A stretch of 63,864 nucleotides of DNA, filler included, from Sphacelaria rigidula (GCA_964200075.2; 8 parts of 8 records of this genome joined end to end with filler, not necessarily neighbours in it), one strand, 5' to 3'; shown: positions 1-63,864, counted from the first letter of the whole stretch. Program-made: numbers and translations. The notes: a model not told the origin generated them from the letters alone.

Positions 1-76
1 GACCTATTGCCCATATCACGCACATCGAGAACGCCTTCTGTTTAAGCGACTAATATCCGCCGTCACACCAGCTCAA

Positions 77-924
77 ATATTGTCCTTTTGATATATATTG
101 TGTTGAGATGCCCTCGGAGACATTGAAGCAACAACATATATTGCTCCTGTCATGATCATGAAGTAATGTATGACAATATACATTGGACATGCATTTGCTC
201 CGGGAATAAAACATTAAATATATATTGTCCATGCCGGCCGTGTACGTATTGAAGTGTCAATATATATTGAGTCGAAGCGATGTGTAGCATATTGTTGCCA
301 TAACATATATTGAACGCAAACCATACAAAAGTATTGCTTTTCCACTATATATTGCGCACGCTCATCGCATAGCTATTGTGCAGCCAACATCTATTGCACA
401 CCTTGCGGAGGAATATATTGAGCGTTTTCGGCATGCAGTGACACATCTTTCAGTGGCGCCCGCGAACATAGAGTTGCTAACCATACTTATTCCAACACAC
501 TTTCTAATATACATGTTGAAAATTAAAATATATTGCTACATCAAACTGTATTGTGACCGTCGGTTCCCTCGTATTTTGTTCGCCTAATATATATTGGACG
601 CATTGACGCACGACATATTGGGGCGGCAATATATATTGACGCCTCGTGTGTTGAGCATATCGAATCATCAATATACATTGACCTCGTGTGGCAGCCAACA
701 TATCACTCGACAAATATATATTGGTGCTTTCTCGCACCAATATATTACTTGGCCAATATATATTGAGGTGGGGCTTGTCGTGGTATATTGTTCGGTCCAT
801 ATATATTGCATGTCGCGGGCCTTGGCATATTGATGGCACAATATATATCGACCCTCTCTCGTGCCATCATATTGCTCGCCTAATATATATTAACCACCCG
901 ACGCGTCGAGATATTGTGCGGGCA

Positions 925-934
<10 letters not shown>
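77..934. repeat. Interspaced ~42-bp-period array: (A)TATTG-N6-CAATATATATTG followed by a variable 18-19-nt spacer, ~18 recognisable units
   Basis: The major motif ends at 100,143,185,227,269,312,354,396, then 553,596,638,680,723,765,808,850,892,934. The minor TATTG motif ends 18 nt before it in nearly all units. Loops and spacers differ between units. Degenerate and out of register at 421-520. Confidence 0.85.

Positions 935-961
<27 letters not shown>
930..961. repeat. (TA)n microsatellite expanded from the last array unit
   Basis: A direct TA run continuing from CAATATAAATAT. Confidence 0.9.
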
Positions 962-962
<1 letters not shown>

Positions 963-969
963 CATATTG

Positions 970-983
970 TATTGTCCAGGGTG
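970..983. mobile_element. Right terminal-inverted-repeat remnant (TATTGTCCAGGGTG) of the CACACC-TIR DNA transposon family
   Basis: Matches the MITE ends attgtccagggtgtg (52476-52490) and attgtccaaggtgtg (15627-15641, 49354-49368). Confidence 0.6.
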
Positions 984-1085
984 CAGAATTTTTTAACGTC
1001 ATCGTACGACTGCTGTACGAGTACACGTCATCTACACGGACGGCAACAGCAACAGCAACAACAACAGCAACAGGATGACCGCAGC

Positions 1086-2828
1086 ATGGGGGAGCCATTG
1101 ACAAATACTCCTACGGCGGACGCAGTGGACAAGCTCGTCAAGGCTGTTGGCGGAACGTTCAACGGGACGGACTTCGATGTCTGGTCCCGCACAGCACAGT
1201 CCATGATCAGCGTGCGGCATTCGGGCATTGCAGACATCCTGGACGGCAGACCATGTCCGTCGACCATTTACAAGAAGACCAAGGGCAAAGCTGGCAAGCG
1301 CAAGAAATATGAAACCTCAAGCATCGAAGATGAAGGAGAGGATGAAGACAAGAATGCAGCAGAAGACTCAGCACTGCATCCCGAGCAATAGCAGCAGCTT
1401 GAGCCGACTTCAACAAGCGGCGAGACTCCTACTTCTGTGATGTGGGAGATGGATGACAACGTCCGGAACGTCGAGGACATCCGGGAGTGGCGCATGGCCA
1501 ACAAGATCCTGTTCCACTTCCTGTTTTTGAGTACGGCAGGACCGGCAGCAAGCTTTCTCCCAAAGTACAAGCCTAGATCAGGCATGTTGCCAAACGGCAT
1601 CGCCGCTTGGAATGGTTTGGTGAAACAATATAAGAACCCTTCACGCCAGCGGCGTCGTATTATGGCAAAACGGCTGTCTAACATGAGAGTGCAGCAAGGT
1701 CAAGACCCGGACGTCTTCTGCAACGAGCTATTTTCGTTACGAGATGAACTGGCGGAGGTGGGTCGAGTAATTACGGGCGACGAGATACTGGACATCATCC
1801 TGAATGGGCTGACGGACGAGTACACCCAGATTCAACTGCTTGCGGAATCGCAAGACACTTTCAATCTTGAAGACGCGATGTTCACCATGAGGAGCATGTT
1901 CACAAACCGTGTCGCAGAAAACGGGCTTTCGCATGCAGCGAAGGGTCGCACCTCGGCGATGACCGCCACAACGGCAAAATACTGCAACTACTGCAAAAAG
2001 CCTGGTCATGACATCAATAACTGCTTTAAGCGAAACAACAAGAAGAGCACAAAGAACAACGGAGGGGGAAGAAGTAACTGGTGGTGCTTCTTGTACAAAA
2101 CCAGTCTTCACGATAATTCGACCTGCAAGGCGCAACGACAATGGGGCAACGATCCTGACGATCAGCGGCAGCAAGGGCAGCGCGGCCGAGGACCATGTCA
2201 CAACATCGGACCACGGCAGCAAGAAATATCCCGCTTCAGCGACAGCAGACAAGGATTCTTCAGCAACAGCGGACAAGGCCGCTTCAGCAACAATACTGGA
2301 CAAGGAGGCGTGAACAACAGCAGCGGACAAGGTGGTAACAACAACACCACCAACGCGGCAGCACACACAGCAACAGCGACACCGGGGTCTACTACTGTGG
2401 TGGGGCACTACAACGCAGCCGGATCATCTACTCTAACTTCCGCGACTGTCACCACTCAACAGGTTTCAGATCCATCGCCTTCATACCCTTCACCTCCTCC
2501 CGGAATGGGTTACTCCTTCGTCGCCACCAGCAGCCTGAACACCGTCGCTGCTCCTTCGCGCTTCACCATGACTGCCGACACCGGCGCCACCAACCACTTC
2601 GTCGACCCTGACTTGCTTCCAAATGTTAAGCACCGAATGATCGAGTATCAGAAGTACGACCCGCCGATCGCCATCAACGTCGCCGGCAAGGGAAAACCCG
2701 AGGGCACCGGCAGAGGAAAAATGAAGGTCGTCACACGGGACCAAACCGGGGCCGAGCACAAGGTCCTGCTGCCCTTCACCATCGCACCAGGGCTGGGCGT
2801 CACCTGTTCTCGGGAGGAACAGCAGTGA
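1086..2828 (+). pseudogene. gag: Copia gag + aspartic protease (in-frame TAG at 1389-1391, frameshift near 2800)
   Basis: Gag helical region (WNGLVKQYK..QGQDPDVF..ILNGLTDEY), zinc knuckle CNYCKKPGHDINNC and protease motif ADTGATNHF. ORFs 972-1391 and 1437-2828 share a frame. Confidence 0.9.
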
Positions 2829-3036
2829 AAGAGGGATGTCATTGGTTTTTGATGGTTTCTCTTTCATTGGAATGGGAAACTTCAAGCTGCCTCTTCGACA
2901 GGACAGCTCCTGCACCACCATGTACTACTTGGATCTGGCTATCGCACCGGACAGCATCTGCACTTAACACGGTTTTATAACCGTCTCCGGCGCAAATCTG
3001 CCGCCTGAAAGAGCGAATGTAGCATCCAGTGCCTCT

Positions 3037-4110
3037 TTGATCCAGGACACGGAAAAGGAAACAGCATGTACCACCTCAACGGCTACATCGATGGCCAACA
3101 CGTGGCATCAGCGACTCGGACATCCCAATGCCCAAGTGCTACTAGAAGTCAGGCGGATGAGAGAGAGCGGGGTAGCGTTTTCCGACTCCAACCCAGCGTG
3201 CGGGACGTGCAAGATAAACAAAAGCACACAGCGGAATCATCCCAAGACCAGGAGCACAGGCGCCACGTAACGACTTCAACTCGTTAGCACGGACCTTCTA
3301 GGGCCCGTCACTCCAATTGCGATCAGTGGCTACCAGTGCATGGCCAAGTTTACCGATCATTACTCCAGGCTTAAGGCCGTCTACTTCCTCGAAAGGAAAA
3401 GTGACGCCCTTTCTTCTCTGGTACGGTTCGTCCAAGACCTCGCCATTCCACTCGGTCTACGGGTACAACGTCTACATTCGGACAACAGCGGGGAATATGT
3501 CAGGATTGCGTTCCGCGACTACTGCAAAACTACGGGGATCATACAGCAGTTCAGCTCCGCGCACACGCCGCACCAAAACGGCATATCGGAGCGCGACGGG
3601 CGGACCATCGTGGACATGACCCGCTGCCTCCTGAACGAAGCGGGTCTGCATGAGCACCTATGGGGGCGTACTCATTTGTTGCTTGCCTTAGTCATTTGAC
3701 CATTGACCACGCATCCCTTTCGAGACGGAGCACCNNNNNNNNNCGGAGCACCGTTCCTACTCCTAATAGAGACACCTCCAACATTCTGGCGCTCATTACT
3801 TTCCTTCTGTAGCTCTATGGGGTGAGATTGCGGCAACTGCGGTACTCCTCATAAACCGCCTACCGCACAAGGCTCTTCAAGGGGACACGCCCTACCATCG
3901 TATGTTCGGCAAGCAGGCAAGCCTTTCCTTTCTTCGGATCATCGGCTCCAGGGCCTTTGTCCACGTCGAAGGTCATACCACCAAGCTGCAGCCAAAAGCG
4001 TGGGAAGGTGTTTTGGTTGGCTACAACGACGACAGCCCAACCATTCGTATCTACGATCGGGCTGGGGGACGCATTATAACCTCCCGGAATGTCACCTTCA
4101 TCGACCCGGT
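3037..4110 (+). pseudogene. Copia pre-integrase and integrase core, disrupted by stops and an insertion
   Basis: WHQRLGHP..CGTC, DLLGP, DHYSR, HSDNSGEY and PHQNGISER, then LWGEIAATAVLLINRLP after the insertion, and SH3-like KLQPKAWEGVLVGY..SRNVTF. Confidence 0.9.
3666..3814 (-). mobile_element. SINE-like dispersed repeat inserted into the copia integrase
   Basis: Flanked by an 8-bp direct repeat CTATGGGG (3658-3665 / 3815-3822). Removing it restores HLWGEIAA. Contains a 9-N scaffold gap at 3735-3743. Confidence 0.75.
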
Positions 4111-4480
4111 TCCGGAACCCCTGAGCTGTACCATTCTTCCGGATAGTGAAGAAGAAGAATCATCGTTCGACACGGCGGATCTGGAGCAAATCCACGACGG
4201 AATTACATTCCTGGATTCCAACAAGGACAACGGCGAAGGTCACAAAATCAACAACCGACAAAAACAGCGCTTCAAGGAACCACTGGGTTCTACACGACGA
4301 CTGTGTTCATCCGGATCCGTTGATCCTTTCCAAAGAGAGATGAATAATCCATCACAGTCTCAGGCGCGACGACAGCTCAACTTCGCGCAGGAAGATTCAT
4401 CTCAAGCGATGCTGGACTCAGTGACCTCGTACATCGCAGCAGTGGGCATCGATTAAGTTCGTTCTCCTGCAGCAATCCAA

Positions 4481-6030
4481 GTGCCCAACACCTGCACGCA
4501 GGCAATGGACTCACCCCAGAGAGCGGAATGGAAAAATGCCATGGACAAAAAATGGACAACCTGGCCGACCACGAGGTGGCGGATCTCGTCCCGTTCGACT
4601 CCGTACCAGCCGGTTGCTCCATCATCGGCACGCGCTGGGTTTATCGGATCAATACGGATGGGCGATCCAAGGCAAGAGTCGTCGTTCAGGGCTGGGCGCA
4701 ACAGCACGGCATAGACTGCTTCACCACATTTGCACCGGTGTACAGGATTGGAAGCCAAAGACTTCTATTGGCGATAGTGGCTGCCCAGAACTCGCCGGTC
4801 ATCGCCATGGACGTGCAGACAGCGTTCCTAAACGGTACCCTCTCCGAAGTGGTGTACACGTTTCAGGTGCCACGATTCGAGAAGTTCGAGAGCACCACTG
4901 GCAAGTAGCCGGGTTGGCGTCTGCGCAAGAGCTTGTACGGGCTGCGTCAACCTCCGAGCGTTTGGAACTCAACAATCGACGAGGCTCTGCGCACGGACGG
5001 GTTCACACCTACAGCATCTGACCCCTGTGTCTACACTAAGGGCAGCGAAGGCACCTACTGCATGCTGACACTCTTCGTCGACGACATTCTTCTCACGGGC
5101 CCTTCTACAGACGTGCTGCATCAAGTGCGTCAGGAACTTCAGCAATCATTCAAGATAACTGATCTAGGTCATGCGACTCAGATTCTGGGCATCGACATTC
5201 ATCAAGACCTGGAAAACGGCACAATAAGCCTCAGCCAGGAGAAATACACCATGTCTGTGCTCCAGCTTTATGGCATGGATACGTGCAATCCCTCGCACAC
5301 TCCAGGGACAGGAGCCGAGCTCAACAACGCAACTGGTAAACCTGCACTTCTTTCCGCAAGCGAGAAAAAGGACTACCAGAGCCTGGTGGGAAGCCTCATC
5401 TTCCTGGTGAATTGCACAAGATTCGACATCGCGCATGCCGTCATGCAGGTAGCACGGCACATGTCAAGTCCGACCACCGCGAGCGCAGCTAGCGCCAAAA
5501 GGATTCTTCGGTACCTCAAGCGCAACCCAGGTCTCGTCATTGCTGACAAGCGCGCCAGCGACTTCAGCATTACCTGCTACAGCGACGACTCCTACGCACC
5601 TGGACCATCAAGCAAACCCATCACCGGATCAATGGTTTCTCTGAGTGGAGGGCTCATTCACTTCGGCAGTCAAGTTCAGCGCATAACCGCACAATCGACA
5701 TCGGAGGCGGAGCTCATCGCAATGAACAGCACCGCCAAGCACGGGCTCTACTTCTCTTCTACGCTGGGGGAGCTAGGATGGTCACGGCAACGCACCTTCA
5801 CCCTGCATGCGGACAACCGGAGTTCCCTGACCCTAGCTTCGGAGGCGAACTTCAGCCATAGGTCGCGGCACATCGCCGTCCGCTTCGCCGCACTCCGCGA
5901 ATGGATCCGTCAAGGCATCATCAAGCTAATCTTCAGTCCAGGCCGCCACATGTTTGCCGACCATTGCACCAAGTACTGCGTCCGCGACGTACAAGACAGC
6001 CTCATGCGGCAAACCCTCCAGTCCAAGTGA
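4481..6030 (+). pseudogene. pol: Copia reverse transcriptase + RNase H (frameshift near 4550, stop at 4906-4908)
   Basis: KARVVVQG, MDVQTAFLNG, LYGLRQ, LFVDDILL, YQSLVGSL, YSDDSY, STSEAELIA, ADNRS, SRHIAVR, ADHCTK. Confidence 0.95.
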
Positions 6031-6601
6031 CGACGCCAAAACTCAAGGATCGGGCTCCTCACCATCGCCATGGGATAGTCCGGGCGGAATCTTCTGTACA
6101 TCTCGTCATCGACATGTTCTCCCGCAACGAGCTGTAGGGAGAGGAATAATATTCCGCCAAGAGCGACTCTACGCGTCGTCCGCAGCGAGAAACATCTTCT
6201 TCTGCCAGAAGAGAGCAGCAGACAGCAGTATATCACTGCAACTTGTCTTTCTTGTGTTTCTTGCGCATATTCGTATAGCGCCCACGGGCAACTCTTCACG
6301 TATGATCGTAAAAGCAGTAGCTTATAGCATATGCTCCGGAGTAGTAACCACAGAAGATCTGTGCATACTTTCTGCATTTCCTGAGTAGCTTGAATATCTA
6401 GGCTAAAATTGTTGACTTCTTGTAGGCAGCATTCTTGCGTTCTCTATATTTGCTACATCTACCGTACATGCTACAGAAGGAAGCGCGAGAGATCTTTGTT
6501 CGATCTCTGTTAGTCGCAAGTGGGAGTAATATCTTTTGCGTAAGTGTTTTTTGCATCGAGATACTCCTTTGGATTAATTTCCTTTGAGACGACTTTCCAT
6601 T

Positions 6602-6953
6602 GAGGGGGAGTGGTGGAATATTCAATGTAAGTCATTGGTAACGACTACTATATATCGTAGGTTATCATAAACAAGGAAGAAACCTTTTGAGTGTTCCAAA
6701 AATAGTCTGCGGTATATTCTGCGGTACATTATGTTTCCAGAACAAGTTGTCAGAGGATTGATTAATGGGGAGTTGTCGGTTGTAATATCCCGCGAGTGTT
6801 CTAGACGTGTGGAAGTTCTGGAAGTTCATTAGCTGATCGGTAGGCTCGCACACTTGGCGCTCGCCCACCTCATCACTCCTCTACTATTTCTCTTCTCATA
6901 CCCTTCTCTTCCATGAGTTAGAGTCTTCGGCCACATAAGCACCAAGTTCAACA
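6602..6953 (+). repeat. Polypurine tract (6602-6610) and 3' LTR (~6611-6953)
   Basis: GAGGGGGAG is directly followed by TGGTGGAA...TTCAACA, an imperfect TG..CA inverted terminus. The right boundary is inferred. Confidence 0.65.
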
Positions 6954-7896
6954 TCTCCATTCTCAAGTCAAGTGACTCAACCGTCATTCTCTGCACCTCT
7001 GCATAAACTGCAGAAGACAGTTGCCACATCGGCACACCATCAAGAGTGAAGCCATATTCCTTCACACGCGGACGGTGGGATTGGTTCAAATTGAGCAAAA
7101 TTACCAAAGAGCCAGAACCTTGGGTTTTGTAGATGCAGGACCTCTGAGGACCGGTCAGCCGGGTAGGTCATTCAATACAGGCTGGTTCAGGGTAAACTAC
7201 CTTACATACTGTTATGGGCGCGCCTGACCCCCCAAACTGGGCAAAAAACGTGTCACCGACCAAAATCACGAAAAGACACGAACATATCGACTTTTGGGGC
7301 TTATTCAGGCTCGTCGGATCAAATATGCCTAACGTCATCGGAAGAGAACGACATGGATCCCAAATTCATTTAGAGAACCCTACCGTTACTTTCTTTGTCG
7401 TTCCACATATATTGAATGCCACTGCATAGCTTTTCGTCCGTGCTTGCGATACTCTGGAATGCCAGGAGGCTAGTTGGGTCGATCCAACTCAACGCACACC
7501 AAAAACCCTCGGGCAAGGGGGGTACATACATTCTCTGAACAAAGTGAGGCCTTGGTAGACCCCAAATTTGCGCCTGTGGCGCCGATTTTAACGAAAGCAC
7601 GTCCTGCTCACACGAGGAGCCCACGGGAATGTCAGTGCTACTTGAAATCCGATTCTTGTTGTACACATTCAAACCAAGTAATATCAACCATGAACATTTG
7701 TAGCCCAACGCCTGGAACGGGAACGCTGAAACATTTATTTTTGCAAAACCATATGCTCAATATGCGACAGAACCATATGTACTGATGAACTACGACGAGG
7801 ACGGTCCTTATACAGACGAGTGGAGTACCGTCGCCGGGTGTGTCATGTAGGCTGGGCGGATGTTGGTCGACTTCCTCGTCATGTTTATCGAGTCAT

Positions 7897-7996
7897 NNNN
7901 NNNNNNNNNNNNNNNNNNNNNNNNNNNNNNNNNNNNNNNNTTAATTAATTAANNNNNNNNNNNNNNNNNNNNNNNNNNNNNNNNNNNNNNNNNNNN
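7897..7996. other. Artificial contig linker N44-TTAATTAATTAA-N44 (also 15893-15992, 23889-23988, 31885-31984, 39880-39979, 47875-47974, 55870-55969)
   Basis: An identical 100-bp spacer with stops in all frames separates segments of 7896 or 7895 bp, as in size-sorted contigs. Confidence 0.98.
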
Positions 7997-8065
7997 ATCC
8001 CTTTCGAGACGGAGCACCGTTCCTACACCTAATAGAGACACCTCCAACATTCTGGCGCTCATTAC
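7997..8065 (-). repeat. Fragment of the SINE-like family at a contig start
   Basis: Near-identical to 3714-3799. Confidence 0.85.
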
Positions 8066-8474
8066 GCGAAGAAGGGGAGGAGTTGCAAACTAGACCAAAA
8101 TATGTAAAAACAGAGACACACGCCTGAGAGGAGCAAACGCATGACCGCTGGAAAAGCTCGACTGGTTGCTAGTCATTGTAACAGACCGAAGCCGAGGCGG
8201 AACAAAAAACGCACGGTAATGGCCAACATGCCGAAATTGAACACCACGCGGGCATTCAAAACTTCAAGTCTGTGATTCGTGCGTCATACGATCACATTCC
8301 TACTCGATCTGCGGTGAAACCTGCCCCAATTCAAAGGGAATGCAAGTCCGATTGCATGTTTTTATTTTTGCATGATTTTTGACGACACAATCCACGTCTA
8401 CAACCCCACACAGCTGTCCTCAGCACAGATAGCTCCAAGTGACCGCCGCCGCCAGCAGAAGCACGAGTTCTCAC

Positions 8475-11400
8475 CTGTAGAGCTTGAGGGCGAGATCTAG
8501 CTGCAGCCGCTCCGCCCGACGGAAAGCTGCATTGAAGCGGAGACCTCGCTTGAGCAGCTCGCGGAAACAGCTCATCAAGCCTTCCAATCTCTCGCGGGTC
8601 AGCCTCCGCAGCTCCGAGTCCGCACTCCTGAGAGACACGAAGATAGCATAGGCACGAATACAACACAGGTATGGCTTGAACACAGGAACGACGCTAACTC
8701 ATCCCAGGAATAAAAAACACGTATAGCCACAAGTGCCACCTGAGGAGACCGCGAAGCACGGGCAGCGTGAGTGAAGCCGAACTGCGTTGCCGCACGAGTA
8801 CACGCGACTGCAGCGCACAGTTTTGAGGTGCTACCGTGTGAAAAGATTGCCGTCTGAAACGAGTTCTCCATGACTGCGGGGATACGCGCAGACTGAACAT
8901 GAACCCGTCCAAAGCAGACATGCTCCATAGCGTCCGCACTAGTCCCCCCTCGCCATCTCAAGCACTCACTCTTTTGCTCGAGCAGCCAAATCGACACCAC
9001 CCACGGTGGGTCTTGATCATGACACAAGTCCGGCTCAGCTTACAGCGTCGCGCGATTACAACAACGCCTGGAGCATGACATATTTCAACAATCCATATTC
9101 CAAAATTCCCATGCCGCCGCACCCTCGTGATCTAAGTGGTACACCAACAACCATCAGCAAGCGAATGCGGAAGAGATTGCGTCTTCGAATCCTGATAGAT
9201 ACGGTATTTTCGACAGAAGCTGCTTCTCGCCGTTGAATGAGAGCGACGAAAACGAAGTTTGACGAGAGGCCACAGGATACGGCAGTGCTGCTAGTCAACA
9301 TTCAATCGTCGATAACAAAATGTCAGGCATGTACAGAGGGAGCGGTCGGTCGATCCTGCTAAGGCTATGGACTCGTCCCGCGCTAGCGGCAAACCCAAGT
9401 ATGAGGGGGAACACATAACGAACTCTCTACGCCCAGGATAAAGTAAAAACACACAAAGCTCAAGATGCCGTATAAGCAAGCCGGACATCCGACCCCTGCA
9501 GCGGCCAACCCCGTCGCAAAGTACGAGAAAAAAAGCACCCAGTATCTCTCATGTGGTGGGTAAATCATTCTAAAACCCACCCACAAGCGACACGAACCCC
9601 TTCCACCGCGTTGCCCCCACTACTTCCCCAATTCTCCGACAGCTCTACCCACCTCTTCAAGGCAGCGGAAACTGCCGTGGCCGTCTTTTCAATAATCGCA
9701 CGTGCCACCCTCCTCGTCAGCAACGCCCGCACCGAGGACACCGCCACCAGGGCATATCGTAGCGCCTCCAGCGGAACACCCTCTGGAGCCGCCCCCGCCC
9801 CCCCCTCCGATTTCTTCACTCCCCCGCCCTCCCCCGTACTGGCCACCGTAGGCCGTGGCGGCAGCGGCGGCCTACTTGAAACGGCGATAGGCGATTCCAC
9901 AGCAGCATCGTGGCGCTCGTCTCCCTCGAGAGAATCCACTGGGTTTGTCACTACCGTGGAAGGCGAGGTTGTGGATGGGGGGGGGCGAGGGGGCAGGGGG
10001 GGAGGTGCCCCTGCAAGGGGCGCCCGCGCCGGGGTTGGGAGCGGTAGTGCTGGTTGTCGAATGGGTTCTGGAGGGGAGAGACATGCGATGAGTGATTCAA
10101 AGCCTCCTGCTTGACCGAAGGCGTTTACGTTGTCGACCTGGTGTACGGCGAGATAGGTTCGTATTGGCGGATGAGCGTGGACGATAGGAGACGGGACGAG
10201 GGGTGCTTGTGCAAACTGGCTAGACAACGTAGATGTGTCATCATATGCATTGTAGCCGGAGTACTACATGAAGACCGCACGAAGACCACGCATCAAGGTA
10301 CAACGAATGCGAAATAAGCGACCATAGTTTTGATAAGCAATCCAATCGCGTGGCATCGCATCTTTCACAAAAAAAAAAACGTTCCCCCCCCCCTGCCCAT
10401 ACACACTGTAAAGTTCCGCATGCAGCAGATATTCCACCCCCCAATAACTACTGCTGCCATATTCCAGCCTCCAAAATGCGCACGCACCAAAAACGGAGCG
10501 CCGTCCACTGGTGCACGGGCCACCGCGAACACCAACTTCCCATCCGCGGTTAAGTAAGGATCATCGATATCGTTAACCGGGCACTGCGGGACGAAAATAT
10601 CAAACGCAGGGGGCACGCGGTGTGTCGTGGTCGGCAGAAGGTGAGTGAGACAGCTGACATCCGCAAGAAAGCACGATGGATAGGATGCTACTTTACAGTG
10701 CCATATGCAGCGTTCTTCAATTCTGGGTAGCAAACCAACTGGGCACCGGTCTCATGACACGAAACAACACTATGAACGTCAGTCAACCATCTTAATAGCA
10801 ATCCAATAGTGGCGACGCTCTCGAAAATGCCAAAACGTGAGGAGACTTGGCACTTTAATGTTTTTTAGTCCGTAACATATTTTTTTCATTACCGCTCATC
10901 ACCCTACCCTTCCCGCCCTCCTGAACGTGAAGCAAAAACTAGGGCAACTTGCGACTACAGCTGCAGTAAATGTTCTACCCCATCATTATCTTGCCATTTT
11001 TTCCTGGTAGCTGAGGGCAGTGTCACCATGTCTACATTCGCTCACGCGAAGCACGCGTCTAGAAACCGCGCACGCTCATAACGTCGCAGAGGAAGGACCG
11101 CGCATGGCCACCATTGCAACACGCAATCCGATAAAATCTCCCTGCCCCCCCCCCTGCAGTACGAACGGTGCTCCGTCTCGAAAGGAACATGTGATCAATG
11201 GTCAGACGACACAAAAAATGAGTACGGCGCCGGTTGGCGATGACGCTGTAAAGCACGCCTCGCATCGCGTAAGCTAGGCAACCAGGTTACCGCTTTTTTT
11301 GCACGCTTGCTTTCTTTTCGCGGTCATCATGATGATGGTCGAACTAGATCATATTGTGCGGCGTGGGAGAACTCCAACTCCGCGCAAAGGGAGATGATCG

Positions 11401-12034
11401 TACTACGAAGTGTTCAAATGGTGAGACACAGATGAGACAGTGTGTACGCCGTGGCCATCTCTGGAAGTGGCAATGCCAGGAGATGAAGACACTCATTAGA
11501 GGCCATCATCCAAATGCAAGATAATCAATGCGCTTCGCGCCGAAGAATCTTAGCAGGATCAGCTCACCCTTCATGCGACTCGCCGAGCACACCACGGCGC
11601 TTCGCGCTCGGCGATTGACTGCGAGCCTGGTCCGGCGAAAATCCGGCGTGCTCCGTCCCGACTTTGTAGGGATGCGAGGTCAACGGTCATCTGACTATGG
11701 CATGCAAGATCATGAGTACACCCCCCCACCCCCCCGTATCGTTTTGATTTGACCACCTGCCCCCGACTCCTGTCCGCACCTCTTCCGTCCAGGAATTCTT
11801 CCACGGAGCGCGCGAGTTGAGCTTTTCTACGCGATTGCTCGTGGCCGAGATCCACTCATCGCGATACGGCAAACCAAAGAATTTCCTAGTCCTTGCCACT
11901 CGTCCACCTCCCCTATCGCCATCCTCTACCGCCTCTCGTCTCCCGCCCGATACCTCACGAACGGCATCGTGCCCCGCCACCCCACCGCCAGCACCACTAC
12001 CACCATTCCCAACACCGTCAACAGCATGGGGTGG
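8475..12034 (-). CDS. Partial USP9X/USP24/USP34-like (fat facets family) ubiquitin C-terminal hydrolase; exons ~12034-11757, 10653-10488, 10137-9653, 8627-8475
   Basis: Phase-compatible GT-AG junctions give ..LVFAVARAPVDGAPFL|VDNVNAFGQAGGFESLI..SAALKR|SADSELRRLTRERLE..LQLDLALKLYR. This resembles the N-terminal USP9X/24 segment as I recall it. The catalytic domain is not in the contig. Confidence 0.65.
11145..11735 (+). mobile_element. ~590-bp composite dispersed repeat (long form of the SINE-like family) in an intron
   Basis: Bounded by C-runs. Two related modules ending in ATGAGTAC lie at 11165-11226 and 11647-11730. The internal part matches 15993-16450 and 39980-40090 on the opposite strand. 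Confidence 0.75.
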
Positions 12035-12640
12035 CTGAGGTAATGCTGTGCGATTGCTGCCGGCTCCTGAGGGTTAAAGGGATGATGTCATCAGTCAATG
12101 ATAAACGGCCTGGTAGATGGATATACGCTCTACATAACACCTCATGCATTCAATACATCCCCAACAACATTTCCGTGACAGAGACAAATATCGAAATATC
12201 CGGATTAATACAGTACGCTCGTTGTTGGCCACCCTTCTCCCAAGAGACGTCGTTGTTGCCCTGCTTCGAGCTCGGAGACACGCCTGTCAGCCCTGCGATC
12301 TACCATCACTATACTGTACTGCTGTAGTGATGACTGTGGCCGGTGAGGTAGACATGTACCACAGGTTTCTTTCGAGACTCCTTGTGGACTCTTAGCGTGT
12401 GTGGTTGATTTTGATAATTCACGTCATTCCCTCACGTTCATGAGAGGGATCGGAATTAGCTCACACACACCCCTTGTGCTATGCAGAGCTCGGTTGGGAA
12501 ATTTCTGTTCTTGGATACTTCTTCAATCTTTTTCGTACTGTATTATTCCTCAGCGTGGATAAACATTGGGAAAACAAGCAGGTCGTGCTCAGAAAACAAC
12601 CCTCACTTGATGTTGTCGGGGTGATACGGAGCAAGCATCT

Positions 12641-12900
12641 CGTTTATCAGGGGGTGTTCTCGACCGTCACAGGTTAAAAAAACACAGGTTTTCGGGTCTA
12701 GCGCGATGAAGAGGTAAAAAGTCGAAAAATCAATAATTTATCATGTCTTTCACGAAAACGATCGGGATTACCGCGATCGAGCAATAATACCCAAGGGTCA
12801 GAGCCTGGGACTTGGTAGTCACAGGACCTCCGAAAACCAGTCAGCCCGTAAGTCGTTCATTATCGAATTCAGAGATTACCCTGTTTCGAAATCCGGGGCG
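12641..12900. repeat. Dispersed repeat, diverged copy at ~17959-18250
   Basis: Shared CGTTTATC(G)AGGGGGTGTT..AAAAACAC..GTTTTCGG..TAGCGC(G/A)ATGAA. Confidence 0.6.
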
Positions 12901-15471
12901 GATGCCTAGTTCCTCCTGATCCCCACATTTTGGGATCGAACGCCCACTGGGATGAGCGGTGGCACGCGAAAATATTATTGAAAATCGCCCAGTGCGAAAA
13001 AATAATAAAAATCCCCTACTTCAGCTGAAACTACGGTATAACAAAAGTAGCATACATCCCCCGATCTTTTGTGATGAAAAACCTTCAGAGGTGTGTGTGT
13101 ATGTATATATATATATAATTACGGGACACCCAAGATCACACGACGACAAGTTTTCAGTCATCCGGCCGCTCACAAAAACATTAATTTTGTTGTCACGTGT
13201 CAGCATGCCCATGCCGAGGGCGGTTTACCGATATTACAAGCATCAGTATCCTGATATTGACACACCCGCTCACCTCTCGGCCCGTCGACGGGTGTGCGGC
13301 CCCCAAAAGCTGGCGCCACTGCTGAAGGCATGGCGGCGGGAGCGGGGCCGGGTAGGGGCGTGCCGGCAAGGCCACCCGGCGCAAGCGCCGCCGCGATAGC
13401 TCTCACATCCTCCCGCTGTGCCTCAGAGGTTACAAGGTTTCCGCCGGCCCGGTAATCGGGGTGGTCCGGCTGGTCTATGCCGTTGTCTTCCCACAAATCT
13501 TCTTGGTCCCCGTCGGGGTCAAACACACGGTAGCTGATCAGCAGGTCGAGCCCACTCTCTGTGATGCATTTTCAAGAAGGCAGTCGTGGCGGGGCACATG
13601 TGAGTCGGATTGGGAAGGGCTTGGAGGGTAGGGCACAATCAATCGGGGCCCGAGTTTAGTTCGTGCGTTCTCGTTGTACTTCATAGTACACTGAGCTTCC
13701 CCTCCTCTCTGCTTTCCTCCGGGGGACGAATCTGTAGGCGAGAGGAATTCAGCTCACCTCTCTTTCCGTTAAAAAAAATGACCAAATTCTCAAGCACACA
13801 TGACTTGCACCGCGGAGAAGGACATATTTTTACTCGTCGTTTTTGCCGAGATATATCAAGTTGGTCACGAAGTCCTGATTTACTTCTAGATGCAGCGGAA
13901 CTCTCCCCCCTGCGCTCGATATACCACACACGTCAATAAAAACCAAAATCATGGCAACGAAAACCGTGAGCGTGCTTGCGTGCTGTGCGTAGTCTTCACA
14001 TCGTCTTGCCCTTTGGCACCAGGCCGGTGAATGACTCGAGCGGGCCGCACAAGTGGTAGCTCGGCCATCCCGGCACCACTTTTGTGGCCGCGAACGAGGG
14101 CCGCCAGCCCTCTGTGGGGTTATGTTCCGGAATTGTCATTATCCGTATAATATCCAAGCGAAGCGAAACATTGTTCATGCATCGGAAAATTGGCGCCGAT
14201 ATCGTCAGTTTACCGTAGTCGGCTACAATACATACACCATTATCCAAGGGATCATGGCTCAAGCACGATCAGGCCTACGTTCTTGCCTCGAACACCGGAA
14301 TTATTGCCTAGTATCGCAATAATATGGTCAAATCTTGCCGGTCAAACACACCTAGTTTTTAGTGATCACAACTGAAGCGAGACATTTTTTATCTTCAAGG
14401 GTGCTACGCCCGACCCTCACCATTGGCACCGCCACCCATAGAGCCCACGCCAAGAACGACTGGTGATTCCGCTCTCTCCCTCACGGCCACTACCGTAGCG
14501 TTGCACCTGCGAGCAGATGAGATGTGCGCATGCATAACGATCGGCACGTTTGGATGAACGCAGCGGGAGTGACAGCGGGTATGCTGTGAATAAGCACAAG
14601 CGTATAATGCTTTTATTACACACTATATATTCGTCATGCTTTCAACGCTCCCCTTGCTGCGGACGAATCGGTTGTCTCGAATGGATGTGTCTGCCCATTT
14701 CTCCCCCAGAATATGTGCCCGACACTTTGCGATCGAGCAATGGATCATGGATCACTGCCCATCTCTCGCTCGGGGTACGTGCCCGACAACTTGCCTTTCA
14801 CTGAGCAATGGATCATGCACTGACACATCGATTCTCTTGTCGAGTCAACTTAGCTCACGACCCCACGATTTGGATCACGTAAATAAACCAACCAAACAAT
14901 ACACAAGTTTACTGCTGGGCTTCAAACCCGCCGATCCGTCCAAACCGACCGATCAAGTGCCGGTTCGACCACCGAGGCGCGGCGCTGAGCGGCGGGTTTA
15001 GGTGTCGAAAGGAAAGGTTGTTCAGGATACACCTCAAGTTTGCGCAACAAGAAAGACGACCATCGACGGGCTGCAGGAGTTGTCATCATCCAATGTTCGA
15101 CAAGTCAAACGGAAGGCAGGTGCTATCGGAGAGGTGGGCTGTTCCTTCTATCCTACGGACCTGTCTAAGGGAAGTGGAAAAAAGAGGGGGGGAGGGGGAG
15201 GGGAATACGACAAATCTACACGGTCCCCCCTTTACTGCAGCTCGTGGCACTGCAAGTAACGATGTCCCCTGGAACACAAAGCTACAGCTTGGCATGAAAT
15301 AAGGTGCGCCCCGCCCCGGCGTTTTCTTCGCGCTTCGGTCACGGTCCCAGCCTTCCCGCTGTTGCACTCCAATTCGAAATGGTCAAGCCGAGACGAGAGC
15401 CTCTGTCAACAATGATGCCTTTCCAAACCGATGCGGTGGTTGAACGGGAATATATATATACATATATATAT

Positions 15472-15641
15472 CACACCTTGAACAATATATGGTCGATAGA
15501 TGCAATAGACGAGAAGTGTACTGAATGAAGCCTAGGCCTCTTGCAACTATTGCCGGCCGACATTAGTCGCAGTAGGCCTATACTCTATGCAGTACGTTTC
15601 TTGTCTATTGCAGCTATTGACCATATATTGTCCAAGGTGTG
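15472..15641. mobile_element. 170-bp palindromic MITE (TIR CACACCTTG..), inserted in (TA)n
   Basis: Near-complete inverted symmetry, with ATATATAT on both flanks. Confidence 0.85.
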
Positions 15642-15816
15642 ATATATATATATATATATTGGGAAACATGCAAGGAAGAAACGATGGTCCAAGATTCTCT
15701 AAACGATGGCACGGTATCTCCGACCACCCACTGCCAGGAGGCGGAACGTAACGCGTGGAAACTTCCTCCAAAATAGTCCAAGAATGTGTATTTTTATCCA
15801 CATACAATAACTGCTC

Positions 15817-15892
15817 GGGGGGGGGGGCGTACTCATTTTTTGCTTGCCTTAGTCGTTTGACCATTGACCACGCCTCCCTTTCGAGACGGAGC
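15817..15892 (-). repeat. SINE-like family copy preceded by a G-run, at a contig end
   Basis: Matches 3666-3733. Confidence 0.85.
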
Positions 15893-15992
15893 NNNNNNNN
15901 NNNNNNNNNNNNNNNNNNNNNNNNNNNNNNNNNNNNTTAATTAATTAANNNNNNNNNNNNNNNNNNNNNNNNNNNNNNNNNNNNNNNNNNNN

Positions 15993-16448
15993 GCGCCGTG
16001 ATGTTGTCGACGAGTCGCATGAAGGGTGAGCTGCATCCTGCTAAGATTGTTCGGCCCGAAGCCTACTGATTACCTTGCATTCGGATGACAGCCTCGAATG
16101 AGTTGCTTTGTTTTGTGATATCATCACTTACGGAGACAGACAGCCACAGGGACAACAGGCCTCATGTCTCACTATTTGAACACTGCGTCGTAGGATCATT
16201 CCCTTTGTGCGGAGTTGAGGTTCTCCCGCCCCGGGCAATATGATCTAGCTCGACCACCATCACGGTCACCCCGGAAAAAAAGCAAGCGCACAAAAAACAC
16301 GGTGGCCTGGTTGCCTAGCTTACCCAATGAAAGGCGTGTTTCACAGCATCGTAGCCAACGGACGCCAACCCCACACGGGGTCCGTATCTACAAAGTCGGG
16401 ACGGAGCACGCCAGGTTTTCGCCGCACCAGACGGACGATGGGGGGGGG
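15993..16448 (-). mobile_element. Copy of the ~600-bp dispersed repeat
   Basis: Diverged reverse-complement match to 11226-11670, ending in a G-run. Confidence 0.75.
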
Positions 16449-16586
16449 TGAAGTTGCTGATATGGGTCCGTGCGTATCTCCATCGCGCGTTCATTTCGCC
16501 TACCGTGAGAATATACATACATGCTCTTCGGCGCGTGCTTACCCACACGTGCTGCACTTGTTAATATTTTGTTGCTATCCCTTCAG

Positions 16587-18931
16587 TGGCGCGAGCGATG
16601 GTCGTGTCAATGACGCAACTGGGAACGTACGACCAGGCGAAGACGATGCTGGTGCCAATATTGGGGGACAACACGGGGACGCACTTGGCCGCTGCGCTTA
16701 CTGCGGCCGTGGTGTATTCATACGCTTCACTTCCGCTTGTGAGTCTTGTTCTGCTCAGACGAGGCGGGGGGAAGCCGTGAAAGATCCCTCGCAGAAATCT
16801 CTGAGTAAAAATAAGCGATAGTGCGTGTGTTGACGGGAGCTCTCCAAAGATTTTGCTGCATGTGTGCGACGCGGCATATTGTCGAGAAATATATCATAAG
16901 TCGTTATCTGGCACTGTGCCGCTGCTGTTTCGGCAGATGTACCGAAACTTCGTTACAAATTACTCTGCAGTACTGTTGTGACAGCGTTGTTTGTCCTCGA
17001 AGGTTTCTCTCGAAATCTCATCCGTGTGCCGGGGTTGTACACCTCATGGGAAACTCACTTTTATGACAATTGAGGGTATTCCATTCACCACCGAAGCCAA
17101 GGTCCAAATTGTCCGCGTCGGGGCGGAGGCGGGGGGGGGAGAGGGGGGTGAGGCAGTCATTCTGTAGGATAGCGTATGACTTGAGGCATACACATGTGGT
17201 CAACGGACAGATCCGTTTCTCTTATTTTTCGCCGAAGAGTGTAGTTTTATTCGTTTCGTAGACCTCTGGCTCTGCCGGCAATACTGGTGCCATTCATCAG
17301 GTCGGGTGGTACTGATGCGCTCTCGTCATTGTTTTCACTCTGCCAAAACCCCACGGGGGACAGGACTCGGCGAAGACTCGCATGCAAACCCAAACTACGC
17401 GAAAGGACGGCGGGCCGCTGAAGTACACCTCTACGATCCAAACGCTGTCGTACATAGTGAAGGCCGAGGGGTTCACCAGGCTGTGGAAGGGCTTCACTCC
17501 GTACTTCGCTCGTTCAGGGACACATACGGTGAGAGCGTCATTTCCGTCGCCGAGCTTCGGCGAGCGTGAAGTTTGTTATTGATGCTGGCTTGAGCTGGCT
17601 GGCCGACTGCGACGGCGCAGATTGCGTGCAGCCTTGTAGGGGGAGAAGAAAGCCTGCGCGAATAGTGCGGGTCCCCGTGTTTGGTGCCGCGTGTACGCCC
17701 TCGATCGCCACGGTGGGTCATCTGAGTCTTGCGTTCACTTGAGATGAAAAAAACATGCCGATTCGATAGATGGATCCATCGTGGCGATGAAAGATGATAG
17801 TTTCAGTGTGTTGTTGCTGTTCTTGACTTTTTTTGCACAGGCGATTTGTCACCTTCACTCGAGATAGGGAGAGTCGGTAGGCGTTGGAAAAAAAAGCAGG
17901 TCGTCGTCATGACGCATTTCTCAATTTTGTGCTGTCGGAACGATAGAAAGTAAAACGCCGTTTATCGAGGGGGTGTTATTGACCGCATATGGCCCAAAAA
18001 ACACGTGTTTTCGGCTGTAGCGCAATGAATGCTGAGAAAAAAAACTGGCATAAAACTGTTCGTTATAATGATCCGGATCGGTTCGCTCGAGCGAAAACAT
18101 CAGAGAGCGAGCAGCGAGGGCTGTACACTCGTAGGGCCCCCGAAGAGCGATGAACCCGTATTTCGTTCAATACGAGTCCGGATTACACTTTTTTCTTCTC
18201 GAAACCCATGTCGCGTGCTTACATCTCTTGATTCCCGAAGTTTGGATAAAACAGAAACCGCGATGAGTCGTGGTATCCGAAAAATCCGAAAAATATCGCC
18301 TTCCATCGAAAATGTTTCGTCGAAACTTTGACCACTAAAGGCTACGGCGTAAGCCGAGTCCACGCCCGGCTGGGATAATTTTGGTTCCGGGACGGGTAAC
18401 CGGCGCACGCTGACCTGGCGTTTCCACATTTTTTGCTTGATGATGAATACCTGCCTGCAGCTTTGAATTTCGGGTGTGAGGTTTGTTTGACGTGTCTGCA
18501 GCGTGCCGCTCCGAGAATAGCACGCACACGTCGGACAGATCATGATCCGTCTGAAAATTAAGTCTTCTTAGTATGCTGATCCGGATCATGATCTGGATCA
18601 GTCGGCCCCGCTTTTTCGTGTTTGCTCCTTAGAGCGCCGGACTCCGAGCATGCCGAGTAGCGTGAAAGTTGCGCTTGGGCTTTTCTGACTCCGCGGTCAC
18701 ATGTTTTGTGTTTCTGAATCAATAGATTCGAGAGTCTTTGATCGGTTGTTTCAGGCAGATCATGGTCTGTCCAACGTGCGATAGCACGCAACCCTCCCCC
18801 CTGTGCACACGTCATATTGACGGCGTGGGTTCATGCTCTGCTGTATACCTGTACCTATTTGTGCACAGGTGCTGATGTTCTTGTTCAAGGAGCAGTACAC
18901 GAGATTGGCGCAGCGGTACTACGATCTGTAA
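16587..18931 (+). CDS. Mitochondrial carrier (SLC25; 2-oxoglutarate/malate or dicarboxylate type), last three exons 16587-16738, 17364-17528, 18869-18931
   Basis: ARAMVVSMTQLGTYDQAK..SLPL|DSAKTRMQ..EGFTRLWKGFTPYFARSGTHT|VLMFLFKEQY..stop. The PxDxxKTR carrier signature spans a phase-0 junction, and all splice sites are canonical. Confidence 0.92.
18520..18600. repeat. GATCCGGATCATGATC-type dispersed repeat; inverted copy at 20451-20520
   Basis: The reverse complement of 20451-20520 aligns with 18521-18592. Confidence 0.6.
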
Positions 18932-21900
18932 CCGAGTTTAGGAAAGAGCAAGGAAAAACTAGGGTCGGTGACCAGGAAAGGTGGATCTTGTGGTTTGCAC
19001 GCGGTTGCTTCGTGTTGTATACGTGTGTTATGCGTCCCAGTTTTTCCTGCTTGCTGTTGCTTTCATGTACACACTCGGGTGACGAACAAGCTGCCGCTCC
19101 ATCGGCACGGATCGTTAGTTCTAATCTCGACTTACGACGATGGGATCGACGATGCTACGCGCAAGCGTCCGCCGCGGTTAGCGTGTACGCAGTACGTTGG
19201 ACAGTCGATTTGTCGATGCCTCCCATATGCCCGTCATGCACGTGGCCGGAGGGTGCGGAACGAGATATTCGGGCGGATTAGTACCGCCCGTTGACGCTAA
19301 GTTTGCTTCATATTTTGGAATTTTTTTTTGTTGCAAGGTAGCTGTGTGATATTTTTGTGGTAGGCGTTTGTGCGTCCACCTCGACCCTTCTATTGAGTGT
19401 TTTTGCTGTGGTGATTAACGTGAAAGCGATACCGGTTTGCGTGTGATGCACGCTGTAAATTTTCGCAACACCTGTTGGACTTGAATGTTGGTTTTGTTAA
19501 CCCCCTCTGTACCTGGTAGCTCTGGGACGTCGGAACAGCGGTGTATGTAGAAGCTCCCGAGTGTGTGGGGGTAGAGTACTACTACACGCACGGTTCACTT
19601 GTTAGGTGTAACCGTTTCACGTGGAATTGTATGTGTACAAGGTGAAGATTTTGCAGACACGCAGAAGCGGAGCAGTTTTTGAATTGGTCATAGTATTGTA
19701 TTACAAGCTGTGTACCGGGGGAGATATGGGATTATCCTCTTGGCACCAAAATAGTCGTCCCGAGGAAGGGAAGGGATTGTTAAGGTTGATGATGCGACGA
19801 AAAACAAAATCGGCTTGGACCGCTCTCGAAGCAGTTATAAAGACGTGTTCCAGTGAGCGTCGACGAAAGCACATGAGATATCGTAACAAAAGGTATCGGT
19901 GATGGAGGCGTTTTCGCTGGAAAAATGAGCAAGAGCCGTCAACATGCGACGAGCTCTGACATCAATTGCTCGCGGCAATAACGTAGTTGCCCCACGCTCG
20001 CGGCTTTTGCGAGCTTTCGAGCGTGCTAGGAGCGTATACGTCGTGAAAATTGCATGATTTGTCTGTTTAGTATACTTTGAGGATAGTCACTAATCTTATC
20101 GAGATTTGTTGTATGGGGACTCTTGAATGTCTGAAGTGTGTTGCAATGGTGAAGCACCTCGACGTCGTGCCATGATGCCCCTCGCATCGCCCAAGCACCT
20201 GCTTCGCACTATTTTGCGTTTCGAAGTTGATTTACCACGTCTTGTATGCCGTACTTCCACACGTCGAACAGCTCATGAGCTACCTAAAATAACCAATCAA
20301 AGAGGACTCTCAGGTCCCTTGTCCAAAACGAAAAGACCGCGACATCAGAGTCCGAGAAGCCAAAGCGCTTCCTTTTACGTTATTCGGCATGCTCGGCATC
20401 CAGCGCTGTAGGGAGAAAATATGCAATAAGTGGACCAACTCTGAGCTAGTTCATGATCCGTATCAGTATTCTAATAAGAAGTAAATAATATTGATGCAGC
20501 TCTGTCCGACGTGTGTATGCTTGTACCCGCCGAAAGCCGAGCGAACAATGTTACGCTGAAATTTCATCCCCGTTTCCCGTATGAGTTACAGGCGAACTGT
20601 TATGTGCGTTTGCAGCGATAATGTACTGTGCATTTTTAGAAGCGATTTCTCCCATTTATATCGAATCTTGACAGGGTACAGCAGTACACGATTTTTCTTT
20701 CACGTCCATGTACTGTGTCCACTTTCTAGTTTGGGACTTTTGAGTGAGAGGGGGGTACCAGACCACAAACCACTATCCCTCCTAGAAACGCCATTATAAC
20801 GCCGATATAAATCGACCTCCTACCAAGTTCTACACAGAAAGGGGGCGGTGTCAGAGGGGGTATACCCGCTGATACGGAAGTTCAGAGAAAATAATGAAAA
20901 GAAAGAAGAATAAATGGAATAAAATAATCAAGCGCAAATAATTAAATCAGGTATGATTCAAAACTCATAAGGTGCTGTGGGTGATGCATTTTGTCGGAAC
21001 GCTCTACCCACAACTACTACCACTGTCGTGGCCCCAATGTGAGTCTCCTCCGTTATGACTGGTTTGTACAAGCCTGAACAGCAGACATGAAATGGGAACG
21101 TGGGTTTTCTATGGGAATGATCTGAGATCGACGTTGCATATGATGCGGAACCTTCAACACGCACATCTGTACGTTGCTTGGTATGACACAGGGCAGCATT
21201 AATGCAGTTGTGACAAGTGTGTAAGCCTACCGGAGCATATGCTCGTCTCAAGGCGAAGAATGTCCTCAGTTGGAGTCAGAATGATCGCGGGTACAAGCTG
21301 GGTGCAAAAAAAACTTACAATGTGAACTCCCGAATCTTCGACATGTTGACAATTGCCCCGCAGCCCGCATGTAGTAAGCGACACGGGTGCCTCGCTTGCG
21401 GTTGTCAGCAGCTGAGTGATTTCCAAATGTGCAATGACCCCGACTGTTCAAGCTGGCGATTGTTTGCGGGATCAAAAACATCGTGGCCGCCGCGATCGTG
21501 ATCGAAGGGTCGACCATAGCCGCTTCACGCCGAGCACTGCGCAGGTACTTGGTTGATGCTGCGTGCATGTTGGGTAGGACACATGGCCTGATATGCACAT
21601 GGGTTCTGTGGTATTTGACATCGTTTGGTCTATACCTGTAGCCGCTGGCCCAGCGGAACAGGTATTATTCTCTGCACCGCTTCCTCGTCTGTACAAACAA
21701 GGCAGCGATATGTATGTGTTTGTTGGTGAAGCAGAATATCGAGGCGTAGACAGTGAGCACTGCAAGCTCTCGCCACATCATGGTGTCTTTTACAGGTATA
21801 AATTGCATCCATGTACTCGTAAAGTAGGCTGCCTGCCGGAACCCGATACGGGGGCTTCGCTCGCACCGCGCGCGCCTGTGACAGTCCCCCTTCTTAAGAT

Positions 21901-23117
21901 ATGGGCGGCTGGCGGTGGAGGACCTTCGCATTTGGTCTGCTCGCAGCTCGCAGCCCAATTTCCGCCGGGTTTCCTCGTTGCTCACCCGACCCGCGTTCTC
22001 GCGCTACGATGCTCGGAATCGAAATCTGAAACCATGCAACCCCACATCGTTGCAGACCCCATTGATGGGTAATTAGTAATTATCTGTCTAAATCTTTGGT
22101 TGATGGTGTACCACTGTGCTGTGAGTGGAATGCAGGTAATCATGCAGCTACACGAGACCTACTGCGCTGCTCTCATTCGAGCGTAGTTCGAATTAGTACA
22201 CTCGTATACATGTCACGTTCATGACCCCATCCTTCATTCGAGAGTTGAGGGTAGGTACACGATCACCTTCGATGCGGCGAGAGCCCGAGTGTGATGCTGA
22301 AGGGTGGAGGGTGAGCGTGGATAAAAATTGAACCCTTGAGGAAGTAGTCTCCTCTTCAACCGTTGAGGAGGCAAGGTCTTCTTCAACCCTTGGGGATGCA
22401 ATGTTTGCTATATCATGCGCGCCGTCGCGGGTAACACAGGGCACAACAGACTACCAGTACAGTATACGTATATATTTAGTAATTTTCCCAGCCAAGAAAC
22501 GCGCCAACGACCATGGGGTTGAAGTGAGTCCTCGCAAACATACCTGTACAGCAACGTATTGCCCCGGATTTGAGTGGCCATAATCCTCTTGAGCGTACGC
22601 ATTTGTGCGGTGTGTTATTTGCTCTCAATTTATGATTTTTTTTGCCATGTTGCAAGTGAACCCATATGTATGTGCAGGTCCCTCGAGTACCACAGCTAGC
22701 TGTCAAAGCTCCAAATTGGCCAAAACGAGCCGGGGGGGGACGCGGCAGCGGCAGAGGTTGTTACGCATACTTGAAAAAATGACTTATACCAACATGTTCA
22801 TGAGATTAGGAACATAATTATTTCAGAACGGGAGGTTGTTCGTGATTTACACCAAGACGATCGAATCGTCCGAAACAGCCATCACCCCCCTGAAAGCCCG
22901 TGATCTGACGGGAATTTTGGTGCAAAAAAGATTCAACATCGACGGGATCAGTGCAGAGTTATGAGGAATAATGAGTCCATAATAAGGGAATTTGAAAGTT
23001 TTGTACAGTTTCCGCCGTAGTTTTTGTCTTGAGCAGAGAACACATACGTTCATACCCAAACGACGACAAAAAAAACGTGGGGGCATCAAACTGCGACCTG
23101 CATACACCGGGAGGAAC

Positions 23118-23141
23118 CACACACACACACACACACATGGG

Positions 23142-23189
<48 letters not shown>
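23118..23189. repeat. Compound (CA)n-(GA)n-poly(G) microsatellite
   Basis: Seen directly. Confidence 0.95.
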
Positions 23190-23192
<3 letters not shown>

Positions 23193-25038
23193 GGGATCGA
23201 TGAAGCCTAGGGGCACAGTAGGGCAGGTGCAAACGCTCAATCAGGGAACACCGCTAGACCGCTGACGGAGGACAAAATCAACAACCGATAGGAAAAGACA
23301 GGGGTGCATTACTTTCCGTGAAAACCCAACTACCCTCACCCATCCCTAGTCGAGTACAAAGAGGGACATTCTTCTCTTGGCCATTTCCATCCTGGATTCC
23401 TCACGAGCTGTTGGTGTGGTAAAGGTGGTAGCTCTCCAATTGACGACTCTCGGTGCAGCAGAATACTTCCTCTGTCCGGTAAGTTAGGGTCTTTGGGTTT
23501 ACACGGGCCCTCAAGCATGTCCGATTCATGATGGCGTTTTTGAATATATTTTTATTTGGCGAATTTGGGGTTGGAACTCTTTTTATTTATTCTCATCGAT
23601 TCTACCGTACGGCCGAACGGCCGGGAAAAATTAGTCCGCCTGAAATGACCATATTTCACCCTCTTTTCCGGAGGCATCCCTTCTTTTCTCTTTATTGAAA
23701 GTTACTCGTTCTTCGCATCACTAGAACTTGATGCTAGGTACTCCCAAGGAGCAATGCTACGGTAGGGGTGCACTTTTTTCGCGAAAATTGTCTGGTTCAG
23801 GGGCTCCTAACGATCCTAGGCGCACGAGAATATGGGTCAGGGCATCCCCGTTTGCAGGTTTATTGGGGGTATCCCCAGCACATTGGAANNNNNNNNNNNN
23901 NNNNNNNNNNNNNNNNNNNNNNNNNNNNNNNNTTAATTAATTAANNNNNNNNNNNNNNNNNNNNNNNNNNNNNNNNNNNNNNNNNNNNCCTCCCCACGCC
24001 GTACCGACAAGACCGGTCATGGCCTTCGTCGGAGGACGGGGAACGGAGGACTACGTTGTGTAATTTACATGTGTGTTTGTTTCCCTAGCCATAAATCCTA
24101 ATTTGTATGTGATATTGTACAGATATATTTGTAATGGACCTGATGCTGTTGAGATGTTTCCCCCTGCGTTGGAGGAGTGTCGTGTCCTCGTGCCACAAGT
24201 AACGTGATCATACTGTACGTACGCGTCAGGCCACGATTTGGTATGTCCCAAAGCACGCAGGTAACAGAACGGGCGCTTTGTGACGACGCAGCCAGAGCCT
24301 AACGTCATCGCAATAACAGCAAATACCACGTCTATGTCAACAGCCATAGCATTCCGACTGGTGAAGATCCCCCGACATCCACCCAGATTTCTCAGGTTCG
24401 AATCTCCCCATCTAAGATGCGGTGGGGCATATGACCAGCCGTACCTATGACATCGGTCAATCCTAACAGTGGCGTCAACCGTTGTCCGCAATACAAGGGA
24501 TCCCAAGGAGTACCTCATATTCTCGATCGGTTTGCAAAACCGACGACCGACGATTGTCGTGGTGCACATCCGTTTCGAAGAAGGGTTAACATCTATGACA
24601 TACAAAGGCCGATTCGCTTAGTCAACAACATGAGAATCGGCCAACCGTAACATACATATTTACATACACTACATCAACACATAACATGCGCACCATCCTA
24701 CTCTCACACCGCCAGACAGACACGCGACGTGGAGTACTAGAGTCGATTTGAAAAACCGCCCCCCGATGAGCGATATACGACATAATTGGCCTCATGGCGG
24801 GATACAACGTAACCCTAAAAAATAGTTGTCGTTGTATAACCATTCCCCTACCGGCATCATATTACAAGTACAAATTATCGAGAAACATAACATCATATCC
24901 TACTCGAGATACAAACTCAGACGCAGGCTATACATTGTAGTCCACATGTGATCTTAATAATATCTTCTTGTAAAAGGATGGATAATCCGTTGGCCGAATA
25001 CACGATATCTGAGAGTCGTCCGATGAATAATATCATCA

Positions 25039-28000
25039 TTGGATAGCCAAGCGATTCCGATATGTAACAAACGATGTCCGTATCAACGCATAGGACGGCG
25101 ACCATTCCTTCAACATTCACATGCGCCTCTTGCGAAATTACCATCCGATAAACGTACATTGGATCGAAGTAGTCAGTTTCGGAAATCCACCCACGACATT
25201 CTCAACCCTCACAATGCCGTGATGTGGTATCTTGACAGCCGCATACGCACATACCTGTACAGCACGTCGCCGAGATACTATCATCCCGCTAACGGAGATC
25301 GTCTCGCCTCCGATGTCTGCAGCGAGGCCATCATAATGCATGTCTGTCGTGTGTCTTTCGTAATTGCATGTATGTCGCTTGTTTTCAATGTTAGAACCGG
25401 TAATAATACGACCATCGGTAGGAGTGGCATGCTATTGTGCATTAGAGTTGTCGATGTTGAGCGTGCAATCAACCTCATACTATACCGGCAACATGGACCG
25501 TGCGGGATACAACTTCTCCGTTCCTGTTCGATAACAGAAGCCCTGCATGAGTTCAGCCATTAGGGCTCTTGTCCCTATCATCCGACAAGCGTGCCGCAGA
25601 GAAGAAGTCAGCACGCCGGCACAGTTGATTAAAATATTGGGCAGTAATTGAGAGGACAACCTCTGAAAGGAAGACGGAAAGAAGAGAGGTGGGAAGAAAG
25701 ACGCGAACGAGACATGGAGGAAGCTCCTCGATTACGTCAAGGGATATGTGATAAGATTCGTCCTCACACCCCCAGGGATGGTGCCGTCGAAAAACGAACC
25801 GTCTAAGCTCGGGTTGCTGGTGACGCTCGTGTTCTCCGTGGCACTTCACGACCGAGACTGGCCATTGCAAGACGTGGTCCTCGGTCGCCTCGCATTCGAG
25901 GAGGAGGAAGGGATCAAACCGGTGAGCGCCGCCTGTGCGACATTGAGTGGATTATATAGTGGACCATGCTCCCATGATAGGTTTGGAGTCGAAATAAAGT
26001 ATGGTCTTCCTTCTGCTCGGGTCCGTGTACTCGCCCCTGTTTCTTGTCACACCCAGGACGACATCGCTTGTTCAGATCACAGCTGTGTGATGTCACGCTC
26101 ACTGCCTGTGGCCTGTAAATGAACGTGGGCCCCATTGTACATGATCTGCGTGATTAGCCTAGCTATGTACCCATCTGGTGTCATCTCGCCGATTTCGCCT
26201 CATACGCGTCATGTTTGACAGCCGATCCAGGGGTCCTCGCTGGGAAACCTCCAAGCCTACTCTTACCTATTTGGTCTCGACAAACGCTGACTGATGGTCA
26301 TCTGCACAAGCTTGTCCGGGAGAATGGCATCAACCAAGCGGTCATTTCTTACTGTCAGGTGTTGAAGCCGTTGCATCTCGTGCACGATGTTGCATCCACC
26401 TTTATCAGCAAAGCACACGTGAAAAGCGGTCATCAAACTCACCTCGACGACACCGGTCGTACTTTGAGGGTGAGTCTGCAAGTGGCGACTGATGATAAGG
26501 AAGATGCGACAAGATAGCCGCGTTGCGGTGGCAGCAGCTTCAGCTTGATTTTGCTACTGCATCCGCAACGTGGATTAATGAGCACGAAAGCCGTAAGGCG
26601 ATACAGTCATACGCATACACGGCTACGAACCCCAACACGTCGGACGGGGCTAAGGGAGCAACCGGGAACGTCTTCGATTGGCTGGACGCCGCATATCACC
26701 GGGTGTTCAAGGACGCACTGAGCGGGGCGAAGCCCACGACTTTGGCGAAAGCCCAGGGACGGATTCAGAGGAAGAATCCGCGCCGCAGCAACAAGAATTC
26801 GTACACGATGGGAATGAGGGAAGTGCCCCACGTGTCTGCGTGGGCGCACCCATACATTTTCGACAGTCGCACCATCTACGAATTCGTGAGTGCATGAGTT
26901 GATCGCAACAGCGACCGATTTACAGAGTATTCAGATAATGTGAAATCTAAACAAAATATTAGCAGCGACGTCAGTATATCCGACGCAGACATCGAATGGG
27001 TGCACTCCCAGTCAAACGGGGATCGAGTGTCTTACAATAACGAAGGCATATGAGACTCGGTTTCTCAAACCGACCCGCGTACATCATTTAAATCGTAAGA
27101 AATAAATGTATTATGCATCATTCAAACTTCGATAGCTATACGCTTACTGGCATGCCATTTGGAAATGCGTTCGTCCCTGTGTGTGATGCCAATAGTCAAC
27201 TTGAGATGCATGACTTACCTTATTCACGGAGCAGTATACCGGCGGATTAACTGGGATGTAAAGGCTACCATCGACAATCCATTCCCACAAGCTTCAGGAG
27301 CAAGAATGACATAAAACCGGCGATCGCCCATCCCCATACACATTGCAGATATTATCTCCGTTTTCAAGTTGAGGTTCATGCAGCCACTGTCTGATATTTC
27401 CATACCTCAGACCAGATGACGGAAACACAACAAGGAGCCAAGGACACGAGGAAGGCGGCGACCACACGGAAGCTCGTCGTAATCTATGCCCTTCTGGGGG
27501 ATGCTGCACACGCAGCACCTTGCGGAAGGATCTACGGATGTATGCGACGATTTTAGAGCCGTGGTAAATACCCTCAAGTGTGGGGATGATGCCCTGGAGT
27601 TCAACAAGCTGTTGGTGAGTGATCTGCCCAAACACCGGGTATATGACGGTGGCCCACATTTCCTGACTCAGACGGAGAGGAAGTACATCAAAGGCGTAAT
27701 ATTCCCTGGCGGCATCAGCGACGCAGTGGCCACGAAGGCGGATGCTGCTCCCTCCACCGAACAAGCAGCCACCCTCCCCGGTGAGTTCTTACAACCCCTC
27801 GATAAAATATGAATTTTCCAGATGTGTACATGTGTTCGCGGGTGACACGCGGGACCGACGTTTCAGTAAGAAGCGCGACAGATCGTTTGCGTTCATAACT
27901 TACGTGGTGCACGGCGTATTGCACTATGTATGGTCACATAATGGTGATGACCATCATGGACTGCCATACTCACTTTACGTCCGAATATCGGACGAGAGGT

Positions 28001-28450
28001 GGTCATCTACTCACTCGTTATTCGATATGTTCATGATTCCATCACTACTCGCGAAAAATTGTGCATCACGCACCATTGTACACCGACAGTCGCTTTCTGA
28101 AACCGGGAGAGAGAGTGCTCTATACCCACGGATCTCATCAGCTGTTGGATAAACGGGGGATATTCATACACACAACGCGGAGTCACAATATGTCCTCATC
28201 GGTTATACTCACTCATCGCGGTAGGCGAGTCTTGTTACACGCCACAAGATTTAACACACATAATAACTCCAACAACATACAAGGGCAACACACACTCCCT
28301 CATCCTTACTCTCTGATCTCTGCACAGACGTCAACATTGAGGCGCACACCATTGAATTCAGGATCGACGACGACGAGCCTCCGCCGACAACGATGCCTGT
28401 ACCTCTTCCTTTATGTGAGGCGCTCGAGAAGGTCATTGGCGGGTCTGTAG
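25039..28450 (+). pseudogene. Degenerate multi-exon coding fragments of unknown, probably transposon-borne gene(s)
   Basis: Protein-like ORF pieces at 26215-26897 and 27411-27780 (flanked by CAG and GTGAGT), broken by stops. Weak Ulp1-like motifs near 25140-25240. Confidence 0.3.
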
Positions 28451-28464
28451 ACTCTAACCATCAT

Positions 28465-30557
28465 TGTTACCTAAGGTCAGGGACATTATAGGTGGAGTTG
28501 CGGGTCTGATTGCCGGACTCTGTGATGGTGACCTCCATGACGAGCACGCTTGGTTTTGCTACTCAGGTGGGGAGAGGTTTTGGTCCTGTTCTCCTGTACC
28601 ATGCTGAGGGTTAATACATGAATAACTAAAGCTGCTGAAGTCCATGTGCCCGTGATGGGAGGAGTCCACATGGCAATCTGATCTTGGGTGACAGGAAGTT
28701 TATACTGAACGTTCATTACGTCCGCTGGCTAGCGGTAGGTCCGCTGAAAAGCAGCTGACACTTCAAGATAGGGAAGTCTGCACGCCGGATCAGTTTGCAG
28801 CAAACGAGACCAGCTCAAGGCGTGTTAACGTCGCGAGGAGTGGGAGAAGTAGAGCCGAGGAGGTTCTGAGGCAGTGCTAGGGTGGGCTGTGGTATCTCTC
28901 GTACGAGAGATGTTGGGGGTTGACCGACAGCTGGCGAGCCCGTGCGCGTTCCAAAAAAAGCGGCGCAATTACCGTCCTGCTTAGTAGCGCCAGCGAGAGT
29001 TGCTTGTTCCACGCTTGGCCAGGTACGGCCAGGAAGAGGAGTCTAAGGACTTTAACCACGTGGTGAGACCTGCGTGAGGAAGAGGCGCTGTGGCCATTGT
29101 CTTTGTAAGATGGTACAGCGCGTCTCGTTGTAAGGAGAGAGTTGTTGTTCCTGTGAGTCGGAGGCGACTTCGTTTTTCAAAAGGCGTGCGGAGTACTGTA
29201 CTGCTGACTGAAATGTACGAGGCGCAGGAATATGCCATCGTCGATGGTCGTGTTGTTCCTGTACTGGCGCTGGAGATGCCGTACTACGGCCGCAAGTTTT
29301 CGAGCGAGAATTCGGCCGAGGTTTTACGCAAATACGAGCAATATTTGCGAGATGTAGAACAGGTGAACGCGCGGTGGACAAACCTCTTTGAGGTGGCAGC
29401 AGTTTCTGAGCTCATGTCGAAACATATTGTGATATGTCTGTGTGACACGTTCTTAAAACATGATTATGATGAGGACGAGCAGTCGCTTTTCGCGTTGCGC
29501 AAGCATGCGCCGTTCGGTGGAGCTGCTTGCCCTGTGACAGCCGAGAAACATGTGTCTGCCCGAGGGGACAGGCACGACAGTACACTCGCCGAACGTGCAG
29601 TAGGTACTGCGCGTTTGAAACCACGATACAGGGCAGACTCTTACACTGTGAAAGCCGAGAAGCATTTGTCTGCCTGAGAGGATAGGTGCGCTAGTGCATC
29701 TGCTGAACGTGCAGTCGGTAGAGCGCGTCTTAACCCGAGATACAGGGCAGCTGTTCCCACTGTGAAGAGCGGGAAGAAGACACAGCATGTGTCTATCAAA
29801 GCGGGGAGGCAGGAGTACGCGCCCGCCGAAAGTACCACGGTAAGAATTGGTTTGGATGCTGCTGGTATTTCTGCTGGAGAGGGCAAATGTGTCACGCCGC
29901 TCGAGCAGACTGCAGGCCGCTCAGCTGCCGCTGTTGCAGTTCAGGAGTGCGCTGAGGAAAAGGTAGTGGCTGTAGCGAGTATGGGTGATACTGCTGCTGC
30001 TGTTGGCGATAGTGAGAGGGCGGGGCCTACATGAGCCAATGAGCAAGTACTGGTGGGCGGAGGTCCCAGTTGCTTGTTGCCGCCGGACCAGCGCGAAGCT
30101 GGAGATACTCCTTGCATGCTCGAAGCTGCAGAGGGGTTATTCGCGTATTGCGAACGAGGAGGGTGAGCAAAGAGCTTGCCGTGCTCATGGTGAATCTATC
30201 TGCGCCAGTGACATGGCGGGAGATCGTTCGGATGATTCGCAGGGGTGTCTGCTTGAAGGACAGGTGGATGCCGGGTTGGCGGAATTGCCGCCGGAGAAGC
30301 GCGTAGCTGTGGAACCGCGTTGCATGATCGAAACAACAGGGGCGTGTGCCCCGCGTGAAGCGGGTACGCGGAGCGAGCTGCAAGCTCGTGATGCTGTTAG
30401 CGATCACAATTCTGACGGCGACGACGAGCATCGCGTGGTGTTGGGGTGGTCGTGTGCATTGCTTTTTACATGGACAGCTTTGGCGTGTTTGGCGGCGATG
30501 GCGGAGGTGTCTCTACTGTTTCGCCGCGGGGTGTTGGAGGAGGACAGTATGCCATGA
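28465..30557 (+). mobile_element. Probable LTR-retrotransposon remnant: LTR ~28465-29058, PBS-like 29061-29078, degenerate gag-like ORF
   Basis: TGTTA...TAACCA, then after 2 nt TGGTGAGACCTGCG (TGG complementary to tRNA CCA), then the ORF ..LRKYEQYLRDVEQVNAR... No pol motifs seen. Confidence 0.5.
29532..29770 (+). repeat. Two-copy 114-bp (38-codon) tandem repeat in the gag-like ORF
   Basis: CTGTGA..GCCGAGAA..GAACGTGCAGT..GATACAGGGCAG starts at 29532 and 29646. Confidence 0.75.
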
Positions 30558-31984
30558 GGAGGTGTTGCTGTTCGGGACTGTGTAGCTATTCCCGGTTCGC
30601 CTCTGGTTTCCTCTGTCCAAGTATCTGTGGAGGCAGATGATCTGTCGCATTGATTTGGCGGTGCGAATATACCTTTTAGAGGCGTGTTGAGCTACACCAT
30701 GGGGGTGCCAGGTGTAGCTAGACTAAGGGTGCAAGGAGGGGGTGTCCGAGAGGAAAGGATGCTCTACGCTGTGCACGGGATTGTGGTTCGAGTGCTGCTG
30801 TTTCTCAGGAGCGGGCTGGAGGACTACAAAGAAGGCATTACCTGAGGTGTTTGTTGTTGTGGTGAGCGCCGAGTGGGGTACTGATGTTGAGGAGCAAGTT
30901 CTGTGGTGATTGAGTGCTTGTTGAGGATCAGGAAACACATTATGACTGGTATTCGCGAATCGTTTTGAGAAGGATTTCAGCTTGTTATTGTGTGATTTGT
31001 GGTCATGCTTGCGCATGAAACATGGTTGTTGAGCGAGTATGAGTATCGCGTGTGCAGGATAAACCTCTGGCGTACACGTGGGTATTTGGCATGTGTGTGT
31101 TGCACTGATCTGGTCGGCACGGATGATGCATGGTGTTTGCTGCGAGTAAGGTGGCATTCAGGTGGCATTGCATGTGCTGAGTGAAATATTGGCATGCATG
31201 TGCGGATTTTCATATGCTGAATGGAATTCTGGCAGGCATGTGCGAATTTTTCCCCGAATGGTATTGATATGAATGGTATCTGGTGACGACCTAGGGTGGG
31301 GCACTTTTCAATATACTGCTGTATGCTAAATGAAGTGAAGCTCGTATAATTTTGTTCGCGCAGGAACACAGTCGAATCATATTTGTGTGGTTTGCACGTA
31401 CTGAGTGCAGTATGTATGGATTGCTGCTGTTAGCGTGAAAATGAGCTGAAAGATACGAAATGCGTAGGCTCGTCGTATGTGAGCAGGTATGACGCGAGTG
31501 CTTCCGGTGGTTGAAGATAAATACATGATGCGCGCATGCATCATTGATCTTTGATTGTGGCACGTTTTTGTATGGATTGTCAAGTGTTTGACCGAGGACG
31601 TGGTTGGTTTTTCGTTCATGTCAGAAGGAGTATGTGGATGATGCGTCGTACGAGTTCGAAAACGAAATCACGAGGCGTGATCAATGATGGCGGAGGTCGA
31701 AGTCCGTTCGCGGTCGTTGGATTAGTACGCATTACTTGAGTAGCGGTTTGAGTCACGGCTTTCCTTCGATTGTCTAGATGAAAAATGGCAAGTTGAAGCA
31801 TTGCGATGCACACGTTTTTTACGGTGTTGCAGAAGCCAGAGGCCAGGTGCGTTTTAGACGTGTTGGGTGCTTATTTCCTTCTAGNNNNNNNNNNNNNNNN
31901 NNNNNNNNNNNNNNNNNNNNNNNNNNNNTTAATTAATTAANNNNNNNNNNNNNNNNNNNNNNNNNNNNNNNNNNNNNNNNNNNN

Positions 31985-32661
31985 GAACCTCTCATGAAAA
32001 AAAAAAATGAAGGCCCATTTTTTTTTTTACTCAGCATACCTCTGTCGTTCTCCATGTCACGTTTCAAATCATAATTCTAAAATTGAGTTAAGGCCCAAGA
32101 GTGATGTTCCTTTCTCCTCAAACCCCCCCTAAGGACACGAATAAATATGAGAAAAAACGAAACCCCCCCGGAAAACCTGTGCTTTTTATTTCGTGAAGCA
32201 CTAGCGGTTCTCCATACCAAATTTCATAGCACAACTCTCAAAAACTGAGACGCGATATCCAGATTTACGTCATCAAGTGCCTCTGCTCGTAATATACTGC
32301 TTTTAGTATGGAACCTTATGTGCGCCATTTCTCGATATAGATAACGAATTAGGTGAAAGTGAGGGTATCTATCGTCTCCCCGTGCTCCAGGGAAGGTCCA
32401 CACCAAAAATCGTCATCATCCGCTTGATCGATCGTTCGGGGTTTCATATAGATTTTAGTCTGGACGCTATCTCCGCTAAGTATAGGAAATACTATACATG
32501 GGGTTTACTCGACGAGGAAAAATTGGCTCAGATTTTTGAGCAGATGTGCACCTTCCCCTTGATCAAACAAATCATACGATATGCAGATCACGGCCCAACT
32601 CGTCTATGTCGTTGAGATATCGCTTATAGAGCTTAAATCCGTTTTAGGCTGGCCCAGCTCG
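31985..32661. mobile_element. Right part of a Tc1/mariner-like non-autonomous element (same family as 42444-43628)
   Basis: Colinear similarity to ~42950-43628, ending in GGCTGGCCCAGCTCG followed by TA. Confidence 0.8.
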
Positions 32662-32870
32662 TACCCGATAGTTGAGTGAGTTCTGTGAGCCTCCCATACC
32701 GTTACCCCGACGGTTCTATACATAATGTTCACCCGTACCCGCAGCGCGTGTATGCCCTTGAAGGAATACCCGATTGCGGTACGGTTTTCTGTAGGCCTCT
32801 CGTACCCTACCCGACAAGCTCTGTATTTTCTGTAAGACTTTCATACCGGTTAGGGGATATACCGTTGTAG
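32662..32870. repeat. TACCC/TTCTGTAAG degenerate repeat family (also 33925-34080, related 49900-50070)
   Basis: Shared ACCCGACA..TTTCTGTAAGACTTTCATACCGG blocks. Confidence 0.65.
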
Positions 32871-32884
32871 ATATACCGTCGCGC

Positions 32885-33210
32885 GCGCCCCGGTGGTGTA
32901 ATGGTCCGACTGTCGCCAAACAAAGTAGTTAACTGAGATTGTTTCGTAGTGGTGGTGGTGGTGGTGGTGGTGTAATTCCGACTGTCGCGATTAGGGTGGA
33001 GAGAACGAGGGTTCGATTCCCGAGGCGTTGAATTTTTTCTTCGTAGTATCTGATTTCCACCGTGGAAAGCGTGAGAACGAGAGTTAATAAAGTATTTAAC
33101 TGAGTTTGTTCGACGTGAGTTGACGCGGTACGGGAGTGCTGACCCAACCCGCGAGACCAAAATGCAAGGCGTGTACCGGGGAGAGATGGGCTGATCCTTT
33201 GAGACCACCG
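32885..33210 (+). mobile_element. Candidate tRNA-derived SINE with Pol III A and B boxes
   Basis: A box TGGTGTAATGG at 32894-32904 and B box GGTTCGATTCC at 33010-33020. The head is partly duplicated around a (GGT)n run. No full cloverleaf. Confidence 0.45.
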
Positions 33211-33501
33211 ACTCGTCCCGAGGAAGGGAGGGGGTTCAAAGCGCGACAAATAAAATAAAAGAATGAATGAATAAATTAAAAGATACCCGATTGCAACTAC
33301 GAGCATAAATGTACACCTTGGGGAGGTATGGATATGGGCTCAATTGACACACGACCTCATGACCTGAACATGTACCTCCCATCAATCAACCCACCCTGCT
33401 ACTTCATTCAACACTGCACACCAGCAAAAATCCTACGAGGGACACTTCTTTAGTTTGAAATCTGACGGGTAACAAGGTACTGCTGGGTGAAAACACGAAA
33501 C

Positions 33502-33846
33502 ATGAGCAACGCCACAGACCGCCAGGATGGATCATCCCCAGACTCGAGTGGTAGCTCGAGCGGGGCCGGTTCATCTGCGCCACCAGGGGAATCAAGCAGC
33601 AAGACACAGGTCATCGACGTTGATGGTGATTGTGTCGTGCTCATCAAGCCCCAGGCCGTTATCGACATGCACGGGGAAAAGTATGAGCTGTCACCCGAAC
33701 TCGCTAAGGCCGTCGACGATTTTATGGTGCCGAATGGCTTCCAGAGAGCGGGCAGCTATGAATGCTCTTTCATGTGCGCTCTGGGAGGAGTGTACGTGAA
33801 GCCGATAGATGTTGACGATGCCGTGCACATGTACTACTTCGGGTAA
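33502..33846 (+). pseudogene. Truncated ORF, possibly the N-terminus of a DNA-transposon protein
   Basis: Protein-like composition (..LGGVYVKPIDVDDAVHMYYF), cut off by repeats. Family assignment is tentative. Confidence 0.3.
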
Positions 33847-34892
33847 TCGTGTAGTCCTTCTCTGCCGACCCCGTGAAGCCGTTCAGAGTGTTCATGGCCT
33901 GTCATCTGTGGTGGGACTTTCAAACCGGTACCCGACAGTTTTATCATTTCTGTAAGACTTTCATACCGGCACCCGATATTTCTGTAAGCTCTGCAAGGAA
34001 TATTATGCCCTACAGAACATATCCGTACCCTCCACAACACAACCTTGAAAATATGCCTCGTCCTGTTGTGTTAAGCTCTCTGTTGAGTATCCGCAAAAAA
34101 ATGCAAGGACCAAACTGTTCTGCGGTCCCGGGCCTCGCTCTGAAAGCTCAACCATCGCACCGCTGTCGATGGCAATTGATTGCAGCGAGAAAAACATACG
34201 ATTAGGTAATGTTCTCGAGTGTAGAAATAGTGAAGCATCGAGCTGAGTGCTGCTGGGTCGCGGATAAAGTTTGCTGCAGGCGGTAGAGTATAAATTGAGC
34301 TACTGTAGAGGCCATGCAGCGTCCGTGGCTTGTGGCTGTGAGACGGGCGTTGATGCGCCGCCCTGGGAGGCTAGAAAAGACCCAACATATTTGTATCTAG
34401 TAGTGGTTCGTTGATCGAAATATGCGTAGCCCGGGCGAAGCTGTGTGTAAAGGATTGCGACCGTAGTAAGGGCACGCCTACGAGGGCTCCAATGTGACGG
34501 TCGTTAGGATTCCTCAGGGAACTCAGGTGCATACAGTTTGCCGATCTCACCGCTTCGCCGGCTACACATATGACGGTAGTTTTCCTGAAGAGGTAATGAA
34601 GAGATTGACCGCACACACTATCTAAATGAAGAAGTCCAAGTCCCGCGTACACGATCCCTCGAGTACATGAACTGACTCCGTGGAAGTTTTCGAGTGTCGA
34701 TGATGCCTACTCCTGTGCCGTATCATTTTCATGTCAACTCAGCCGGCCGGTTCGATTAGGCCGTTCCGATTGGCTCGCAACTGATCAAGGCTGAAACTTT
34801 ACGTTCTCCAGCTGTTAGGACATACACGCGGTAGCATCAGTGGATGGTCGATCCTGACCTCCGTTCGTATATTTAGAGCCGACTTATTTTCA

Positions 34893-34972
34893 GAGGGGAG
34901 GGTGGATACTCACTTGTTGCTTGCCCTGGTCATTTGACCATCGACCACGCATCCCTTTCGAGACGGAGCACC
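34893..34972 (-). repeat. Truncated SINE-like family copy after a G-rich run
   Basis: Matches 3666-3734. Confidence 0.8.
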
Positions 34973-37221
34973 TATCTCGAGAGGGGGACACTAGCAAGGA
35001 TGCGCTTCCACGCCATGATTTATCTTGTAGATCTTACACAACTTACTGACGCTGACGTTAATTCATGCATATATATATATATATATATATACATATTTAT
35101 ATATCATCAGTATGAAATAGTATGCATATACATATTGTTTCAGGGACAATGTGACTAGTTGGAGCCAATATCCTTGCACGAGCTCATCCCGTACCACTGC
35201 AAGTCACCTCTACGGATCCGCATCAAAATTTCGAGCGTTAACTCAGCGTACTCCTCCTGCAGATAAATCGGCTTCTTGATCCTCTCTTCCATACTGCAAG
35301 TAGCAAAACACCAGGCACGACTCACCCGTGAATGGCCTTTCCCTCCCTATCTGTCCCCTGCACCCCATCCTTGTAACCCTCATCAGATCGTCCTGGCGCT
35401 GCATCTGCGTCGTGACTACTGGGATTCAATCCTTTCGCAAGCCGTCATTTCGAACTACGGCGCACATCTGACGCTGACGCCGCCCGAGGGACAGGACACC
35501 CAGCCAGACAGGGGTGGTGAAGCCAAATGGAGATCATCGCTTCGGGGATCTAACGTCGTGATGCAGTGGGATCCAGACCATCAGCCCTTCACCGGACACA
35601 AGACTAATTACCGGTGCGGCCCGTGCAGTTAATTCATGCTTGACTTCGATTTGGATGTAATCATCGACGAGGTATCTTTCATAGAAAGGGAGCATACGGT
35701 GGCGCCAGAGTCGGAAGAGAAGCTGCGCGAGATGACTTGCTTGGTGGATTCTGCTGAAGTCGAAGTTGTATGCTCGAACATAAATACAAGCTTCACCCAC
35801 CATGCACGAACACTTCAACCTCTCAAACGTCACACTTCTTCTAGAGTAGGTGATCCATCCGCAACCTGTTGTGAATACATGACGCACGGTCCTTCGAACC
35901 GTGTCTCGTTACAAATGCCGTCTTCATTCCCTTCGAAAAATAAACGCCGATCTGTTAGGCCCACTCCACGGCGTTCCGCTTGTGTTGCCCATCCACCGTG
36001 CTTTGTTTCACGGTTCGGACGAATCGTCGCCGGTTGGAATCACCAAACCCACGAGTTTCCAGGCCTGATTGTTCGAAAGAGAAACAAAAGTCCACTGCTG
36101 GTCGAAAAGATCTGCACGCAACGTGTGCGCCATACCACGTGCCTGGGATGCGCGTACCTAGGTTGCAACGCTGAAAACAAAGCCCAAGGATTGATTCGTA
36201 CGGTACGAATCAATGACACTTGAATCAAGTAACTTCCAGACGAATCATCAATTCGTCCGACCCTTGCTTTGTTTGATTCCAATGTTGCAGGGTTATCCAG
36301 CTGGGCCTACGGCGCGACGCCCTACACGCTTTTCGGGGCCCCGCTTTCGGGGAAGGCGGAATAGAAAACGTGACGGGCTTTGTACATGCAACCGCTAACA
36401 AGCATGGCGGTAACGGGGGAGGTGCTTCAGTAGATGGTATGCTGCTTCCTGTAGAGGAGCCATATGCAGTAGAAGACATTAACGTGGCCCGGCGCCTAGG
36501 GGTCGATTGAAACCTTCCTGGTTGATGACCGACCTCCTACGAGATCGTGCTGACAATAGAATAATCCCGGATAACTTTTATCTTCCGCGCCAGTTGTCGG
36601 CTGCAGCATAGAGAAATATGCTGGAGACTATTTTCCCGTAGAAAATCGTCTTTCACTCCCGCCACAGTGTGTGAGAACCAAAAGAAGGTGACTGGGGTAA
36701 ATCGGGGTCGTGTGATGACCCGTCCTGCCTGTTGCGCACACCATGCTACAGGCGGGACCACACTCAGGCAGGAGAGATGACTCGGTTATAGTGTAGGGAG
36801 TTGGATAGGGGGCGGGGGGGGGGGGGAGGGGCGTGACCCCGCCGCTGTGAAGTACCCCGTGCTAACTACGGTGCAGCCGCAAGTAGCCTCCTGCAATGCC
36901 CTGGTCCCGAAAGATCAGGTGTTTTCCAGATCTCGGGTTATTTGTGACCCGTGACCAACCAGCCAGCGGCGAGCGCGTGGCGAAAATACCAACATCCCAA
37001 CTTGTGGTGACTGTCAGGAATGACGCAGCTAGCTGTTGATGAGAGGTGCGGGTATCGTACTGGTGACAAGGTCGAGTAGCCCCGTGTAAATATGGTGTGC
37101 TGCTTAAATGGGCAGACACTAGTGTATATACATTGAAGCAGAGGGAAACTAAATCCTCAATATCGCATTAGAGGCCGGAGAAGCACAGGATTTTGTGTTT
37201 ACGTGCGATGTGCCCATTTGA

Positions 37222-37667
37222 CACGCGATCTTACAAATTGGCGATGGACTCTGTATTGGGGATGAGAAACCCGGATAATTAAAACCTTTGTATCCACACC
37301 AAATCTTCAAAATATGGTTCAATTTTTTCACCTACTGATAGCTATTGATAAATGCCACACGCCGTAGAAATTTGGATTTCGATCACCGAACCGTTGGGGT
37401 CCCATGTGAAGAAACAATTTTGGAACCATTTTGGCGTCCGTTCGAACACCCAACATTTCCCTAAATTGTTTTTCCACCTATTAATAGGACCCCAAAATTT
37501 CGGTCATCGAGATCCAAATTTCTATGGCGTGTAGCAGCAGTCAACAGCTATCAGTAGGTGAAAAAATGGAACCATGTTTGGAAGATTTGGTGTGGATACG
37601 GAGATTTTAATTCGCCGGGTTTCTCATCCCCAATCAAAGATGCATTCCCAATTTGTAAGATCCCGTG
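37222..37667. mobile_element. ~446-bp foldback MITE with long inverted arms
   Basis: CACGCGATCTTACAAATTGG..CCAATTTGTAAGATCCCGTG, arms pairing over ~200 bp, with TA on the right flank (GA on the left). Confidence 0.85.
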
Positions 37668-40600
37668 TACATTCGTGGTGTGTGTTTATGTTCATTCACT
37701 TGGAGGCCTCGGATGAAAGCTGCGTGTGATGCTGCCATTTCAGGCGGGATCACGTACTAGCCATCTGAGGTTAACGAGTTGTTGGGCGAGTACTCGCAGT
37801 GCGGGGGCGAGACGACGTGCGGGGGTATGGATGTTGTGAAACGATGCATTTGCGATGCGCTACCCAGCGGTTAACTCGGTACATAGATTTGCGATAGATT
37901 CAAGGAAATGCGATCTAGTGAACTCACTGTTTGTGGAAGATATTGTAAAGCACATGCATCTTCGACAGAAAATGTTCACACTTCCTGGTGAATTATGGAA
38001 GTTGTTGTTCCATTTCCCTTGACAGTTTCCCGCTGCTACGACTGTACAAGTGTAAAGCACCGTGTCGTTGCGAGCTGATTTCGAAGCGTTGCATTGCGAA
38101 GGTTTTCCCAGGACAGTACATGTTTTCATACCAAGTTGCTTGTGTGAGAGGAGTGACTGCTGGCTCACGAATGTTGTTGTGGCAATCAACGGGATGCGTC
38201 ATCACCATTATTCCGTACTTGTCTAGTTCACCTAAAGGAGGAACGCAGTATCCATTTGCTGCCCGGCATAATCCAACTTTGCTGCGTATGCCATTCGTCG
38301 TTCGATGTGTAGGCGCACGTGGATGATACGATGAAATCACTCCTGGCCAATACACCATGGCCCATGCAGACGGTTCGTACCGTCATGGGGACTGCGTGCT
38401 CGAACTTCCAGTGTCCCACGGGCACACATGTTTCGACTGCATACTTTGAAGCGAGTGGCCATATACTTTCAAGGTATGATTTCTTCGACCACCGATGGCG
38501 ACCCTCGTTCAATCCATCACTATGGATATGTTAAGCCGTGCACTCAACCCATTGCCTTTGCAAGAAAAGAGTTAGATTCGAGAGTAGACGGAACATTATT
38601 TCCGTGCTAGTGTCGTGGGGACGGAGTTGGTGAACTCACAGCGTTCGCGCGAGACGCTGACATGTTATTCGGATGCACGCAAAATCCAGGGCGTCGTATA
38701 CCGTAGTCTCCCCCTTATTTTATATAGCGTAGTTCGGAAAGAGAAGAGCTGATATCGTGCCCCCTCATGGAGACAAATCCGTATTTTTTCGAGATTAATC
38801 TTTCTACCGGTCGACACCTGTCTCGCGTGGTACGGTCAAGCATTGGATCGGTATTCCCGTAGTTCGTCAAACGTCAATGGCTTTTTAACATATTGATTCC
38901 CCCCAGCGCGCCGTTATCACGTCTGTCCTCACATTTCCGGGCGATGAATAATAGAATAAACAAGACACTACCGGCGGGATTTACACCCACGGTACGCTGC
39001 TCGAACTAGCGGTGTTCATTCACCGTCGTTTGCGAGAGGGTTTGAGTAATGCTGGGATGGCTCCCCCCAGAAAAATACCTGGTTTGAAGAGGCAAAATAT
39101 ACATACGAATCAAAATTACAAAAGCCGAGCACACCGAGCGAGTGGGAATTGCCACACCTGGGATCTGTCGCCTATATGAGGCGCTTTATGCAGTCTGGAA
39201 CCAACTGCACGCACGCGCTGTATGGACACCTTCTTCGTGACATATTTGGTGCTGGTGTGTTGGGAGGGTATCGCGGCATAACTTGTTGGGGAATTGTCCG
39301 TACGCTATTGCCTTCTCTTCAAGAGTTGGCTCCTGGGCAAGCATATACCTTTCGTTTCCAATTGTGCATCGAGCGTTCGAGTGATTCCGTATAGCCCGCT
39401 GTACCCGTGCCAGAACATCCGTTGTTGCCCCCCTCTCCTTGTTTACCCCGTAGCTCTAGCTCTGTTCTGTGGTAGGGATGTTCTTCGTTTTTGCATAGGT
39501 TTTGCTACGACTTCCCCCCCTCCCCCCCATCATTTCTGTCCTTTTCTTCCATCTTGGCGTTTGAGTTAACGCTGTTTTTGGTATATCCTTTTGTTTTCCT
39601 GGAGGTAAACCATCACACAAACATTAGTTTGTGTCCCGCTTCTGGTAAGTTGGCGGTGTAGAGCTCTTGCCTAAGAACGCGTTTTCAAGTTAGCTGAGTC
39701 TCAGTCTGCTTTCACGGCTTTTCTCCTCGTACGGCCTCAGGTCTGAAGCCCTGATGAGCACCTGACATTTCTGGATCAGCGCGTAGGGGGGGGGGGGGGG
39801 GGAACCTATAATGACCCCCTACTTGCTTTCCTTTCTCTTTTTCTCTCATTTTACATTTTGTTTTTAAGTTTGCTTCAACNNNNNNNNNNNNNNNNNNNNN
39901 NNNNNNNNNNNNNNNNNNNNNNNTTAATTAATTAANNNNNNNNNNNNNNNNNNNNNNNNNNNNNNNNNNNNNNNNNNNNCTGCTGATTATCCTGCATTTG
40001 GATGACAGCCAACAATGAGTCGCTTTATTTTCTGGTATCGCCACTTCCAGACACAGCTACGGCTTACACACTGCCTCATGGGTTTCTAACCATAGGGGGG
40101 AGGGGGGAGAGGTATCGTAAAAAGTGCCTTCTCCAGCACGACTTTGCAAGGATTTTTGCCCACGAGAGAGCGCAGTGACACATCCTTTTTGTTTTTTCTC
40201 GGCGCGAGGTCTTGACACGGAAAAAGCCGAGCGGCTCAATTTCGTCATGTTCCACCCTTTCTTTATGTTTGAAGTAGCATGACACCACCGGGTTAAAGCC
40301 TTATCTGTAAAAGCGAGCCCCCGCAATCACCTGGGACGAGGATGATCCGCAGGTCGCCGCGGGGAGTGATGTGGGTCCGCGGATGAGTGCTGGCTTGTCA
40401 CGAGCCCGATCGGGTACGCTTGAAGATTTTGTAAATCAAACGACGTCGAAGTGCCATCTTGAGTACGTACAAAAGCATACGAGCTGTTACAACTGTGATT
40501 CGTCCTGTGAGGTCAATTTCTCCCAATGATGCCTCAAGTTGAAAACGGAACCGGTAAATTCATTTATTTACCCAGCGAGAACAGATATCGACGCCAGACA

Positions 40601-42024
40601 GCTTGCACACACGATCTCCTTGCGCGGGCAACAACTCTTTGTTCATATTTTTCGGTCTCCTTTCCCCTACTGGTGAAGTATAGATTATCGCTGAAGAACT
40701 AACGCGGGGTTTCGTGGTAAGGAGTGTAAGCAGGACTCGTGGATTATTTCGGAAAGAGGAACATCATTGTACTACTCGTCGAAATTTCACGTACGTACGG
40801 CAGAACAGGTCAATACCTACCTGTTTCGGATATTTGACAGAACATGGCACGTTCCACGCGGATGTGGGTCCCGCCAACGTTTGGCAGTGCTGTCTGAAAC
40901 TGGTCGAGCACCTGCATGCGTTTGGGAAATTGCTTGAAACCGGCGGACTGCCTGCCCACATTTGGTGTTTTTTTTTTTTTAACCGGAAGATGATCTGCGT
41001 TCGTTGCGAAATCGCAGTCTCCTCTGATTCTGTTCTGTTCGGGAGCTGGACGGACACACAATAGAGGCGCCCTGTGCTCTTGACAGCGGTTGACGCAACC
41101 GTTCAAAGTCAGTTCTTTTATCCACGTTCTTGTGTTCGTACCAAACGTGAAATGTGCAAACGCACAGAAGGAACGTGATTGCCCAATCTCGATGTACACA
41201 CATGGGCTGCCCTGTATTTTATCTGGAATATCTCTGTCGTTTGCCTGTTTTTATTCTAGAAACAACCAGTGATTCCATAAGGCTACGGTTTGGACCTGTG
41301 GTATTGTACCATAGTAATCGTGTGACCTACAGACGATTTGGGTTACCTCGTACTTTTCATTTGACAGACTTTTACGGTAGGTGATCCGAATGCGAAGCGT
41401 CACAGTTCGCCCGACCACCCGAAGTTGAGATCGCCTTTCCCAAAATCATGAAAAGATGATCCGCGCGAACCGTGACATTTTTGAGCATCGCAATTCTTCT
41501 CTGATGCAAAAAATTGAGGCTGTCACAGCCTGAAATCGATCTTGAAATCGAACTCCCTCTCGACCTGGGGCATGGTCGCTGACGAGATGTTTTTGTGGCA
41601 GTGTTCATGGTTGTATTCTTGACTGCTGTGCCGGCATCTCGGCATCCTTCGGGTGTGCAACTCAGTGTACAGCGAAACAGCTGGCGCAAGGTACCTTTTG
41701 ACAACGGTGCGGCTGTTCGGGCAAAACGCCTGCAACTGCATGGCGCACCTCCAGCAATGAACAAGAACATGAGACAAGTCACGTTTACGGCCGTGATTGT
41801 CAGCTCCATGCAACTTTCCCTCAATGTTGGTCCAGGTGATTTGGGCAATTGCTGTTTAACCCAAATCGCCCGTGTGATTCAATCTAATTTCTCCAGGTCC
41901 AGATCTCCTACCGGTGGTGTCTGCCTTAATCAACCAGTATGTACCCGAGATGTCTTGTGTCGTATCAAGTGTAACGCTACGCTACAGGATTGGATGTTCT
42001 GAACATGCATAATACTTCACACGT

Positions 42025-42235
42025 TCGACGAGTCATTACTCGTCGAAATTAGTGCATTCGTGGATGCTTTTTGAAAACACAACGGGCATGACTCGTGTAC
42101 CCGAGTCATTACTTTTTCTCACAACGAGAAATGACTCGTGTGCTCGAGTCATTACTTCTTCTTACAACGAGCAATGACTCATGGGCTCGAGTCATTCCTT
42201 TTTTTGGCAACGAGCAATGACTCGAGTGCTCGCCC
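42025..42235. repeat. Short degenerate CAACGAGCAATGACTCG / CGAGTCATT repeats
   Basis: Several direct and inverted copies about 43-44 bp apart, plus another copy at 44594-44620. Confidence 0.7.
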
Positions 42236-42443
42236 TATTAACCATTTTGGGACCGACCCTCCACCAACACGGGGTTGACCATGTTTTGGTGAAATAATAA
42301 AAAAAATAAGTCAGGGAGTGACCTGCCCAATCACGGCGAGGCGGAATTTGTCGACCAGACCCGAACGACCAGCGCGGAGACTGTTGCCGAGTGTGATGTC
42401 ACTGCAAAGATCGTGTGGGGGGGCCCTATCCCTGGCCCAGATA

Positions 42444-43628
42444 CGAGCTGGGCCAGCCGAGAAGCGGATTTGTAGCTTGCAGGCCCATTGTACGGCCAAT
42501 ATTTCTTGTCGGATCCTCAAATTTGGTATGGACAATGAATAGGGTGAAAAAGAAAACAATCACCAGTGCACACAATTTTTTTTTCATGAGTCCGAGGCAT
42601 TTTACTGATACCTGAAAACTGATTATTACACTTAACTCATGAAGGAAAAAAAAAAGTTGTGTGCTCTGGTAATTGTTTTTATTATGCGCTATTCATTGTC
42701 CATACCAAATTTCAGGTTCCAACTCCAAATTTTGGCCGTACAATGGGCCATTCTGTGACGGGGTCAGAAGAAATTCGGAACATTATTTTGCAGGCCACTT
42801 ACCGGCCCACGTTTGGTGTTTGTGTATTGAAACTTTGTGTGGGCGTGACTAGGGCATAATTGACGAAACAAAGTGGGTAAGTTTTTCATTTTACTGGTTT
42901 GGGGCGCGTTAGTATGAAAACCGCCATTTTTTTACGAGAACGCCCGAATCTCTCCCCCGGAAAAAACTCAGGGCCCATTTTTTTCTTCTATTCAGCATAC
43001 CTCTGTGGTTCTTTATCCTGAGTTTCAAATTACAAATCTAAAAATTGGGATAAGCCCGAAAAGCAGTGGTGTTCATTTCTCCTCAAAACTGCCCCGAAAC
43101 CCGAAAAAGATAAAAAACCCCCCCGAGAATATTGAAAAAGCTGTGTTCATAAGTTTTATAATGCACTAGCGGTTCTCCATGCGAAATTTCATAACATAAC
43201 TCTCAAAAAATGAGACGCGATATCCAGGTTTGGTTGATGTAGTTCATCGACTTGTAATATACTGACTTTAGTATGGAGAATTATGTGCGCCATATCTCGG
43301 TATAGGTAACGAATTAGGTAAATGCGAGGGTATCGATCGTCTCCGCGTGCTCCAGGGAATGCCCACACCAAAATTCGTCGTCATCTGCTGAATGCGTCGA
43401 TCAGGGGTTTCATAGAGATTTGAGTATGGACGCTATTTTCCTTAGAGATGAGAATTACTAGACATGAGGTTTAATCAATGATGGGATATGGGCCAAAACT
43501 TTTGAGCAGATGAATACCTTCCCCTTGGTTAGACGATTAATACAAAATGCGGATCATGGCCCAACTCGTCCGTGTCGACGACATATTGCTTTGAGGGCTT
43601 GAATCTGTGTCTAGGCTGGCCCAGCTCG
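42444..43628. mobile_element. Complete 1185-bp non-autonomous Tc1/mariner-like element
   Basis: Perfect 15-bp TIRs CGAGCTGGGCCAGCC / GGCTGGCCCAGCTCG with TA on both flanks. No transposase ORF. Confidence 0.88.
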
Positions 43629-45504
43629 TAAGCCTTCCCAGGTTTTCAAATGCAGGATGCTCGGAGCATGGCTTATCGTACTACTTGCATTCAGTATAGT
43701 GTTCCCGAGATTTCCCGGGAGATTTTTTGGGTGGCGAGCCTAGGCTAAGACGCAGTAATTGCACAAACACAGGGTGGAGTGGGAAAAACCGGGAAGGAGT
43801 GCACATGCCACAATGTGGTCACGTACACGTGAACCCAGGTGTTGTGTTGTGTGTGTTGTCGTCCCATCTATCCTGGACGCCGGTCTACACCTTTCGGTAT
43901 ATGTGGGCGCATCAGCCGGGGTCACACAGGAGGGAGGCCAGCACAGGAGCTTTTCCTTTTATTTGTTCTTAGTACCCCACCTCCCTTCTGAGGTGGACCG
44001 TGGAGAGACAAAAGGATCTACCGTCATGAATTATGCTTATCCCTCTGCCAATGACTCGCAGAACACTGTGAACATGTATGTAGAGGGCGGGGATGAACAA
44101 GCTGTGTTTAGGCAGATGATCTCCGTCGCTGAGAACTGCCCAGAACGTGCAAGGGAGAGTGCAGCGGCAGCTGCCGTGCTGCAGTCGGAGAGGCGTACTA
44201 CACTGCACCGTACTGCACTGTATGTATGTTCACCGCAACGCCCATACCCTTCGAAGAGAATTTGTCGCATGCAACAAATAGGGAAATGGCGGCCCACCCC
44301 GACCACAAATGGCTGTGTGGCAAGGTGATGGGAACAAACGTATCATCCAAACCCACAAGTGGAGGGCGGCCCGCCGGTCGCCGCATCCTGTTGAAAGCTC
44401 TCTACGGCTACTTCTTGCTACATCAGATTAACATTACCCAATGTGCACCCTGCGCCTGAAAATAAATGTGATGAACCTTTCGGTCTTCCTCATAACTCTG
44501 CGGTTACATGCACAGATTTTCAGCAACACGTCACTCCTAACCAGCCTCATTGATTGTTGTGGAGGCTCGGTCCCAAAGGGGTTCATTTTTTCCACAACGA
44601 GCAATGACTCGAGTGCTCGCCGTACACATCTTTACGGCCAACGAGCAGCCCAACGAATGCGAGTGCCACAAGTCACACTGGTGCTCGTCCGACGTGTGAA
44701 ATACTTGCAAATGTTAATTGAAGTTGATCGAGAGTAGAGACATATTTTGGCACACACATTCTTAAGGAGAACTCCTTGGATGACGAGCATGGTGTATGGT
44801 ACCTAGCAACAGTAGGATGAACATATCGCCTCCTGTCCCTCTTCCTCGGGTTTCCCCTTTTCTCATTCCCGATCGTTTAGGCGGAGCATCACGCGATGCT
44901 GATCGAAGAGCTGGAACACGAGTCACAATTCTGGATCAACACCCCGGAGGATGTGGAATCCAAGATAGGAGACTACCTCTGGGAGCACCCGGGAAGCAGC
45001 TCACACGGCGGAGAACTCTCCATGCCTGGGGAAGAGCTGTGGCGTTTCGCCGCAGATACCGGCCTCCCGGATGCCGAAGAAGAGGTGATGAATTTTTTGC
45101 GAACACAATATAAACTTGCATTATTTATTTCTCGTGTCGTTCGCCGTATCGTCCTCTTTATGGTACTCGAGTTCTTGTCGCGTTTGTATCCCGTTCATTT
45201 TTTCCACCCTGGATTGCGCTCATCTGTTTTAAAATCCATTCCCCCTGGCGGAATGTCCGTCGCGGGATTGCCTACGTATGAGGTGATCAAGGGTATGTGG
45301 TCCATACGAAACGATCAACCAAGCAAATAATCCATCAGTCACCATCAACCACAGCCGGTTGTTTGAAGGGGAAGATTTCCTTATATTATGGACGAAATGC
45401 ATCTCCTACGATAAGCGATTGCTTACGTTTTTTTGCAAGGCTCCTCCGCTCCCCTCCCCTGTAAGATAAATCGAAGGTTCTTGTGTGGTGCGTATGGGAG
45501 AAAC

Positions 45505-45635
45505 GTCATGAGCGCCCGAATGAAGGAGGGGTCTACATTAGGGGTAGGAACGGTGCTCCGTCTCGAAGGGGATGCGTGGTCTACGGTAAAATGACAAGGG
45601 TAAGCAACAAATGATTATCCCCCCCCTCCCCCCCT
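45505..45635 (+). repeat. SINE-like family copy ending in a C-run
   Basis: Diverged reverse complement of 3666-3798. Confidence 0.8.
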
Positions 45636-46515
45636 TGCTCATGTGCAGTCTATGGAAGCTACAGGCTACATCAAGCTACAGATGTATGAGCGCATGGAGG
45701 CCATGCGAGCGGCCAAGGACTACAGGCAAAGCCGCAAGACTAAGTGGGCGAATGATACACGTGATATTGTGCAGCAAACGGACCGCCTGGTCAAGAAGGG
45801 AGGGGCGCCGAAGGGGTGGTTGGATCGCAAGTCTAACAGGCCGCGCAGGATGCGTGCTCGTGCGCAGCAGGGAGGCGGCTCTATGCGGGATTCTATCGTG
45901 CCGGCGGGTGATTTGAATGACGGCGATGTCGATTTGGGGAACTTGGACAAGTGACATTTTCTTTCAACGAGGGAGCTTGTGATGGTTGTGTACGGCGTAT
46001 CGTTCGTTGCTCACGGCAGTTCAGTATTTCCCATACTTCGGAACGTGGCACAACCAGGAACACATGTACATGAACACTGGTTCCTTCAAGAAGCGAAGGA
46101 TTATCCCACCGCTGTTGTACTCCCTCACTAGAAACGGTTTTAGTTCGCTGCCTCTGGGACACTTGTGCACCCGGTGCGCTTGTCCGGTTGAATCGACACT
46201 TATCTTGTTTGTCATTTATAGTTGGTTGTCCAGCACATTGGGGTGTCCTATTCGGTGCCCGTTCGTTTTTGCCGGTATATATATACATATATACAAAGGG
46301 TTCGGCGGCTTACGCCGCCACGGTCAATGAGATCAACAGCCAAGGTACACGACAACCGGTCATCGTTGCTCGCATTGCGCAACGGCACAGGTCATAGTTT
46401 TGAGTGGAGTACTTTCCACTGTGTGCGTACAATGGTCACGGTCAAACAGTTACCATTTCGCCCAAATCTGTTCAGAATCCAATGCGAAAAATAGAGGCCG
46501 TTTGTCCTTCCTTAA

Positions 46516-46930
46516 AGCTAGTGCGCGAGGGGAGGTCATCTGGTCATGCAGTGATTTTTCGAGTAAAACTGATTCCGATTCCACAGACTATCCACGATCG
46601 CAGTCGAACAGTCACCATGTCATCTCGAACGCCCAGAGGGCTCACCGATACATCAGCGAGGAAATCCATCAAACAGAACACAGCCCGGAAAGCGGAGCCC
46701 AAGCAAAAACGGAAGGCACCGAAAGTTTTAGCGACTGCTCATCCGCTGTGCACGTTGTTCTCCCTTGGAGCTAGTGCGCGAGGGAAGGTCATCTGGTCAT
46801 GTAGTGATTTTTCAAGTAAAACTGATGCCGATTCCACAGACTATCAACGGTCGCGGTCGAACAGTTACCATGTCATCTCGGACGCCAAAAAGACTCACCG
46901 ACACACCAGTGAGGAAATCCATCGAAAACG
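46516..46930. repeat. Partial tandem duplication, period ~253 bp
   Basis: AGCTAGTGCGCGAGGG..GATTCCACAGACTATC..GAGGAAATCCATC starts near 46517 and 46769. Confidence 0.85.
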
Positions 46931-48309
46931 GAACGCATCACAACGTCAAAACACCATGCAGAACACAACCCGGAAAGTGTATGCACTCGAAACCCAAGCA
47001 GAACCGGAAGGCGCCGTCATATCTAGCGGAATGAAAGCGGAGAGGCTGATATGTATAATCAGCGAAAGCGTGTACTCTAAAATCAAGTAAGAGGCAACGG
47101 TGCGCTCTCCGGGCTACTGTGGGGAAGGAAATGCCCGGAAAGATATGTACTCTAATATCTAGTGAAAAAAGTACACTTGCATCCAAGGCTCGTCAACGGC
47201 CAAAAAGATGAAGTGTATTACTTGTACAAGGTTTTTGGCGCTTCGCGCCACCGCTCAGTCGAGCGTTTCCCAAGGCGAAGGGGAATGAGGAGTGTCGCTA
47301 CCGGCATCAGTCGTCGCCTACATGGAGAAGTGCTGAGAGGCGAATATATGATTCAGAGATAAATTTTGTGACACGAGGGTGTTTTTCAGAGGTGACTCTT
47401 CTGAGGGAAGGTGTCCGCTTCAGGTTCAGTTGAACATCAGAAGAAACTGTTCAACAGCAAAACGAAACTTTTCGGGCATCGGCGTCGAGCACCGCTCGAA
47501 CAACGGAACATATTTCGACAAGTTACTGTTCGTATTAGAAAATCATGGGCTTGGAACACTTTGTGGCTTGGAAGACACAGATTTTGATGGAAAGAAACTT
47601 CTCCGCGCCCCCACGTGTGTTGTACCCGCCTGTAAAAGTCGTTCCTTGTTCAGCGATGCCTGGCTGGGGGAGAGGGAAGCCATGCTCCCTGAGGTTTTCA
47701 AAACCGTTTTCATCATGTACATACAGCTTATGAAAATCAAACTGTCCAGCTTTCACAGGTGTTGCGAAATCGGTGCAGTCTGTCAGAGAGACCACCACTG
47801 CGCAGACGGGAGGTAGCTATGATCCGGTTTGCCTGGCGTACCGCCGACAGCGTCGCGTGAAAGCCACAAGACCCNNNNNNNNNNNNNNNNNNNNNNNNNN
47901 NNNNNNNNNNNNNNNNNNTTAATTAATTAANNNNNNNNNNNNNNNNNNNNNNNNNNNNNNNNNNNNNNNNNNNNCACACGTAACACATCAACAAAGGTAG
48001 TACAACACCCCCAGACGCGCGCCGAGGGCGGGTTTTCTAGCCCCCCCCCCCCCCCCTCCCCGAGCTATGCCATTGACAGCCTTTGCGGTTTCATGTTGTG
48101 TTTTGTGGTACACTTGACCTCAAGATACTGTATACAATTTAATTCCACGAACACTTGCGAAGAACACAGCACGAGCACGAGTTGTCCTCGCATGCCCGCG
48201 GGAGTAAACTCCGGCAGTGTACTATGCAGTCCGCGGGCAGTACCGTACAGCATGGCACAGCACGCATCTGCGCGCCTACAGTCAGTGACTCTCCTAGCTG
48301 TTTATTTTC

Positions 48310-48740
48310 CCATGATTCATACAGCATGATTCATGTGATCCATGTACATGTTTTCCACCTTGCGGTCGTGAGCATGAATCATACATACATGTTTCCCAAT
48401 TTCCGTTCATGCAGCATGAATCATACATACATGCTCTCCGCCTTTCATCCATACGAGGTTAATGAACCGTACATGTTTACGAATCTCCGTTCATGCGGCA
48501 TGGGTTGTACGTACATGTTGCCTACCTTCGATTCATACGAGATTAATCAAGTGTACTGTACATGTTTCCCACCCAAGATTCATACAGGAAGTGTGATTCG
48601 TACATATTTTGCACTCTTGATTCGTCTGATACTACGTGGAGTGTACACATTTCCAGTCCGTGATTCGTGCGGTATGACCTTGAACATACAACTTCACCAT
48701 CCTTGATTCATACCGGATGGCTCTTTGGTACATGATTCGC
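48310..48740. repeat. Degenerate ~42-bp-period array (TACATG...GATTCATAC motifs), ~10 units
   Basis: TACA(TG) starts at 48345,48386,48428,48470,48512,48559,48601,48644,48687,48729. Confidence 0.75.
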
Positions 48741-49200
48741 CTTCAGTACTCGTGGGGAGTCAATGTATGAAATCTGATTCGTCCTAACCGTGGAAGAATG
48801 AAGGTTCGATTCCTGGAAACATGTACATTTAGGTTTTATTGGGGAGTACATAATTTTTGTTTTCGTCGTCAAGAACTTGAGGAGGTGAGTAGCAAGGACT
48901 ATTTTTTTTATCGAGATAGTGTCTTGAGGATACGGACATGTCTCGAGGAAGCGGAGGGGCTAAGATTTTGATAAATAAAATAAGATTACACAACACGATG
49001 ATTCCTCTGCTAGAAGTGCAGCTGCGGTGACACAAGATGGACATGTGTACAAGAATGGGGGTCACACAAAGAGGAGATACTCGCTAAAGCAGACTCGAGT
49101 AGCGGAAGGATAAAGCACAAGAGCAAGAAAAAAATAATGTAGACTGCCAGCGAAGTTATCTACATGCACAAGTTGGTCAATTGATTTGATTGAAGAATTG

Positions 49201-49368
49201 CACACTATGGACAATATATGATCGATAGTTGCATTAGACGAGAAGTGTACTGCATAAAGTATAAGCCTATTGCAACTCTTGCCGACCGACAATAGTCGCA
49301 ATAGGCCTATACTTTATGCAGTACACTTCTCGTCTGTTGCAACTTTTGACCATATTGTCCAAGGTGTG
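49201..49368. mobile_element. 168-bp palindromic MITE (CACAC.. TIR family) with 8-bp TSD
   Basis: AAGAATTG at 49193-49200 and 49369-49376. Same family as 15472-15641. Confidence 0.9.
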
Positions 49369-50071
49369 AAGAATTGTCGCACGTTCTCCGATCCCCGAGG
49401 TAAAGTGGCCATGGTCGCACGATAGATGTACTCAAGGTAAACTCAACGGAAGTGTTCGCTGAAGAGAGAGAAAAGGCAAAAATCACGACAAAATAAAACA
49501 AACACAAAGGAGGGAGCTGAGAAACCCGGAACCAAAAGCAAACAAAATAGAACGAGAACCAAAACAAGAACAAAAATAAGGAGGCAGGGAAAGGAAGGGA
49601 AGCGGACGGAGAAGGACGAGAAAAGAAACGTATATACCCTTTTTCACGCAGTGATGATGTTGAAGTTTTTTGACAACGGCGCCTTTTGCACACAGAAGTC
49701 TTGTACACAACAAGCCAATGGGGAGAAGAATCACACAAAAACATGAACGTCCGGTCGACAGAATAAATCTCGGAATTCGACTAGCGAAACTGCACGAGGT
49801 AGATTTGAGTTTTTGTGGTACACTCCTCGTATCATCTTGATTCATGTCTATGATAATCGAGAGTAACCGTAGAGAGGGCTTGAAATGTTTCAAGGTAGTT
49901 TTGGGTAGGGTGCATACCCGGAAATGTACTCTCCCGAATTTTGTGGGTGCGATGGTCCAAGCTCCAAATTCTACCCAAATATTGGGTAAAGTTGGGGACG
50001 ATTCAAATACTCTACCCCAAGCGTTCGGTACTTTAAGGCCGATTTTCAATATACTCGAATGTAGAAAATAT

Positions 50072-50493
50072 CTGGGAGGGATACGTGACACACGTGACAC
50101 ATTCGAAAAAACCGGAAAAAACGTAAGTTTGGGCCATTTAACGCTTCGTCAGGTTGAGGTTTTGGACGGGACAAATGCAACGTGACGTGATGCAACATGT
50201 GGACCTTGAAGCAGTGTCTATTGGTGTTTTCCATATGTGAAAAAAGGCTGTTTTTGTGAATTTTGAACGTGACACGTGACACGTGACATATTCACGAAAA
50301 CAAGCAGAGTTTTCGTCACATTTGGAAAGTTAAACGCAATGTTACGGTTCATGCGAAGGGCCACACGTTATATCATGTTCCGCTGCATGTGTCCCATCCA
50401 AAAAATCAAATCTTACGTAGCGTTAGATGACCCAAAGTTACGTGTTTTCTAACGTGTCACGTTAAAACGTCACGTATCACGTATCCCTCCCTG
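50072..50493. mobile_element. hAT-like MITE (422 bp)
   Basis: TIRs CTGGGAGGGATACGTGA / TCACGTATCCCTCCCTG, 8-bp TSD GAAAATAT/GAAAATAC and internal CGTGACA repeats. Confidence 0.8.
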
Positions 50494-50889
50494 GAAAATA
50501 CCCTACCCAACACATGCCTATTATTATTTTTTGTACTGGCATTTGTACTTGAACGTATTACCTTGTTCGTTTTACTCGGGAGAAGTATTTACAGTGTACA
50601 GTACGAGTCCATGTACGCCTGCAGATGTTATGGTGTAGATACTACAGTACCACATGAAAAGGAAGAACCTCCACGAGAGATTGGTTGGATCCCTTGAGAC
50701 CACGGACCTGTCCCGACGAAGGTGTATCCTTGCCGCTGGCCGGTGAAAAAGGCTCCCTCCACAAACCTCTTAACGTCAAAGCACGTACTAAGAGGCTCAA
50801 GATAACGGGGGGTGATGTAGATATCATCACATATAAAGGAAAAAATCCCACAAGTGTCCGTCGAGTAAGTCACCTTTTCATAGTAACCA

Positions 50890-51303
50890 CGGGGTTTTAC
50901 AAATACACGTTGAATATGCTTGAGGCTGAACCTTGGTAACCTTCATAAGCATCGAACTATTTTCGAAATAAAAATGCAAATGCGCTCTCCGGCCGTGATT
51001 AGTGGCCTTGCTCATTCTCAAAAGCGAATTCTTCCGGAATTTGTAAAATTTCGTGTTTACAGGTACACGTGATTCTGTAAAATGAGAACGGCGGTTTTTG
51101 TACGGGAATGAACGGAGGTCGAAATTGTTCGGGATAAACACGAGTTTGAACAAACTGTGGGTGTATTATTTTTAAGATGAGCAAGGTCACACATCACGGC
51201 CGGAGAGTGCATTTGCATCTTCATTCCGAAATATTTCGATGCTTAGGGAGGTTCCCAAGGTTCATCCTGGAACGAAACGCGTCCTGAATTTGTACAATCC
51301 CGA
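50890..51303. mobile_element. Foldback/MITE with long inverted arms; single-arm copy at ~60170-60248
   Basis: GAACCTTGG..AAGCATCGAA..TGCAAATGC..CTCTCCGGCCGTGAT pairs with ATCACGGCCGGAGAG..GCATTTGCA..TTCGATGCTT..CCAAGGTTC. Confidence 0.75.
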
Positions 51304-51409
51304 GCTAATACTGTATGTATGTCACACGTTCAAGCCGTCCACATCGTCGGCATGAGTCCGTCGTCTCATGGAATCAAGCGATCTCTTCTTACCCTTCTCC
51401 TCCTTCTTC

Positions 51410-51616
51410 CTACTACTAGTTCTACTACTACTAGTTCTACTACCACTAGTTCTACTACTACTACTACTACTAGTAGTTCTACCACTACTACTACTACTAC
51501 TAGTAGTAGTTCTACTACTACTACTACTAGTAGTTCTACTACTACTACTACTACTAGTTCTTCTACTACTACTACTAGTTTTACTACTACTAGTTCTACT
51601 ACTAGTACTAGCAGTT

Positions 51617-51675
<59 letters not shown>

Positions 51676-51685
51676 GCTAGTAGTT

Positions 51686-51720
<35 letters not shown>

Positions 51721-51730
51721 GCTAGTAGTT

Positions 51731-51778
<48 letters not shown>

Positions 51779-51890
51779 TCACCACTACTTCCACCACCAC
51801 TTCCACCACCACTTCCACCACCACTACTACTACTATTACCACTAATTACGACTACCACTAATTACGACTACCACTAATCACTACTATTAC
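51410..51890. repeat. Long interrupted (CTA)n/(CCA)n microsatellite
   Basis: Seen directly. It produces spurious homopolymeric ORFs. Confidence 0.95.
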
Positions 51891-52338
51891 TGTCATGATA
51901 TATTGCTTCAGCCATCAACCAATCATCCCTGGAGTCGTACTGTTATGTCCGTAGTATCTCGCCGTCAATCATGTCATTCGGTCATGCGCCTCTTCCTTTG
52001 TTCTTCCGTCACTTCCTGCTCCGGCACAAGCAGCATTCCTCAAATTTTCGTTTTCTCTGACGGAGATGCTTCTGGACGAATCTACACGCCAGAAGATCGT
52101 AGTGGTGGACGAGGAGGACGATAAGCTGGAGCACTTCATAGATCCGGCGAATGCGGGGGAGCTGTTTGGACCAATAAAAACGTGAGGCGCAGGCAGTGCT
52201 CAGACTTTCTCTGTTGTACGATGAATGGAAAAATATATGTTTTTTTTTTCTCGTCTGTCTGTAGACGATAGTATGATGTCACTTGTTTCTCACCTTTTGT
52301 GGAAAAGGATGAATGTAATTTTCGATTTGATATATATT

Positions 52339-52490
52339 CCCTGGACAATATATGGTCAATGGTTGCAATATGAAGAATCGTACTGCGTAAAGTACAGGCC
52401 TATTGCAACTATTATCGGTATCGGCTATTGCCGTATATGTTGTCGGTATAGACCTATTGCAACTGTTGACCATAAATTGTCCAGGGTGTG
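52339..52490. mobile_element. Diverged copy of the CACACC-TIR MITE (another right-end remnant at ~54060-54143)
   Basis: CCCTGGACAATATATGGTCAA..TTGACCATAAATTGTCCAGGGTGTG. Confidence 0.8.
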
Positions 52491-53937
52491 ATGTATATTC
52501 AGGTCTAAGGAGAACATCGGAAGATGGGAAGCGTCCATTTCCATCGCTAGATTTTTTATTTACTTCCTCAGCGTTGTGTTTTTCTTGACCGAGAAGGAAG
52601 ACCCCCTCCTCCCCCCATCCCCAATATCCTGGAGTTGGGATTTTATCCTGGATATCGGAATATATTTTCGGTGTACTGAATATCTACACGTCCAAACAAA
52701 TATATGCCTAGCTACCATCCTTTCCCTTCGGCAAGCGCTTACAGGACGAGTCACGGTGCGGTGCTCGGTGTATGGGTAATAGTGCCGTATGGCGTTGTCT
52801 TTGAGTTTGTCTCAACTCAAAATACGTGCACAGCAAACAAACCCCGTCCGCGTTATTTCGGCCAGAGCACATCATCATTGAGTGACTCGGAAAAATATCT
52901 CCAAGAGTGAACATAGTGACACGCATCAAAACACGTACACAAACAACCACTTGCACACTTTTGTACGTGTTTTCGCGTACACTATCGAGGTTATTGTTTG
53001 TCTCTTCATACTACATGGCCCGTTTGACGGATTTTAATACAGGGGTCATTCGACACGTTTACTGCACAGTATCCAGTACTTCGTGTAAAAATGGGTCAAC
53101 CCGTTCTTGAACGGAGTATTTGAAAAAAGTACGATTAATTATATGGATACTCATTCGCAGTACCCCCCACGTTTACTCTTGTGTCTTCTCGCGCAGGACA
53201 AAGAAGGTTCCCCCACCCCCTCCGAACCGACACCGGGCTTCTGCGAACCCGCCGCTTGTGGAATTCGGTGGGCTTTTCAAGTGCATTGCCTGACCCCTTC
53301 GGTTCCCCTCCGTTGCGAGAATGATAAAAATGAGAGGGCGTTTTTCCCGCTAGCGCGAGGGCCTCTTGAGTCATCTTAGGTCGGGCATGATTGATCAAAA
53401 GGACGGAAGGGGTGCGTGCTATCGCTTCGTATATATTAGGGCTGAGCAAATTTGTCATGGAGTCACCGTTTGCAGCATGCCGTTGGACAGCGACAGTTGA
53501 ATCGACGGGTTTTACTTTCCGTTGTGCGTTCTGTGATGCGCGTGGGCGTGCATGAGTATTTTGATATCCGAAGGAATCCGACGGTGCTGACGGGGGGTGG
53601 TCATCATCCATCGTCCAATACTCGGGAATATGTTGCTAGACGGGTGGCGGGGAAGAAATGGGTTGGTCTCTCGAGACTACGGACTCGTGCTTCGAAATGA
53701 AGGGGAGGCGGGGGGGGGGGAAGGGCGTAAAGACGGGAAAGTAGGTAGCATAGAAGTGGACGGTTGGTTCAGTTGCATCTTGTATCCTCTAGTTGAGGGA
53801 ACGTCGCGCCAGGCTCGGGATTGAAAGGGGGTTCAGTTGCCCACAAAATCATGACCGGGCGGACTCATGCTGGCGCCGTAAATGCAACCGGAGATTTCGG
53901 CTCGTGTTCTACGTACGTTGTGGTCGTGGAGTTTCAC

Positions 53938-54018
53938 TGGGGGGGAGGGGGGGGAGGGGTACTCATTTGTTGCTTGCCTTGGTCGTTTGACCATTGACCA
54001 CGCATCCCTTTCTCGAGA
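53938..54018 (-). repeat. Truncated SINE-like family copy after a long G-run
   Basis: Matches 3666-3725. Confidence 0.85.
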
Positions 54019-57000
54019 TTCACAGGGATTTGGAAATTATACTGCAGTATGGGATTCATTGTCTGTTGCAATAGGCGCAATAGCCGATACTGTACGCAGT
54101 ACACTTTTTGAGTGTGTATTCAATTGTCGTCATCCAAGGTGTGCTACAATGTCATGGCTGGATCCATGCTCGCGTCGTACATGCAACCGGAGATTTGGAT
54201 GCGTGCCCTTCGGACAATGACGTCGTTTAATTCCACGGGAGGTTAGGGGTTACACCTGCACGGCTGAAGGGCGAAAGGGATCAAGACTTCAGGTACTTAG
54301 CCTCAGAAGCGGTTTGTGTCCTGGGCCATATTTTAGATCGACGGACGACTCGGGGGGCAGTTCGTGGCTGTTTTTTTAGCGTTGGTGCAATGCTTGGAGC
54401 ATTTTTAAGCATCAGATGCATGCATATCCTGAAAGAAATATTTTCACCAGGAAATGTTGAAGATAAAATCTCCATCAGGATGAGTGTAGGGCAAGGGCAG
54501 AGGAAGGGGTGGACGTTCCCACATTCATGTTTGGAGTGTATCATAACACGGCGAGAAGTCAAATAACTTGGAAGATGACAATGTAATATGTGTGTGAGGA
54601 ATTGATCATTGACCTTTTGGATCGAATTTTCCCCCGTGCTTTTTTTCTGTGACTGTGAGAACATGTTGGTCGGAATACCGAAAAATATCGATCAATTGAA
54701 TGATCCCAATCGTGTTCGCCTGGTTCCACGTCAGGTTTCATATCTCGTGTAGTTTGCGTGGTCGAACTCGTACCATAACGGGAGGTGAGTCACTTTGTGT
54801 AATTTTCACGTTTTAGCCCCCTATCCTGCCCTCTCCCATACCGTTTCTTGCTGAGTCGGATGAGAATGTGGGTCGCAGAAAAATAGTAGTTTGTTTCGCT
54901 TCTCGGTTTTCTGTTCATATTATGGGGAATGTAGCTAAACGGTCGAGTTCAACCACTGGCTGGTGTGTCTCGGGTGGGTGCGCTATGTAGTATGATGTGT
55001 TGCGCCTTGTGGTCCAGTGGTGTAGATAGATGAGGGGTACTACATGTTTGCCTTTGGTCGCGCAATCTGTGTTGTGGTGCGCATGCACTGTTACTGTAGT
55101 TGTGAGACGCGGTTTTCAAAAGAAGTGCGTAGTTTATGTGTGGTGTGTACGTGCGTGACGAATGTATTCTGTTACGAGTATTGAAGAGTGGAGATGAATC
55201 GCGGGGCAACGCGTGGTGATGCAGGGAGGGATGGAGACCGAGCTGTATGCCATGGAATTTTGTGCTGTGACAAACGTTCAGTGGTGTGTGTGGTATATAT
55301 GTTGTCGAGTATGGAAAAACAAGCTCTTGCTGTTGGCATGTGGAACGGCGCATTTTCCATGTCGTTGAGGGGGGTGTTGATAATGCCCTAATCAAATGTG
55401 CTATTCATGTGAAACGCAATTGCGAGAGGGAAGCTGTGAAAGGGCGCTGTGGGTTCAAAAGAGACGAGAGAAGCCGGGAGGTGGATATGCTCTCATTCTG
55501 TATCTAAAGACGCTCTTGTTGTGACTGCGGTACATGTATGTAGTATACCCGATCGACCGAACATGTACGGGATTGACGAATGAAGGAGGGCTCCGAGGGG
55601 AGGACGTGTGGCTATGCCTGTCACCGCCATCAGTACATTAGTAGAGAGTTTCGGAAAACGCTTTTTTGCCCTTTAAGAGTGCAAATATCCACGGTTCGGA
55701 CGAATTATCGCCGGTTCAAATAACTCAATCCCGGTATTTCAAGGCCTAGTTGCTTGGAAGAGAAAAGAAAGTCGACCGCAGGTCAAAAAGGTCTTCGCGC
55801 ATGTTTCAAGGGTCGGACAAAAAATTATTCGTCTGAAAATTACTTGGTTTTAGTATGATGAGTCGACCCNNNNNNNNNNNNNNNNNNNNNNNNNNNNNNN
55901 NNNNNNNNNNNNNTTAATTAATTAANNNNNNNNNNNNNNNNNNNNNNNNNNNNNNNNNNNNNNNNNNNNGTAGTCAGTCCATTACAACAAAAGATCCCCT
56001 CCTTCAGGAAAAACCGAATGGTGCCTGAAACAGTTTCAGTTCCGAAATGTCCTACCCCAGGCGTAAAAATGCTTTGTGAAGTATCTCACCAACCAGGCCG
56101 CCGAAATACTCGAATGGGGCACTGTATGTTAGCTGCATGTACAATACGTGTGCTCAAGCAAACAAAAATGGAAAAAACGTTCCTTGTTCGGAACGCTCGA
56201 TCATCCACTCGGAATCTGAAACTACCCTCTGAATCTCACGAATAGGGTCTTCCGAGCGCATCACGTTGAGAAACCTAATTCAGCAATAATATTTTGGCTT
56301 TCGCCTCTCGTGCGCGCCTAAGGCTTCGCGTAATTCCGATTTTTGCGCCTACATTCTGTGTTTAACAGACGCTTATTTTGGGTTGTGAAAGGCCTAGTGG
56401 GCATATCATGCGCATAAATTGCGCATATTGCCTATGCGCCGCCTGCGGCCACTGTGCAGATTCCCTTAGAGGTGTTCCATGTGTCTTTGTGGCACGACAA
56501 AACCGCATGTAGACTGGGTTGGATAATGCCATGTTAGACATTTCTTCAATGAAATTTGTTGGGATCAAGACCTCCCGTCCAAAAACCAACTAAACAATTG
56601 CGTGTGAGCACGCCACCGTGGGCAAAGAATGCACCTGAGATGTCTTACCTTCATCAATCTATCAGTCCTAACTTCAATCTCTCAATGATTAACATCTGGG
56701 CCGGAATGGCAACCCCCAACCTCCCTCCCACTCTGAACGTCCATTGCAAATGATTGCACAATTCAAAGGAAACGGTAAGTACGTAACAGACAAGACGAAT
56801 CAAATAAGGGTATACAGCAGAAACAACCATAAAGAGGACCGACGGAGTATCGAAGTCCAGCCAGCACGAGTTAACGTTGAGCACGACGGAAAACTCCCAC
56901 TTCGATCTGTCATCCTCCGGTGGTGCCGTGGATGATGACATTTTTTTTCTCGAGATGATGGGCATGATACATTCTGTGCGATGTAGACTTGACGGAATAA

Positions 57001-59049
57001 AAGTAGTACGATCAGTGCCAGGGTGTTGGAGCAGACAAGAGTATTCACGATATAGACCGTGGATTTTGCGAGCAGTACGACATTACAACCATAGGCTATA
57101 CTTTGCAAACACGGTACAGCTGTAGTCCATGTCCGAGTACAGGCTGTACTCTGCCAGGTTACAGCACGGGTTGTACTCGCGAGCACAGTAGGTAGCTGTG
57201 CTTTGCCAATACAACACGGTACTAATCGTCTTCATATGCAACTGCACATCCATGGCAGTGGATGCAGATGCAAAGGATATGGCTACTGACTACTGCCTGC
57301 ACCATGGTACTACACGTGAAAGCTTCACTTTGTTTGCACACAGGCGTAGCGGGCAGCTGATTTAAAACATCTGGGCTCCCGAGTTTAAAAAAACAACGCG
57401 GGATCGGTCATGATAAAAGGATACTGGAAACAAGGATTCACCTATATAGGTGGATATAATTTTTGCGACACGTGAATGTAGGACCCATGTATAGACAACA
57501 ATACAGGAACGTCCCTGACCGGTTTTGAGCCCGCAGTCAAGTGCACGCAAAGTCAGTATAGTATGGAACAGTATGTCTTCGACGAGCACCTTTCAGTTTC
57601 CGTAGTTGCATGCACGCTGTCGATGTCTCTGCTTCGTGTTTCGCAACAACACTACAGGCAGTGTGAAGCTATTCTGGCAACGCGAGAAGGGTCAGGTACA
57701 CCCGAACGACTGCGAGCGAAGTCTTTACTTCCAAAAACAAATGGTTGGCTTCTTGAGCTCTCCGGCTGTTCGTATAACCTCCCCTGATATCTGGAAACCC
57801 GCGAATGTTCCTGGACTGTCAGCCGATTAAACTGTCCCGAGGCGGACCACGGTCGCATTACAGTAAACCTGGATACAGTAGTAGATTTCAAGATTCAAAC
57901 CTGTACCGGTCGTTTTCGCTGGTTACGACGGCAAGAAACAGTGAGCCGTTATGTGTTGGCCGGCGCTACAGTAAAGCATGGTTACAGCAGGCTGTGGTAG
58001 CACACATTTTCGGTCTATTTTGACGTCGCGCTCGCCTAGTACAGTACCGCCGTATATTATTGTGAAATCTACATGATAATATGTTCGCTTTGCTACACGA
58101 CAGCGGTCGTCACACATCTGCCCCAACTTGGCGACGAGATATAAGATACTGTACTCACGTGGTTCTCGACACCGATGGAGCATCGGGTTCCTCTTGGCGT
58201 TCTCAACAAGGTTCTTCGACATAGCAAACGCTCTTGTGAAGAAACGATTACACACCAAGCCGTCAGGAACATACATCAACCCCATGATTTTACCGGGTTT
58301 CTGGTACAGCACGTGCTCTCGTTCTTTTTGGAGTCAAGCCGCCCGTATGCCCACATGATTCCATGCTCCGCTCCGTGGGTTCAACCGAGGTCGCGAACAC
58401 GAGGCGGCCCTCTTCTGTAATAGGCATAAACGCACTCCCCACACTAATTCCTCTGGTAAGTGGGTGTTTGAGGCGATGCCAATACGTTCATGACAGCATG
58501 GGCGGGCTGGTCTTGTTTGGACAGCAACGATGAAGTTGGCGTTGTTCCGCGTTTAGATCAATCTTTCCGAGACCACGGATCAACATGCCCTGACCGTCAG
58601 AATGTCGCGACACATATCCTGTGATTCTTGGTGCAAGTGGCCATGTGCACCCGAAGCGTGATCAGAGAATGGGACACATGTCGACAAATACCGGAATATT
58701 TAGGTATTTTCACCTGCCTGACTGGTGGGATTGTTTCAGCGGTATAGCACCTGGCACGCGGCAAATTTGTCACCATTCTACTGAAAGTAGAGCTCGTAAG
58801 AAAGATACCGTTGTACTAGCTACAAAGTTAGGTGTTATCGAAGAACATGGCTTATCAGTACTCATGCGAGAGTGATATGACCCAGATACGTGGTCGAATT
58901 ACGAGTACAGGTGACTTTGGGGGTAACATATACCGATCGTGACCTTCAACTAACCGCAATATTAAGATGTCCTCGCTGTCCCTCGCTCTATCCCCCTCCC
59001 CCACTCTCCACCCCTCCCTTACACAATCCACTGCATCGCCGCCTGCAGC

Positions 59050-60973
59050 CTGCATACCACAACAGTGAAGAACAGGCGTTGCCGCTGCCTGCCTGCCTTC
59101 GAACAGCTTTAAACGATGTCGGCGAGACTATATCTCCCCGCAACACGTACGACAAGCTTTACATGTACGTTGGGATCATAACGTCGGTCCAGCAGAGGAC
59201 GGGGAGTGATGACGTTACGGGGGAGCAAATAGCAAAGGAGGTCACGAACGTGAGTAATGGAATGTTACAAAACCGGATCTGCATTACACGGGGACGGTAG
59301 TGGGCATTGGGTGAAGTTTAAATTCCTATTGTATCACATGTGCGCCGCGGTTCATTTATGTTACGTCTCGGCACCGAGTCAAGTCCGCTTGTATTGTTGT
59401 AGACTAGTTGCCGGAGGGTTTACGACGCGTGTACTGTATCTCCCACCCGCTCATACGCTGAGAAACAACCCAATGTGCAGCGAACACGACAGACCTCGAC
59501 CACGTACGTAATGCAGCACGCACAACGGTCGCAGTGAAGTTGCCGCTCTGGAGCGGGGGCGCGGCGATTCGATGTGGGAGCCGGTACCGATATTCTGTTC
59601 AGTCGGGAGAAGTTGTGTACGGTACTATGGACCATTTTGAACTTCCACGGACGCTGAAAAGGCCGACTCGATTTCACCGCATCTGCTATATGTTTTTCTC
59701 CACGGCCCGTTGGTGTCCCCTCGTCACCGGAAACAGCTGGGTTTGAATTCCCTGTCGCTAGTGACGATGTGGCACTGGCGAAAGGCCTGCTTCGCCACTA
59801 CACCGGAAGCAATAAAAGCAATTACCTGAGCGTTCCAGACGTCGGATCCCAGTATCGAAATGTATTTCGCTGACGTACCTGAAGAGCAAGGCTTACGGCG
59901 ATCTACACGCCGAACCCGCAGCGCAATAGATCGCCGTCAACATGCTCGTAAGGTATGCACCGCCGGTATATCCAGTCGCTTGTTGTGATAATCTCGAGTT
60001 GTCTTTAATTAACTCGCCGCACCGAAGAATGACGAGAGTGTGTCATGTGGTATGTGTCCTGTTTGATAGACCGTCAGGACCAATTGTCCAGGGCATAACT
60101 ACACATGCCCCCCCCCCCCTCCGCTCGAAGCAGACTATTTTCAAAATTGAAGATAGTATTTTTGGTAGAGGACGAACCTCGGAAACCTTCATGAACATCG
60201 AAAAGGTTTCGAAACTAAAATACAAAAGCATTCTCCGGCCGTGATGTGCGACCTCACTCATCGCAGTGTTTTGTACCAGAATCACTGGACGACGACATCG
60301 TTCCGTGTAAGCACCGGCGGTCACGAATTGCAGATGGCTGTTTTCGAGGATGAGCGAGGCCACATTTCACAGGCGGAGAGTGCAGATGTGTCTTTATTTC
60401 GAATGTATCGCGATGCTTACGAAAGATCTCAAGGACGGTACCCAAACAACATTCATCCTCGATTTTCGACCGTACCACGACAGACATTCGAGGGCGAACA
60501 AGATGACACCCACACCGAAAGATTGGGATCGGATCACCAAAAACGCCCGCATCGAGCACAACCTGATGGAGAGAATCGAGAGCGTGGTGCCTCGTCTTGA
60601 TTGGACGGACAGGTTTAAGGAGTGAGTGCCGTTAATCTGTAGCCCGGCCGCCGCCTGAGCTAAGGTGCTCCGTTTATATCGAGACCACGTAAGAATGCGC
60701 CGCCGTGTGCATAAATATCACTGCACACTAGTCGACCTGTCACATAATGTGGTGCGACGTGTGGTGCGACGTTTGATGTTTTTGATTCCGATTTCTGTGA
60801 ACAGCGGCGTGCACAAAATGATAGACGGTACGTACGGGTTGGAAGATCTCCAGCTGTCCGTGGGGGACTATATATCGTCCGTGGACAAGACTATGTCAGA
60901 GACGGGAGAAAGCCTGCCGGCTGAAGAACAGGAAGGCGATGCCATGAAGGAATTCGAGGCGGTCTACAAGTAA
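59050..60973 (+). pseudogene. Degenerate multi-exon coding fragments, product unknown
   Basis: Protein-like ORF pieces at 59050-59250, 60266-60620 and 60804-60970 end at GTGAGT/GTAAGT donors. Frame breaks are present. Confidence 0.3.
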
Positions 60974-62010
60974 GTGAAGACTTCCACGGCCCTTGGAGCT
61001 GGTGCGTTACTCCCCGTCGATAGATGACTTTATTCTAGGAAAGTTGAGACATATATTCGCTGTCGCGAGCTGATCGGTGACCGGCCTCGATGCTCAGGCA
61101 CGGAAGTCAACTGTATCTTTTCCGGTAGTACTATTTGAGGAGTGTAAAACACCACTGCCTGTATACACCTGCACAGACTTGCTGCCGGCCGTCCCTTATT
61201 TTGTATCTTAGTTCATACTTGACATATCAGAGATCTTGCTCTCACCGCCGTCCGCAGATGACACAAAGAGGGAGTCGTTGCCTCTTCATGACCATGAAGG
61301 TTCACCAACAAGGGCGACACTGTTCTTGGCGTTGGGGTCGAGGGTACGCAGCTGCTGGAGATCGCCCTCAAAGACGGGCGCCCTATCGAGCTCCTTCTCT
61401 TAGATGCCAGTCTCTCCGTCGTGATGGATGATCGCATGGTGAAGACGTTCCAGAAAGTATTCTCCTCTGGGTTCAAGGTACAGAGAGCGACACCACGGCT
61501 AGGCGGTATATATGCGAAAATAAAGGTCGTGTTCCCTGATTGCCGTAGCGACGGGTCTTTATGCAGGCGTAAAATGTTTTCGTTTTTGAGAGGTGTCATG
61601 ACCTCTAACCAATATTTGCAACTGCCGCCCGGCTTGTTTTCACCCTCTATTTCTCGACAGCACGATGTCGGCGGCGCAGTGTATGTGGGCCCAGGGTTGC
61701 TCCCGTCGAAGCTGCCGGCCGACACGACCTCGCCGGCATTGCTGACCCCTGCCGCCGGTACTTCTGCTGCAGACTGCTGGAGAGGTCAGGAAGACCGCCG
61801 TGCAGCCGTTCGGATACACAGTGGAGGTGAGAGTACTTCGGGCGAGACGAACGGTGTTCATATCGAGTCTTGTTTACTTGCTTCTTGGCCGTTTGAGGGT
61901 CGCACAGTGAGGACAAGGTGGTGATGAGGCTAGCGGGCACCTACGCACCAGTTGTAGTCTTTTCGCATATTTCTTGACGCATTTGCGAGTCAAATATAGT
62001 TTCCCTGTAC

Positions 62011-63174
62011 CATACAAGAGGATACCCTAAACTGTACGGGCCCATCACCTTGCCCGGATTTTGGTCCGATCTTTGTCTTATATTTTTGGTCAATTTTCGG
62101 TTGAAAGCATATTTTGTCTTCATTCGGTGCTCGGTTCGTACGAATGAAAACAAATAACCGAGCCCGAAAATGGCCGCACACACCCCTTTCTAAACTCCGG
62201 AGAGAATCAACATCCCAAAAAAACAACGAACGATAATCACAATCGCGGATCAACCACTAGTTTTACGTATTACCGTGTGTCGGACCCCACTGCCTTCTTC
62301 ACTGACAAACCTTGCTGGTAAAACCAGCGCTGTTCGGCTCGACAACGGCCGAAACCTTTTGCGAGTGCTTCGAAATAGTAAAATAGATGCGATGCTTGGG
62401 TACATTTCGGCCCATCTCAAGTGAAGAACTTGTCATTCTATCTTCACGCCGGCTGAGTCTGCCCTCTAACTTCGTAACGAACCCATCTGTAAAGCCGTCA
62501 CAACGACCATTATACCCAGACAACGTATTGTTGCACTTCAGTGCCCTAAATTATGGGGCGGGCGTGTGAGAAGGCCATCAGTCGGGGATCGTCATACAAG
62601 AGGATACCCTAAACTGTACGGGCCCATCACCTTGCCCGGATTTTGGTCCGATCTTTGTCTTATATTTTTGTTCAATTTTCGGTTGAAAGCATATTTTGTC
62701 TTCATTCGGTGCTCGGTTCGTACGAATGAAAACAAATAATCAGGCCCAAAAATGGCCGCACAAACCCCTTTCTAAACTCCGGAGAGAATCAACATCCCAA
62801 AAAAACAACGAACGATATTCACAATCGCGAATCAACCACTAGTTTTACGTATTACCGTGTGTCGGACCCCACTGCCTTCTTCACTGACAAACCTTGCTGG
62901 TAAAACCAGCGCTGTTCGGCTCGACAACGGCCGAAACCTTTTACGAGTGCTTCGAAATAGTAGCATGATTGCGATGCTTGCGTATATTTCGGCCCATCTC
63001 AAGTGAAGAACTTGTCATTCAATCTTCACGTCGGCTGAGTCTGCCCTCTAACTTCGTAACGAACCCATCTGTAAAGCCGTCACAACGACCATTATACCCA
63101 GACAACGTATTGTTGCCCTTCAGCGCCCTAAATTATGGCACGGGTGTGTGAGAAGGCCATCAGTCGGGGGTCGT
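62011..63174. repeat. Recent 582-bp tandem duplication
   Basis: CATACAAGAGGATACCC starts at 62011 and 62593. The copies are near-identical with scattered substitutions. Confidence 0.95.
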
Positions 63175-63864
63175 CTTGTCACCTCCCACCCTTCTGGTCG
63201 CGACGCGGAGATTTCGAAGGAAACGGGCACGGCATGTCAGACGGAATGCGTATCGCGCTTCGAATCCTTCGTTTGGGATCATGCAGAGTGTGTATCGCTG
63301 AGAATCTGAGGGGTGGGGTTTGTCGCGGGATCTCGTACCACCGTTTGCACACGTCTACAGTGAATGCCTGAAGTGTAATACACATTATTGCTTCCTCTCT
63401 TCGCGACGTGACTAGGAACTGCGTCTCGCGCATTCACCTCCGCCGCACGTGCAATCCAATTTGGTCACAATTTTCGAGTCTAGATTAGGTCAACAGGCTG
63501 CACGTGATCGCGAAACAAGGTCAAGACGTCGCCTATCCGGATATTCCCGTCTGGGGGAAGTAAAAAATAAACGACACTCCGGAGAACGCCCTTAATTCTA
63601 TCGACTATGTTGTAGAGGAGCAGTCTATCCACCTTATTTTGGTAGCTACCGACAAACAACTGAGGAAAATGTTTGAGCCTGGCAAGGAGACGTGTAAAGC
63701 AAAGGCGGCGTTATACCTAGAAGCGGCGGGGACATGACCATTTTTCTACCTCACGTGGGAAGCAACGGTCTATGGTGAGGCCATAGACATTTGTCGCAGG
63801 TTCCCCATGTACAACTTGCCGCCGCTGTAGGCAGCGAAGGCGGAGATAAGCACGCTCTCATTGC

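Follow-up and report, generated by a model that had tools for sequence, protein, structure and literature searches.

An array of short motifs, set at a regular distance from one another, opens the stretch of DNA considered here, and a decayed Ty1/copia retrotransposon follows it (Table 1). The whole stretch, called the window in what follows, is 63,864 bases long and consists of eight pieces, each of ~7.9 kb, joined by N44-TTAATTAATTAA-N44 linkers; the array is found where piece 1 (1-7896) begins. The retrotransposon retains recognisable domains (Pfam: Retrotran_gag_2, 1.5e-10; rve, 3e-09; RVT_2, 8.6e-29), and shows its decay in several ways: the frame is broken, a stop lies in frame at 1389-1391, and a foreign repeat of ~140 bp sits around N9 (3662-3803). 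In what kind of genome does all this reside? The top matches of the reverse transcriptase are at 62% identity, and the closest named ones, at 43-53%, are Sphacelaria rigidula proteins. As it is nearest to brown-algal proteins, the host is, on sequence grounds, a eukaryote and probably a brown alga or close relative. One sequencing run that contains the stretch carries the label algal metagenome.

Table 1. Features of the window (positions counted from its first base)
Feature	Position	Strand	Remarks
Non-array sequence	1..58	+	No recognisable 42-bp unit; apparently the same high-copy repeat
Array block 1	59..396	+	8 units of 42/43 bp, N18-ATATTG-N6-CAATATATATTG
Interruption	397..554	+	Partial or degenerate units: TATATTG ending at 420, AAATATATTG at 526-535, TATTG at 548-552
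Array block 2	555..934	+	9 units of 42/43 bp
(AT)18 microsatellite	925..960	.	Tandem Repeats Finder: period 2, 18 copies; extends from the last motif
Terminus of array element	961..984	+	Reverse complement of the MITE-family inverted terminus; tip directed away from the array
Junction and short leader before copia gag ORF	985..1085	+	Low-copy; contains a (GCAACA)5 run
Degenerate Ty1/copia body	1086..6030	+	Outside the array element; gag, integrase, reverse transcriptase/RNase H
MITE-A	15472..15641	.	170 bp, foldback-like, same terminus family; ATATATAT octamer on either side
MITE-B	49201-49368	.	168 bp, arms of 69 nt with 87% complementarity; 49193..49376 with duplication
MITE-C	52339..52490	.	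152 bp, same terminus family

Motif, spacer and period

There are 17 regular units (window 59-934), and they come as two blocks of 8 and 9 with a 158-bp irregular stretch between them. When units are anchored at the end of the long motif, those of block 1 end at 100, 143, 185, 227, 269, 312, 354 and 396 (steps of 43, 42, 42, 42, 43, 42 and 42, followed by a 200-bp jump) and those of block 2 at 596, 638, 680, 723, 765, 808, 850, 892 and 934 (steps of 42, 42, 43, 42, 43, 42, 42 and 42). All 15 within-block steps are thus 42 or 43 bp, with a mean period of 42.3 bp. The initial annotation had described one continuous array of ~18 units with a 42-43-bp period; the period is borne out by every within-block step, the count is 17, and continuity is broken at 397-554 by irregular and partial units.

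Each unit has the layout TATTG, 6 bp, CAATA, TA, TATTG, i.e., one direct copy of the pentamer and an inverted pair that forms CAATATATATTG. With up to 1 mismatch, ATATATATTG has 40 matches in the window where 2.65 are expected, a number that no shuffle out of 100 attains; 32 of the matches fall within 91-962. The two-part pattern TATTG-N8-ATATATATTG, with up to 2 mismatches, has 15 matches against an expected 0.10, all save one of them on the + strand of 78-892. The full scaffold, ATATTG-N6-CAATATATATTG with its 18 specified bases, is found with up to 3 mismatches at 16 + strand sites in the window, all inside 77-934; counted by unit, the mismatches are 3 or fewer in 15 of the 17, 5 in one and 6 in another. 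A palindrome had been ascribed to each unit, and its exact 12-nt form, CAATATATATTG, occurs just three times (258, 627, 754), the remaining units having near-matches. The seven 6-nt loops listed in the same annotation are all present at the register given there. Tandem Repeats Finder, run on the window, did not report the array, which fits spacers that have diverged to saturation, and when 1-100 was aligned with 397-600 only the motif was common (score 26, shuffled 22.9 ± 4.1).

How unevenly is the unit conserved? Motif columns carry 1-2.15 bits of information and most spacer columns 0.04-0.4. Between units, mean pairwise identity reaches 0.78 in the motif but only 0.266 in the 6-nt loop, and in the 18-nt spacer it is 0.275 against 0.258 in shuffled sequence, a value that 58 of 2000 shuffles equal or exceed. 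Per unit, 18 of 42 positions are kept. Divergence along the unit is therefore strongly non-uniform, in keeping with the earlier observation that motif and spacing persist while spacers are unrelated, and not the uniform divergence that had been named as the sign of an old minisatellite. Together with the steps, the difference between motif and spacer suggests that both motif and geometry are under constraint, and the saturated spacers imply either that the array is very old or that its origin was other than simple unit duplication. The conserved motif columns include G/C ones (columns 24, 31 and 42, kept in 13, 11 and 15 of the 17 units), and A/T positions of the spacer are not conserved across units.

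Base composition is a separate matter. GC content is 0.60 in spacers and 0.19 in motifs, with a window background of 0.42-0.55. Simple neutral drift would not predict such GC-rich spacers, and they count, as does the full saturation of the spacers, against the reading of the array as a transposon arm that is set out below.

Genomic copies and a shared terminus

Contigs from four public sequencing runs were mapped to window positions 1-3000; three of the runs (X1, X2 and X4) are DNA-type and X6 is guessed to be RNA, and from the comparison a repeat filter removed 919-1080. Each DNA-type run attaches 3,654-4,325 contigs to 1-3000, at 80-99% and mostly 80-95% likeness, and at single array positions ~100 or more contigs are counted. 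Summed depth, which is an uncalibrated sum over contigs and not a copy number, is 13.8k-28k (13,830-28,279) in the array blocks against 198-911 in the copia body (1101-3000) for X1, 105k-164k against 1.0k-3.9k for X2, and 43k-74k against 312-998 for X4. By that measure the array is covered ~20-200 times as deeply as the neighbouring copia element, and the trough of the stretch is at bin 1001-1100 (73 in X1). In X6 the ratio of array to copia depth is the same as in the DNA-type runs, so that it is uninformative on expression.

Contigs of 280-570 bp are colinear with the window over 6-9 units at ~83-88% identity (~12-17% differences), and as motif columns make up only 43% of a unit, the spacers must be common to the copies. 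The interruption at 397-554 has a depth of 5,072-9,581 in X1, below that of the blocks, and some contigs bridge it (e.g., 401>549, 402>589); it is present in fewer genomic copies than the blocks are. Other contigs skip 42 or 83 bp (303>346, 180>264), and in other copies (AT)n is found before 855. At positions 304 and 704 nearly all contigs have the canonical T and the window a C, and at 385-396, where the window has the degraded motif CAACATCTATTG, other copies have a perfect CAATATATATTG; the family consensus is hence more canonical than the copy in the window.

The depth of bin 1-100 equals that of bin 101-200 in all four runs, and the loose ends at 67/68 involve 11-21 contigs against ~100 contigs at the nearby position 111. 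Sequence 1-58 accordingly seems to be part of that high-copy repeat, with the element continuing beyond the start of piece 1. Among the loose ends listed there is no head-to-tail junction of a long unit, and a minority upstream variant at position 68 has no likeness to the array end. The window holds one copy of the long array element, and the contigs do not distinguish dispersed from tandem copies.

What lies at the other side of the array? Shortly after its last unit CCCTGGACAATWTAT is matched on the - strand at 967-981 with 2 mismatches, and the reverse complement of 961-984 has a 13-14-nt run identical to the tips of a family of MITEs, the match being ~15 nt overall. A stray match of the motif pattern at 52328-52350 had pointed to this family. 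Its terminus has the consensus CACACCYTGGACAATATATGGTC, with tips that read CACAC, and includes the array motif (CAATATAT). In the window the terminus pattern has 8 matches where 0.17 are expected; five of these coincide with MITE ends and one with the array end, and the other two fall within the array (220-234) and at 60079.

The three MITEs differ in the state of their flanks. MITE-B has a perfect 8-bp target-site duplication, AAGAATTG, at 49193-49200 and 49369-49376 and is the sole clean case; the ATATATAT on both sides of MITE-A is compatible with such a duplication; and MITE-C is without a clean one, as the outer 4 bases are missing from one tip. Two of the three, MITE-A and MITE-B, are near-perfect foldbacks over their whole length. 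With three copies, one perfect and one compatible duplication and two foldbacks, these are true elements with terminal inverted repeats (TIRs). Per kb, the pentamer TATTG/CAATA is found 29.8-35.3 times in the three MITEs and 37.8 times in 59-984; elsewhere in the window (61,823 bases) the figure is 1.76, which makes the enrichment ~20-fold in both MITEs and array. The left outer arm of the MITEs carries CAATA and the right one TATTG, and in the array, a right arm by its terminus, TATTG and CAATA number 27 and 8. What the window contains is then the right end only, one arm with 17 subrepeats, and the left end is beyond the window start. The sequence at 961-984 could alternatively be what is left of a separate MITE inserted into the microsatellite, given that the match is of ~15 nt, that (AT)18 separates terminus from array, and that MITE-A sits in such a run.

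As to superfamily, Pfam searches with the five longest ORFs of pieces 2-8 yielded no family and no transposase. An 8-bp target-site duplication, as expected of hAT elements, is seen cleanly for MITE-B alone, and the element is not assigned to hAT: the usual consensus of hAT tips is YARNG whereas the tips here start CACAC, and no BED or hAT transposase was seen here. From sequence, the element may instead belong with Mutator/foldback elements (the duplications of Tetris are 8-10 bp) or with other superfamilies that make 8-bp duplications.

A probable transposon arm and its rivals

Because the MITE-family terminus is at the array end, the motif is inside that terminus and the pentamer is enriched in both, the array is in our judgement probably the subterminal arm of a non-autonomous TIR DNA transposon, with its phased motifs as putative transposase-binding sites. 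Of the roles proposed in the initial annotation, phased sites in a transposon subterminus was the preferred one, and terminus, contained motif and pentamer enrichment favour it, binding itself being what we infer. Cut-and-paste transposons classically carry the binding motif of their transposase in the terminus and repeat it in the subterminal region, an arrangement matched here. The element is most likely a very abundant one of a brown-alga-like genome, seen here from the right end of one copy, and is probably non-autonomous. How might such a lattice work? The mean period of 42.3 bp would be four turns of 10.6 bp and so put equivalent sites on one face of the helix. By analogy with known elements, an autonomous partner may provide a protein, either its multimeric transposase or an accessory DNA-binding one, that binds the subterminal repeats cooperatively, and binding to the lattice could serve the recognition and pairing of transposon ends. 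Mobilisation would be restricted to copies that keep motif and spacing, and such selection at the level of the element would let the geometry persist while the intervening sequence drifts to saturation. Is it the sequence that would be recognised, or a hairpin in RNA or DNA? Compensatory double changes are found in none of 6 pairs of the ATATTG/CAATAT stem, and the paired percentage equals that of shuffled sequence (80.4); at low power, as there is little variation, this argues for recognition of sequence. An RNA fold z-score of -3.7 for 555-934 reflects motif pairing across units and not one hairpin per unit.

The same boxes might now be kept for chromatin and not for transposition, in a satellite or dispersed repeat of transposon origin to which a host protein binds, either in the manner of the CENP-B box or in a heterochromatic or architectural role. 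The very high copy number and the conserved spacing would suit this, the contigs that skip 42 or 83 bp point to variation in unit number as in satellites, and transposon arms are known satellite sources (TIR-220 of Tetris, in the part available of PMC4079207). We regard it as unlikely, as the listed loose ends include no head-to-tail junction of a long unit and the variant at position 68 is unlike the array end, the copies, mostly 80-95% alike, are not homogenised, and the single window copy has an element-like terminus; furthermore, most centromeres in the brown algae so far studied are without satellites, according to the accessible portion of a preprint (bioRxiv 10.64898/2025.12.07.692804). 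Of much the same low probability is a functionless old minisatellite in a transposon arm, its motif retained non-selectively by a mutation bias that spares A/T or by motif-primed slippage or conversion. Tandem repeats often expand in foldback-type arms with no known function (PMC4079207, in the part available), the (AT)n at 925-960 extends from a motif and other copies have (AT)n before 855, and the spacers keep a residual trace of similarity. However, simple A/T-sparing fails as spacer A/T is unconserved and motif G and C are conserved too, units vary by no more than 1 bp in length across 15 steps despite the saturated spacers, and the same pentamer is enriched in the interiors of MITEs that look unrelated. 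More doubtful than either is a transposon-borne platform of ~50 helically phased sites for one multimeric DNA-binding protein that, once spread over thousands of loci, may now serve host chromatin or genome architecture. A domesticated transposase would then read the array, as a brown-algal counterpart of CENP-B box or boundary-element arrays, and the GC-rich spacers, specific to each unit yet common to the copies, could give each unit an address.

Three further readings are far less probable. Tandem repeats do occur in the untranslated regions of retrotransposons, and the array is directly upstream of gag (array end 934, gag ATG 1086), which would invite its interpretation as the 5' leader or LTR of the adjoining Ty1/copia element. 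A TIR-type terminus stands between array and gag, though, and, apart from AT runs, 1-1085 has no second copy in 6030-7896 or elsewhere in the window; with this and with the contrast in depth, which has its trough at 1001-1100, the array is very unlikely to be either. We give as little credence to a tandem of tyrosine-recombinase-type core sites, another role in the initial annotation, in which 6-bp inverted arms would flank a 6-bp overlap. ATATTG-N6-CAATAT is the geometry of 15 of the 17 units, but such arms are very short, and every 6-bp core differs, so that recombination between units would be blocked, as differing cores block it at Cre/FLP-type sites. A brown alga does have many tyrosine-recombinase elements (DIRS/Ngaro), by a table in PMC12477816; the inverted termini and 8-bp duplication of the related MITEs are instead the mark of a DDE transposase. 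Least credible of all is the guide-RNA array, CRISPR- or TIGR-like, after which the locus had been titled, and for which only the appearance speaks: fixed motifs with two variable segments per unit. TIGR systems have a structured repeat RNA, dual-spacer guides and an adjacent Tas (Nop-domain) gene; here there is no covariation in the stem, no Rfam match at the gathering score (matches for 1-1100 are sub-threshold and on the (AT)n run) and no adjacent Tas-type ORF, and TIGR was rejected. CRISPR was rejected too, as the spacer series is common to many copies and the flank is a eukaryotic copia element. A comparison of spacer order between copies had been proposed beforehand, an identical series in all of them to speak against a guide; the same series recurs in very many, and a guide role is refuted on that count. 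Nor was such an array found elsewhere. A double-unit pattern had 0 matches in viral contigs, 21 loci in metagenome contigs that are short-period AT microsatellites or chance pairs with no 42-bp array among them, and 4 loci but no array in prokaryote genomes. The single-unit scaffold was matched at 6 loci of the viral collection, one site each and in AT-rich DNA, and the MITE terminus at none.

Related architectures and significance

Does the array represent a new class of system? It does not: on the favoured reading it belongs with the subterminal repeat arrays of transposons. Long arms of many short conserved motifs in less conserved surroundings are familiar from Drosophila FB elements and from the clusters of a 12-bp motif in En/Spm (CACTA), to which a protein encoded by that element binds. 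Neither is related to the array in sequence. FB has periods of 10, 20 and 31 bp and a 9-bp duplication, En/Spm has irregularly spaced motifs and a 3-bp duplication, and the array has a phased period of 42/43 bp. The CENP-B box, whose binder is a domesticated transposase, is likewise a short protein-binding box at fixed register in tandem units that otherwise diverge, those of alpha satellite; but alpha satellite is centromeric and belongs to the host, with 171-bp units, and the array is at an element terminus. With CRISPR and TIGR arrays it has in common the alternation of short invariant motifs with variable segments of constant length; it is unlike them in having spacers common to copies, a eukaryotic host, and no effector gene, covarying structured repeat or acquisition polarity.

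The nearest described architecture is that of Tetris and its MITE relative DAIBAM. In the part available of the report on them (PMC4079207), Tetris of Drosophila virilis/americana is a foldback element without coding sequence; tandem repeats, variable in number, make part of its arms, its termini are common with DAIBAM, its target-site duplications are of 8-10 bp, and it has no known autonomous partner. The likeness lies in a non-coding element with tandem repeats in an arm, in a repeat number that varies between copies, in the duplication length as seen at MITE-B, in the autonomous partner not being known, and in the outermost terminus alone being common with the short MITE. The differences are that Tetris repeats are ~220 bp and alike over their full length while the array has 42/43-bp units with 18 of 42 positions kept, and that Tetris is a foldback while the array element is known from one arm. 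For the hAT element Hermes, according to the portion accessible of PMC10368747, precisely phased subterminal repeats are required, a palindromic pair is bound cooperatively, the BED fingers of a transposase octamer bind the subterminal repeats, and shifting a site by a single bp impairs cleavage. A short motif both in the terminus and inside the end, the palindromic pair, the phasing and an 8-bp duplication are the points of resemblance; in that same portion (PMC10368747) the AAG(T/C) sites of Hermes are irregular, 17 and 14 per end, in contrast to the strict 42-bp lattice here. From Tetris, FB and the like, the array is set apart by a short, strictly phased unit in which only the putative binding motif is conserved. 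As for brown algae, the main text of an Ectocarpus transposon paper (PMC12477816) has no matching description, and the family may be catalogued in its library or in Repbase; "Sower", an abundant unclassified Ectocarpus repeat, is named in one review without sequence. The 12-mer CAATATATATTG itself has no match in the searchable literature.

What, then, would this mean? A false lead has been removed, the array being neither CRISPR- nor TIGR-like, and a long repeat-rich element has been linked to a MITE family through a common terminus. TATTG, paired as CAATATATATTG, becomes a candidate recognition motif for a transposon family that is abundant in a brown-alga-like genome and has so far gone undescribed. 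If the reading as a subterminal arm is true, this is an unusually clean natural case of selection on a protein-binding lattice and not on sequence, where 18 of 42 positions and a four-turn spacing are kept and the rest has drifted to randomness, and it would provide a handle both on the autonomous partner and on how multimeric transposases read phased subterminal sites.

Mobile elements among the joined pieces

The window consists of eight pieces, each of ~7.9 kb, concatenated via N44-TTAATTAATTAA-N44 linkers, and genomic adjacency of successive pieces is not implied. Foldback-like MITEs of 150–170 bp, with tips CACACCYTGGACAAT, are present in three copies, one of them with a perfect 8-bp duplication, and as their density in this sample is ~1 copy per 20 kb, the family is likely abundant. 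There is also an isolated 12-nt match (CCCTGGACAATT) to the MITE terminus, i.e., the inverted tip of this family, and adjoining it neither a partner end nor an array is recognisable.

The integrase of the degenerate Ty1/copia retrotransposon next to the array is interrupted by a repeat of ~140 bp, which is probably a further MITE-like element. Further copies or halves of it, with 86–98% identity, occur in pieces 2, 5, 6 and 7, and both ends of piece 2 fall within copies.

Positions of linkers, repeats and open frames in the window
Feature	Position	Strand
Linker joints	7897-7996, 15893-15992, 23889-23988, 31885-31984, 39880-39979, 47875-47974, 55870-55969	
Foldback-like MITE copies	15472-15641, 49201-49368, 52339-52490	
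Isolated match to MITE terminus	60079-60093	-
~140-bp repeat in copia integrase	3662-3803 (N9 at 3735-3743)	
120-aa stop-free frame	504-866	-
43-bp tandem repeat	42078-42232	
(CTA)n tract	51410-51891	
584-bp tandem duplication	62011-63175	

Other tandem repeats

A 43-bp unit, itself palindromic internally, is repeated 3.6 times with 84% matches; its period equals that of the array but the sequences are unrelated. Elsewhere a 584-bp unit is directly duplicated in tandem (96% identity), and there is a long imperfect (CTA)n tract (~160 copies, 78% matches). The open frame of 204 aa overlapping this tract is probably artefactual, arising from the repeat.

Composition and reading frame of the array

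Is the stop-free frame of 120 aa that traverses the second block of the array a gene? It is instead a by-product and no gene: the motif, i.e., the fixed AT-rich boxes of the unit, lacks a stop codon in all frames, the variable 18-nt spacers between the boxes are GC-rich, and the 42/43 wobble shifts the frame between units. Spacer GC (0.60 across 59-934) exceeds that of every 2-kb bin of the window (0.42-0.55), which neutral drift alone should not produce, and the alternation of AT-rich box and GC-rich spacer may itself be constrained.
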